Assembly: GCF_963921235.1 (NCBI RefSeq)
Contig: NC_086107.1
Span: 86,428,001 to 86,492,000 of the forward strand
Direction: 5' to 3'
DNA from: Mobula hypostoma
Taxonomy: Eukaryota
DNA: 64,000 nucleotides
In this document: one piece after another, positions 1 to 64,000 of the stretch
Layout of the letters: every line of letters begins with the position of its first letter
How positions within the stretch are numbered: the stretch's first letter is position 1
The notes under the pieces: model-generated
Told to the model about the DNA's origin: nothing
The model's input: only the letters and a program-made list of their open reading frames with translations
The model's database searches: none
Made by a program: the position numbers and the translations under genes

Positions 1-243
1 GCAACGAGCAACACTCATTATTTTTGACCCCTATTAGGCAGGGGTACACTTTAGTGTAGTCTGGGGTGACGTACATTTTATATTTTCCTTTTTTTGGAAC
101 ACTCCGCCATGACGCGCTCTCTCTCTCTCGTAGTCGCTCTCAAAAAAATGATTTCGGGAATATTGTATATAATTTGTGGGCATCAGGGAGCGACTATTAT
201 AATGCAGGAGACTCCCGGAACTTCCGGAGAGGTGGGATGTCTG
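1..243. mobile_element. End of a probable non-autonomous DNA transposon, cut by the window start
   Basis: Ends in a TIR-like CTCCCGGAACTTCCGGAGAGGTGGGATGTCTG. The paralogous site at ~18510 lacks it and continues with different sequence. Confidence 0.5.
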
Positions 244-835
244 GAAAAGTATGCATTGAATCACTAATTCGGTGAAGATTTATTTTACAAGAACAACCCG
301 GACGTTATTTTACTTACCAATTTGAATGTTTCTAGTTATTGAACTTCGAAAAGTCGATATTGGCGGTCGGTCTGTGTGTACCGGTCTCTTCTCAAACTGC
401 GGTCTAAGGCGAGTTTCCAACGACACTTTTTTCCCTTCTGTGAAAAACCCGGAATTCCAGCATCTGCAGACTTGCGTCCCCGTGAACCTATTATGGACTC
501 GGTCAGAAATGGGACTGGTTACCAAATGGAAGAACTGCATTTATTAAGACTCATTCTCGAGCCCCAAATACCTGGAAAACTTGCCCACAATAACCAACCC
601 TACACGGATGGGGTGTGGGACAGGAATACACTAACAGCTGACTCCCGTTAATCCAGCTGCACCGAACTACTGATTATGTGTTGAGGGGAGTCGGCCGTGT
701 GTGTGTGTGTGTGTGGTGGTGGGGGGTTGGAGGAGGGGTTTGTGAGAAGCTGTAATGTCTTATTCAATAAAACTCCCACGGGGAAAGGACAGAAGAGAAT
801 GGCGTGATTAACAAAGGGGTAGTGAACAGGAATTG

Positions 836-877
836 ACAGCCCTTTTCTCTGCCGGATTAGTGGCTCTGAAAAGAGCC
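836..877 (-). terminator. Histone 3' stem-loop and HDE of H3 copy 1
   Basis: Minus strand GGCTCTTTTCAGAGCC (862-877) followed by AGAGAAAAGGGCTGT. Confidence 0.95.
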
Positions 878-906
878 TTTTGTTGTGCTTGGTGCCGAGG
901 TCGGGT

Positions 907-1323
<417 letters not shown>

Positions 1324-1387
1324 TCAGCAGTGCGATTACAGCCTGAAATATCAGGATTGAAGTGTCAGAGCAGACGCTGGGTCTGGC

Positions 1388-1627
1388 TTTTAAAGAGTTG
1401 ATGAAGGGCCGCCCCGCTCCCCTTCTGATTGGTTGGAATGGAGATGTCCATCATAGGGTCTCAGCAGTGCGATTGGCTGTCTTTCTTTAATCAGTTTGAA
1501 GCTGTCCGGCGTGGGGGTTGAGGAATAGTATCTGTGACCAAATATGGAAACTAGTGACTGAGGGTCAGAATCCAGCCAATCCGACTGCAGGGATTGGATG
1601 TCCGGTCAATTTCAAATCGCCCGCCAA
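1388..1627 (-). promoter_or_regulatory. H3 promoter: TATA-like box, CCAAT boxes, distal CDE/CHR-like element
   Basis: TTTTAAAA at 1388-1395; GATTGG at ~1427 and ~1471; TTGGCGG-GCGA-TTTGAA on minus at 1611-1627. Confidence 0.75.
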
Positions 1628-2233
1628 TTTCTAAAGCAGCCGGAGCTAGTTTCTTACAATGAATAGAAATCATGAATTATCAAATTTTACTTTCATTGAA
1701 AGAATCGTTTTTACTTCTCTCAATTAGAGAAATGAATGTTTGCATATTCAGCGAATAGCTTCTCGAGGTGAGTGCATTCGCTTCTGCCGGAAACGGGAGG
1801 ACAGGCAGGGGATTGAGATCAATTTTATTTATTGCATTTACAAAATAGTTTTTGGAGAAAACAAAGCCGCAAAAGGATTGCATGAACAACACGCTGAACT
1901 GAAATATTTGTAGAAACATATAAATAATTGCAAACAAATAATTACATTCTTTATCTCGTCTCGCACCAAGTCCCTGCAAACTGATGCGACCTGACCTGCC
2001 GGAGAGAGACAGAGTCGAACATGGAATTGAAATACAGCGCTCCGCGCAATCCTTCAGAAGCGCGAGTTCTTTATTGAATCAGAATCAGGTCAAATATTAC
2101 CGGCATATATCGTGAAATTTATTAACTTAGCGGCAGCAGTACTATGCAATATAGGAAATGATAATATAGGAAAAGTAAGTAGTTGGTACTGACATCTAAA
2201 CCGACCAGGATCTGGAATCGCGCGATTCTGGAT

Positions 2234-2274
2234 CAGCTCTTATCTGGGAGATGTGGGTGGCTCTTAAAAGAGCC
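2234..2274 (-). terminator. Histone 3' stem-loop and HDE of H1 copy 1
   Basis: GGCTCTTTTAAGAGCC (2259-2274), then ATAAGAGCTG. Confidence 0.95.
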
Positions 2275-2298
2275 TTTGGTTTCGGGTCTTTACTGCAT

Positions 2299-2922
2299 TT
2301 ACTTTTTGGCCGCTGTCTTCTTGGCTTTCACAGATTTTGCCTTCGGCTTGGGTTTTGCCGACTTCTTGGCCACCTTGGGGGCTGCGACTTTCTTCGGACT
2401 CTTGGGTTTCTGCGCGGTCTTCTTGGTCGCTGTTTTCTTAGCTGCCGCTTTTTTAACCGCAGTTTTCTTAACCCCTTTGGTCTTGGCGGGAGATTTCTTG
2501 GCACCTGTTTTCCTGGCCACAGATTTCTTGGTCACTGCCTTCTTGGTCTTAGATGCCTTGGCCGCTGGTTTCTTCGCTTTTTTCACGACTTTCCCGGTAT
2601 GTTCTTTTTTAGCGGCTCTCAAGGAGCCGGAGGCACCTGCGCCCTTAGTGTGAACCAGGGTGCCTTTATCCACTTTCCTTTTAATGGTCAACCTGATCTG
2701 ACCTTTCAGCTTTTGTACATCGACGCCGCTGCTGGCCAAATTCTTCTTTATCGCGGCTACGGACACCCCTCGCTGACTGCGGCAATCGGCCACAATCTTG
2801 TCGATTAGATCGCCCAGTTTGGGACCGGCTGACTTTGTCCGGACGGCCGCCTTCTTCTTCTTGGCAGCCTTGGTTGCAGAGGCGGGTGCCGCTGGTGGAG
2901 CCACTTCTGCGGTCTCGGTCAT
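2299..2922 (-). CDS. H1: Linker histone H1, 207 aa
   Basis: True start MTETAEVAP at 2922. Winged-helix globular domain (GTLVHTKGAGASGS), Lys/Ala-rich tail with SPKK/SPAK, and a stem-loop. Confidence 0.96.
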   Translation of the reverse strand: MTETAEVAPPAAPASATKAAKKKKAAVRTKSAGPKLGDLIDKIVADCRSQRGVSVAAIKKNLASSGVDVQKLKGQIRLTIKRKVDKGTLVHTKGAGASGSLRAAKKEHTGKVVKKAKKPAAKASKTKKAVTKKSVARKTGAKKSPAKTKGVKKTAVKKAAAKKTATKKTAQKPKSPKKVAAPKVAKKSAKPKPKAKSVKAKKTAAKK

Positions 2923-2997
2923 GGTCAGAAACTGCACAAACTCTCTGGAACTCTGAAGTGTGTGAGAAATGAAGCGAGAGGCGGCGGTGCTGAGCAA

Positions 2998-3069
2998 TTT
3001 AAAGGCAGCGAGCGGACGGGGCGGAGACATCCTGCAGTCAGCTCCCGGCCGCTCCGTCTCTCTGTGTTT
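2998..3069 (-). promoter_or_regulatory. H1 promoter: TTTAAA, GC box, H1/AC box
   Basis: TTTAAA at 2998-3003, GGGGCGG at ~3018, AAACACA on minus at 3063-3069. Confidence 0.75.
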
Positions 3070-3899
3070 CTCTCTCCCGAAAAACTCTCCGATTCCGATT
3101 AAAATAGGACATCCCCGAGACCCAGACCGCTCTCTGTCTGTGCCCGAGGCCGGATTCTCTGCTGTAAAGAAAGTTTGGTCCGAATTAAACGCGGCAGTTT
3201 CTATATCAACCCCTTTCACTGCTGCACTGACCTCATTCTTCCCCGGGATCGGGACATTTTCTCTGTTTCCCGACTGAAATATTGAAATCAACTAAAAAAT
3301 CGCGGTTAATTCCCACTTCAGGACTGAGCTGGGGAACTGTGCCATCCCGGAGCAGGCAAATTGTTTTATTTTCTCTCGGTGGGGATGAAAAATCCAGCGA
3401 TGTGTTCGGACTCACAAACACAGTGATACCAGTCTAAGCCCTCAGGCCTCTTAGCACACTCTCCCTGACACACCGTTCAGATCTGTACATTCACAGCACC
3501 AACTGTTGGCCCGGTGCACCGTTCCCAGCGCAGGTTTTCCTCTCCGCTCGACCTGCTCTCCGGATTATCGCGTGTTATTTGTAGATTCCCAGATCAGTAA
3601 TACCCAGAGGCCGGCGCTCCTCACCACCCTGATCCCTTGGTTTGGGTTGGATTCATCTCCTCTTTACGTGGGCTGCACGTTCAGTTTAAATAGGAGATGA
3701 AGACCATTTGCTGTGTCCTGCTGTTTGATCAACAAAATTCGATAGAATTGACACAAACCGCCCTACTTTTCTGTTCAATTCCTCAATTAATCTCACAAAT
3801 CTGTTCTAGTTCCTTGGAGAGGTAACCCAGAGATTTGATGAGTGTATCACAGCCACATCGTATTATATCATTCAGAAGAAAAGCAACAATGAAACATAA

Positions 3900-6320
3900 G
3901 TTAGACAAAGACCCCATGGAACTGCAGTCTGGAAGGTTAGATGACATGGGAATCCAGGGAGAGGTAGAAGTGGATAGATACTCGGCTTGATGTTAGGAGA
4001 CGGGGGTGATGGTCGAAGGTTGTTTACGGGACAGGAGATCAGTGAGTAGTGACGTGCCGGGCCCATTGCTTTTCATCATTTTATATAAAGAATTTGGATG
4101 AGAGTGTACAAGACATGGGTAGTAAGTTTGAAGATAACACTAAGCTAGCCGGTAGAGTCACAGAGCAACACAGCGCAGATAAATTGTCGACATAACGTCG
4201 CAACTCCCGGATTAAACGCCCTGACTGATGCTAAACACGTCTTTCTCTGCCCAGTCTGCTGGTGACGCCACTTTCAATGAACAAAGCTCTAGTACTCCTC
4301 AATCCCTCTCTCCCGTGACACCCCCGAGTTCCCCACCATTCCATGTATAAACCCTGCCTTGGTTTGACTTTCCAAAATACATCATCTGAATTGTAATCCA
4401 TTCGTCAATTCTCCTTTACACTTCAGTAACTGAGCAAGATCTCCCTGTAGTCATCTTCACTATCAAAAATACTTCCTTATTTTGTGTCCTCCACAAACTT
4501 ACTGGTAAAAACCTTGAGCGTCTGTAATATAGCGTTTATATTACAAAAGAATAACAAGGGTGCCAACACTGACACCCGTGGTACATCACGAGTCCCCAGC
4601 CTCGATTCCTCACACACACAAAGCTATGCCAACTACTCACAATCAGACTCCATCTGTGCAAATACTGGTAGATTCTGTCCTCACAATCCCCTACAGTAAA
4701 TGCCCCACTCCTGATGTCAGTCTGAGTGGCCTGTCGTTCCCTGGCTTATCCTTGCTGCACTTTTTAAACAATTGAATGACAATAGCACATTCTGGTCTTC
4801 AGCAACTTCAGCAGTGGCTAATGATGAAGCCAGTGTCTCCACCAGAGAGGTGGGTGAGTGGGAGGATACTTAGTAAATTGAGTTTAATGTGGGAAAATGT
4901 GAGGTTATGCCCCGTGTAGGGGGAATCAAAAGAGAGACTATAATTTATGTGGAGAGAAACTGCACATGAATGAAGTACATAGGGCCTGGGTGTTAAGTTA
5001 CATACAAACAGCAGACAGGTATAGTGAGTGGCCAATGGTGAATGGTGCATTGATGTTGATTGTTGGGTGGTTGGTGCAGAGAAACAGAGAACTGTTGTTA
5101 CAGTGTCAGACAAGTGAAGAGATAGATTTTGGGAAGTTAAAACAGGCCAGGGCATACACAGTGAATGTCATGGTCTGGGAGAGTGTGAATGAACAGCAAG
5201 CTCTTCGGATACTGATATTGTACTCGGTTCACTGAAAGTAGCAACATCGGGAGACAAGGTAGTGACGAAGGTGCACAGTATGTTTACTTTCATGGGCAAA
5301 GGCTGTGAGAGGAGTTGGGACATCATATTGTACAAATCATTCACTGGGCCACACCCAGAGTTCCCTGTGCAGTTCCAACACCACACTAATGGAAGGATGT
5401 GATTAAACTGGAAAGATGTAGAAAACACTCACAGAAATATTGCCTGTGCTGGAGGGCTTGAGTTACAAGGAAAGATTGGATGGACTGGGACTGTTTTCCC
5501 TGAAGCGAAAGCGCTGAAGAAAAATCTGATAGAAATTTATAAAACTATGAGAGGTCTAGATGGGATAGAGAATCAGGATCATTTTCCCAGGGTGGAAATA
5601 TCAAACATGAGAAGACATTGCTTTAAGATCACAGGGCGAGAAGTTAAAGGAGTTATGCAGGGTAAGTAATAGTTTGGTTTTATTTACAGAGTGGTACGGC
5701 CTGCCATGGGGGAATGGTGAAAGCAGATATGATTATGACATTTCAAAAGCTTTTAGATGGGAAATGGAAAGATATGAATCACATGCAGGCAGAAGAGATT
5801 CAGTTTCCTTTGGCATTGTGTTCAGCACAGACGTTGTGGGAAGAAGGGCCTGTTCCTCTGCTGTACTGTTCTGTGCTCTGGGTGAGCAACAGTGACAGAA
5901 AACTCTTTAGCTGGAGGCACAGCACAGGTATATCTGTGGAAATGAGTGGGGCCCTCAAGAGTATTGAAGAATTCATCTCTGTTTTAAATCGATGTCCCCA
6001 TATTCTGAGGCATGCCCTCTGGTCCAAGTCTGCCCCACTATTGAAACATCCTTTCCACAACCACTCTAAGCTTTTCAATATTCAAAAGTTTTCTATGAGA
6101 CCCCATAATTCTTCCAATCAAATGCTCCTCGTATGTTAACACTTTAAAGCCCGGGATAATTTCTGTGAACCTCCTCTCGATCCTCTTTAGTGCCCAGCAC
6201 ATCTTTTCTTGGATAAGTGAGGCACCAGAGGACTGGAGGGTAGCCAGCGTTCTTCCTATGTTTAAGAAAGGTTCTGAAAATAAAGCAGGAATTACAGGCC
6301 AGTGAGCCAGACGTCAATTC
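3900..6320. mobile_element. Mosaic of decayed CR1-type LINE fragments on both strands
   Basis: RT remnants (GPLLFII, KFEDNTKL) and a CR1-like 3' end near 5820-5880. Confidence 0.75.
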
Positions 6321-7479
6321 AAGTTTCATTGTCCTCAACCATACATGAATACTCATGAATACAGTCAAACAAGACAGCGTTACTGCAGGTCAAGGTGCTA
6401 AAAACACATTAACAACAGTCACATACAAAAACTCATTCACGGAATAAAAGAATCCCAAGGTCCCCACACCCACAACATTGCAGCTTGATGCCCATGCCTG
6501 GTATATACAAATCAACAAACTCGTTTAGAATATCAGTAAAATACGATGCAGATTACACATGTATATAGTCCAGACCCCACAGCCCCTCAGTATCATCTGT
6601 CAATCTGCCCCAATACCCACTAGGTGTTACTGTGGGTTAGAGGACCACTCCTGGCATCTACAGGCACATATAGAATATTAGTAAAAATACAACAACACAG
6701 AATATGTATGTATATAATCCAGACCTCCAAGTCCTCTGAGATCATCTCTCGACTGGCACAATGCCTGACGCCCAATACAACCAGACAAATATATCTGTAT
6801 ATAGTCCAGACCCCGCACTCCAATTGAAATCTTCAGCTGACCACATCTGTGCTACTCTTCCACCTGTAGCGCATGCCCCCAGTGGCTGAAAATCAAGTGA
6901 CTTTGCAGCTTGAGGCCCAATTCCATTGAGTGATGCCAACAAATCTGCAGCAGACCTCAACAGAGCTTGTCTTCTGCCGAGTAAAGCCCTGGGAGGGCAG
7001 TGCCAACTTCATTCTGGATCCTGTGCCACACCACCCGCGGTGAAGCACCGTGGCTTTGTCCCTTCACTCCTGTGGCTGCAAACAGGTGACACCATGGTTT
7101 CAGCCCGAGACCTCGCTGCAACTGAGGTCAGCAAGATTCCCTGCCTCCGCCCCTGCTCTCATCCAATAAATCAGCGAACTGAACTTGCGGTGTACCAGAT
7201 TAACAATGTCGAAAGGAAAGGGGTCTTGTGATCACAAGAAAATCGACCATAACGGCCACTCGCTATTTGACTGTGAGCCTCCATCGACTTGGGCAGCAGC
7301 TCCTTCATTATCTCCACCAATGAGCAACTCGCTGATGCTGCACACCTGAGCTACTTTGAGATCTCAACATTTAGCAATATCTTGTGATCATTTGAAGTAG
7401 GTTTAAGTAGAACATTAGCACCTTTTGTTGACCCCATAGAAGATGCTGCAACCAGTCACACCAGCATCTTGCCAGAAGT

Positions 7480-9790
7480 AGTGGGAAGATTATTGAAAGG
7501 TATTCTAAGGGACCAGATATACGAGTATTTGACTAGACATGGACTAATTAAGGAGAACCAGCATCACTTCATGCATACCTTCTTCAGGAAGTAGCAGGAA
7601 ATTAGGTTAAAGCAGTGGATGTTGTCTACCTGGATTTTAGCAAGGCATTTGACAAGGACCAGCATGGGAGGCTGGTCAGGAAGGTTCAGTCACTTGGCAA
7701 TCAAGATGAGGTAGTAAATTGGATTAGGCATTAGTTTTGTGGGAGAAGCAAGAGAGTGGTAGTAGACGGTTGCCTCTCTGACTGCAGGCCTGTGACTAAT
7801 GATGTGCTGCAGGGATTGATGTTGGGTCTGATGCTGTTTGTCATCTATATCAATGATCTGGATGACACATGTGTTTAACTGGAATAGCAGATTTGCAGAT
7901 GACACCAAGACTGGGGGTGTAGTGGACTGTGAGGAAGACTTTCAGAGCTTGCAGCGGAATCTGGACCAGCTGGAAAAATGGGCTGAAAAATGTCAGATGG
8001 AATTTAATGCAGACACGTGTGAGGTGTTGCACTTTGGTAGGACCAACCCGGGTAGGTCTTACACGTGAATGGTAGGGCACTTGGGAGTGTGGTAGAACAA
8101 AGGGATCTGGGAATGCAGGTTTATATTCCATTGAAAGTGGCATCATATTTGGATAGGTTTGTAAAGAAAACTTTTGCCACATTGGCCTTCATAAACCGAA
8201 GTATTGAGTACAGGAGATAGGATGTTATGTTGAAGTTGGAAAAGACATTGGTGGGGCCTAATTTGGAGTATTGTGTACAGTTTTGGTCACCTATCTTCAG
8301 GAAAAATGTAAATAAGGTTGAAAGAGTTCAAAGGAAAATTTACAAGGACAGTGCTAGGTCTTCAGGACCTGAGTTAAAGGAAAATTGAATAGGTTAGAAT
8401 TTCATTCCTTGGAACATAGAAGAATGAGAGGAGATGTGTGTTGCGTACCCCGTAACTGGGTTGCCAAACCAGCAGAAATGGATCACTCAGTTGGAGTCTG
8501 GATTACTAGAACAGAGAAAGTTTTATTAAAGAAACAAGCAACACAGTAATCGAAAGGATAATAAATGCAACAGTTCAGCAATGATAAACATACATGTGCA
8601 CAGAATTAAGATAACAGCATCAATCAAGCTCTATCGTTGTCTAGGGGTAAATGACCAATTTCAAAGTGACACAAAAGTCCAGTTCGATTTAATAGTTCAG
8701 TTCACAGTAATCGTTGCCATGGCGATGGACAACGTGGTGGTGGGGGAGAGAGAGAGAGAGAGAGAACGGGAACGACTGATCATTCAGAAACGGCTTCCAC
8801 TCACAGACCGGCGATATTGCTCATAAGCAGCTTTCGAGCGGGTCCTTTGTGATGTCACCTGAGGTCACCGACTGTGACCCTTCCTCCAGATGCGGTCAAT
8901 CCTCTGCAGTGAACCCGGCACCCAAGCGAGGGTGGACACACACCGGGTTCCCGCTGATCGTACCTTTCCACCCTGTGCGTTTGTGGCCCGGTACTTCCCA
9001 CCGACTCGTGAGAGGCGCACCGCTTCCAGGGTCTCGTTACCTCGGGTGTCGTGTGTGTGTCCTGCCTTAGCGAACCTGTCCCTTTTTATCCCCCTGCTGG
9101 GGTATCGCCTGTCCATTACTTCAAACAGATCAGGGTTCAAAGGGGGAGCCACTCCAGACAGCTCTCTCTCCCGTCCCTTCATTACACATCTCCAGATCGC
9201 CTGTCCATTACTTCAAACAGTTCAGGGTTCAAAGGGGGGAGCCGCTCCAGACAGCTCTCTCTCTCCCGTCCCTTCATTACACATCTCCAGATGCTGCTTC
9301 ATTGTTCCTTATCTCTCCTTCCCCTGAGGACAGGTGGCAGACCAACTGCTGATGCCACTGATGCTAACCCAGGCCAGCAAACATCTTAATTTTATGTGTA
9401 TTCTCGTCACATGTGATAGAGGTATACCAAATTATGAGAGGTATAGACAGGATAAATGCAAGCAGGATTTTTCCACTGAGGTTGGGTGGGATTACAACTA
9501 GGGATCATGGATTAGGGTGAAAGGTGAAAAGTGAAAAGTTTAATGGGAACATGAGGAGGAACCTCTTCACTCAGAGGTTTGGTAGAGTGTGGATCGAGCT
9601 GCAAGTGCAAGTGGTGCTTGCAACCTTGATTTCAATGTTTAAGAGAGGTTTAGATAGGTACATGGATGGTGGGGTTATGAAGGACTATGGTCCCAGCGCA
9701 GGTCGATCGGAATAAGCTGTTTAACTGGTTTCGGCACAGGCTAGGATAGGCCAATGGGCCTGTTTCTGTGCTGTACTTTTCTATGACTTT
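7480..9790 (+). mobile_element. CR1 LINE ORF2 3' portion, split by a solo LTR
   Basis: FADDTK motif and QMEFNADTCEVLHFGRTN. The sequence rejoins across 8439-9411. Confidence 0.85.
8439..9411 (-). mobile_element. Solo LTR related to the 11.6-17 kb Gypsy LTRs
   Basis: TG...CA termini and a 4-bp TSD TGTG (8435-8438 / 9412-9415). Terminal similarity to the LTR at 11601, and an internal ~93-bp tandem duplication at 9104-9290. Confidence 0.9.
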
Positions 9791-11600
9791 ATAAGGGGCC
9801 AAAAATGCTCAAAATATTCCAAGCGTAATCTCACCAATGTACTATAAAGCCTCAGAATTATACCCTTGCTTTTATATTCTAGACCTCTTGAAATGAATAC
9901 GAACGTTGCATTTGCCTTCCTTACCACCAACTCAACCTGCATGTTAACCTTTCGGGAATCCTGCACAAGGACTACCAAGTCTCTATGCACCTTTGATTTT
10001 TGAACTTTCTCCCCATTTAGGAAATAGTCTACACCTTTATTCCTTCTCCCAAAGTGCATGAGCATGCACTTCCCTGCACTATATTACATCTGCCACTCCT
10101 TTGCTCCTTCTTCCAAATTGTCCAAACCCTTCTACAGACTCTCTGCTTCCTCAACACTTACTGCTCCTCCACTTATCTTTGTACTGTCTGCAAACGTAGC
10201 CACTAAGCAATCAATACTGTCATCTTAATCATTGACCTATAATATGAAAAGGAGTGATCTTAATACTGAACCCTGTGGAAAATCACTAGACATCAGCAGC
10301 CAAAGGACCTCCTTTATTCTGCCTGTCAACCAATCTTCAGAACTCTGGGGTGTTGTCCATCAAATTGGTTGATTTATCTACCTTTAGACGTTTCAACATT
10401 CCAAGTACCTTCCCCTTAGTCATAGCAACTACCCTCACTCTGCCTCCAACACTCTCGAATTTCTGGCACACTGTTTCTGACTTCTAGTTGTCTATACCAG
10501 TGAGGACTAACATAAAATATTGATTAAGTTCATCTCCCATTTCTTTGTCACCCATTACTAACTCTCCTGTGTCTTTTTCCCATCGAGCAATATCCTCCCT
10601 CATCTCTTGGGATGAAGTACCAACCTGATTTTCCCAATCGCTCTGCATTTTGAATTTCCACATGACTATTGTAACATTGCCCTTATTATATCCCTTTTCT
10701 ATCTCCCAATATAATTTGTTTCCCACATCCTGACTACTGTTCAGGGGTCTGTCTAAAACTCCCATCAGGGTATTTTTACCCCTGTAGTTTCTTAATTCTA
10801 CTCACAAGAGCTCTGCATCTTCCAATTCTATGTGACTTCTTTTTAGGATTTAATTTAATTTATTACCAACAGAGCCACCCCATCCTCTCTGCCTAACTGC
10901 CTACCTTTGGATTTTAAGCTCTCAACTATGATCTTCTTTCAGCCACGACTCAGTGAGACTAACTAGGAATATGCCAGAACCTGTTGGGGGCAGAAGTTGA
11001 CAAACCACCTGGACCAGATGGACTAGTACGCAGAGTACTGAAACAGGAGGCGGAAGAGATTGTGGAGGCATTAGTAATGATCTCTCAAGAATCACTGCAT
11101 TCTGATATGATTCTGAAGGACTGGAAAACTGCAAATTTTACTCCACATTTTAAGAAAGGAGGGAGGCAAAAGAAAGGGAAATATAGCTCAGTTAGAGTTT
11201 CAAGGGGGTGGAGGCGTAGCAGACTTGGGGGTGGGATTGATGGACTATTCCAGATTTGTGGTGGTGGTGGATAGTTTGAGGGTCCAGAGGAACTTAGTGA
11301 GAATGATTTTGGGACTGAAAGGGTCAATGTACAAGGAGTGCTTGATGGCCCTGGGCGTGTAGCTGCTGGAGCTTAGAAGAATGAGAAGGATCTTGAATAT
11401 TGAAAGACCTCGATAGAATGGATGTTTCCGTACAGATGAGAGTCCAGGACCAAAGGGCACAGCTTTTGGAACAGAGATGTGGAATTTCTTTAGCCAGTGG
11501 GTGGTGAATCTGTGATATTCTTTGCTACAGGTGGCCATGGAGGCCATGTCATTGGATATATTTAAAGTGGAGATTGATAGGTTCTTGATTAGGAAGGGTG
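9790..11600. mobile_element. CR1 fragments (minus to ~10950, then plus)
   Basis: HFGRRNKGVDYFLNG and PGPDGL...DWKTANFTPHFKKG remnants. Confidence 0.8.
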
Positions 11601-14600
11601 TGTTACGTACCCCAGAAGGAGTTAAATAACCAGCGGAAATGGAAAACACCTTGGAGTCTGGTATTGCTGTTAACTAATGCTCGTTTATTAGTAACTACAC
11701 AATACAGTAATATAAATGCAGATATATCAAACAGGTTAGCAATGATTTTATATATATAAGTGTGGAAATATATAAAAGCCAAGCTTCTTCAAGCTTAGGA
11801 GGTAAATGGATACAGCCTTACAATGATTGGTAAATGAAATCAGTTCCGTTCATGGTATTGAATTGAGTAGTGTTGGAAAGAGAGGGAGGTGTCTAGTTCT
11901 TCAGGTGAGCTGATCCCATTGATCTTCCCATTGTCCTCCGAGACTTCCAAGTTAGCCAAACTTGACCAACTTAAGAGCACCATCTTCAAGTGATAGTCTA
12001 CCAACGCAGGCAAAGGTTAGACACTCAGGTAGACTCCACAGGGTCGCTCTTTCACGCACTAATAATCACAGATCAATCCCTCACAATCGCTCCTCAGTCC
12101 CACATTCATGGGTACCTGAACAGGATAGTGGTAACTTCACCACACCTTAGTGCGTCTGCGTATCCTGCGAAACAAGGAATTATACTGGTTTAAATACTGT
12201 TGTGCTGAACACCAGCTGTCCATCAAGTAGCTCCTTCCTTCTCTCTCTGTGTAGGAATTCAGAAGCTGGCAGCCCTTGCAGAAATCCCAAACAAACCGTG
12301 AGCAGTCTTTGCCCCTCTCTCTCTCTCTCTCTCTCTCTCAATAACAAGTTGTTTGTGCTGTACAGTTGCATGCTCTCTCTCTTATTTTAAAAGCACAGTC
12401 CATAATGAATAACTCCGGATATCGTCACAGTTCCCTCCTTTTGTGAAAAATTTTGATCAAAGAGCAGAATTTTTGGTTTAAAAGTAGATTACAAAGTTTG
12501 AAACAATACATGTATAATTATCAGACAGCAGAGTAATATGTGTACAACTTCTAACTTAACATCTGGATAAACAATCAGCTCTAATGCTGTCAGTACTTTT
12601 CACATGTTTTATTTTCAGGTCGTATTCATGCAAGATCAGACTCCAGTTTAATAAACTTCTACTCTTATCCTTCATCTTAGTTAGAAACACTAATGGATTG
12701 CGATCCGTGTAAATCACCAGTGGTTTCTGGGCACGACAAACAGACTTCAAAATGTTGTAAAGGCAGAATGAGTGATAGCAACTCCTTTTCAACAGTGGAA
12801 TAATTTTTCTGGTGCACGTTATATTTCTTCGAGAAGCTTCATCACTAGCGTCTGTCGCTATAGAGAATGGTTTTGAAAAATCAGGTGCTTTTAGCACAAG
12901 TTGGTAACACAATAGTTTTTAGTCGTTCAAAGGCTTCCTGGCAAAGCTCACTCCATACAAACCTTTCACTCTTCACAAGTAGTTTCGTTAGGGGGAGTGC
13001 GATATCTGCGAAGTTCCTACAAAACTTACAGTAATACCCAACCATTCTTAAAAACCTTCTTAAAGCTTTCTTGCCTGTCAGAATGGGAACCTCAGCAATA
13101 GCTTGAATCTTGGCCTGTACCGGAGCCAGTTGGCCCTGGCCTAATACGTAGCTAAGATAAGTAACAGTAGCATGACCAAACTCACTATTGGCAAGGTTAA
13201 CAGTAAGATTGGCCTTAGAAAGGCTGTCAAGTAGCTTTTCTACAGCCGCAATGTGCTCTTCCCACATGTCATTCCATACAACCAAATCATCATTATAAGC
13301 CCCTGTATTTTCTAAACCTCGCTTTCCAATCATACCAGAACTTCATCTTAATTTGAGAGTTTCGCAAATTCTGCTTTGCAAGGTCACAAGCCTTGTTAAG
13401 CCTATCTCGAAACTCCAAAACATAATCCAGCACACTAACACATACCTTCGGATCAGACCACTGTTCTCTGAGCAAGGTCAAAGATCCTCTGGGCCCGTGA
13501 CGAAAAACAAGCTCAAACGGACTAAACCCTAATGATTCATGAATTGAGTCTCTAACAACAAAGAGAAGTAAGTATATACCTTCATCCCACTCCCTGTTAT
13601 TCTCATAATAGTAGGTTTTAATCGTTGTCTTCAAAGTGGAATGGAACCGTTCCAAGGCTCCTTGGGACTCCGGGTGGCATGTAGATGACACAATTTGTTT
13701 AGCCCCCAGCTCAGAAACTATATGGTGGAATACTCCCGATGTAAAGTTACTGCCCTGGCCGGATTGAATTTCTTTGGGCAAACCAACCATGGTAAGAAAC
13801 TTCATGAGATCCTTCACCACTGTTTTAGCCTAATATTTCGAAGAGGAACTGCCTCGGGGAACCTAGAAGTGGCACACATTTTAGTTAACACATACTGATG
13901 GCCAGCTGCAGTTTTTGGCAGTGGGCCAACACAATTCCCTATGATTCGGGAAAACGGTTCACCAAAAGCAGGTATTAGCCAAAGTGGAGCTTTTGGGATG
14001 GCCTGATTAGGTTTTCCCACCACCTGGCACATATGGCAAATTTTGCAATAATTCACAGTATCCTTCCTCACACTGGGCCAATAAAATTCCCTCATAATCC
14101 TGTGCACTGTCTTCTTTACCCCAAAATGTCACCTAAAGGGTTATTATGGGCTAGGTTTAAAACTTCAGCTCCGTAAACATTTGGGACCACAACTTGGTTC
14201 ACAATAGCCCAATCCTCAATTTCAAGCACAGTGGTTGGTCTCCTCTTCCTCAGTAACACCCCATCTTTAAGGTAGTATCCCACTGACTCTTTCTGAATTT
14301 CATCATCAGAGAGGGATGTCTCCTTTAAAGCCACAACTTCAGAATCTCGCTTCTGTTCGTCTATGAATTCCTTTCTAGATAAGGACAAGCCTTTCTCATC
14401 AGCCTTACTACCCTCTAAGTCCTGTTGGAATAGGGATAGTAGGAAAGTCTCTGATAAATCATCATGAGCATCAGCAGACTTTTTTGACAAGCTTCGAGTT
14501 ACTGCGCGTGCGGGGTGAACATCAGTATCCATGGCTGGGTCTTCAGCAGCAGGCTTGCTCGTTAGCTGCACTGCTGAATAAACATCACCCTGGATAAGCG

Positions 14601-15626
14601 TCAACCTACCCCCAATGTTTACTAAACTCAGCACTATTACCAGACTTACGAAAACCATTTGTATATTGTGAAAATTCCAAACAATCCATTTATTCCATTG
14701 TTACAACCTTCAGCTCAATCCGTCTCCATAGTAACCTCTTCAAATGGCCTCTCAAAACCAAAACAATCCTTTTTCTCCACATCACAATCGTGAAAAGCAA
14801 CTCCACAACTTTGAAGGTGTTTACATCCAAATGTTAAACCAAAATTCAGCAGAGTGGCACATACTTCTTCAGCAGGCTGCTGTCCGGAATGCAGGGTCAA
14901 AGGTCATGAAATCAATCCAAACTTCACAAGTTCTTTATTCAAAAGTCCAGAAACATATTCCTCAATATCTTCAATAATATTTACCTCAGCAATTTTCATC
15001 TCATCACCAACTTTTAGAACACAGTCTAATACAAGTGACTGGGAGAATCCTCAATTTCCACTGGTACCAAGGTTAGCCCCTTGTTCACTGAACCAAGATC
15101 ACCTGACACAAAAGGAATGCATTCCTTGTCAACCGAATCAGACACCTCAGACCCTAACTGAGCTTCAACACAAGGTTCAGTACCCTGTGAATCCACAGGT
15201 ACTTCAACAACCTGAACACAGGCAATTGGGACAGCTGCCTCTTCTAGGCTATCATCACTTGTGCCAGTTTCAAATTCAAGGTTACCCTGAACCTCCCAGC
15301 TACTCTCCAGAAAACTCATCTGGAGTAAACTCAACCTTGTGGGTTAAAACAACTTTGTCTGCTGTCTTAGCAGACCCCCGCAAGGTAGCGGCATCCTCTT
15401 GGTATTCATCTTGGTATTCCCTTACATCATCGGGGACACACTTCTTAACTTCTTCAATCAAGACAAGCTCTTTCGAGCTGCAAATATCATCAGGATCCAA
15501 CACTGGACCTCCCAGCTGCCACATCTCCCTCCCGAACTTTCTCTGTTTTGCTGCCTTCCTAGCCTCGAGTCGTTTTAATTGCAATTCATGCTTCATCCTT
15601 TATTTTGCCATCTAAAGCAAAAACTC

Positions 15627-15842
15627 AGCAACACTCACAACATGCTGGAGGAACTCAGCAGGTCAAGCAGCATCCGTGGAAACAATGAGTCAACACTTCG
15701 GGCTGGAACCCTTTGTCAGGACTCGGGTTCTGGCCTGAAACGTTGACTCATCATTTCCACGGATGCTGCCCGACCTGCTGAGATCCTCCAGCGTGTTGTG
15801 ACTGTGGCTTTGATCCCAGCATCTGCAGATTATTTTGTGTTT
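15627..15842. mobile_element. Palindromic Penelope-derived short element inserted in the Gypsy gag
   Basis: ~85-bp inverted arms (TGCTGGAGGAACTCAGCAGG...CCTGCTGAGATCCTCCAGC) with a hammerhead-like core. Confidence 0.7.
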
Positions 15843-16396
15843 ATGTAATGCAAAAGCTCAGCCTTGGTAGGTTTACCTTCTGCGAACATTTTCAACACAT
15901 CCTCAGTAAATTGCTTCTTCGAAATATAATATTCAACTATTTTTCTTTGAATTTCTACCTTAGTCATACCTTTCTTGACCTCCTTAAGTTCGAGTTCCTC
16001 AACAATTTTCCACAACTCATCCTTTCTAGCTCTCTTCAAAACCACAGGGTCTGGCCCTGCCAGAAAATCCTGATCATCCATGTCTGCCGTTTTTCCACGT
16101 GACCAAATCAAAAGGGATTTTCCCCAATCATTTCAAATAAGCCCCGAACAATTTGTTCAAATCCCAGACGCAGGCTGCAATTTTTGTTACATACCCTGTA
16201 ACGGGTTAAAGAATGAGCATAAATGGAAAACACCTTGGATATCAAACAGATTAGCAATGATTTTATATATATATAAGTGTGGAAATATGTAAAAGCCAAG
16301 CTTCTTCAAGCTTAGGAGGTAAATGGATACAGCCTTACAATGATTGGTAAATGAAATCAGTTCTGTTTGTGGTGTTGAGTTGAGCTGAGTTGAGTT

Positions 16397-16409
16397 AGAG
16401 AGTGTGAGA

Positions 16410-16459
<50 letters not shown>
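16397..16459 (+). repeat. (GA)n microsatellite inside the 5' LTR
   Basis: Direct inspection. It is short in the 3' LTR counterpart at ~11880. Confidence 0.95.
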
Positions 16460-16461
<2 letters not shown>

Positions 16462-17289
16462 TCTAGTTCTTCAGGTGAGCTGATGCCAATCTTCCCGTTG
16501 TCCTCCGAGACTTCCAAGTTAACCAAACTTGACCAACTTAAGAGCAACGTCTTCAAGTGATAGTCCACCAACCCAGGCAAAGGTTAGACAGACACACGGG
16601 TAGACTCCACAGTGTCGCTCTTTCATGCACTAATAATTACAGATTGATCCCTCAAAATTGATCCTCAGTCCCACACTCGTGGGCACCTGAACAGGATAGT
16701 GGTAACTTCTGCGTGTCCTGCAAAACACAAAATTATACTGGTTTAAATACTGTTGTGCTGAACACCAGTGTCCATCAAGTAGCTCCTCCCTTCTCTCTGT
16801 AGGAACTCAGAAGCTGGCAGTGTCCTTGCTGAAATCCCAGACAAACTGTGAGCAGCCTTTTCCTCTCTGTCTCTCTCAATAATAAGCTGTTTGTGCTGTA
16901 CAACTGCATGCTCTCTCTCTCTCTCTTTGAAAGCACAGTCCATAATGAATAACTCCGGGAGAAGAATAACAGGGAGAAGACGGGAGAATGGTGTCAATAA
17001 GGATGCCAAATCAGCCATGATGGATTGGCAGAACAGGCTCAATGGGCTGAATGGCCTAATTCTGCTCCTGTATCTTATAGTCTTGTGGTTATTCACACAA
17101 TTGTCACTGATCCCAGCTCCTGTACCTGTTCCTCTAACCGCCAGTTCCTCAATTCTTTAAATATTTATCTATCTCTGCCTGACATATACCCAGACATGAG
17201 GCCTCCCCACCCACAGGGGTAGAGAATCCCAGAGACTGTACACTCAGACATAGAATTCCAGAAATTTCCACACGTCTCCGTTTGAAATG

Positions 17290-17558
17290 AGTGGCCCCTA
17301 TTTAGCAGCTCAGAATGTGGGGGAAGGGGTACACTCACTGATCCCACCTACCGACCACACCAGTCACCTCACACTGAGGAGAGAGTGATCACATGCTCTG
17401 ATTGTGGAAAGGTGCTCACTCTGTTACGCACCCTACATGCACACCAGTCAGTTCACACCGAGGAGAGACCATTCACCTGCCCAGACTGCCCGAACCGATT
17501 CACTCTGTCATCCAACCTTGTGACACACAAGCAAGCTCGCACTGGGGAAAATGTTTAA
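17290..17558 (+). pseudogene. C2H2 (Kruppel-type) zinc-finger gene 3' fragment
   Basis: Frame 17358-17558 reads HQSPHTEERVITCSDCGKVLTLLRTLHAHQSVHTEERPFTCPDCPNRFTLSSNLVTHKQARTGENV*. An upstream finger is frameshifted and there is no start codon. Confidence 0.85.
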
Positions 17559-18009
17559 ATAAGCTGCATGCTGAATCCAGAGGCAAGTTCACAATTGACT
17601 GTTGGTGTCGAACTCTGCAATTATTGCTGCTGCTTACCACATCCAGTTCTGCACCCTGGTCACTGGGACTGGGAGGTGCTTCTACTAAAGTTCACCTGTA
17701 ATGGGACTGGAGTTTAATGTTCTGGATCTCTGACACATAAATCAGTTCTATTTCAAACTCTGTCTCAGGTACCTAGTGAATTTACAGCACACACACCTTG
17801 TGTGCAGTCCGGAGAATATATATATATATATAAATCGGCCGAGCTGGTCCTTGCCACCGTTTCTGTTTCACAACAGCCCTTTTGAATCCATCCCTGCTGT
17901 TCCCCCCTCGCTCTCTGTGGTGGGTTCCAAACAGACACCATTCTGTGGGTGAAGTGGTTTCTCCTCAATTTTCTGCATGTGGAAGACAGGAGCAATATGC
18001 CTAAAATTC

Positions 18010-18305
18010 GAGAGTGTCAGGGAGCAGACGTGCGTGCAATTGCTATTACTAGGGAGAAGATACTTCGGAAACTGAAAGAGGAGAAGGTAGACAGGGCCAG
18101 CTGGCATGAGTAATGATCTTTCAGGAGTCAATGGATTTTGCCATGGTTCTGGAGGACTGGAAAATCGCAAATATCACTCCACTCTTCAAGAATGGAGAGA
18201 GGAAGAAAGGAAATTATAGGCCGGTTAGTTTGACCTCAGTTGTTGAGCATCGATTGTTAAGGACGTGGTTTCGGGATATTTGGAGACTCATGACTAAATA
18301 GGCCA
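18010..18305 (+). mobile_element. CR1 ORF2 fragment
   Basis: EDWKIANITPLFK...GNYRPVSLTS. Confidence 0.85.
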
Positions 18306-18309
18306 GGGT

Positions 18310-18490
18310 GGGTGGTATCGGGCCTTGAGCACCCGATACATGAAGGGTCTGCAGGTGAAATTCCGATTCACTGCTGACGAGCCCAGTAAGCCAATCAGAG
18401 AGCTGCCTTATTCACCAATGAACAGAGAGCAGAAAGGAAAGCGCCGAAAGTAACCGCCAGTTCTCCCGAGATTTGAAAAGCCCGCCGAAA
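18310..18490 (-). promoter_or_regulatory. Orphan histone-type promoter (E2F/CHR, two CCAAT, H4 site II-like motif)
   Basis: 18391-18487 aligns to the reverse complement of the H2A promoter at 50789-50895. Minus strand TCAAGGCCCGATAC at 18315-18328. Confidence 0.6.
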
Positions 18491-19056
18491 GTTATTTATT
18501 GATCTGTAGTCTGGAAAAGTATGCATTGAATCACTAATTCGGTGAAGACTTATTTTACTTAGCAATTGGAATGTTTCTAGTTATTGAGTTTCGAAAATTC
18601 GACCCACAGTTTATATTGGCGGTGGGTCCGTGTATACCGGTCTCTTCTCAAACTGCGGGCGAAGGCGAGGTTCCAACGAGACTATTTTCCTTCTGTGAAA
18701 AAACCGGAATTCCAACATCTGCAGACTCGTATCCCCATGAAACTATCATGGACTTGGTCAGAAATGGGACTGGTTACCAAATGGAAGAACTGCAATTATT
18801 AAAACCCATTCTCCAGCCCCAAATACCTGGAACACTTGCGCACAATAACCATGGTTGGGGTGTGGGACAGGGACACACGAACAGTTATGACTCCTGTTAA
18901 CCCAGCGACACCCAACTACTGATTCTCTGTTTTGAGTGTGGTCGGCCGTGTTAGAAGGGTTAGTGAGCAGCTGTAATGTCTTATTGAAGAAAACTCCCAC
19001 AGGGAAAGGACAGAAGGGAATGGCGTGATTAACAAAAGGGCAGTGAACAGGAATTG

Positions 19057-19098
19057 ACAGCCCTTTTCTCTGCCGGATTAGTGGCTCTGAAAAGAGCC
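19057..19098 (-). terminator. Histone 3' stem-loop and HDE of H3 copy 2
   Basis: GGCTCTTTTCAGAGCC at 19083-19098. Confidence 0.95.
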
Positions 19099-19127
19099 TT
19101 TTGTTGTGCTTGGTGCCGAGGTCGGGT

Positions 19128-19544
<417 letters not shown>

Positions 19545-19608
19545 TCAGCAGTGCGATTACAGCCTGAAATATCAGGATTGAAGTGTCAGAGCAGACGCTG
19601 GGTCTGGC

Positions 19609-19858
19609 TTTTAAAGAGTTGATGAAGGGCCGCCCATCTCCCCTTCTGATTGGTTGGAATGGAGATGTCCATCATAGGGTCCCAACGGTGCGATTGGATG
19701 CCTTTGCTTAATTAGTTTGAAGCTGGCCGACGGGGTGGGGGGGGCGTGGGGGTGAAATTATTACTTGTTACCAAATATGGAAACTGGTGACTGAGGGTCA
19801 GAATTCCACCAATCTGGCTGCAGATTGGATCCCCGGTCAATTTCAAATCGCCCGCCAA
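19609..19858 (-). promoter_or_regulatory. H3 copy 2 promoter with CDE/CHR-like element
   Basis: TTTTAAAA, two GATTGG, and TTGGCGGGCGATTTGAA at 19842-19858. Confidence 0.75.
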
Positions 19859-20957
19859 TTTCTAAAGCAGCCGGAGCTAGTTTCTTACAATGAATAGAAA
19901 TCATGAATTATCAAATATTACTTTCATTTAAAGAATCGTTTTCTTTCAATTCGCTGAAACGAATGTTTGCATATTCAGCGAATAGCTTCTCGAGGTGAGT
20001 GCATTCGCTTCTGCCGGAAACAGGACAGGCAGAGGATTGAGATCAATTATATTTATTGCGTTTACTGAAGAGTTTTTGGAGAAAACAAAGCCGCAAAAGG
20101 ATTGCATGAGCCCACACTGAACTGAAGTATTTATAGAAACATATAAATAATTGCAAACAAATAATTACATTCTTTATCTCGTCTCGCACCAAGTCCCTGC
20201 AAACTGATGCGACCTGACCTGCCGGAGAGAGACAGAGTCGGAGTTATAGAGCAGAGAGAAGCCCCTCATCTTCCAGCTCCGTCCCAACCGCGAATTTCCA
20301 ACGCTTAATCCCAACATACAATGGAAATTCAGCGCTCCGCACAATCCTTCAGATGCGCGATTTCTTTATTGAATCAGAATCGGGTTTAATATCACCGGCA
20401 TATATCGTGAGATTTATTAACTTAACGGGCAGCAGTACAATGCAATATAGGAAATGATAATATAGGAAAAGTAAATAAATACTTACAGTAAGTATAGATA
20501 TGTATATTAAATAGTTAAAGTACAAATAGTACAAAGACAGTCATAGCATGCCATCGGGTAATTTCTGTATGTTTCATCCCTCTCCAGTCCATTCCCAGAG
20601 GCCGATCCCTCTCCCTAAATCTCTCCTCACAGATAGTTCAGCAGTTTATTCATATTAACCATGAATTAGGGAACTTCTCTGGTGGGCTTTGAGCTGTGAG
20701 ACAGGGATTCTCCGCCAGTGTTCCCATCTCCCGACATCAAATGAGAAAGAAACGGCCTTTGAACGGAGACTGAAGCGGAACACATCCGTGTCCGACTGAG
20801 TCTCGGTCCGACCATCCGATACTGTATTTTATTTCAGATAGTAGGGAAGGGACGGTATCGCCGAATGTCAGCGGGGCACCGGGGATCCCGGGTTTTCTGA
20901 AAGTAGTTGGTACTGACATCTAAACCGACCAGGATCTGGAATCGCGCGATTCTGGAT

Positions 20958-20998
20958 CAGCTCTTATCTGGGAGATGTGGGTGGCTCTTAAAAGAGCC
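20958..20998 (-). terminator. Histone 3' stem-loop and HDE of H1 copy 2
   Basis: GGCTCTTTTAAGAGCC at 20983-20998. Confidence 0.95.
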
Positions 20999-21022
20999 TT
21001 TGGTTTCGGGTCTTTACTGTAT

Positions 21023-21643
21023 TTACTTTTTGGCCGCTGTCTTGGCTTTCACAGATTTTGCCTTCGGCTTGGGTTTTGCCGACTTCTTGGCCACCTTGGG
21101 GGCTGCGACTTTCTTCGGACTCTTGGGCTTCTGCGCGGTCTTCTTGGTCGCTGTTTTCTTAGCTGCCGCTTTTTTAACCGCAGTTTTCTTAACCCCCTTG
21201 GTCTTGGCGGGAGATTTCTTGGCACCCGTTTTCCTGGCCACAGATTTCTTGGTCACTGCCTTCTTGGTCTTAGGTGCCTTGGTCGCTGGTTTCTTCGCTT
21301 TTTTCACGACTTTCCCGGTATGTTCTTTTTTAGCGGCTCTCAAGGAGCCGGAGGCACCTGCGCCCTTAGTGTGAACCAGGGTGCCTTTATCCAATTTTCT
21401 TTTAATGGTCAACCTGATCTGACCTTTCAGCTTTTGTACATCGACGCCGCTGCTGGCCAAACTCTTCTTTATCGCGGCTACGGACACCCCTCGCTGACTG
21501 CGGCAATCGGCCACAATCTTGTCGATTTGATCGCCCAGTTTGGGACCGGCTGACTTTGTCCGGACGGCGGCCTTCTTCTTCTTGGCAGCCTTGGGTGTGG
21601 TGGCGGGTGCCGCTGGTGGAGCCACTTCTGCGGTCTCGGTCAT
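21023..21643 (-). CDS. H1: Linker histone H1, 206 aa
   Basis: MTETAEVAP start at 21643. Paralog of copy 1 with several substitutions and a 1-aa deletion. Confidence 0.96.
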   Translation of the reverse strand: MTETAEVAPPAAPATTPKAAKKKKAAVRTKSAGPKLGDQIDKIVADCRSQRGVSVAAIKKSLASSGVDVQKLKGQIRLTIKRKLDKGTLVHTKGAGASGSLRAAKKEHTGKVVKKAKKPATKAPKTKKAVTKKSVARKTGAKKSPAKTKGVKKTAVKKAAAKKTATKKTAQKPKSPKKVAAPKVAKKSAKPKPKAKSVKAKTAAKK

Positions 21644-21718
21644 CGTCGGAAACTGCACAAACTCTCTCGAACTCTGTAGTGAGTGAGAAATGAAGCGAGA
21701 GGCGGCGGTGCTGAGCAA

Positions 21719-21790
21719 TTTAAAGGCAGCGAGCGGACGGGGCGGAGACATCCTGCAGTCAGCTCCCGGCCGCTCCGTCTCTCTGTGTTT
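21719..21790 (-). promoter_or_regulatory. H1 copy 2 promoter
   Basis: TTTAAA, GC box, and AAACACA at 21784-21790. Confidence 0.75.
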
Positions 21791-22619
21791 CTCTCTCCCG
21801 AAAAACTCTCCGATTCCGATTAAAATAGGACATCCCCAAGACCCAGACCGCTCTCTGTCTGTGCCCGAGGCCGGATTCCCTGCTGTAAAGAAAGTTTGGT
21901 CCGAATTAAATGCAGCAGTTTCTATATCAACCCGTTTCACTGCTGCACTGACCTCATTCTTCCCCGGGATCGCGACATTTTCTCTGTTTTCCGACTGAAA
22001 TATTGAAATCAACTAAAAAATCGCGGTTAATTCCCACTTCAGGACTGAGCTGGGGAGCTGTACTATCCCGGAGCAGGCAAATTGTTTTATTTTCTCTCGG
22101 TGGGGATGAAAAATCCAGCGATGTGTCCGGACTCACAAACACAGTGATACCAGTCTAAGCCGTCAGGCCTCTTAGCACACTCTCCCTGACACACCGTTCA
22201 GATCTGTACATTCACAGCACCAACTGTTGGCCCGGTGCACCGTTCCCAGCGCAGGTTTTCCTCTCCGCTCGACCTGCTCTCCGGATTATCGCGTGTTATT
22301 TGTAGATTCCCAGCTCAGTAACACCCCGAGGCCGGCGCTCCTCACTGCCCCTAAACCTTGGGTTAGGGTTGGATTCATCTCCTCTTTACGTGGGCTACAT
22401 TTTCGGCTCAAACAGGAGACCAAGGCCGTTATGGTCTCCAGCTGTTTGATCAGCAATCTTGGATATAATTGACCTGCCTACTTTTCTGTTCAATTCCTCA
22501 GTTAATCTCCCAAATCTGTTCTAGTTCCTTGAAGAGGTAACCCAGAGATTTGATGAGGGTATCACAGCCACATCGTATTATATCATCACAAGAAAAGCAT
22601 CAATGAAACATAAATTAGA

Positions 22620-25360
22620 CAAAGACCCCATGGAACTGGAGTCTGGAAGGTTAGATGATCCAGGGAGAGGTAGAAGTGGATAGATACTCAGCTTGATGTT
22701 AGGAGACAGAGGAAGATGGTCGAAGGTTGTTTACGGGACTGGAGATCAGTGAGTAGTGACGTATCACAAGGATCGGCGCTGGGCCCATTGCTTTTCATCA
22801 TTCATATAAAGGATTTGGATGAGAGTGTACAACACACCGATGGAAAGTTTGAAGATGACACTAAGCTAGGCGGTAGAGTCATAGAGCAACACAGCGCAGA
22901 TAAATTGTCGACATAACGTCGCAACTCCCGGATTAAATGCCCCGACTGATTGATGCTAAACACGTCTTTCACGGCCCGGTCTGCCGGTGACGCCACTTTC
23001 AATGAACAATTCTCTTGTACTCCTCAATCCCTCTTTCCCGTGACACTCCCGAGTTCCCCACCATTCCATGTATAAACCCTGTCTTGATTTGACTTTCCAA
23101 AATACGTCATCTGAATTGTAATCCGTTTGTCAATTCTCAGTTACACTTCAGTAACTGAGCAAGATTTCCCTGTAATCATCTTCACTATCAAAAATACCTC
23201 CTTATTTTGTGTCCTCCACAAACTTACTGGTAAAAACCTTGAGCGTCTGTAATATAGCGTTTATATTACAAAAGAATAACAAGGGTGCCAACACTGACAC
23301 CCGTGGTACATCACAAGACCCCAGCCTCGATTCCTCACACACACAAAGCTATGCCAACTACTCACAATCAGACTCCATCTGCCCAAATACTGGTAGATTC
23401 TGTCCTCACAATCCCCTCCAGTAAATGCCCCACTCCTGATGTCAGTCTGAGTGGCCTGTCGTTCCCTGGCTTATCCTTGCTGCATTTTTTAAACAATTGA
23501 ATGACAATAGCACATTCTGGTCTTCAGCATCTTCAGCAGTGGCTAATGATGAAGCCAGTGTCTCCACCAGAGAGGTGGGTGAGTGGGAGGACACTTATTA
23601 AATTGAGTTTAATGTGGGAAAATGTGAGGTTATGCCCCGTGTAGGAGGAATCAAAAGAGAGACTATAATTTATGTGGAGCGAGACTGCACATGAGTGAAG
23701 TACATGGGGTCTGGGTGTTAAGTCACATACAAACAGCAGACAGGTACAGTGAGTGGCCAATGGTGAATGGTGCATTGATGTTTATTGTTGGATGGTTGGT
23801 GCAGAGAAACGGAGAACTGTTGTTACAGTGTCAGACAAGTGAAGAGATAGATTTTGGGAAGTTAAAACAGGCCAGGGCATACACAGTGAATGGCAGGGTC
23901 CTGGGGAGTGTGAATGAACAGCGAGATCTTCGGATAGTGATATTGTACCTGGTTCACTGAAAGTAGCAACATCGGGAGACAAGGTAGTGACGAAGGTGCA
24001 CAGCATGTTTACCTTCATCAGCAAAGGCTGTGAGAGGAGTTGGGACATCATATTGTACAAATCATTCATTAGGCCACACCCAGAGTTCCCTGTGCAGTTC
24101 CGACACCACACTAATGGAAGGATGTGATTAAACTGGAAAGATGCAGAAAAGATTCACAGAAATATTGCCTGTGCTGGAGGGCTTGAGTTACAAGGAAAGA
24201 TTGGATGGACTGGGACTGTTTTCCCTGAAGCGAAAGAAGCTGAAGAAAAATCTGATAGAAATTTATAAAACTATGAGAGGTCTAGATAGGATAGAGAATC
24301 AGGATCATTTTCCCAGGGTGGAAATATCAAACATGAGAAGACATTGCTTTAAGATCACAGGGCGAGAAGTTAACGGAGTTATGCAGGGTAAGTAATAGTT
24401 TGGTTTTATTTACAGAGTGGTACAGTATGCCATGGGGAATGGTGAAAGCAGATATGATTATGACATTTCAGAAGCCTTTAGACAGGAAATGGAAAGATAT
24501 GAATCACATGCAGACAGAAGAGATTCAGTTTCCTTTGGCATTGTGTTCAGTCTCCTTTAAAGACCTCCTTTATTCTCCCTGTCAGTCAATCTGCAGAATT
24601 CTGGGGTGTTGGCTATCAGATCTACCTTTAGATATTTCAACGTTCCAAGTACCTTCCCCTTAGTCATAGCAACTACCCTCACTCTGCCTCCAACAGTCTT
24701 GAATGTCTGGCATACTGTTTCTGACTTCTAGTTCTCTATTGCAGTGAGGAGCAAACACAAAATATTTATTAAGTTCACCTCCCATTTCTTTGTCACCCAT
24801 TACTACCTCTCCTGTGTCTTTTTCCCATCGAGCAATATCCTCCCTCATCTCTTGGGAAGAAGTACCAACCTGATTTTCCCAATCGCTCTGCATATTGAAT
24901 TTCCACATGACTATTGTAACATTGCCCTTATTATATCCCTTTTCTATCTCCCAATATAATTTGTTTCCCACATCCTGACTACCATTTGGAGGTCTGCCTA
25001 AAACTCCCATCAGGGTATTTTTACCCCTGTAGTTTCTTAATTCTACTCACAAGGGCTCTGCATCTTCCAATTCTATGTGACCTCTTTCTAGGATTTAATT
25101 TAATTTATTACCAATACAGCCACCCCAACCTCTCTGCCTAACTGCCCATCCTTTTGATACAATGTGTATCCTAGGATTTTAAGCTCCCAACTATGATCTT
25201 CTTTCAGCCATGTCTCATTGATGCCCACAACATCGTAACTGCCAATCTCTAACTGCACCAGAAACCTTCTATCTTATTCTGGATACTGTGTGCATTCAAA
25301 TATAACACCTTTAATCCTGTGTTCATCACTATTTTCAATTTGCCTCCATATTACACTTCA
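22620..25360. mobile_element. CR1 fragment mosaic (duplicate of the copy-1 flank)
   Basis: VSQGSALGPLLFII and KFEDDTKLGG remnants. Confidence 0.8.
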
Positions 25361-25361
25361 A

Positions 25362-25985
25362 TAGGATGGAGGAGAAGATGGTGGCACGACGCAGCGCACG
25401 CAGCCTCTCTGGTGAAATGATATCGTATCTGTTAAATAGGGGCCGTGCACAATTCTGATTTGATGGAGACAGCCGTGAGAAGCACAGAGGAACATCTGGA
25501 GAAAGTTCTGTAATGTTCGGTTCGCTGCTGCTGCTACTGTGCAATTGAGAATCTCTGGAGGGAAGGCTCCAAATCCTCGGCTTTGCCTGCTGCTGGCGGC
25601 CGGGGCTGGGGTCGAATTGCATGGCAGAGATGGTGTTCGGTGCTCGGTGTCGGAGGCTTGAAGTTTACGGATGACTCAGAGTTGGACTGTGGTCGGATAT
25701 GGGAGAATTTTCTTCCTTCTCCCATCTGCATGTGATGTGGGACTTTCGAAAGACTTTGAACGTTTTTTACCATGTCCATGGCCTGTTCTTCATCAAGTTA
25801 CGGTATTGCTTGCTCTGTTGTAACTATATGTTATAATTATGTGGTCTTTGTCAGTTTTTCAGTCTTGGTCTGTCTTATGTTTCTGTGGTATCACACCGGA
25901 GGAACATTGTATCATTTCTTAATACATGCATTACTAAATGACAATAAAAGAGGACTGCATGTCCTCATAATCTAATCTAATCTAA
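25362..25985 (+). mobile_element. Unclassified non-autonomous retroelement with (ATCTA)n tail
   Basis: Interrupts a CR1. CpG-rich 5' end with AAGATGG, then AATAAA and an ATCTA tandem tail. Confidence 0.55.
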
Positions 25986-26038
25986 CTCATCCCATTACTA
26001 CAATTTTGCCCTATCACCTGCCTGTTCTTCCTCACATC

Positions 26039-26731
26039 AACGGGGTCAATATCACAAATGACCTGACTTGGTCCAACCAAACAGAGTCCACTGCCAAGAA
26101 GGCCCACCAGCGCCTTTACTTCCTGAGGAAGCTAAGGAAATTTGGCCTGTCCCCTAAAACCCTCACTAATTTTTATAGATGCACCGTAGAAAGCACTCTT
26201 CTGGGGTGCATCACAACCTGGTATGGAATTTGTCCTGTCCAAAACCGGAAGAAGCTGCAGAAGATCATGAACACAGCCCAGGACACAAACCAATCTTCCA
26301 TCCTTGGACTCACTTTACACCGCACGCTGTCGGAGCAGTGCTGCCAGGATAATGAAGGACACGACCCACCCAGCCAACACACTTTTCGTACCTCTTCCCT
26401 CCCGGAGAAGGCTCAGGAGCTTGAAGACTCGTACGGCCAGATTTGGGAACAGCTTCTTTCTAACTGTGATAAGACTGCTGAATGGATGCTGACCCGGATC
26501 TGGGCCGTACCCTCCAAATATCCGGACCTGCCTCTCGGTTTTTTTTTGCACTACCTTGTTTTCCCTTTTCTATTTTCTATTTATGATTTATAATTTAAAT
26601 TTTTAATATTTACTATTGATATGCACTCCAGGGAGCATGAAGAGCAGAATCAAATATCGCTGTGATGATTGTACGCTCTAGTATCAATGGTTTGACGACA
26701 ATAAAGTATAAATTATATAAAAGTATAAAGT
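26039..26731 (+). mobile_element. 5'-truncated Rex1/Babar- or L2-type LINE
   Basis: DLTWS...KKAHQRLYFLRKLRKFGL...FYRCTVES (RT C-terminal region), a (TAAAGTA)n-like tail, and a possible ACATC TSD. Confidence 0.8.
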
Positions 26732-28099
26732 ACATCTACCTGTATAACAACTGCTCCATCCTCAGTTCTATAACTCAGGCTCTTATCCCCCTGACAAATT
26801 AGTTTAAACCCTCTCCATCTACTCTAGCAAACTTGCCTGTAAGGTCCCCTTCAGGTTCAAGTGCAACCCACCCTTTTTGTACAGGCCATACCTTCCCCAG
26901 AAGAGATCCCAATGAACAACAGCATGGCCAACTGGAGATCCAAGGCATGAGAAGACATGGCTAAAAAGTTGGTGTAGGACAGGGGGCATCAGATTTTTGG
27001 ATCTTTGGTTTCTCTTACAAGGAATGCCCAGAAGAGAATGTTGGCACCTGAACTGGAGGGAGAATAATAACATAACGGGAAGGGTTTCCAGTGCTGCAAC
27101 AGTGGGGTTTAAACTAGAGCTGCAATTGAATTGGAACCAGAGTACCAGAACAGATAGTGGAGAGGTCGTGGAGACAGATCTTGGTAAGACTGCAGACAAA
27201 ATCAGGAATCAAAAGATTGAGCACGGTGCAAATAACGTCCTCAGCTGTGTATATTTCAATCCAAGAAGTATTGTAGGAAAGGGAGGTGAGTTCAGGGCAT
27301 GGATCAACACATGGAATTTTGATACCGTAGCCATTAGTGAGATTTCATTGCAAGAGGCAGCAGGACCGGCAGTCGAATATTCCAGGGTTCTGTTGTTTTA
27401 GACATGACATAGCAGGAGGGATTAAAGGTGGTGTTACTAGTCAGAGAAAATGTCACAATAGTACTCCATCAGGACATACGAGAGAACTCAACCAGTGAGG
27501 CATTATAGGTGGAACAGAGGAATAAGAAATGTATGACCACATTAATTGGGCTATGTTATAGACAACCAAACAGTGTGAGGGATGTAAAGGAATGCGTTTG
27601 TAGAGAGATTGTACACTGTTGCAAGAAACATAAGGCTGTGATAGTGGGTGATTTTATATTCCCACATATTGATGATGAATCTTGTAGTGTAAAAGGACGA
27701 GATTAGATAGAGTTTGTCAAATGTGTTGAGGACATTAATCAGTACATAGAAGTCCCAATGAGAGAGTGTGTAATACTTCATCTACTATTAGGGAATGAGG
27801 CAAGGCGGGTGACAGAAGTTTGTGCAGGGGAATTCTTTGCATCAAATTAGTTTCAAAGTAAATATGGAAAAAGACAGGTCTGGTCTGAAGGTTGGAGGAA
27901 GTCCAAATTTGATTGTATCAGAAAGAATCTGCCAAGTGTGAATTGAGCCAGGCTGTTTACTGGCAAAAGTGTACTTGGTAAGAGGAAGGCCTTCGAAAGT
28001 GAAATTCGCAGGGCTAAATCCCCAGTGCCTGAAGATCAGTATATTATCCATGTGGCAGACTACTCCTTCCGGCCCCTCCCTAATCTAATTCATCCTCAT

Positions 28100-29330
28100 C
28101 TGAAAGAGTTCAGGGGCTGATGAGATACCAAAAGAGAGCCTCTAGAAGGCATAGCATCCATATAGTGTAATAAAGGTTGTGAGCTTCTGTGGCTCAGGAG
28201 CTAAACAGATTTGCTAGAACCATGAGTTTGCATCTAATTTGATAAAGAACTTAGCTCCACCCAGCACACCCAATGTGTGCTCAGCAGAGGGCAGAGTAAA
28301 CTCCCGCCACACTGCATTATTCGATTTTGTTTGATCAACACAGATTGTCACTGTTCCATCTGGCTTGGGAACAGGAACAATGCCCAGGCGCCAATCCGTG
28401 GATCCATTCACTCTAGTTATGATGTCAAGTGCCTCCATTCGCTCAAGTTCAGCTTTGACTTTGTTCATCAATGGGTCTGCTATATGCCTAGCTGTGATCA
28501 GAGAGTATCTCATCTCATCTTCAGTTACCTGAGAGGGCACACAATGCTGTGATGAAGTCATTTACACTTTCATCTGGCTCCTGTTTTCTGGAGTTGAACT
28601 TTGCCCTCTCCTATATCACATTTTACTTTCCTGTGAAATACTCTTTGAATTTATCCTGCACTGTTTTGTACTCCTTTTTCTGAGCATCTATCAGTTCTGA
28701 TCCACCCATGATGTCTTCTGCTTTGCCACCCATGCTGTGCATCAGTGTGGTTACTTGAAGCTTTTCTGAAGCCCAAGTGAGATTGTTTGCAACTCTAAAT
28801 CTCTCAAAGCGTCTGAGATATCTTTCAAAGTCCCCTGGTTCAGAGAAAGCAAATGTATCGGAGGCTTTATTAGGTAAGTAGATGTTAGTACTGGAGGTAT
28901 TTGCTCCATTTTCCTGTTTGTTCATTTATTACTTTATTTATTTCAATTGCAATAGTCTTCTTGTCTCTCCCTGTGAGTTTGATTGTCTTCTGTGCTGTGT
29001 CTCTGTCTCTATGAATTTCCCCAGGCTAGTGGCCCACAGATTATTACAATATATACAACTTTGGGTGTAGCTTGAAGGCATTGCCTAGCAACTCTGGCCA
29101 GCTCTCAGCTCATGTCTCATGGTGCACACAGTTAGCAAACTAGCATGGACAGATTAGGTTAACAAGTCTCTGGCTATTTTTCATTGTCATATGCTTGTTT
29201 GCATAGCCTTACTGTTAATTCTTTCTTGTTGGGGATCTCACTTGGTCTGCATTACCAATTCATCGACGATCAACCACTTCTGACACCGTGTTGTGTTTGT
29301 TATTGAGGGAGTGTGCAGACTCTGCACACC
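28100..29330 (-). mobile_element. Internally deleted Gypsy remnant (gag and RT fragments, PBS)
   Basis: Gag-like DFERYLRRFERFRVAN (28623-28925), RT VPVPKPDG...KLDANS (28214-28561), and a tRNA-Leu-like PBS GGTGTCAGAAGTGG at ~29274-29287 beside an LTR end. Confidence 0.8.
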
Positions 29331-29444
29331 AGGACACCAACCTGCAGGATATTCAGCTGAACTCTATTGTTAACCTTGCTTGTACAGAATGTGAACTCCT
29401 CCCTATGTGGGAGTGGCTAACTGGATGGCATAGGATTAACGCTA

Positions 29445-30685
29445 TTGACTACCACTACGCATACGACTGCAGTCTCAAACACCTGAGTAATCACATTGTC
29501 AAGACTGCCGATGACAGGACAGTCGTGGGGCTCGTCACCAGCAATGCTGAGACAGCATACAGAGAGCAGGTGAAAAAGGTTGAGGGCCTGGTGCCAGGCA
29601 AATAACCTCTTCCTCAATGTCAACAAGACAAAGGAGATGGTTGTCGACTTCGGGAGTACTTGCATCTCTCACACCCCCTTTCACATTGGTGGCACAGCAG
29701 AGGAAAGTGTATGCAGTTTCAAACTCAGAACAGAACCCCCACAGTCAAGAAAGCTTATCAATACCTCTGCTTTGTGAGGGGGCTGAAGAGAGCTGGTCCA
29801 TGCATATCAATACTCATAGCCTTCTACAGATGCAGTGGAGAGCATCCTAACAATTTGCATTACTGTGCAGTACAGAAGCCACACTGCATCAGACAAGAGG
29901 GCAGTACAATAGTTAGCTAAAACTGCCCGATACATCACTGGCACCAACATACCCACCATCAAAGACATATATACAGAAAGGTCCCAGAAAAAGGCCAGCA
30001 ATATTATGAAGGATCCCACCCATCCTGTTTATGGACTGATTGTTCACTCCAATCAGGGAGGAGGCTACGCAGCATCCACACCAGGACCACCTGACTCAAA
30101 AACAGTTACTTCCCTCAAATTGCCAGGTTGATCAACTCCTCCACCCACTAACCCACCCAACACCACTGCCAAAAAAGGTGCAAGGCACTCCATCCCTCTG
30201 CCAGCCAGCAGGTCACCCTTGGGCAAGGAATAGCACCCATTTAGCCCACCACCGCCACCCCCGATCATAGTCATATGAAGCCATGGGAGCAGATGTTGCA
30301 AATCATAAGTCCTGGTTATGCAACCATTGACGCCAGGCAGACAATCTCTTGCAAAAACATTGCCCAGAAGCAGGCAATGGCAAACCACTTCTGTAGACCA
30401 CGATAACCCACGTCGTACAACATGGCACAAAATGATGATGACTACAATATACATGTCACCTAGTGTCTCTTTATATACATGCAACAGTGTACGTATATAT
30501 CAGTTACTTGTAGATTGTGTTTGGTAGGATTGCTTTTATATTTATATTTATTGTGATTTTTTTTGATTTTTATTGTGTCCTTTAGGCTTTTTGTGTTTTT
30601 TATGCTGCATCGGACTAGGGGTAACAATAATTTTGTTCTCCTTTACACTTAAGTACTGAAAACTGACAATAAACAATCTTAAATC
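29445..30685 (+). mobile_element. Rex1/Babar- or L2-type LINE fragment with a nested RTE-like short insertion (~30165-30440)
   Basis: ADDRTVVGL and WCQANNLFLNVNKTKEMVVDF. The nested piece carries GGCAATGGCAAACCAC and a (TGA)n tail. Confidence 0.7.
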
Positions 30686-31236
30686 TTGCATCTTGCAGCC
30701 TGAATGCAGTTTCTCAGCTCTTGTTCTGTTAGCTTGGATGTGTTTCAACTCTCAGATGTGATATTTTTGAAAAGTATGAGAATACTTGGCTTCACCAAAC
30801 ATGGAATATAATCCATTACTGATTGTAATCGTTTCCCTTCTAACCCTCTGACTCATCACCTGAAAACTCTGACATTCACTTTTATATCCGTCCTCCATGG
30901 GGTAATGATTCTCAATATTGATGCTCCTCTCAATCTTGTACAACGTCCTCCATCTCCTCTCCCCCACCCACCTCTAAGGAAAACATCCTAATGGCCTGTC
31001 TCTCTGAATACCTGAAACTTTCCATCTCATTAAAAAATCCGAGTCAATTTCCTCTGCATTCCCTCCCGTGTATTCACGCTTTCCTATTGCGTGGTGACCA
31101 AAGCTCCAGTTATACCTCACGCAATGGTTTTTTCCATCATTAACCCTTCAAACTCACTTTCTTTTCTCCCCCCAAAGGAATTCTCACTGGAAACTCTTCC
31201 TATTTATTTTTCAACTTTCTGACCAGCTGCTTCTTC

Positions 31237-31332
31237 CATCAAAGTTGCTGGTGAACGCACCAGGCCAGGCGTTCACCAGCAACTTTGATGTGTGTTGCTT
31301 GAATTTCCAGCATCTGTAGAATTCCTCGTGTT
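31237..31332. mobile_element. Miniature Penelope-type hairpin insertion
   Basis: Perfect 22-bp inverted repeat (31237-31258 / 31269-31290) and a flanking direct repeat TGCTTCTTCCAT. Confidence 0.75.
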
Positions 31333-32069
31333 TGCTTCTTCCATTCTAATTTTCGGTCTCCTTCTTATCTTTTGTTTTATAAAGTCAAAGTGAGCATATT
31401 GTCAAGTGCACAGGCGAATTAAAAAAATACACTTGGCAGCAGAATAAAGTAAATTTAAATAATATACTGTACAAGAAAACACAATTAGAAATAAAATCGA
31501 AATCATCTTCACGCTTGGTTAAAATTTCGATTAACTTTCACATTTAAGGATTTCGCATGGACACATCTCCGCATGGAGGGCCTATTTTGCAAGAGATCTT
31601 CAGTAATTGATTTGCAACTTTAGCTGGTTTCCCGGCGGCTCCTCTGATTGACAGCTCTCTCTGCCCCTCCTCCCGGGGCTGCGATTTGCCGAACAATTTG
31701 TGTTGACGTCACAGAGCGACCTAACGTTTCCTCGCAACGCGCAGCGGGGAGGAAGAGGAAGCACTTTGGCAGCAAATGGCCAAGAAGATGGAGGTAGTGA
31801 CCGGGAGGTGGTGTTGGGTGATAGGAGTTGTATGGAGGAAGGCGAATGGCAGGTTTGTGGTAAATGGAAATAATAATCAGCGGGCGATTGAGGATTGTAG
31901 TGGTTTATCATCCAGTGATGAAGTTAAGTAGACAGGTTTTAAATTTTAAAAAATGAGATATTTCTCTGTATGTTTCAATGTACATGTGCCAAATAACGAT
32001 AATCTTTAAAAAAGATGGAAGTGTTGAAGGCAGTCGACCGGATATAAATAAACGAAGGAAGGAAGAGAT

Positions 32070-32390
32070 TAAAAACATAAAAGAGTTTCTGCAGATGCTG
32101 GGCATCCAGAGCAACACACCCAAGTGCTGGAGGAACTCAGCAGGTCAGGCACCGTCTGTAGAAATGAATAAACAGCCAATGTTCCAGGTTGAGACGCCTC
32201 ATTAGGTCTGGAAAGGAGGGGGAAATATCGGGGAATGATTACAAGATAGAAGGTGATAAGTGAGACCAGGTGGTGTGGATGAAGTAAGAAACTGGGAGAT
32301 GATATGTGCAAAAGGTAAAAGGGCTGTAGAAGAAGGAATCTGATAGCAGAGGAAAGTGGACTATGGGAGTTGGGGCACCAGCGAGGATGT
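32070..32390. mobile_element. Penelope-derived short element
   Basis: CTGCAGATGCTGG...TGCTGGAGGAACTCAGCAGG arm, same family as 15627. Confidence 0.65.
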
Positions 32391-32899
32391 GTGCTGAGCT
32401 TTGAATATGGACCTGTTTCTGATATTAATCCAATTAGATAGACTAAGGATTTGAAAAAGAGTTAGGAGTTATTGTGGGTACAAAATCTTTAAGAGACAGG
32501 GCACTGTTAGTTTTTTTGTAAAGATAGCAAGCAATGTGAGAAAGCACTGGGGCTAAAAGCTGTGGGAGGAAGCAAAATAATACCAAGTAATTCTATTGAA
32601 TGATAGTGGCTTGGAGAGTAATTCCAGGAGTGCCTCTGGATTTGTTTATGAAATTTAGTTTGGGGAAAAGTTCTGGATGCTGAACGTTTAAAAGTGTATC
32701 TTGGTGGGTTAGAATAGGTAGCTTATTGATGGCTTATTGATTAAGTTTGATGGAAAAAAGCTTGATGGATCAGGCTAATTTAGGTTATATAAGTTCTATG
32801 TTTCAAGTCTATGTGCCGCTGCTGTGGGATGTTTTCAGTGTCAGGAGTTTGGTCATGCAGCAGCTGTGTGTATGGGTGAAATGATCTGTGGTAGATTTT

Positions 32900-33185
32900 A
32901 TTTGTTGAGTTACAGTGCAGAATAGGCTCTTCTGGCACTTTGAGCCGTGCTGCCCAGCAACGCCTGCTTTAACCCGAACCTAATGACAGGACCATTTCCA
33001 ATGACCAATGAACCTACCAACTGGTAGGCCTTTGGACTGTGGGAGGAAACTGAAGCACTCAGGGCAAACCCACGCAGAATGTGCTGATCAACTACGTACG
33101 GTGAGGCCCCTTACAGACAGTAGCTGCAATTGAACCTGGATCTTGGTACTGTAAAACATTGTGCTAACCTCTGCATCAGTATGCA
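32900..33185 (-). mobile_element. V-SINE (HE1-like)
   Basis: Reverse complement of the GCGTGGGTTT...TTTCCTCCCACAGTCCAAA domain with a decayed tRNA head. Confidence 0.65.
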
Positions 33186-33319
33186 ACCGCGCAATTTTTG
33201 ATTAAACATAATGGAAATAAAGATGTTTTCAGTGTCAGACATTTGCCCATGTTGCAGCTGTGTGTAGGGGTAAAATGCAGTGCAGTGGATATGGTGGAGA
33301 ACATGACTATGGTAATAGA

Positions 33320-36300
33320 CATGAGGCATTCGGAAAGCACAGGATATGTATATCCCAAAGAGAAAGCAGTATTCTAAAGCCAAGCTGACACAACCATGGC
33401 TAATAAGAGAACATCTAATAAGAGGAAAATTTAATGGGAAGGTAGTGGATTGGAAAGCTTTGAAAAACCAACTAAAAAAACAAGTCATACAGAAGGAAAA
33501 GATGGAATACTATACAAAAATAAGTTAGCCAATAATATTAAAGAGGATACCAAAAGTTTTTCCAGATACATCAAGTGTAAAAGAGAGGCGAGATTGGATA
33601 TCGAACCACTGGAAAACGAAGAAAGGAAACTATAGGCCAGTTAGAATGACCTCAGTGGTTGGGAAGATGTTGGAGTCGATAGTTAAGCGGTACATGGAGG
33701 CACATGATAAAATAGGCCAAGTCAACATGGTTTTCTCAAGCAAAAATCAGTTGGAATTCTTTGAAGAAATAATAAGCAGGATTGACAAAAGGAGAATCGA
33801 TGGATGTTGTGTACTTGGATTTTCAGAAGGCTTTTGATAAGGTGCCACACGTGAGGCTGCTTAACAAGTTAAGAGCTCATGGTATTGCAGGGAAGATACT
33901 AGCATTGATAAAGCAGTGACTGATTGGCAGAGGGCAATGAGTAAGAATGAAGGGGCCTTTTCTGGTTGGCTGCAGGTGACGAATGGTGTTCCCCAGGGGT
34001 CTGTGTTGGGACCGCTTCTTTTTATATTATATGTTAATGACTTGGATGATGGAATTGATGGATTTGTTGCAAAGTTTGCAGACGAGATGAAGATAGGTGG
34101 AGGGGCAGGTAGTTTTGAGGTGGTAGAGAGGCTGCAGAAGGACTTAGATTAGAAGAATGGGTAAAGAAGTGGCAGATGGAATACACTGTTGGGAGGTGTA
34201 TGATCCTGTACTTTGGAAGAAGAAATAAAAGGGTAGAAGACTATTTTCTAAATGGAGAGAAAATTCAAAAAATCTGAGGTGCAAAGGGACATGTGAGTCC
34301 TTGTGCTGAATTCCCTAAAGGTTAATTTGCAGTCTGAGCCTATGGTGAGGAAGACAAATGCGATGTTACAATTCATTTCAAGAGGCTTAGAATATAAAAG
34401 CAAGGATGTAATGTTGAGGCTTTATAAAGCAATGGTGAGGCCTCATTTGGAGTGTTGAGTTGATTTGGGCCCCTTATCTAAGACACTGGAGAGGGTTCAA
34501 AGGAGATTCATGAAAATGATTCCTGGATTGAATGGCTTGACATATGAAGAGCATTTGATGGCTCTGGGCCTGCACTCACTGGAATTCAGAAGAATGAGGG
34601 GTGATGTAATTGAAACCCTTTGAATGTTGAAAGGCCTTGATAGAGTGAATGTAGAAAGCTTGTTTCCTATGGCGGAAGAGTCTAGGACCAGAAGACAGAG
34701 CCTCAGAATAGAGGGGTGTCCTCTTAGAATGGAGAAGAGAAGGAATTTCTTTAGACAGAATGGAGAATTATGTGGAATTTGTTGCCGCAGGTGGCTGTGG
34801 TGGTCAAGTCTTCATGTATATTTAAGGCACAGTCTGACAAATTCTTGATTGGCCAGAGCATGAAGGGATATGGAAAGAAGGCAGGAGATTGGGGCTGAGA
34901 GGGAAAATCAATCAGCCATGATGAAATGGCCATTCAGACTTGATGGGCCAAATGGCCTAATTCTTCTGTGTCGCATGGTATAAAATGTAATTATGCAGGG
35001 GAACATAGCTCTGCTTGTGTAGGGTGTCCTGTAGATATGGGCATCACTGAATCGTGGCTGAAAGAAGTTTATAGCTGGCAGCTTAATGTCCTAGATGCAC
35101 ATTGTATCGAAAAGATAGGCAGGTAGGCAGGAGTGGGTGGCTCTGTTTTTTAAAAAAAAGAATCAAATCTTTAGAAAGAAATGACATAGAATTGTAAGGT
35201 GTAGAATTGTTCTGGGTCTTGCTAAGAAACTGCAAAGGTAAAAAGACCCTGATGGGAATTATATACAGACATCCAAATAGTAGCAAAGAAGTGGTCTTAC
35301 AACTGGAGATAAAAATTCATGTCAAAAGGGCAGTATTTCAATAGTAATGGGGGGTTTCAATATGCAGCTAGATTGGGGAAAATCAGGTTGGTGCTGGATG
35401 CCAGGAGTGGGAATTTGTAGAATGTGTACGAGATGGCTTTTTTAGAGCACCTCATGGTAGAGCATACTAGTCGGTCAACTGTTCTGTATTAGGTGTTGTG
35501 CAAAAAAATTGGAATTAGAGAGCTCAAGGTAGAGGAACTCTTAGGAGACAGTGATCATAATATGATAGAACTTGCCCTGCAAATTGAGAAGGAGAAGCAA
35601 AAATCAGATGTATTGTAGTGATGTGCCACACACAGAGCTAGCAATAATGACACGCAGTTGCTAAGTCGCACTCGAGACCACTTTATTCAAACTTTGTGGC
35701 ACTGGCTTTTAAGCAGTTGCCTTCCAGCCCTCTCCCGGCGGAAATGACGTCAAAAGTGCATTACAAAAGTCTCTCCCCACGCGCAGGATATTTTGTGAGC
35801 CGGTTCACTTGTGTAGAAAGTGGGTCGCCACAGTATCAGTATTACAGTGGTGTAAAGGGGCATGAGAGAGAAAAACTGTCCAAAATTGATTGAAAGGGAA
35901 CACAAGCAGGGATGACAGTGGAGCAATGGCTGGAGTTTCTGGGAGCAAATTGGAAGGTGCAGGATGTATACATCCCAAAGAAGAAGTAATTTTCTAAAGG
36001 CAAGATGACACAACCGTGGCTAACAAAAGAAGTCAAAGTCAACATAAAAGCTAAAGGGAGGGCATATAATAGAGCAAAGATTAGTGGGATATTAGATGAT
36101 TGGGAAGTTTTTAAAAAGTTACAGAAGGAAATTTTTAAAAAGTCATAAAGAAGGAAAAGAGGCAATACGAAGGTAAGCTAGTCAATAATATTAAAGAGGA
36201 TACTATAAGTTTCTTCAGATATATAAAGTGTGAGAGTGGTGAGAGTGTATATTGGACCACTGGAAATGATGCTGGGGAGATAGTAATGGGGTACAAGGAA

Positions 36301-37940
36301 GTGATGGATGAACTGAATAAGTATTTTGCATCACTCTTCACTGTGGAGGATGCTAGCAGTATGCCGCAAGTTTGAGAGTGTCGGGGCAGAAGTGAGTGAA
36401 GTTGCCCTGAGAAGCTAAAACGTCAGAAGGTAGATAATTCACCTGAACCAGATGGTCTACATTCCAGGGTTCTGAAAGAGGTGGCTGGAGAGAATGTGGA
36501 GGGATTTGTAATAATCTTTCAAGGATCAATGGAATGGAAAATTGCAAATGTCACTCCACTCTTCAAGAAGGGAGAGGGGCAGAAAAAAGGAAATTAGATG
36601 GTCTGACCTCAGCGGTTGGGAAAATGTTGGAGTTGATTGGTAAGCATGTGGTTTTGGGGTACGTGAAGGCAGATGATAAAATAGGCCATTGTCAGCATGG
36701 TTTCCTTAAGGGTAAATCTTGCCGACAAATCTGTTGGAATTTGTTGGAAAAAAAACAAGAAGGAAAGACGAAGGAGAATTGGTTGATGTTTATTTTGATT
36801 TTCAGATGTCCTTTGACACAGTGCTACATATGAAGCTGCTTAACAAGTTAAGAGCCCATGGTATTACAAGAAAGATACTTGTATGGATAGAGCATTGGAG
36901 GTTGGCAGTAGGCAAATAGAACAAAGGGATTCTTTTCTGACTGGCTACCGGTAACTAGTGGTGTTCCACGGGTATCTGTGTTTGGACTGCTTCTTTTTAT
37001 GTTATATGGTAATGATTTGGATGAAGGAATTGATAGCCTTGTAGCCAAGTTTGGAGATGGTACGAAGGTAGGTGGAGGGGCAGGTAGTGCTGAGGAAGCA
37101 GAGAGGCTACAGAATGACTTAAAAAGATTAGGAGAATGTGCAGAGTGGGGGATGGAATACAGTGTCGTGAAATGTATGATTATGCACTTTGGTAGAAGAA
37201 ATAAAAGAGTAGACTATTTCCTAAATGGAGAAAAAATTCAAAAATTTGAGGATTGGGAGTCCTTGTGCAGGATTTCCTAAAGGTTAATTTGCAGATTGAG
37301 CCAGTGATGATGAAGGTAAATGCAATGTTAGCATTCATTTTGAGAGGATTAGAATATAAAAGCAAGGATGTAACGTTAAGGCTTTATAAGGGGTTAGTGA
37401 GGACTCATCTGGAGTACTGTATTGTGAGCAGGTTTGGGCCCCTTATGTAAGAATGGATGTGCTAACATTGGAGAAGTTTCAAAGGAGGTCCACAGAAATT
37501 ATTCTGGGATTGAAAGGCCAGTCATATGTAGAGAGTTTAATAGCTCTGGTCCTTTACTCACTGGAATTCAGAAGATTGAGGGGAGGTAATCTCATTGGAA
37601 CCTATCAAATGTTGAAAGGCCTCACTAGAGTAGATTTGGAGAGGATATTTCCTGTGGTGGGGGAGTCTAAGACTAGAGGACACAGCCTCGGAACAGAGCG
37701 ATGTCTTTCTAGAGTGGAGATGAGGAATTTCTTTCGTCAGAGAATGGTGAGCCAGAGGTGGCCATGGATACCAATTCATTGGTCATATTTAAGGCAGAGG
37801 TTGATAAATCCTTGATTAGTCAGGGCATGAAGGGACATGGGAAGAAGGCAGGAGATTGGGGCTGAGAGGGAAATGGATCAGGCAGAGCAGACTCGATGGG
37901 CCAAATAGCCCAATTCTGCTCATGTATGTTATGGTCTTAA
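33320..37940 (+). mobile_element. Two tandem decayed CR1 ORF2 copies (~33320-34975 and ~35035-37940)
   Basis: GVPQGSVLGPLLF, KFADEMKIGG and KFGDGTKVGG motifs. CR1 3' ends near 34960 and 37930. Confidence 0.85.
35614..35832 (-). mobile_element. Short solo LTR (219 bp)
   Basis: TG...CA termini, 4-bp TSD GTAT, AATAAA on minus, internal TGACGTCA. The host CR1 rejoins across it. Confidence 0.85.
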
Positions 37941-38629
37941 GTAGGTGATATGGTGTGGTTAATGCTGATAGTACTATCTGGGTTGTAGTGATATGAATAG
38001 GATGGTGGTGGAAGATTTTCTGGATGAAAAGTGCTTGGGATGCTTGACTGATGCTCGGGTGGTGGTAATGCATCTTACATTGGTCTACCAAATGCCATTA
38101 CAAATTACAAGAAGGAGGAGGCCCGGTGTGGGCATGGGGCAGAGGAAAGGGCCTCGGAGTGGGGAATGGCATGGGCCGGGGATGGAGGTGAGGCAGGGAC
38201 TTAAGTGGGGTCGGTCAATACTTGCTGTGGTTTTGAAGGGTGAGAGGTGCTGTAGTGGGCTTCTCCTGTGGTTTGCAGGTTGACGTGGAGATACGGAGAA
38301 GGCAGATGAGCTGCTCCTTGCTCTTTTCTATTGACCTTTGGATGTAGGAACGGACTGGTGGAATCTGGTAGGCCCGGTTGCTCCTCTAATGTGGACATTA
38401 GTCTCTTCTCTTCCTGCCTGCCACTCTGGGAACAGTGAGTGTCTGTCAGTGCCTTACTGCAATGCCTCCCTCCCTCAGGTGTCCAGTTCTCATCCTTGGG
38501 TTCACATCTTCCTTGGTCCTCACCCCTCGCTCTCTCTGTAACTTCCTTCTACCCTGGCTCCCTCTCAACTCTACTCTCCACTGTTTGTGGTCCTGCTTGT
38601 GTCCTAATGTCCCTGATTTGTTTGTCTGC

Positions 38630-41600
38630 AGGCCTGTGACCACAGGGATTGACACTGATCCCCTCATATTTTGTCATTTCTGTTAATGATGTGGGTAGCA
38701 TGATTGACAAGTTTACAGATGACATGAAACTTGGTGGCAAGGTTACAAATACCATATTGATCAACCAGGAAGGTGGGCAAAGAAATGGGAGGTGCTGTTT
38801 AGGTTAGACAGATGCAAAATGTTGCACTTTGGTTAGTTAAACCAGAGCAGTGAATGGGAGAGTCCTGTGGAGTGATGTTGAACGCAGACTTTCTTGGTTC
38901 CTGCCTCCGCCACCTCCTCTGGCAGCTCAGTCCAGATGCCATCTGTTCTCTGGGTGAAATATTTACTCATTAGATCCCTTTTAAACACCCCACCTGTCAT
39001 CTTAACCCTGAAACCTGTAGCTTTACACACCCACACCATGGGAAAAGGACTCTGGCTGTCCTATCTTTGCCTCTCATAATTTTATACAGCTCTACCATGT
39101 CACCTCTCAGTCCTCTCCACTCCTGATCTTGAAAAAACAGACCCAGCCTATCCAATTTCTCATTTAACTCAAGTCCCCTGATCCAGGCAGAATCTTTGTG
39201 AATCTTTCCTGAATCCTGATTGACCAGGTTCCCACTGCACTTTCACAGTCAGAGGTTTGTGTAGTAGGGACTGAGTATCTGACCTCACTAGTTCAGCACT
39301 TGGCCTTTCATCTATCATGCCTTGGCTCAAGGTGGTCCTTAAACAAGTGCCTACAACACCCCCTCAGGGAATATGTTCTAGGTTATAACATCCCTTTGGG
39401 TGAAGAACAAATTCTTCATCACATCCCCTCTAAACCTCTTAATCCTCTCCTGAAACCTCTACCTCTTGTCTGACACACTTCTTTCTACAGTCAGAGTTCT
39501 ACAGCACAGAAACAAGACATTTAACCTCGATCTCCAATGCCGACATTAGCTGGTCCCATTTGCCTGCATGTAACCCATATCCAACTGATCTTTTCCTATC
39601 CCTGTACCAATCTAAATGCTTTTGAAATTATTCTATTTGTCCCCATCTCAACTGCTTCCTTGGCAGCCTGTTCCACATAACTGTCACTCTGTGTAACAGA
39701 ATTGTCCCCCAGATGCCCTTCAAATATTTCCCCTCTCACCTTAACCCTATTCTCCATAGTATTATACTCACCTACTCTGTGGCCAACAAGAGACCTTGAT
39801 TGTTCACCTATCTATACCCTCAGGACTTTATATACATCTTGAAGTTCATCCATCAGTCCCCTATGGTCCAGGGCTAAAAATCCTAATTTGTCCAATGTCT
39901 ACTTGTAATCCAAGCCCTCATTCCCTATGGTCCAGGTATAATATGTCCGATTTGTTCAATCTCTATTTATAATCCAAGCTCTCCTCCACAGTAACTATGT
40001 TTCATGCAAGCACATCCATCCTGCAGTGTGGCATCAGAAGTCTGAACACGACTCTAGCTCTGGCCTAACTAATTCTTTAAAAAGTTCTTCCAAGCTTCTT
40101 TCCTGTGCCCCTGCTAATGAAGGCTAGTATCCCATTGACCTCACTGTCTATAATCCCTTTAACTCTCCATGATGCATCACCTCACAGTTATCTGGATTAA
40201 ACTCTGTGCCCAATTTACCTGCTGATTTATATCATTGTGTGGTCTGACAGCACCCTCCTCACCAGCAACACCATCACTAATTTTGTGTCATCTGCAAACT
40301 TTCAGAACATGCCCCCCATTCACATCTGAATTGTTCATTTAGATGACAATTAACAAGGGATATAGCACTCATCCGGTGGTACATCACTGGTTATAAGCAA
40401 CCCCATACTATAATCCTCATACTCGCAGGACTATGTATGAGTATAGGTGTTGTTACATTACACTGCAGTTGTACATCTAGAGTATTGTGTTGCCCTGTTG
40501 TAAGAAAGATGTTATTAAGCTGGAAAGAGTGCAAAGAAGATTGATCAGAATTTCACTAGGACTCGAGGGCCTTGATTCCTAGGGAGAGGTTGGGCAGGGG
40601 TGGACTTATTGCTTGGAACATAGGAGACTGAGGGGGTCTTACTGAGGTGCATAAAATAACAAGGGGCACATAGAGGATGTTAGCATGGTCTTTTTCCAGG
40701 TGGGGGATAGAAAAACTAGAAGTTTAAGGTGATGGGCAAGATTTAAATGGGGCCTAACGAGCTACATTTTGACTTAATGTGGGTACATGGAATAAGCTGC
40801 CAGGGGAAATGTTGAGGCAGACACAACAACAACATTTGAAAGATATTTGGAAAAGTGCATTGGAAATTGTTCTAGGTAAGTGGGTTAGTGGATCTTTGGC
40901 CCTGGGACTGTCTCTGGTTCAGAAGGGAGAAGGGAACAAAGGAGTGGTAGTGATAGGGAATTCTCTGATTACGGAAACAGACAGGAGATTCTGTGGGTGA
41001 AAACAAGCCTTCCTGATTGTATGTTAACTCTATAGGTGCCAGGGTCAGAGACTTATTAGATCATTCTTAAGGTGGTGGGATGGTGAACAGCCAGAAGCCA
41101 TGGTCCACATTGGTACAAAGTGCCACAAATTTTGATGTAATCTACAGTCTTATTAACCATGTTTGTTGGAGTGGAGGTGGGTGACTAGTGGTATGCCACA
41201 GGGGAAGATGTTGGGACCTTTGTTATTTATTACTTGTATAAATGATTTAGGTGTAAATGCACAAGGTTTCATCAGTATGTTTATGGACGACACAAAATGA
41301 GGTTTTGTTGATAGTGAAGAAAGTTATCGTAGATGACAGGTGATCTTGATCAGTTGGAGAAGTGGGACAAGGAGTAGCAAACAGAGTCATAGAAAACTGC
41401 CACACAAAAACAGACTCTCTGGCCAATGGAGTCTGTACTGAACTATTATACTGCCTAGTCCCATCAACCTGCCCCCAGACCATAGCTTCCATACCCCTCC
41501 CATTTATGTACTTATCCAACTTACTCCTAAATGGTTAAACTGAACCCTTATCCACCACTTCTACTGGCAGCTCTTTCTACACTCTTGCCACTCTCTGAGC

Positions 41601-41646
41601 GAATAAGTGCCCCCTTATGTTACCCTTAAATATTTCATCTTTCACT
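38630..41646. mobile_element. Old CR1 fragments, mixed orientation
   Basis: Multiple CR1 3'-end and RT remnants. Confidence 0.65.
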
Positions 41647-41994
41647 TGTAACGTTCCGTTATATTGGCTCGTGTATTGTCTAGGGGAAATCCAGCCCAGC
41701 ACCTGCCTCAACACTCCCCACAGTGTCGGTTGCCGCCCGAATCAATCCCAAACATCAATCATCAGCCAGCACACCCAGTAAATTTTAACAAAGTACACTT
41801 TATAGATATTACTAATTCTATGACATTAATATAAATTTGATACAGAGAGGAAAGTAATGAAAAAAAAAGGCGCCAACACTTATCAAAGTCCAAGTTCTTC
41901 GCGCGCTACAGTTGGAGCTCAATCGATTCCGGACGACCACCCGAATCCTGTCGACTCACGACTCGGGACCACCCGAAGTGATCGACCGGAGCCT

Positions 41995-43670
41995 TTCCGC
42001 ACGTCCGCCGTCCTCCCCGTCTCTCCTCCGACTCCCCGTCTCTCCCCCGACTCTCCGTCAAAAACCCCCGCACGTCCACCGTCCTCACCGTCTCTGCTCC
42101 GACTCCCTCCCCGCCAAAAACCCCCGCACATCCGCTGTCCTCCCTGTCTCTCCACCGACTCCCTGCCCATAAACCCCTGCACGTCCGCCGTCCTCCTTGT
42201 CTCTCCTCTGACTCCCCGTCTCTCCTCCGACTCCCCACCAAAACCCCATCCACCGTCCTCCCCGTCTCTCCTCCGACTCCCCACCAAAACCCCATCCACC
42301 GTCCTCCCCGTCTCTCCTCCGACTCCCCGTCAAAAACCCCGTCCGCCGTTCTCCCCATCTCTCCTCCGACTCCCCACCAAAACCCCATCCACCGTCCTCC
42401 TCGTCTCTCCTCCGACTCCCCGCCAAAAACCCCGTCCACCGTCCTCCCCATCTCTCCTCCTACTCCCCGCCAAAAACCCCGTCCACCGTCCTTCCCGTCT
42501 CTCCTTCGACTCCCCCCAAAAACCCCCGCATGTCCACCGTCCTCCCCATCTCTCCTCCGACTCCCTGCCAAAAACCCCCGCACGCCCGCCGTCCTCCCCA
42601 CCTCTCCTCCGACTCCCCGTCTCTCCACCATCCTCCTCGTATCTCCTCCGACTCCCCGTCTCTCCACCGACTCCCTGCCCATAAACCCCTGCACGTCCGC
42701 CGTCCTCCTCGTCTCTCCTCTGACTCCCCGTCTCTCCTCCGACTCCCCACCAAAACCCCATCCACCATCCTCCCATCTCTCCTCTGACTCTCCGTCTCTC
42801 CTCCGACTCCCCGTCAAAAACCCCGTCCGCCGTCCTCCCCGTCTCTCCTCCGACTCCCCCCGCCAAAAACCCCGTCCACCGTCCTCCTCGTCTCTGCTCG
42901 GACTCCCCCCAAAAACTCCCGCATGTCCACCGTCCTCCCCATCTCTCCTCCGACTCCCCGCCAAAAACCCCGTCCACCGTCCTTCCCGTCTCTCCTTCGA
43001 CTCCCCCCAAAAACCCCCGCATGTCCACCGTCCTCCCCATCTCTCCTCCGACTCCCCGCCAATAACCCCCGCACGTCCGCGGTCCTCCCCACCTCTCCTC
43101 CGACTCCCCGTCTCTCCACCGTCCTCCTCGTCTCTCCTCCGACTCCCCGTCTCTCCACCGACTCCCTGCCCATAAACCCCTGCATGTCCGCCGTCCTCCT
43201 CGTCTCTCCTCTGACTCCCCGTCTCTCCTCCGACTCCCCACCAAAACCCCATCCACCGTCCTCCCTGTCTCTCCTCTGACTCCCTGTCTCTCCTCCGACT
43301 CCCCGTCAAAAACCCCGTCCACCATCCTCCTCGTCTCTGCTTGGACTCCCCCCAAAAACTCCCGCACGTCCCCCGTCCTCCCCATCTCTCCTTTGACTCC
43401 CCACCAAAAACCCCGTCCACCGTCCTCCCCGTCTCTCCTTCGACTCCCCCCAAAAACCCCCGCATGTCCACCGTCCTCCCCATCTCTCCTCCGATTCCCC
43501 GCCAAAAACCCCCGCATGTCCGCCGTCCTCCTCGTCTCTCCTCTGACTCCCCGCCAAAACCCCGTCCACCGTCCTCCTCGTCTCTCCTCCGACTCCCCAC
43601 CAAAAACCCCCGCATGTCCGCCGTCCTCCCTGTCTCTCCAGCGACTCCCCCCCCAAAAACCCCGTCCACA
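41995..43670 (+). repeat. C-rich minisatellite (~47-bp unit, ~500-bp higher-order repeat) inside the 3' LTR
   Basis: Unit CCCCGTCCACCGTCCTCCCCATCTCTCCTCCGACTCCCCGCCAAAAA. The variant GCCCATAAA recurs at 42165, 42677 and 43168. Confidence 0.95.
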
Positions 43671-44006
43671 GTCATATGATACAGCATTATATCCGAAAAC
43701 AAAATGATACATGACCACCCATTGGTTAATAGCACCCTGCTATCTCTAATAACCCAAGCAAATGTCTAGTTAGAGACTTTCTCAGCATTCCCCAGTATAA
43801 CATAACAAAAGAAGCCATTTTAAATTTAACAAAAAAGAAAGACCCCGTACACTCTCCCCCTACCAATAAAAGTCATGCCCTCATGATGTTAACAGGGTTC
43901 ACCATTGCTCCTTGTAAAACACAAAACCCAACCCAGGTGTATAAAGCAGTGACATAACTTTCCAGGGCAGTAGAGATCACACCCTGTTCTCCCGGCGCTG
44001 TATACG

Positions 44007-45926
44007 TCAGTCTCTCGGGGGGATGTCTACTCCTCTGAGGCCTCTGGACTTCCTCTGCTGACTCTCCCTGTTTAGACACCCAGGTGACACCCCGGGCCTA
44101 TCTGTCGGACCTTCCCCCTCACCGGGATCCCTCTGCCCCTGTGAGCCCTCTGGCTCGGGTTCTGCCTCCACCCTCTCCTCCCCCAATCCCGGCTGTAATA
44201 CAGGCGGCTCTGCAACACCCTCCCTCGGTTCCCCTAACTCAGTGTTGGAAGGGCCAGGAGTCTCTTCTCCCAGCACTGGGGAATCAGCGAATGGAAACAG
44301 GTACCACACGTCCGAATCATCGTCTTCCAATGACGTATCCCTTTTTGAGGTGGGGACCGGCCCTGTCTCCTTCGCAGTGGGCTCTTCCCTCGCCCCGCGC
44401 CCTCGCAGAGTCCTCGTACTAGGCGTAAAGTCCCATTTGGGCTCTGGGTCTACCTTCACCTCTTGACCCAGAGGTAACAGGTGGTTCTGATGGAATACCT
44501 TGACAGGCCCCTTCCTGCCCTCAGGTCTCACCCGGTAAACCGGGAGATTCGGCATCTGACTCTCCACCACATAGGGGATGGCTGCCCAACGGTCCGCCAA
44601 CTTGTGCTTACCAGTTAGTCCTAAATTCTGGGTAAGGACTCGGTCTCCCGGCAATAGCTGGACGAACTTTACTTTCTGATCATACCTCCTTTTATTCCGC
44701 TGGTTCTGCTTGGTGGCTGCCGCCTCAGCCAACTCGTACGCCATTTTCAACTCTCTCCTCATATCGGACACGTACTTCAGACATGGCTTCGAAGGTATTT
44801 CACCCGCTTCAGTCCCAAAACACAGATCAATGGGCAACCTCGCTTCCTGTCCGAACATCAGATAGTAGGGCGAGTACCCCGTAGCATCATTGCGAGTACA
44901 ATTGTAACAGTGAACCAAATGGGCGATGTGCTGACTCCACTTACTCTTCTGTCCAATCTCCAAAGTGCTGAGCATGTCCAGCAGGGTCCCGTTAAACCTC
45001 CCGGGCTGAGGATCACCCTGCGGGTGATAGGGGGTGGTTCTGGATTTCTCAACCCCAAACATACCCAGTAATTCATGGATAAGCCTGCTCTCGAAGTCCC
45101 GTCCCTGATCACTATGGATCCACCGGGGAAGGCCATAATGAACAAAGTACTTCTCCCACAACACCTTCGCCACTGTAGTCGCTTTCTGGTCCTTAGTAGG
45201 AAAAGCCTGCGCATATCTAGTGTAGTGATCCGTGAGGACCAAGACATTCGCGGTATTGCTGGTGTCTGGCTCAATAGACAGGAAATCCATACACACCAGG
45301 TCCATGGGTCCTGCACTCTGCAAGTGGGATAACGGGGCCGCCTGCACAGGCAGGGTCTTCCTCCTGACGCAACGGCTACAGGTCTTACAGTATTCTTCCA
45401 CCTCCCCCCTCATCCGGGGCCAGTAAAACCGGTCCTTGAGTAATCCATAGATCTTCTCTACCCCTAAGAGCCCGGAATCATCATGTAGAGCCTGGAGCAC
45501 AGTCTTCCGATACTTCTCAGGCATGACCAGCTGCCAGTGCCGGGGGTGGTCCGGAGGCGACGTGACCCGGTACAGGACGTGGTTCTTCAGCTTCAACCGG
45601 GGCCACTCCTTCAGTAGTAGGGGAACGGAGGCATGTTTCGCCTTCTCCACCTGCCCCATATCACCCTGGCTAACCGCGTACCAGATAGTGCCAATGCTCG
45701 GGTCATCACAGTGAGCCGCCTCCACTTCCTGGGGACTCAACTCCGGCAGCTGCCTGCTCCTCAGAGCAGTCACATTACAGTAAACAGTGGGTAGCGCGTC
45801 ATCGTCAGCCCCCAGTTGATCTACTACCCGATCCGTTCCCATCTGTGCTCCTACTTCCCCGTCGCTCCCAACTTGACACATGGCCTTTACTCCCGGGGCA
45901 GGGACACTCTTCCACTCCTCTGCCAT
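44007..45926 (-). pseudogene. Gypsy integrase ORF (639 aa), probably inactive
   Basis: The HHCC second His is lost (HDDSGLLG). D (CMDF) and D (HSDQG) are present but the catalytic Glu is Gly (PQPGRFN). Confidence 0.85.
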
Positions 45927-46099
45927 GCCCGATGAGACAGGGCATCTGCATCGATATTCCGACTCCCTGGGCGGTACTTCAAGCTGAACTCATAGGGAGA
46001 CAAGGCTGCTAACCACCGGTGCCCAGTAGCGTCCAGCTTTGCTGAGGTCAGGATATAAGTGAGGGGGTTGTTGTCAGTTCTCACCTCAAACTGGGCCCC

Positions 46100-46235
46100 G
46101 TATACTTTTAATCAAACTCAACCCTCGCACCAGTACATCTTCCGGAATGCGATAATCGACCCCACTTAACACGCACGCATGATTCACCGGTACCTCCTCC
46201 AATTCACACCAAGTTACAATCTTATCTCGATCCAT
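46100..46235 (-). pseudogene. Truncated gag N-terminus, PNMA-like
   Basis: MDRDKIVTWCELEEVPVNHACVLSGVDYRIPEDVL just after the PBS. Confidence 0.6.
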
Positions 46236-46906
46236 CTTCGCACCACTTAACGTGACGACTATTACCACTTTACCGAAAATCCAAATCCAGGACGGTAGCC
46301 CCCACTTGTAACGTTCCGTTATATTGGCTCGTATATGTCCAGGGGAAATCCCACCCAGCATCTGCCTCAACACTCCCCACAGGGTCAGTCGCAGCCCGAA
46401 TCAAGTCCAAACCTCAATCATCAGTAAACCCAGTAAATTTTAACAAATACACTTTATAGATATTACTAATTCTATGACATTAATATAAACTTGATACAGA
46501 GAGGAAAGTAATGAAAAAAAAGGCACCAGCACTTATCAATGTCCAAGTTCTTCGCGCGCAACCGTTGGAGCTCAATCGAATCCGGACGACCACCCGAATC
46601 CTGTCGACTCACGGCTCGGGACCACCCGAAGTGATCGACCGGAGCCTCTGCACATCCGCCCTCCTCCTCGTCTCTCCTCCGACTCCCCGTCTCTCCTCTG
46701 ACTCCCCGCCAAAAACTCCGTTCCCAGTCATATGATACAGCATTGTATCCGAAAACAAAACGATACATGACCACCCATTGGTTAATAGCACCCTGCTATC
46801 TATAATAACCCAAGCAAATGTCTAGTTAGAGACTTTCTCAGCATTCCTCAGTATAACATAACAAGAGAAGCCATTTTAAATTTAACAAAAAAAAAGACCC
46901 CGTACA

Positions 46907-47950
46907 CACCCTTAACCTCTGACCTCTAGCTCTAGTTTCATGCAAACTCAGTGGAAATACCTGCTTGCATTTACCCTGTCTATACGCCTCATAGTTTTGC
47001 ATACCCCTATCAAATCTCCTCTCATTCTCCTATGTTCCTGGAAATCAAGTGCTAACCTATTCAACTTTTCCCTGTAACTTAAGTCCTCGGGTTTTGGCAA
47101 CATTCTTGTAAATTTTCTCTGTACCCATGCAATCTTAGTGGGTATTTTTCCTGTACGTAGGTACCAGAAGTGTACACAATACTCTAGATTCAGACCTCAC
47201 TAACATCTTATACAACTTCAAAATAACATCCCATATCCTGTACTCAATACTTTGCTTTATGAAGGCCTATGTGCCAAAAGCTCTCTTTACAATTCCATCT
47301 ACCTGTGACCCCACTTTCGAGGAATTATGGATCTATGTTCCCAGATCCCTCTTCTACCAAATTCCTCAATGCCCTATCACTCATCGTGCAAGTCCTATCT
47401 TGGTTTGTCCTCCTAAAGTGCAACACCTCTCACTTGTCTGCATTAAATTCTATCTGCCATTATTCAGCCCAGTTTTCTAACTTGTCCAGATCCCGCTGCA
47501 AGCTTTGATGGGCTTCCTTTCTGTCCACTACACCCTCAACACTGGTTTCACCTGCAATTTTGTTGATCCAGTTTACCACATTATCATCCGCATTGTTGAT
47601 ATAGATGGAAAACAATGGACCCAGGCCTCCAGTCAGAGAGGCAACCATCTACTACCACTCCCTGGTTTCTCGCACAATCCAATGTCGAATCCAATTCATA
47701 CTGAGTGCCAAGCGAACAACCCTCGTTTGTTTCTACCTGCCTGTACTTGCTTTGCATCTGCGGCTTCTTCTTAACCAGGTCCTCTGTCTTGAAAGCTAAA
47801 GTTCCCGAAACATGTCAGCCTTGCTGTTTGTCTTGACAAATTCTGCACTCTCAAAATTTCACTTTTGAAGGCCTCCCACTTAACAAGCATCCCTTTGCCA
47901 GAAAACAACCTATCCCAATCAACACTTGCCAGATCCTTTCAAATACCATC
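46907..47950 (-). mobile_element. CR1 fragment (host of the Gypsy insertion)
   Basis: GPLFSIYIN...LQRDLDKLENWAE. Continues from 41640. Confidence 0.8.
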
Positions 47951-47965
47951 TAATACCCTCCACAA

Positions 47966-48220
47966 TGGCAGCACAGTAGCATAGTGGTTAGCACAAAGCT
48001 AATACAGCAGCAATGACCTGGGTTCAGTTTCCGCCACTGTCCCTGAGGAGTTTGTACAACATGGGTTTCCTCCAGGTGCTCCAGCTTTCTCCCACATTGC
48101 AAAGACAGAAAGCCAGGTTAGTAGGTTAATTGGTCACAAAGGTGTAATTGGGTGGCGTGGGCTCATTGGGCTGGAAGGGCCTGTAACTGTGCTGTATTGC
48201 CAAATTAATATAAATAAACA
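47966..48220 (+). mobile_element. V-SINE (HE1-like)
   Basis: tRNA head TAGCATAGTGG...GGTTCAG, V-domain TGGGTTTCCTCCAGGTGCTCC, and a (TAAA)n tail. Confidence 0.75.
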
Positions 48221-48741
48221 GCCAGCACCATACTGTAAGGACACAGACCTTCACAACAGTTGGAAACGATTTGGTTAATATTGTGGAAGTTGAACCACTG
48301 CAACTCTGTTCCCATTACACCTCTATGTCCTCAATCTCCCACCAAATGTTGGAAGTCCTGCAGTATAATCCCAGCAAAATTATTGTCCCTTGTTTGATTT
48401 CTAAGCCCTACCTACATGACCTCGTAAAGTCCCGACCTCATTACTGCTGTGATGGTCTGCTTAAACAACAGTACAACACACCCCACCACTATTTTACATT
48501 CCTTCCTATCATTTGTTGTGCTCGGGGAAAGCCAAATATCTTTTAAATGTGGTAATTGTACTCTCATTGACAACGTCCTTGTTGGATATATCTTTGGCCT
48601 CTTTGTGAAAATGTTGCTTATAAGTCTATCCCCTTCACCTTAAAGTTGTTTTAGATTCCCTATTCTGGGAAAAAGTCTATGACCATCCATCTAATCTATT
48701 CACCTCATTATTTTATAAACCTCTATACCTTCCTTCCTAGT

Positions 48742-49053
48742 GGGCACGTGGCTAAGTGGTTAAGGTATTGGACTGGCGACCTGAAAGTCGTGAGTTCGAG
48801 TCCCAGCCGAGGCAACGTGTTGTGTCCTTGAGCAAGGCACTTAATCACCCATTGCTCTGCAACAACACTGGTGCCAAGCTGTATGGGTCCTAATGCCCTT
48901 CCCTTAGACAACACTGGTGTCGTGGAGAGGGGAGACTTGCAGCATGGGCAACTGCTGGTCTTCCATACAACCTTGCCCAGGCCTGCGCCCTGGAGAGTGA
49001 AGACTTTCCAGGTGCAAATCCATGGTCTTGCAAGACTAACAGATGCCTTTATT
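48742..49053 (+). mobile_element. tRNA-derived CORE-type SINE
   Basis: A box TGGCTAAGTGG, B box GTTCGAGTC, core GTGTCCTTGAGCAAGGCACTTAA, and a flanking repeat TATACCTTCCT. Confidence 0.8.
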
Positions 49054-50788
49054 TATACCTTCCTGCTCTCTAGGATTAATAAAGGTGTCCCAGCCTGGCC
49101 AAGCTTCTGCTGATAATTCAAACCCTCCAAGCCAATGATATCTCCGTGTATCTTCTCTGCACTCTTTGCAAATTAATGACATTCTTCTTGGAGCTGGGTG
49201 ACCAGAACTGTGAACAATATATTGCGGTATCACCTCAACTTGTACAGTTGCGACAGGATGTCCCAACTATACTGTAATCAATGTCTTCACCAATGAAGGC
49301 AGCAGGTCAAACATCTGCCTTCACCATTCTGATAACCAGTGCCATCACTTTCAGTTAACAATGTACCTTGGTTTTTCTGTTCTGCAACACTCTCCATAGT
49401 CCTTCCCTGTCATCACGCAACACCTCATACTTGTCCACGTTAACATCCATCTGCCATTCTTTCGTCTAATCCCCCAATTCAGCTCACTCCCATTGTAAAC
49501 TTAAACAATATTCACTGACCACTTCACCAATGTTGCTGTCATTGTCAAACTCACTAACAATGATAACAACGTTGTCAGACAAATTGATAATGTAGTTGAC
49601 AGATGACACCGATCCCTATGACCCACTGGTTAGAGGTCTCCATTCTGAATAATAAGCTTCCACTACCACCCTTTCAGCAAGAATATTTTGTAACACTTTT
49701 GTTAGATTCACTGGCCTGTAGTTCCCTGCCTTGCTGATGCAGCTCTTAGATAAGAATACAACATTAGCCACCATCCTGTCTTGCAGTGTCTGCATATTTA
49801 ATTTTAAATTTTCACCTTTTTGTACAACTGGTTGTATATGTATGTGTCCTTACAGTATGCTGCTGTCGTAGAAATCTGTGTCCTTACAGTACAGTGCCAT
49901 CTGTGTTTCATTGAAGTATGTTGCTGGCTGTTGTAAAGTACTGTAAGGGCACAGAACAGTGCTGACTGCTGTGAAGATCTGTGTTGTTGAACTATATCTG
50001 TAACTCTGACATCTTTATGAAATTATAACTTTCTAATGTGACAAAATGGCACCTGTGTGATCTCAGACTGAAAAACGGAGTTGAGATGGGGCAGGAATGC
50101 AAATAAGGGATGGAATGACCTCAAACACATGAAATTGATGAATTACTGGACTCTGTAAATGTATAAAAATCTGTTTTTAGTCGTAAGATTGAAGCTACCT
50201 ACCTATGACCTAACATATAGAGGCAGACTTCCCTTGCAAGTAATAAACATGCTTATAATTTGATCCACTGAGTTTGTTGCTGTCTGTTATAGTATATTTA
50301 GAAGACCTATTTATAAGGATTATGTTGATAACAATTAGCCCCCCTCCCACCCCGGCCTGGTGAAATTCTAGTGTTTCTGCACACCCCTTCCACTTCGCTG
50401 TTAGTTTGCCTCCATCTTCAAACAAATCTCCCACTAAACCTTCTATTGACAATGGATGAAGTTGAACAGGGTCTTTGTGAGCTCGTCTGAGTTATGAAGT
50501 AATTGCCTCTCAATTACTCCACTATACTGTTTCCTAAGCGCCCTGAATCTGTATAAGAATAAATTAACTCTCATATGGCTGTTTTTGTGCTTCCACCACA
50601 GCTTGTGAAGAGACCCTTCAATGATGTGATGTGTTTTCACAAAGAGGGATACATTCCCAGAGACAGTTATGATAGAATTAATTCACATTCCGTGCGGACA
50701 GGAAATAACTAGGCATGTGGGCAGTCTATGCTCACACACATATTGCTAATTGATTTTTTTAGGACAATAGTTTAATTTTACTTTTTCC

Positions 50789-50976
50789 TTGGCGGGTTTT
50801 TCAAATGACAGGTACTTTTGGATAGTGACGGTTATTTTGCGCGCTTCTCCCGCTGCCGTCTGATGATTGGAGAATTGGACAGCTCGCTGATTGGGTTTCT
50901 CCAAATCACCAATTGGAGAAAGCGCTGCACCACCAATCGTAAATGCCCTTCCCCAATCCTCCCGAAAGTTATAAAA
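50789..50976 (+). promoter_or_regulatory. H2A-1 promoter
   Basis: TTGGCGG-GTTT-TTCAAA, multiple CCAAT/ATTGG boxes, and TATAAAA at 50970. Confidence 0.85.
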
Positions 50977-51015
50977 AGGCCGAATGCGGAACAGTTTTTT
51001 TCATTCTCTGTTTAG

Positions 51016-51417
<402 letters not shown>

Positions 51418-51446
51418 GGGTGAAGTGTTAGTTTAAAAAACCCAAA

Positions 51447-51489
51447 GGCTCTTTTCAGAGCCACCCATATTGTCTACGGAAAGGGCTGA
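51447..51489 (+). terminator. Histone stem-loop and HDE of H2A-1
   Basis: GGCTCTTTTCAGAGCC followed by GAAAGGGCTG. Confidence 0.95.
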
Positions 51490-52622
51490 TAATGACTGGG
51501 GTGACTCGGCTGTTTCCGTATTAAAGTCTCAGGCTAAAGCGCTTTTCCTTCCCCCAAAATAACTACATTTATTTGCGCACAGAGCGCTCTCGCTCTTTCT
51601 CTCTACCCCTTCCATCCCAGTACCCAATTTTATCGAAAATTAATAGTTTTTTCCTGCTGTCGCCTCTGCCTTCTGGATGACTGTAGAGCGGTGCTTGATT
51701 GGTATTAAATTGCCAAATTTGATTAGGGATTTCCTAATTCTCAGCGGAAATGGCCGGTCAGAGAGCGCCCAATGAACAGGGAGCAAGACAAGCGCCAAAA
51801 CTAACGGCCAGACCACTAAAATTGTGAAATTTGTAACGTTCGCCAAGAGAAAGCTGATTTTCTAGAACAGTCCGAAAGTGTATTTGTATTATACGATTTG
51901 TGAATGTGGCCACATGATCCGATCCATTTATAATAGACTGTGTGAATTAAGTTTAGTGTTCAAAGTAAAATTATCAAACTGTGTAGACAATATACAGCCT
52001 TGAAATTCTTCTTGCAGAAACCCACAAAACAAAGACAATTGAATCCACGAAAAAACACACATAACAAAGACCGATGAACAACTAATCCGCAAGAGGAGAA
52101 ATCGCGCAAATAATTTAAAAAAAACAAATAATTAATAGAACGCGACCCGCAGAGTCGTCTTAAGCTAATTCTCCGATATGAGAGTAACTGTGAATTCAAT
52201 TTTCCTTTTAATTACCGATCGGCACAAATACTGAATCATAGAACATGACAGGATTTTGTTTTAATTTAAAACGCAGGAGGTTATGGAGGGTTCGCTGTTG
52301 AAGTACGATCAGGGCCGGGATTGCGATGTGACTCAGGACAGTCCCAGCACAGCCAACTGTTGCTGATAAACAGCATCAGTAACGGCAAATATCTACCTCA
52401 CGACGATGCACTTTGTGTAAAGGTTTGTGTGCATATCTGAAGACCGAAACAAGCTGATAACAGAAAGGGAAAATGCTCCGTGACAGTACAATGGGTAGTG
52501 GGAGATCCCGGGATTAAAACAGGCAGATGGATTGCAAACCTTGATCGCTATAAATTATAATTACTTCTAAACTGAAAATCTGCAAGGAAAGGTTAGTTAT
52601 TATTCACTGCTGAAATATTGGA

Positions 52623-52662
52623 GCAACTCTTTCAGCGATAGAGAGTGGCTCTTAAAAGAGCC
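52623..52662 (-). terminator. Histone stem-loop and HDE of H2B-1
   Basis: GGCTCTTTTAAGAGCC (52647-52662) followed by GAAAGAGTTG. Confidence 0.95.
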
Positions 52663-52681
52663 GTTGTTTTCGTTTGTTTAG

Positions 52682-53065
52682 TCANNNNNNNNNNNNNNNN
52701 NNNNNNNNNNNNNNNNNNNNNNNNNNNNNNNNNNNNNNNNNNNNNNNNNNNNNNNNNNNNNNNNNNNNNNNNNNNNNNNNNNNNNNNNNNNNNNNNNNNN
52801 NNNNNNNNNNNNNNNTCGACCGCTTGTTGTAATGGGCCAGACGGGAAGCCTCGCCCGCGATGCGCTCGAAAATATCGTTCACGAACGAGTTCATGATGGT
52901 CATGGCCTTGGAGGAGATGCCGGTGTCGGGGTGAACCTGCTTCATCACCTTGTAGACGTAGATGGAGTAGGTCTCCCTCCTCGACCTCCTGCGCTTCTTG
53001 GTGCCCTTGGCTTTGGACACGGCTTTCTTGGCGCCTTTCTTGGGAGCTTTGGGCTGATCAGGCAT
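52682..53065 (-). CDS. H2B: Histone H2B, 3' part hidden by Ns (true stop probably ~52700)
   Basis: [23 protein letters not shown]...HYNKRS, then 131 Ns at 52685-52815. A canonical 38-aa remainder would stop inside the N block. Confidence 0.92.
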
Positions 53066-53114
53066 TTCTTCAGTCAGTAACCGACCCAGAAATAGCGGAA
53101 CTCACTCGGAGTGC

Positions 53115-53290
53115 GGATTAAATGGGCAGTGTGGCCCCGCCTTATGCTAATAAGGGATTCATGTAAAACCGTTTCCGATTGGTTAGTTTGGAAGTATGGA
53201 ATTTATTACGTTCTTCTAACCCTTTGAAAGGAAGTATGAAGTGACCAATCATGGTATCTGGTCATAGTCAATCACAACCCGCCCGGAGAC
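53115..53290 (-). promoter_or_regulatory. H2B-1 promoter with variant octamer
   Basis: CCTTATTAGCATAAG on minus (ATGCTAAT at 53144-53151) and CCAAT at 53178. Confidence 0.75.
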
Positions 53291-53924
53291 TGCTACGGCT
53301 GGTGGAAGCTGAGGCAGGAGAAGCTGCCGCTGAGAATCATTGCTTCTTTTCTAGAAGCAGTGGCGGCTGCAGATGTCAGATCTGACAGAGCTATTTACAA
53401 CAGCAATGTGAAAATTATTATATTCTGATCCACACCCGGAAGTCTGAACATACTTGGTTGTGAGCCGACCAAGGGGTTGGTCTGAACAACCGGTGTTGTC
53501 CCGTGCGGGCTGAATATTCTTGCTCTGTACTAGACATTCCTGGGATTGGTTTTAATCTTTTGCTGGTGTGTGGGTATCACCAGCAGGGATACCAATGTTT
53601 CCCAATCTCCAGTCCTTCTGGATTGACTTTCTAGTTTATTTCAGAGCCGAACAGGGTCCGTTACACCACTGTGACCTTGAGTCACAAGTTCTTTGGCACA
53701 GCCTCATGCTGCAATCATTTACCATTTAAATAATTGTATATGACAATGGATGAAGTTGAATAGGATTTTGTGTGCTTGCTTTTTGTTCATGTTCGAGTTA
53801 CGAAGTAATGCCTCTCAAGTGTCCTGAATCAGTATAAGAACAAATAAACTCACGGTTTGTGAAGAGGGACACATTCCCAGAGACAGTTGTAATAGAATTA
53901 ATTCACATTCCGTGCAGAGAGGCC

Positions 53925-54545
53925 AAGAGACTGCAGATGCTGGAAATTTGGAGCAACACACAAAAGCGCTAGAGAAACACGCCTGGTCAGGGTACATCCC
54001 TCAATCCAAGATATCAACTGTCCATTTTGCTCCGTAGGCTCAGACTCATGGTAACTGTTCCCCCCTGTCCATTTTCCCCCTTTAGCTTCTCCCTCTCCCT
54101 TTGTAAAGTGAATATGTTCCTTTAGCTGCCCCTAACTAAATAAAGCCATGTTGTGAAGTATTTTATATAAAGGATGATTATGAATTATTTGGGAACATTT
54201 ATTTGATGGTAAAAGTTCACCGTGGTAGATGGATGAGGACAGCAAGATCAGGGAACACCCCAGGGCTGAAATGGCTAACACAAGACGGCACGGTTTTAAG
54301 GTGCTTGGAAGTAGGTACAGAGGAGATGTCAGGGGTAAGTTTTTTTTTACGCAGAGAGTTCTTACGCATGGAATAGGCTGCCGGCGACGGTGGTGGAGGT
54401 GCTAACGATAGGGTCTTTTAAGAGACTCCTGGAGCTTAGGAAAATAGAGGGCTATCTGTAAGCCTAGGTAGTTCTAAGGTAAGGACATGTCCGGCACAGC
54501 TTTGTGGGCCAAAGGGTCTGTAAGGTTTTCTATGTTCTACGTACT
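53925..54545 (+). mobile_element. Penelope-type piece plus CR1 3' end inserted upstream of H2A-2
   Basis: Absent at the homologous sites ~50700 and ~61050. Confidence 0.7.
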
Positions 54546-54615
54546 ATATGGGCAGTTTATGCTCAGACAGAAATTGCGCATTGCATTTTTTTTGGACAAT
54601 AGATTCTATTTTTCC

Positions 54616-54802
54616 TTGGCGGGCTTTTCAAATTTCAGGTCCTTTTGGATAGTGACAGTTATTTTGCGCGCTTCTCTTGCTGTCGGCTGATGATTGGAGA
54701 ATTGGACAGCTCGCTGATTGGGTTATTACAAATCACCAATTGGAGAAAGTGCTGCACCACCAATCGTAAGTGCTCTTCCGTAATCCTCTGGAAGCTATAA
54801 AA
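54616..54802 (+). promoter_or_regulatory. H2A-2 promoter
   Basis: TTGGCGG-GCTT-TTCAAA, CCAAT boxes, and TATAAAA at 54796. Confidence 0.85.
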
Positions 54803-54840
54803 AGGGCGAATGCGGAACAGTTTTCTCATTCTTTGTATAG

Positions 54841-55242
<402 letters not shown>

Positions 55243-55269
55243 AGTGAAACGTCAGTTAAAAAACCCAAA

Positions 55270-55311
55270 GGCTCTTTTCAGAGCCACCCATATTGTCTGT
55301 GGAAAGGGCTG
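55270..55311 (+). terminator. Histone stem-loop and HDE of H2A-2
   Basis: GGCTCTTTTCAGAGCC at 55270-55285. Confidence 0.95.
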
Positions 55312-56512
55312 ATAAAGAATGGGGTGACTCCGGCTGTTTTCGATCTGTGCGTCAATCGTAGCGTAATTAACTCAGTCTAAAGTGCTTTTCCTCCCCTGAA
55401 AACAATATTAATCTGCAGACAGGGCGCTCTCTCTGAACCTGGCTTCCGTCCTAGTTCCGTATTTATCGGAAATTAATGTTTTTTTCCCTGCCACCTGGAT
55501 GACTGCAGAGTGGTGCTTGATTGGCGGTAAATTGCCTAATCTCATTAGGGATTTCCCAGTTTTCAGAGGACATCCTTATTCGCCAATGAACAAGCAACAG
55601 GAGAAGCGCCAAAACTAACTGCCGCAGCACTAAAATTGCGAAATTTGTAAAGTCACCCAGGAGGAAAATAACTATATAACAGTCCGAACATAAATTTTTA
55701 TGTACATATATTTGTGAGGACTCCTCGATCCTGATCCACTTATAATATAGACTGAATTAAAATGTAAGTAAAATTTATTATCAGAGTACATCCGTGTCAC
55801 CACTTACAATCCTGAACTTGTCTTTCCTGCGAGCCAAGTAATGTTTCAAACAAAAATTACCAAATTATGTACACTATACACAATCTTGAAATTCTTCTTG
55901 CAGATACCCACAAAACAAAGGCACATAAACCACCCAACAAAGACTGACTACAACCAATGTGCAAAATAACAAAAAAAACCCCACAATTAATTCACATTAA
56001 CAACCAGCAGAGTCGCCGAATGTTAGTACAGTATTCCGATATGAGAGTGACTGAATTCAATTTTCATTTTAATCATCGATCAGTACAAATACGGAAACAT
56101 AGAACAGGACAGGATTTTGTTTTAATTTAAAACGCATCAGCTGTGGACGGTTCGCTGTTCATAACGTACGATTAGGGCCGAGATTGCGATGTGAAAAAAC
56201 CGTGAACCCTATACTGAATCACAAGTACAAATAAGACTCAGGAAAGTTTCCAGCACAGCTAACTGTTGGCGATAAACCGCATTAGTAATAGCAAAAAACT
56301 TTATGTATGGTTGTGTGTGCATGTCTGAAGACCGAAACAAGCTGATAACAGAAAGGGAAAATGCTCCGTGACAGTACAATGGGTAGTGAGAGAGCGCCCG
56401 GGATTAAAACGGGCAGATGGATTGCAAACCTTGATTACCATCAATTATAGTTATTTCTAAACTGAAAATCTGCAAGGGAAGGTTAGTTAGTATTCACTGC
56501 TGAAATATTGGA

Positions 56513-56554
56513 GCAACTCTTTCAGCGATAGAGTGAGTGGCTCTTAAAAGAGCC
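56513..56554 (-). terminator. Histone stem-loop and HDE of H2B-2
   Basis: GGCTCTTTTAAGAGCC at 56539-56554. Confidence 0.95.
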
Positions 56555-56573
56555 GTTGTTTTCGTTTGTTTAG

Positions 56574-56957
56574 TCANNNNNNNNNNNNNNNNNNNNNNNN
56601 NNNNNNNNNNNNNNNNNNNNNNNNNNNNNNNNNNNNNNNNNNNNNNNNNNNNNNNNNNNNNNNNNNNNNNNNNNNNNNNNNNNNNNNNNNNNNNNNNNNN
56701 NNNNNNNTCGACCGCTTGTTGTAATGGGCCAGACGGGAAGCCTCGCCCGCGATGCGCTCGAAAATATCGTTCACGAACGAGTTCATGATGGTCATGGCCT
56801 TGGAGGAGATGCCGGTGTCGGGGTGAACCTGCTTCATCACCTTGTAGACGTAGATGGAGTAGGTCTCCCTCCTCGACCTCCGGCGCTTCTTGGTGCCCTT
56901 GGCTTTGGACACGGCTTTCTTGGCGCCTTTCTTGGGAGCTTTGGGCTGATCAGGCAT
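56574..56957 (-). CDS. H2B: Histone H2B, 3' part hidden by Ns (true stop probably ~56592)
   Basis: MPDQPKAP start at 56957 and 131 Ns at 56577-56707. Confidence 0.92.
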
Positions 56958-57004
56958 TTCTTCAGTCAGTAACCGACCCAGAAATAGCGGAAGTCGCTCA
57001 GAGT

Positions 57005-57180
57005 GCCGAATAAGTAGGCAGTGTAGTTCCACCCTATGCTAATGAAGAATTCGGGAAAACAAAGTTTGTCATTGGTTAGTTTGGACGTATGAAAATTATT
57101 ATATTCATCTGACGCTTTGAATGGAAGAATGAAGGGAGTAATTATGGTGGCTGGCTGTTGCCAATCTCAACCCGCCCAGA
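57005..57180 (-). promoter_or_regulatory. H2B-2 promoter with variant octamer
   Basis: ATGCTAAT at 57036-57043 and CCAAT at 57071. Confidence 0.7.
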
Positions 57181-57689
57181 GTCCGGCGCCGCTGGTGGAA
57201 GCGAAGGCGAAATGCGCTGCCGCTGAGAATCATTTCATTTCTTCTTGGAACTGAGGAGGCTGCGGATCTCAGACCGAGTTAATGAGAACTAAATTGTGAA
57301 AATTCTGATCTACACACGGCGAGTCTGAACCTACATGGGTGTGAGCCGACGGAGGGGATGGTCTGAACAACCTGTGTTATCCCGTGTGGGCTGAAAGGCC
57401 TTGCTCTGTCCTGGGATTGGTTAATTCTTTCAAGGTGTGTGGGCATTGCCAACAGGGATACCAATGTCTCCCAATGCCCAGTCCTTCTGTTCTGGAGTGA
57501 CTTCCTAACCCATTTCAGAGGGCAGAGAAGGGCCTGGCACACCACTGTGCCTGGAGTTGCACAGAGGCTGGCGAAAGGACGGCAGATTTCCTCCCAAGAG
57601 GGTATTACTGACCCTGATAGGTTTTCACCACAGACCACTACTCACCACAATGGACTAACTGTTTATTCCAACGTATTCCACTGCATTTG

Positions 57690-60302
57690 GGACCCCACAC
57701 ACTAAACTGTTTTGAAGTTGAAAGTAAGTATGCTGATGAGGGCAGTGTTGTTTACACAGACTTCTTTGAGGCCTTTGGCATTTTAGGCATGTGAGTCTGG
57801 CCCAAACCATCAGAACCCATGAGATACAAAGTGAAGTGCAAACTGGATCTAAAAGCATCTTGGCTTATGGGAGGCACAGGGTAGTGGCGGAGAGTTGTTC
57901 TTCTCACTGTAAGTTTGTGACCAGTGGTGCGGTACGTCACATGGATTGGGGCTAGGATCCTTTCTGTTTGTGGTAGGCATCAACAACTTGGATGTTAATG
58001 TAGTTGGTGCGATCAGCATGTTTACAAATGACATAAAAATCTGCAGATGTGGAGATAGTGAGGAGGATTGTCTTAGACATGACATGATCTTCATCATCTG
58101 GACCACCAGGCAGAGGAATGACATGGAATTTAATCTTGTCTAGCAAGAGGGAAATGGTACATTGGTCTTTATTAAAGGTGGTTTGGAGATTAGAAATAGG
58201 GAATTATTTTTGTGTTTTACAGGGAATTGTTGCGGTCACACTGGAGTACTGGGGACAGTTCTGGTCACCATACTGAAGAACAGATCACTCAAATGGATTC
58301 AACAGGACAGTTCCAGGGATAAGAGAGTTGTCCTGTTATAAAATACCAGAGAAATCAGATCCAAGTCCTTTAGAGTTTAGAAACGTGAGGAGTGACTTTC
58401 TTGAATCTCACAAGGTCCCTTAGGCATGTTGACAGGGAGATGTTGTGGTGTTTCTACCAGTGGGAGAAGCTGGAATGATGGGACACAGTTACAAGATGAG
58501 GGAGTGGTCATTTAAAGTTGAGGTGTAGGAAAGTCTTGCAAAGGGTGAGGAAAACTTGGAGGATGGATCACTGGAGGAATTTAAAGAGGAGAAAGATACA
58601 TTTTGGAAAGACCAGGGATATGAGGGTGATGTGCAACTGGTATAGAAGAGGAGCTGAGGCCTGGGACAGATCATCCATGATCATATCGAATGGTGGGAAA
58701 GGGGTGAGGTGCCAGGTGGAAACTCCTGCTCCTGTTGTCTTGAGTTCCTCTGAGTGTGGTTCTCATCTGGGACTCTGTCTGTGGGGTCCTGCAGGGGAAA
58801 TAACCTGCAGATTGGGGCACAGGACTGAAATGACTGTTGTACAAGGTGATAGCACAGACTGGATGGGTCAAATGGTCTCTTGTGGCCATATATTCCCTTG
58901 CGTCACATCCCACCCATGTTTAAAGTGCAAAATGGACAATCTTAGTTTGTTAAATAAGGACACACTTCTGTTTAGACACTGGCACTGTATTCCAAACACA
59001 CTGGGCTGCCAGAGCACAGCACCAGTCAGTGAGGACACAGACCAATACGACACACCACTCTTTAATACAAGGATAGAGATTTAAGAAAACAGAACACTGA
59101 TGGCCCAGAGCTGGGCAGTCCCAGTATTACACTGTAACTCTGTCTGATAAACATCATCAGTATCATACTGTAGGACATAGGTCTTTACTACAACCAGTTG
59201 TAGAAATATGAACATTAAAAAAATCAACAAATATTGAAAATCTAAAACAGAAATTGAAAATGCTGAAACACTAACATAACACACTACATCTGGTAATTAC
59301 TTCCAGCATTTCCAGGATTATTTTCATGTCTTCGCTCGGCACAGGTGAGATCCTGGAGGACTGGTGAGTATCTAATGTTGTACCTCTATTTAAGAAGGGA
59401 ACAATAGAAAATCCTGGGAACTATAGACTGATGAGTCTCACTTCAGTTGTTGGAAAATTGCCGGAAAAACCTGTTAGGGATAGGATATATGAACATTTGG
59501 GAACCCCATGGCCTAGCTGGGGAGAGCCAGCATAGCTTTGAGCATGTCAGGCTGTGTCATACCAACTTGACTTTTGACAGGGCAACGAGAGAGATTGATG
59601 AGGGTAAGGCACTGAATATTGAGTACATGGACATAGGCGTTTGACAAAGTCCCTCATGGGAGATGAATCCAGAAGATTAAGATGCATGGGATCTGCTGCG
59701 AATTGTCTGTTTGGAATCAGAATTGACTTGCCCATAGAAGACAGAGGGTCATGGTTGAAGGGACCTATTCGAGCTGGAGGTCTGTAATTAGTGGAGTTTT
59801 GCAGGGATCTGTGCTGTGACCTCTGCTGTTTGTGATGTATATAAATGGCCTGCATGAAATGTAGAAGGATGGGTTAGTAAATTTGTGGATGATACCAAGA
59901 TTGCTGGAGTTCTGGATACTGTAGAAGACTGGCAAAGAATACAGCACACTATAGATCAGTTGCAGATATGAGCTGAGAAATGGCAGACAGATTTTAACCT
60001 ATTAAATGTGAGGTTTTTTTTTACCCCAGTAGAACCAATGCAAGGAGACAGTATACTGTTAACAGAAGATCAGTAACAGCATTGCTGAGCCGAGAGATCT
60101 TGGCATCCAAGTATATTGCTCCTTGAAAGTGGCTGCACAGGTCAGTAATGTGGTTAAGAATGCTCGCTTTTATTAGATGAGGCATTGAATTCAAAAGGAA
60201 AGAGGTTATGTTGCAACTTTATAAACCTCTGGTTTGGCCACATCTGGAGTATTGCATGCCATTCTGGTCGCACTGTGTTAGAAAGGATGTTTGGGCTTTG
60301 GA
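57690..60302 (+). mobile_element. CR1 fragments
   Basis: RT remnants (MFTNDIKIC; PGNYR; FVDDTK-like). Confidence 0.75.
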
Positions 60303-60560
60303 GACACAGCTATCTCCTCCAATATCATGAGCATCATGAGTCCATTTGTGGAAAAGATTTTCGAGCACATTAGTGGCGAGGCTTCCAAACCGGACCATTA
60401 CAAGAAGTGGATTACTGTCACATCCTGGGAGATCCAGACTGCCAGGCACCTTTTGCTGCTTAGGGAGCTTGCCAGGTGCACCGTGTTTGAAGGGACAAAG
60501 AAGGTGAACAAGTACACCAGCTCCAAGTACATTTCCAAAGGATGCTGAAACCCCAATGGC
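60303..60560 (+). pseudogene. 5'-truncated decayed H2B pseudogene joined to a CR1
   Basis: [29 protein letters not shown]...[33 protein letters not shown]. The stop has become TAC, and only half of the stem-loop (GGCTC) remains. Confidence 0.9.
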
Positions 60561-61136
60561 TCCATCTTTCCACGAGAGATTTATCTTAATATTTCCACAA
60601 TACTTTTCTGCAACTGCTTCAATATTTCTATCTTAGGAGATAATGTTTATCAGAATTATGTTGATGACAACTAGCTGTCCCACGACCTGCTGAAATTCTA
60701 GTGTTACTGCACACTGCACTAACACGGAACTTCCCCTTCTTCGCCATTAGTTTGTCTCCATCTTCAAACACTTGCCCCAGTGAACCTTTCGGTGACAATG
60801 AATGAAATTGAATAGGATTTTTGTGTTTGCTGTTGTTTGTATTCGAGTTATGAAGTAATGCCTCTCAATTACTCTACTATACTGTTTCCTAAGTGCCCTG
60901 AATCTGTATAAGAATAAATTAACTCTCATATCGCTGTTTCTGTGCTTCCACCATAGTTTGTGAAGAGACCCTTCGATGTGATGTATTTTCACAAAGACAG
61001 ATACATTCCCAGAGACAGTTATGATATAATTAATTCACATTCCGTGCGGACAGAAAATGACTGGCCATGTAGGCAGTCTATGCTCACACAGATATTGCTA
61101 ATTGCTTTTTTTTGGACTACAGCTTAATTTTTTTCC

Positions 61137-61323
61137 TTGGCAGGCTTTTCAAATTTCAGGCCCTTTTGGATAGTGACGGTTATTTTGCGCGCTTCTCCCG
61201 CTGCCGTCTGGTGATTGGAGAATCGGACAACTCGCTGATTGGGTTTTTCCAAATCACCAATTGGAGAGCTTGCTTTCCCACCAATCGTAAGTGCCCTTCC
61301 GCAATCCCCCGGAAGCTATAAAA
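61137..61323 (+). promoter_or_regulatory. H2A-3 promoter (E2F-like site mutated to GGCAGG)
   Basis: TTGGCAGGCTTTTCAAA, CCAAT boxes, and TATAAAA at 61317. Confidence 0.8.
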
Positions 61324-61362
61324 AGGCCGAATGCGGAACAATTTTTTTCATTCTCTGTTTAG

Positions 61363-61764
<402 letters not shown>

Positions 61765-61795
61765 ATAAGTAAAGCGTCAGTTTAAAAAACCCAAA

Positions 61796-61837
61796 GGCTC
61801 TTTTCAGAGCCACCCATATTGTCTACGGAAAGGGCTG
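61796..61837 (+). terminator. Histone stem-loop and HDE of H2A-3
   Basis: GGCTCTTTTCAGAGCC at 61796-61811. Confidence 0.95.
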
Positions 61838-62989
61838 ATAAAGACTGGGGTGACTCCGGCTGTTTTCGATCTGCGCGTCACTCGTAGCGTATTAAACTCA
61901 GTCTAAAGCTCTTTTCCTCCGCTGAAAATTACAACATAGAGCGCTCTCTCTGAACCCGGCCTCCGGCCCAGTCCCGATCTTTTTTTGGCAGTCGCCCTAC
62001 CTCCTGGATGACTGCAGAGCAGTGCTTGATTGACAGTAATTTGCCTAAACTCATTAAGGATTTCCTAATTCTCAGAGGAAATGCCCGATCAGAGAGCGCC
62101 CTTTTTCACCAATGAACAGGCAACAAGACAAGCGCTAAAACTAACGGCCAGACTGCTAAAATTATGAAATTTGTAAAGCCCGCCAAGAGGAAAATAAATT
62201 TTATAGAACTGTACGAAACTAATTTTTATATACATCTATAAGTTTGTGAATAGGATCACATGACCCTGATCCGCTTATAAGAGATAGACAGATAGATATA
62301 CCTTATTAATCCCGAGATATACTTTATTAATATAGACTGTGTGAATTACGTTTAATGCTCAAAGTAAAAATTATTATCAGAGTATATCCGTGTTACCACA
62401 TGCAGCCCTGAACTACTTTTTCATGCGGGCAAAGTACTGTTCAAAGTGAAATGACCGAACTATGTACACCACAGAGACATGGAAATTTTACCTTCATCTA
62501 ACTTTTTGAATGGTAGATTGAAGGGAGCAATCATAGTGGCTGGCTGAAGCCAAACACAACCCGCCCAGAAACCACATTCTGATCCAGACATGGGAAGTCT
62601 GGACGTACGTGGCTATGAGGCGACGATGATGGGTCTGAACAACCGGTATTGTCCAGTGTGGGCTGATTGGCCTTACACCTGACCTTCCAGTGAATGGTTT
62701 TATTCTTTCCCGGACTGTGGCCATCGCCAGCAGGGATAGCAATGTCTCCCGATCTCCAGTCCTCCTGGAGTGACTTTCAGAGTCCGTCACACCACTGTGA
62801 CCTGGAGTCACACAGAGGCTGGCGAACGGACGGCAGATTTCCTCCTCCGGAGGGAGTTACTGACACTGATGGGCTTTCACCACAGGCCCGTATTCGTCAC
62901 ACTGGAAAGCTATCTGTTCCAGACCTAGGGGCTCTCCTGTGCTGCCCACTGAATCTGGTACCCCACGCACTGATGTTTCGAAGTGGAAA

Positions 62990-64000
62990 ATATGTATATT
63001 GATGAGGGCAGTGTTGTTTACATAGACTGCCATGAGAACTTTAGAATTTCAGGCATGGGAGTTTGGTCTAAATAGTCAGAGCTCAATAGTGGGGTGAGGT
63101 GGCGAACTGGATCTAAAATCAGCTTGGCTTATGGGAAGCAGAGGGTAGTGGTGGAGAGTAATTCTTCTCACTGGTAGTCTGAGACCACTGGTGTGTCACA
63201 CGGATTGGTGCTAAGACCCTTTCTGTTTGTGGTAGGCATCAACAACTTGGATGTTAATGTAGCTGGTGCGATCAGCAAGTTTACAAATGACACAAAGATC
63301 TGCAGATGTGAAGATAGTGAGGAGGATCATCTTAGACATGACATGAGCTTCATCATCTAGATCACCAGGCAGAGGGAAAAGGTACATTGGTCTTTACTAA
63401 AGTTGGTTCGGAGATTAGATATAGGGAATTATTTTTGTGTTTTACAGGGAATTGTTGAGGTCACACTGGAGTACAGGGGACAGTTCTGGTCTCCTTACTG
63501 AAGAACAGATCACTCAAATGGATTCAACAGTACAGTTCCAGGGATGAGAAAGTTGTCCTATTATAAAGTTCCAGAGAAATCAGACCCAAGTCCTTTAGGG
63601 TTTAGAAAAGTGCAGAGTGACCTTCCTGAATCACACAATGCCCCTTAGGCATGTTGTCTTCGAGATGTTGAGATGTTTGCCCCAGAGTGATAAGCTGGAC
63701 TGAGAGGACACAGTTACAAGGTCAGGGAGAGGTAATTTAAGCTGTTGCGTAGGAATGTCTTGCAAAGGGTGAGGGATGTTTGAAGTTCTCTAAGGAGGAT
63801 GGATCACTGGAGGGATTTAATGAGGAGAGAGATACATTTTGGAAAGACCAGGGATATGAGGGTGATGTGGAACTGGCACAGAACAGGAGCTGAGGCCTGG
63901 GGCAGATCATCCATGATCACATTGAATGGTGGGGCAGGGGTGAGGTGCCAGGTGGGAACCCCTGCTCCTATTGTCTTGTGTTTTTCTGAGTGTGTTTCTC
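62990..64000 (+). mobile_element. CR1 fragment (duplicate of 57720-58760)
   Basis: Colinear with the unit-2 copy. Confidence 0.8.

What the first reader, a model, noticed from the sequence alone, without database searches (positions are those of the whole stretch)
18305..18490. Orphan promoter that may be the remnant of a deleted H4 gene
Seen: 18391-18487 is a colinear reverse-complement homolog of the H2A distal promoter (two CCAAT, then TTTGAAAAGCCCGCC). Further along the minus strand is TCAAGGCCCGATAC, resembling the H4 site II/HiNF-P element (human TCAATCTGGTCCGATAC). About 10 bp later, where TATA and the CDS should follow, the sequence switches to CR1. Inference: the ancestral unit was H1-H3-H4 on one strand and this copy lost H4. 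An intact H4 is predicted just left of position 1.
Basis: partly seen in the sequence, partly recalled or inferred. Interest (0 to 1): 0.7.

Follow-up and report, generated by a model that had tools for sequence, protein, structure and literature searches.

The report
Truncated H2A-type histone promoter relic
Downstream of a histone H3 gene in a devil ray lies the upstream half of a histone promoter with no core promoter and no gene; it is ordinary gene-cluster decay, it resembles the ray's H2A promoters, and nothing tested supports the proposal that it once drove an H4 gene.

Summary
The window is a Mobula hypostoma histone cluster.

**Module.** Positions 18387-18512 (minus strand) align colinearly with the distal promoter of all three H2A genes. 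They also align with three inverted promoter copies lying 3' of each H2A (E 1e-7 to 1e-10). The orphan is a third, old lineage, 62-68% identical to both groups. Its GC box, E2F-like site and two CCAAT boxes are all intact.

**Proximal part.** The next 85 nt (18306-18390) match no histone promoter in the window and carry no TATA box.

**Junction.** At 18305 the sequence joins a high-copy LINE fragment that is cut off at its 3' side. This is a deletion or rearrangement junction, not an insertion end.

**H4 site II string.**
- It matches GGTCCGATAC at 9 of 10 positions, but the mismatch falls in the GGTCC core.
- Equal-scoring 17-mer matches occur about 65 times in the window.
- It forms one arm plus part of the loop of a rare 8-bp palindrome at the junction.

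**H4 itself.** No H4 trace exists in the window. Related H1-H3 units have no third gene called.

**Verdict.** It is a promoter relic; the H4 origin is unsupported.

The parts
18387..18512 (-). Orphan distal promoter module, colinear with the H2A distal promoter and pointing towards lower coordinates
   Evidence: BLAST and local alignments to three H2A promoters and three inverted copies; 62-68% identity to both groups
18480..18486 (-). GC box (GGCGGGC on the minus strand)
   Evidence: Conserved in most copies; coordinates
18471..18479 (-). TTTTCAAAT block
   Evidence: Conserved in all seven copies, with TTTACAAAT in the inverted copies
18441..18449 (-). E2F-like site, TTTCGGCGC on the minus strand
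   Evidence: An E2F motif together with CCAAT is a described H2A promoter design (PMC1198228). Binding was not tested.
18415..18419 (.). CCAAT box 1
   Evidence: aligned with ATTGG in the other copies
18391..18395 (.). CCAAT box 2; the last block that is homologous to the H2A promoters
18306..18390 (.). 85 nt of unassigned sequence between module and LINE; no TATA box
   Evidence: No significant similarity to the proximal parts of the H2A promoters or inverted copies (shuffle p 0.7-0.97), nor to any H3, H1, H2B or H2A upstream 400 nt; TATA search
18315..18339 (.). Perfect 8-bp palindrome GTATCGGG-N9-CCCGATAC at the junction.
   Evidence: the background rate of such palindromes is 0.045 per 100 nt in this window
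17990..18305 (+). Fragment of a high-copy LINE (reverse-transcriptase N-terminal block), cut off at its 3' side at 18305
   Evidence: Homology to 36531-36688, 33647 onward and 11037-11195; the other copies continue for more than 1.3 kb; contig depth
18509..19127 (-). 3' flank of H3 shared with the other H1-H3 unit (239-907). The unit homology starts at 18509, within about 10 nt of the outer end of the module.
   Evidence: A diverged paralogous contig spans 18396-18558, so the adjacency is older than the duplication.
19128..19538 (-). Histone H3 gene of unit 2, with its 3' stem-loop at 19057-19103
50791..50900 (+). Working copy of the module in front of H2A (also 54618-54725 and 61115-61245)
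51640..51850 (-). Inverted, gene-less copy of the whole H2A promoter 3' of H2A (also 55440-55690 and 61960-62250)
   Evidence: CCAAT boxes partly destroyed

Best explanation
The stretch is the surviving upstream half of a replication-dependent histone promoter of the type that drives H2A in this ray. It carries a GC box, TTTTCAAAT, an E2F-like site and two CCAAT boxes. It sits about 570-700 bp beyond the 3' end of H3 and points away from it. Its core promoter and gene are gone. After the last CCAAT box come 85 nt that match nothing, and then a LINE fragment that is itself cut off at its 3' side, with a small palindrome at the joint. This is the signature of a deletion or other non-homologous rearrangement. 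Shown: the homology, the lack of a TATA box and gene, and the truncated LINE. Inferred: the module once drove a gene on the minus strand, that gene was most likely an H2A, and the module is now inert as a promoter.
For: Module homology to three H2A promoters and three inverted copies. In this window only H2A genes carry the module; the H3, H1 and H2B upstream regions do not. CCAAT plus E2F is a described H2A promoter design (PMC1198228). All motif blocks are intact although overall identity is only 62-68%, as expected if the module worked for much of its history. The LINE is 3'-truncated at 18305 and a rare palindrome lies at the joint. No histone coding remnant lies between the two H1-H3 units. 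A second, roughly 80% identical paralogous contig holds the module contiguous with the H3 flank, so the module was part of the ancestral H1-H3 unit. Earlier notes, not tested here, report a ghost H2A locus with its promoter kept and its gene replaced by a retroelement (s1-142648), and a tandem block ordered H4, H2A, H3, H1, which puts H2A next to H3 (s1-142821).
Against: The 85 nt after the module are not homologous to the H2A proximal promoter. The inverted copies still show that homology at similar divergence, so a simple cut within an H2A promoter is not enough; a second event or a different proximal promoter is needed. The orphan is no closer to the real H2A promoters than to the gene-less inverted copies. 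H1-H3 units in two Mobula species and in Hypanus have no third gene called. Any loss would therefore be old, or there never was a gene. Gene tables can also miss genes. No H4 promoter of this species could be read for comparison.
Confidence: 0.55

Rival explanations
1. One reading: the relic is an H4 promoter. An H4-specific site II lay just upstream of a TATA box and an H4 gene, and both were deleted where the LINE now starts.
For: The 85 nt after the module are not H2A-like, which leaves room for another gene's proximal promoter. H3 and H4 lie on one strand in another cluster of this genome. Earlier notes report H4 convergent with H2A elsewhere (s1-143916, not tested).
Against: The mismatch falls in the GGTCC core. 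The ATAC tail is not part of the conserved H4 box: mouse Hist4h4 has TCAGGTCCGCTCCC (PMC3128520). The 17-mer match is at chance level. The string is one arm plus loop of a junction palindrome. One contig of a sister species skips 18236-18336. All other copies of the module precede H2A or nothing. There are no H4 traces in the window. No H4 is called left of the window or after H3 in related units.
Confidence: 0.12
2. A gene-less duplicate from the start. The module was copied without a gene, like the three inverted promoter copies 3' of each H2A. Alternatively it is such a 3'-flank copy of an H2A that once lay to its left on the + strand. No gene on the minus strand was ever lost.
For: Three of the six other copies are gene-less inverted duplicates on the same strand as the orphan. 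The best single BLAST hit is one of them, at 78.6% over 70 nt. Related H1-H3 units have no third gene called.
Against: The orphan keeps both CCAAT boxes and a perfect E2F-like site, whereas the inverted copies have lost or mutated theirs. Its left flank is not homologous to theirs. The truncated LINE and the palindrome show that something was removed at the gene side.
Confidence: 0.2
3. A free-standing regulatory element that still works: an NF-Y/E2F-bound enhancer or a histone-locus-body seeding site serving the neighbouring H3-H1 unit, kept by selection without a gene of its own.
For: All five motif blocks are intact at 62-68% overall identity. The stretch is 98% identical over 18301-18475 in a third species. 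The module lies only about 0.6 kb from H3.
Against: The other H1-H3 unit in the window lacks it entirely. The species compared are too close for conservation to mean anything. There are no expression or chromatin data.
Confidence: 0.1

Closest known systems
Vertebrate replication-dependent H2A promoters (CCAAT boxes plus an E2F site; Oswald et al. 1996 as cited in PMC1198228)
   Same: CCAAT boxes combined with an E2F-type motif. Colinear sequence homology to the three working H2A promoters in this window.
   Different: In mouse the E2F motif lies between CCAAT and TATA; here it lies upstream of the CCAAT pair. The orphan has no proximal CCAAT pair, no TATA box and no gene.
H4 site II / H4 box bound by HiNF-P (PMC5706932; bioRxiv 10.1101/664615)
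   Same: A 9-of-10 match to GGTCCGATAC, preceded by TCAA, on the strand towards which the module points.
   Different: The core reads GGCCC, not GGTCC. TCAA lies 3 nt closer to the core. There is no TATA box and no H4 gene downstream. The match is at chance level and forms part of a palindrome. The H4 box is reported to be restricted to H4 promoters, whereas this module is otherwise found at H2A.
Ghost H2A locus elsewhere in this genome
   Same: The distal promoter is retained, while the core promoter and coding sequence are gone and a truncated retroelement sits in their place.
   Different: That locus is reported to keep its 3' flank and to carry a Penelope-like element. Here no 3' flank is recognisable and the element is a LINE with a CR1-like reverse-transcriptase block (class not tested).
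Inverted promoter copies 3' of each H2A in this window (s1-143780)
   Same: The same module, on the same strand, without a gene.
   Different: Those copies keep homology through the proximal CCAAT pair to the TATA position but have lost distal CCAAT boxes. The orphan shows the opposite pattern.

Membership tests
H2A-type histone promoter of this genome | Colinear distal module: GC box, TTTTCAAAT, E2F-like site, two CCAAT boxes | tested here: met
H2A-type histone promoter of this genome | Proximal CCAAT pair, and a TATAAAAA box 73-74 nt after the distal CCAAT block | tested here: not met
   No similarity in 18306-18390. The only TATA-like string is LINE-derived TATTTAG at +89.
H2A-type histone promoter of this genome | An H2A coding sequence about 135 nt downstream of the module | tested here: not met
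   tblastn finds only the three known H2A genes
H4 promoter (site II / H4 box) | GGTCC core of the H4 subtype-specific element | tested here: not met
   The sequence reads GGCCC. That GGTCC is the core is taken from my own knowledge and from the mouse Hist4h4 primer in PMC3128520.
H4 promoter (site II / H4 box) | A TATA box just downstream, and an H4 start codon about 80 nt from the box (bioRxiv 10.1101/664615) | tested here: not met
   LINE sequence begins 10 nt away. No H4 peptide motifs occur anywhere in the window.
H4 promoter (site II / H4 box) | Other copies of the same module precede H4 genes | tested here: not met
   In the window three copies precede H2A and three precede nothing. The rest of the genome could not be read.
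H4 promoter (site II / H4 box) | H4 promoters of Mobula share sequence with 18306-18520 | not testable with these tools
   No DNA was returned for the assemblies, and there is no H4 gene in the window
Ordinary LINE insertion end | Intact 3' end of the element at the boundary (LINEs are normally cut at the 5' side) | tested here: not met
   The fragment stops in the reverse-transcriptase N-terminal block, while other copies go on for more than 1.3 kb. The boundary is therefore a deletion or rearrangement joint.

The most novel reading that the evidence does not exclude
The module is not debris but a free-standing NF-Y/E2F element kept without a gene of its own. Together with the inverted copies that bracket every H2A gene, it would form a set of promoter-derived enhancers, boundaries or histone-locus-body seeding sites spread through the ray histone cluster. 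This would resemble the enhancer and insulator that flank sea urchin H2A (PMC2794192).
Probability: 0.08. Interest if true: 0.55.

Novelty: new member of a known kind. Interest (0 to 1): 0.2.

Why it matters
It matters little. It is one more example of decay and rearrangement in a transposon-rich histone cluster, and it corrects an attractive but unsupported H4 story. There is modest value for reconstructing how ray histone clusters were built. One promoter module occurs in three old lineages: working H2A promoters, inverted gene-less copies, and this orphan. The H1-H3 unit was duplicated with a boundary right at the module's outer edge.

Tried and rejected
1. A MAFFT alignment hinted that AAGGCCCGATAC might align with AAGGCCGAATGC just after the H2A TATA box. 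Local alignment with dinucleotide shuffles gave no support (p about 0.9), so I dropped the idea.

2. I asked whether LINE homology runs on past 18305 into the palindrome (TGGTATC against the family's TGGTTTC, with a 2-nt gap). The result is ambiguous: 9 of 16 positions.

3. I looked for H4 fossils between each H2A 3' end and its inverted promoter copy, and left of the orphan. Six-frame translations and six short H4 peptide motifs with up to 2 substitutions found none.

4. I tried to fetch DNA of other H1-H3 units through exact-protein look-ups. Only gene tables came back, because the assemblies are too large. I did not look up H3 or H4, whose proteins are identical in humans, so as not to fetch human contigs.

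5. The read-laying run showed a paralogous contig (946 nt) holding the module and running on for 448 nt beyond 18396, but its letters are not shown.

6. Pfam on the LINE pieces found no hit.

7. Papers giving the exact site II sequence (PMC1168814, PMC262391) are not held.

I kept the H3 coding sequence and stem-loop out of the reads calls, and the N-masked parts of H2B were left alone.

Full report
**Setting**

The window is part of a histone cluster of the devil ray Mobula hypostoma. An exact-protein look-up places the H1 of 2302-2922 on a 117-Mb record of GCA_963921235.1, and the nearest H1 relatives are named Mobula hypostoma and M. birostris. The window holds:
- two H1-H3 units on the minus strand: H3 907-1317 with H1 2299-2922, and H3 19128-19538 with H1 21023-21643;
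- three H2A genes on the plus strand, starting at 51028, 54853 and 61375;
- two partly N-masked H2B genes.

Eight histone 3' stem-loops confirm these genes. The two H1-H3 units are a segmental duplication, 239-5825 matching 18509-24550 at 88-94% identity. There is no H4 gene in the window.

**Check of the observation**

CCAAT lies at 18391 and 18415, and TTTGAAAAGCCCGCC at 18472-18486.

Read on the minus strand, 18387-18512 is colinear with the distal promoter of all three H2A genes. BLAST gives E-values of 1.7e-8, 2e-7 and 7e-7, and local alignments cover about 105 nt. The shared blocks are a GC box, TTTTCAAAT, an E2F-like site (TTTCGGCGC in the orphan) and two CCAAT boxes.

They lie 3' of each H2A, on the same strand as the orphan: 51640-51850, 55440-55690 and 61960-62250. 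These are inverted copies of the whole H2A promoter, down to the position of the TATA box, without a gene.

Over the module, the pairwise identities are as follows:

| Comparison | Identity |
|---|---|
| Orphan vs working H2A promoters | 66-68% |
| Orphan vs inverted copies | 62-68% |
| Working promoters vs inverted copies | 61-67% |

The orphan is therefore a third, old lineage, not a recent copy of either group. It keeps all motif blocks, whereas the inverted copies have lost or mutated CCAAT boxes.

**The gene side of the module**

All significant homology stops at the second CCAAT box (18391). The next 85 nt (18306-18390) show no similarity to the following:
- the proximal parts of the H2A promoters or of the inverted copies (shuffle p 0.7-0.97);
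- 400 nt upstream of any H3, H1, H2B or H2A gene, on either strand.

There is no TATA box. The only TATA-like string is TATTTAG at +89, and it belongs to the LINE.

From 18305 leftwards the plus strand is a fragment of a very abundant interspersed repeat with a reverse-transcriptase-like N-terminal block. Its summed contig depth in public runs is 1e4-1e5. Other copies in the window (36531-37920 and 33647-34967) run on for more than 1.3 kb beyond the point matching 18305. The fragment is thus cut at its 3' side. LINE insertions normally keep their 3' ends, so the joint is a deletion or other rearrangement, not an insertion end.

**The H4 site II likeness**

The string TCAAGGCCCGATAC is at 18328-18315 on the minus strand. 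Four points count against reading it as H4 site II.
About 65 sites in the window score as well, so about 0.05 are expected in 90 nt.
- The 10-mer match alone is rarer (about 6 sites), but its single mismatch is in the GGTCC core.
- The ATAC tail is not part of the conserved box. Mouse Hist4h4 reads TCAGGTCCGCTCCC before its TATA box (PMC3128520). The H4 box is a 17-bp element about 80 nt upstream of the ATG and is restricted to H4 promoters (bioRxiv 10.1101/664615); HiNF-P binds it (PMC5706932).
- The string is the left arm plus six loop bases of the only 8-bp perfect palindrome in the region: GTATCGGG-N9-CCCGATAC at 18315-18339. Such palindromes occur at 0.045 per 100 nt in this window, and this one lies directly at the LINE joint. 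An inverted duplication made during break repair would explain it as well as H4 ancestry does. That is an inference.

In the public runs, a contig of a third species holds 18301-18475 with four differences. One contig of a sister species joins 18235 to 18337, skipping the string.

**Which gene, if any, was lost**

In the window the module goes with H2A or with nothing, never with H4, H3, H1 or H2B.

No H4 peptide motif and no extra H2A, H3 or H1 fragment occurs anywhere in the window.

DNA of other loci could not be fetched, but the gene tables could.
- Over the 7.7 kb left of the window, only a fused H3-H1-H3 model is listed, with no strong H4-type hit.
- Other H1-H3 units of M. hypostoma, M. 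birostris and Hypanus sabinus have no third gene called for 8-10 kb after H3.
- A different cluster has H1(+), H3(-), H4(-), so arrangements vary.

A diverged paralogous contig (about 80% identity) holds 18396-18558 in one piece. The module was therefore joined to the H3 flank before the unit 1 / unit 2 duplication. The homology between the two units begins at 18509, within about 10 nt of the module's outer end, and unit 1 has unrelated sequence there.

Earlier notes of this scan, not tested here, describe three related cases:
- a ghost H2A locus whose distal promoter survives while a retroelement replaces the gene (s1-142648);
- an H2A promoter split from its TATA box (s1-144975);
- a tandem block ordered H4, H2A, H3, H1 (s1-142821), which would put H2A next to H3.

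**Verdict**

The stretch is a truncated relic of an H2A-type histone promoter module next to a rearrangement joint. I put about 0.55 on a lost H2A-type gene, 0.2 on a gene-less duplicate, 0.12 on H4, and 0.1 on a still-working free-standing element.

The weak point of the H2A reading is that the 85 nt after the module are not H2A-like. The weak point of every reading is that no paralogue outside the window could be read. This is ordinary cluster decay and of low interest.

Noticed in passing
window 51640-51850, 55440-55690, 61960-62250: The inverted copies 3' of each H2A cover the whole H2A promoter, including the proximal CCAAT pair and the TATA position (now AGGTAGGG or AGGCAGAGG), not just the distal module. 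Only about 160 nt separate them from the H2A 3' processing signal, and there is no coding trace in between.
   Followed up: partly
window 18297-18303 (minus strand): A LINE-derived TATTTAG lies 89 nt after the distal CCAAT block, close to the 73-74 nt spacing of the true H2A TATA box. It might allow weak antisense transcription into the LINE.
   Followed up: no
window 1-238: The sequence left of the unit-1 boundary is unrelated to the orphan and to anything else in the window. It holds a CT run, TATA-like strings and a palindromic ACTCCCGGAACTTCCGGAG (ETS-like), so it may be another promoter or the end of a transposon.
   Followed up: partly
window 11724-16958: An LTR retrotransposon with roughly 80% identical terminal repeats (11724-12418 and 16239-16958) and reverse-transcriptase and integrase reading frames on the minus strand fills much of the space between the two H1-H3 units.
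   Followed up: no
window 5826-10302 against 24551-24558: Unit 1 carries about 4.5 kb, mostly repeats, that unit 2 lacks. The duplication resumes at 10303-10956 = 24559-25221 and ends where a LINE endonuclease-like segment ends.
   Followed up: no
window 60303-60410: A short H2B-like fragment (74% identical to 52820-52927) in opposite orientation; probably a dead H2B piece.
   Followed up: no
left of the window (gene tables): The public gene models fuse H3-H1-H3 of neighbouring units into single 479- and 543-residue products. These are annotation artefacts and should not be read as real proteins.
   Followed up: partly
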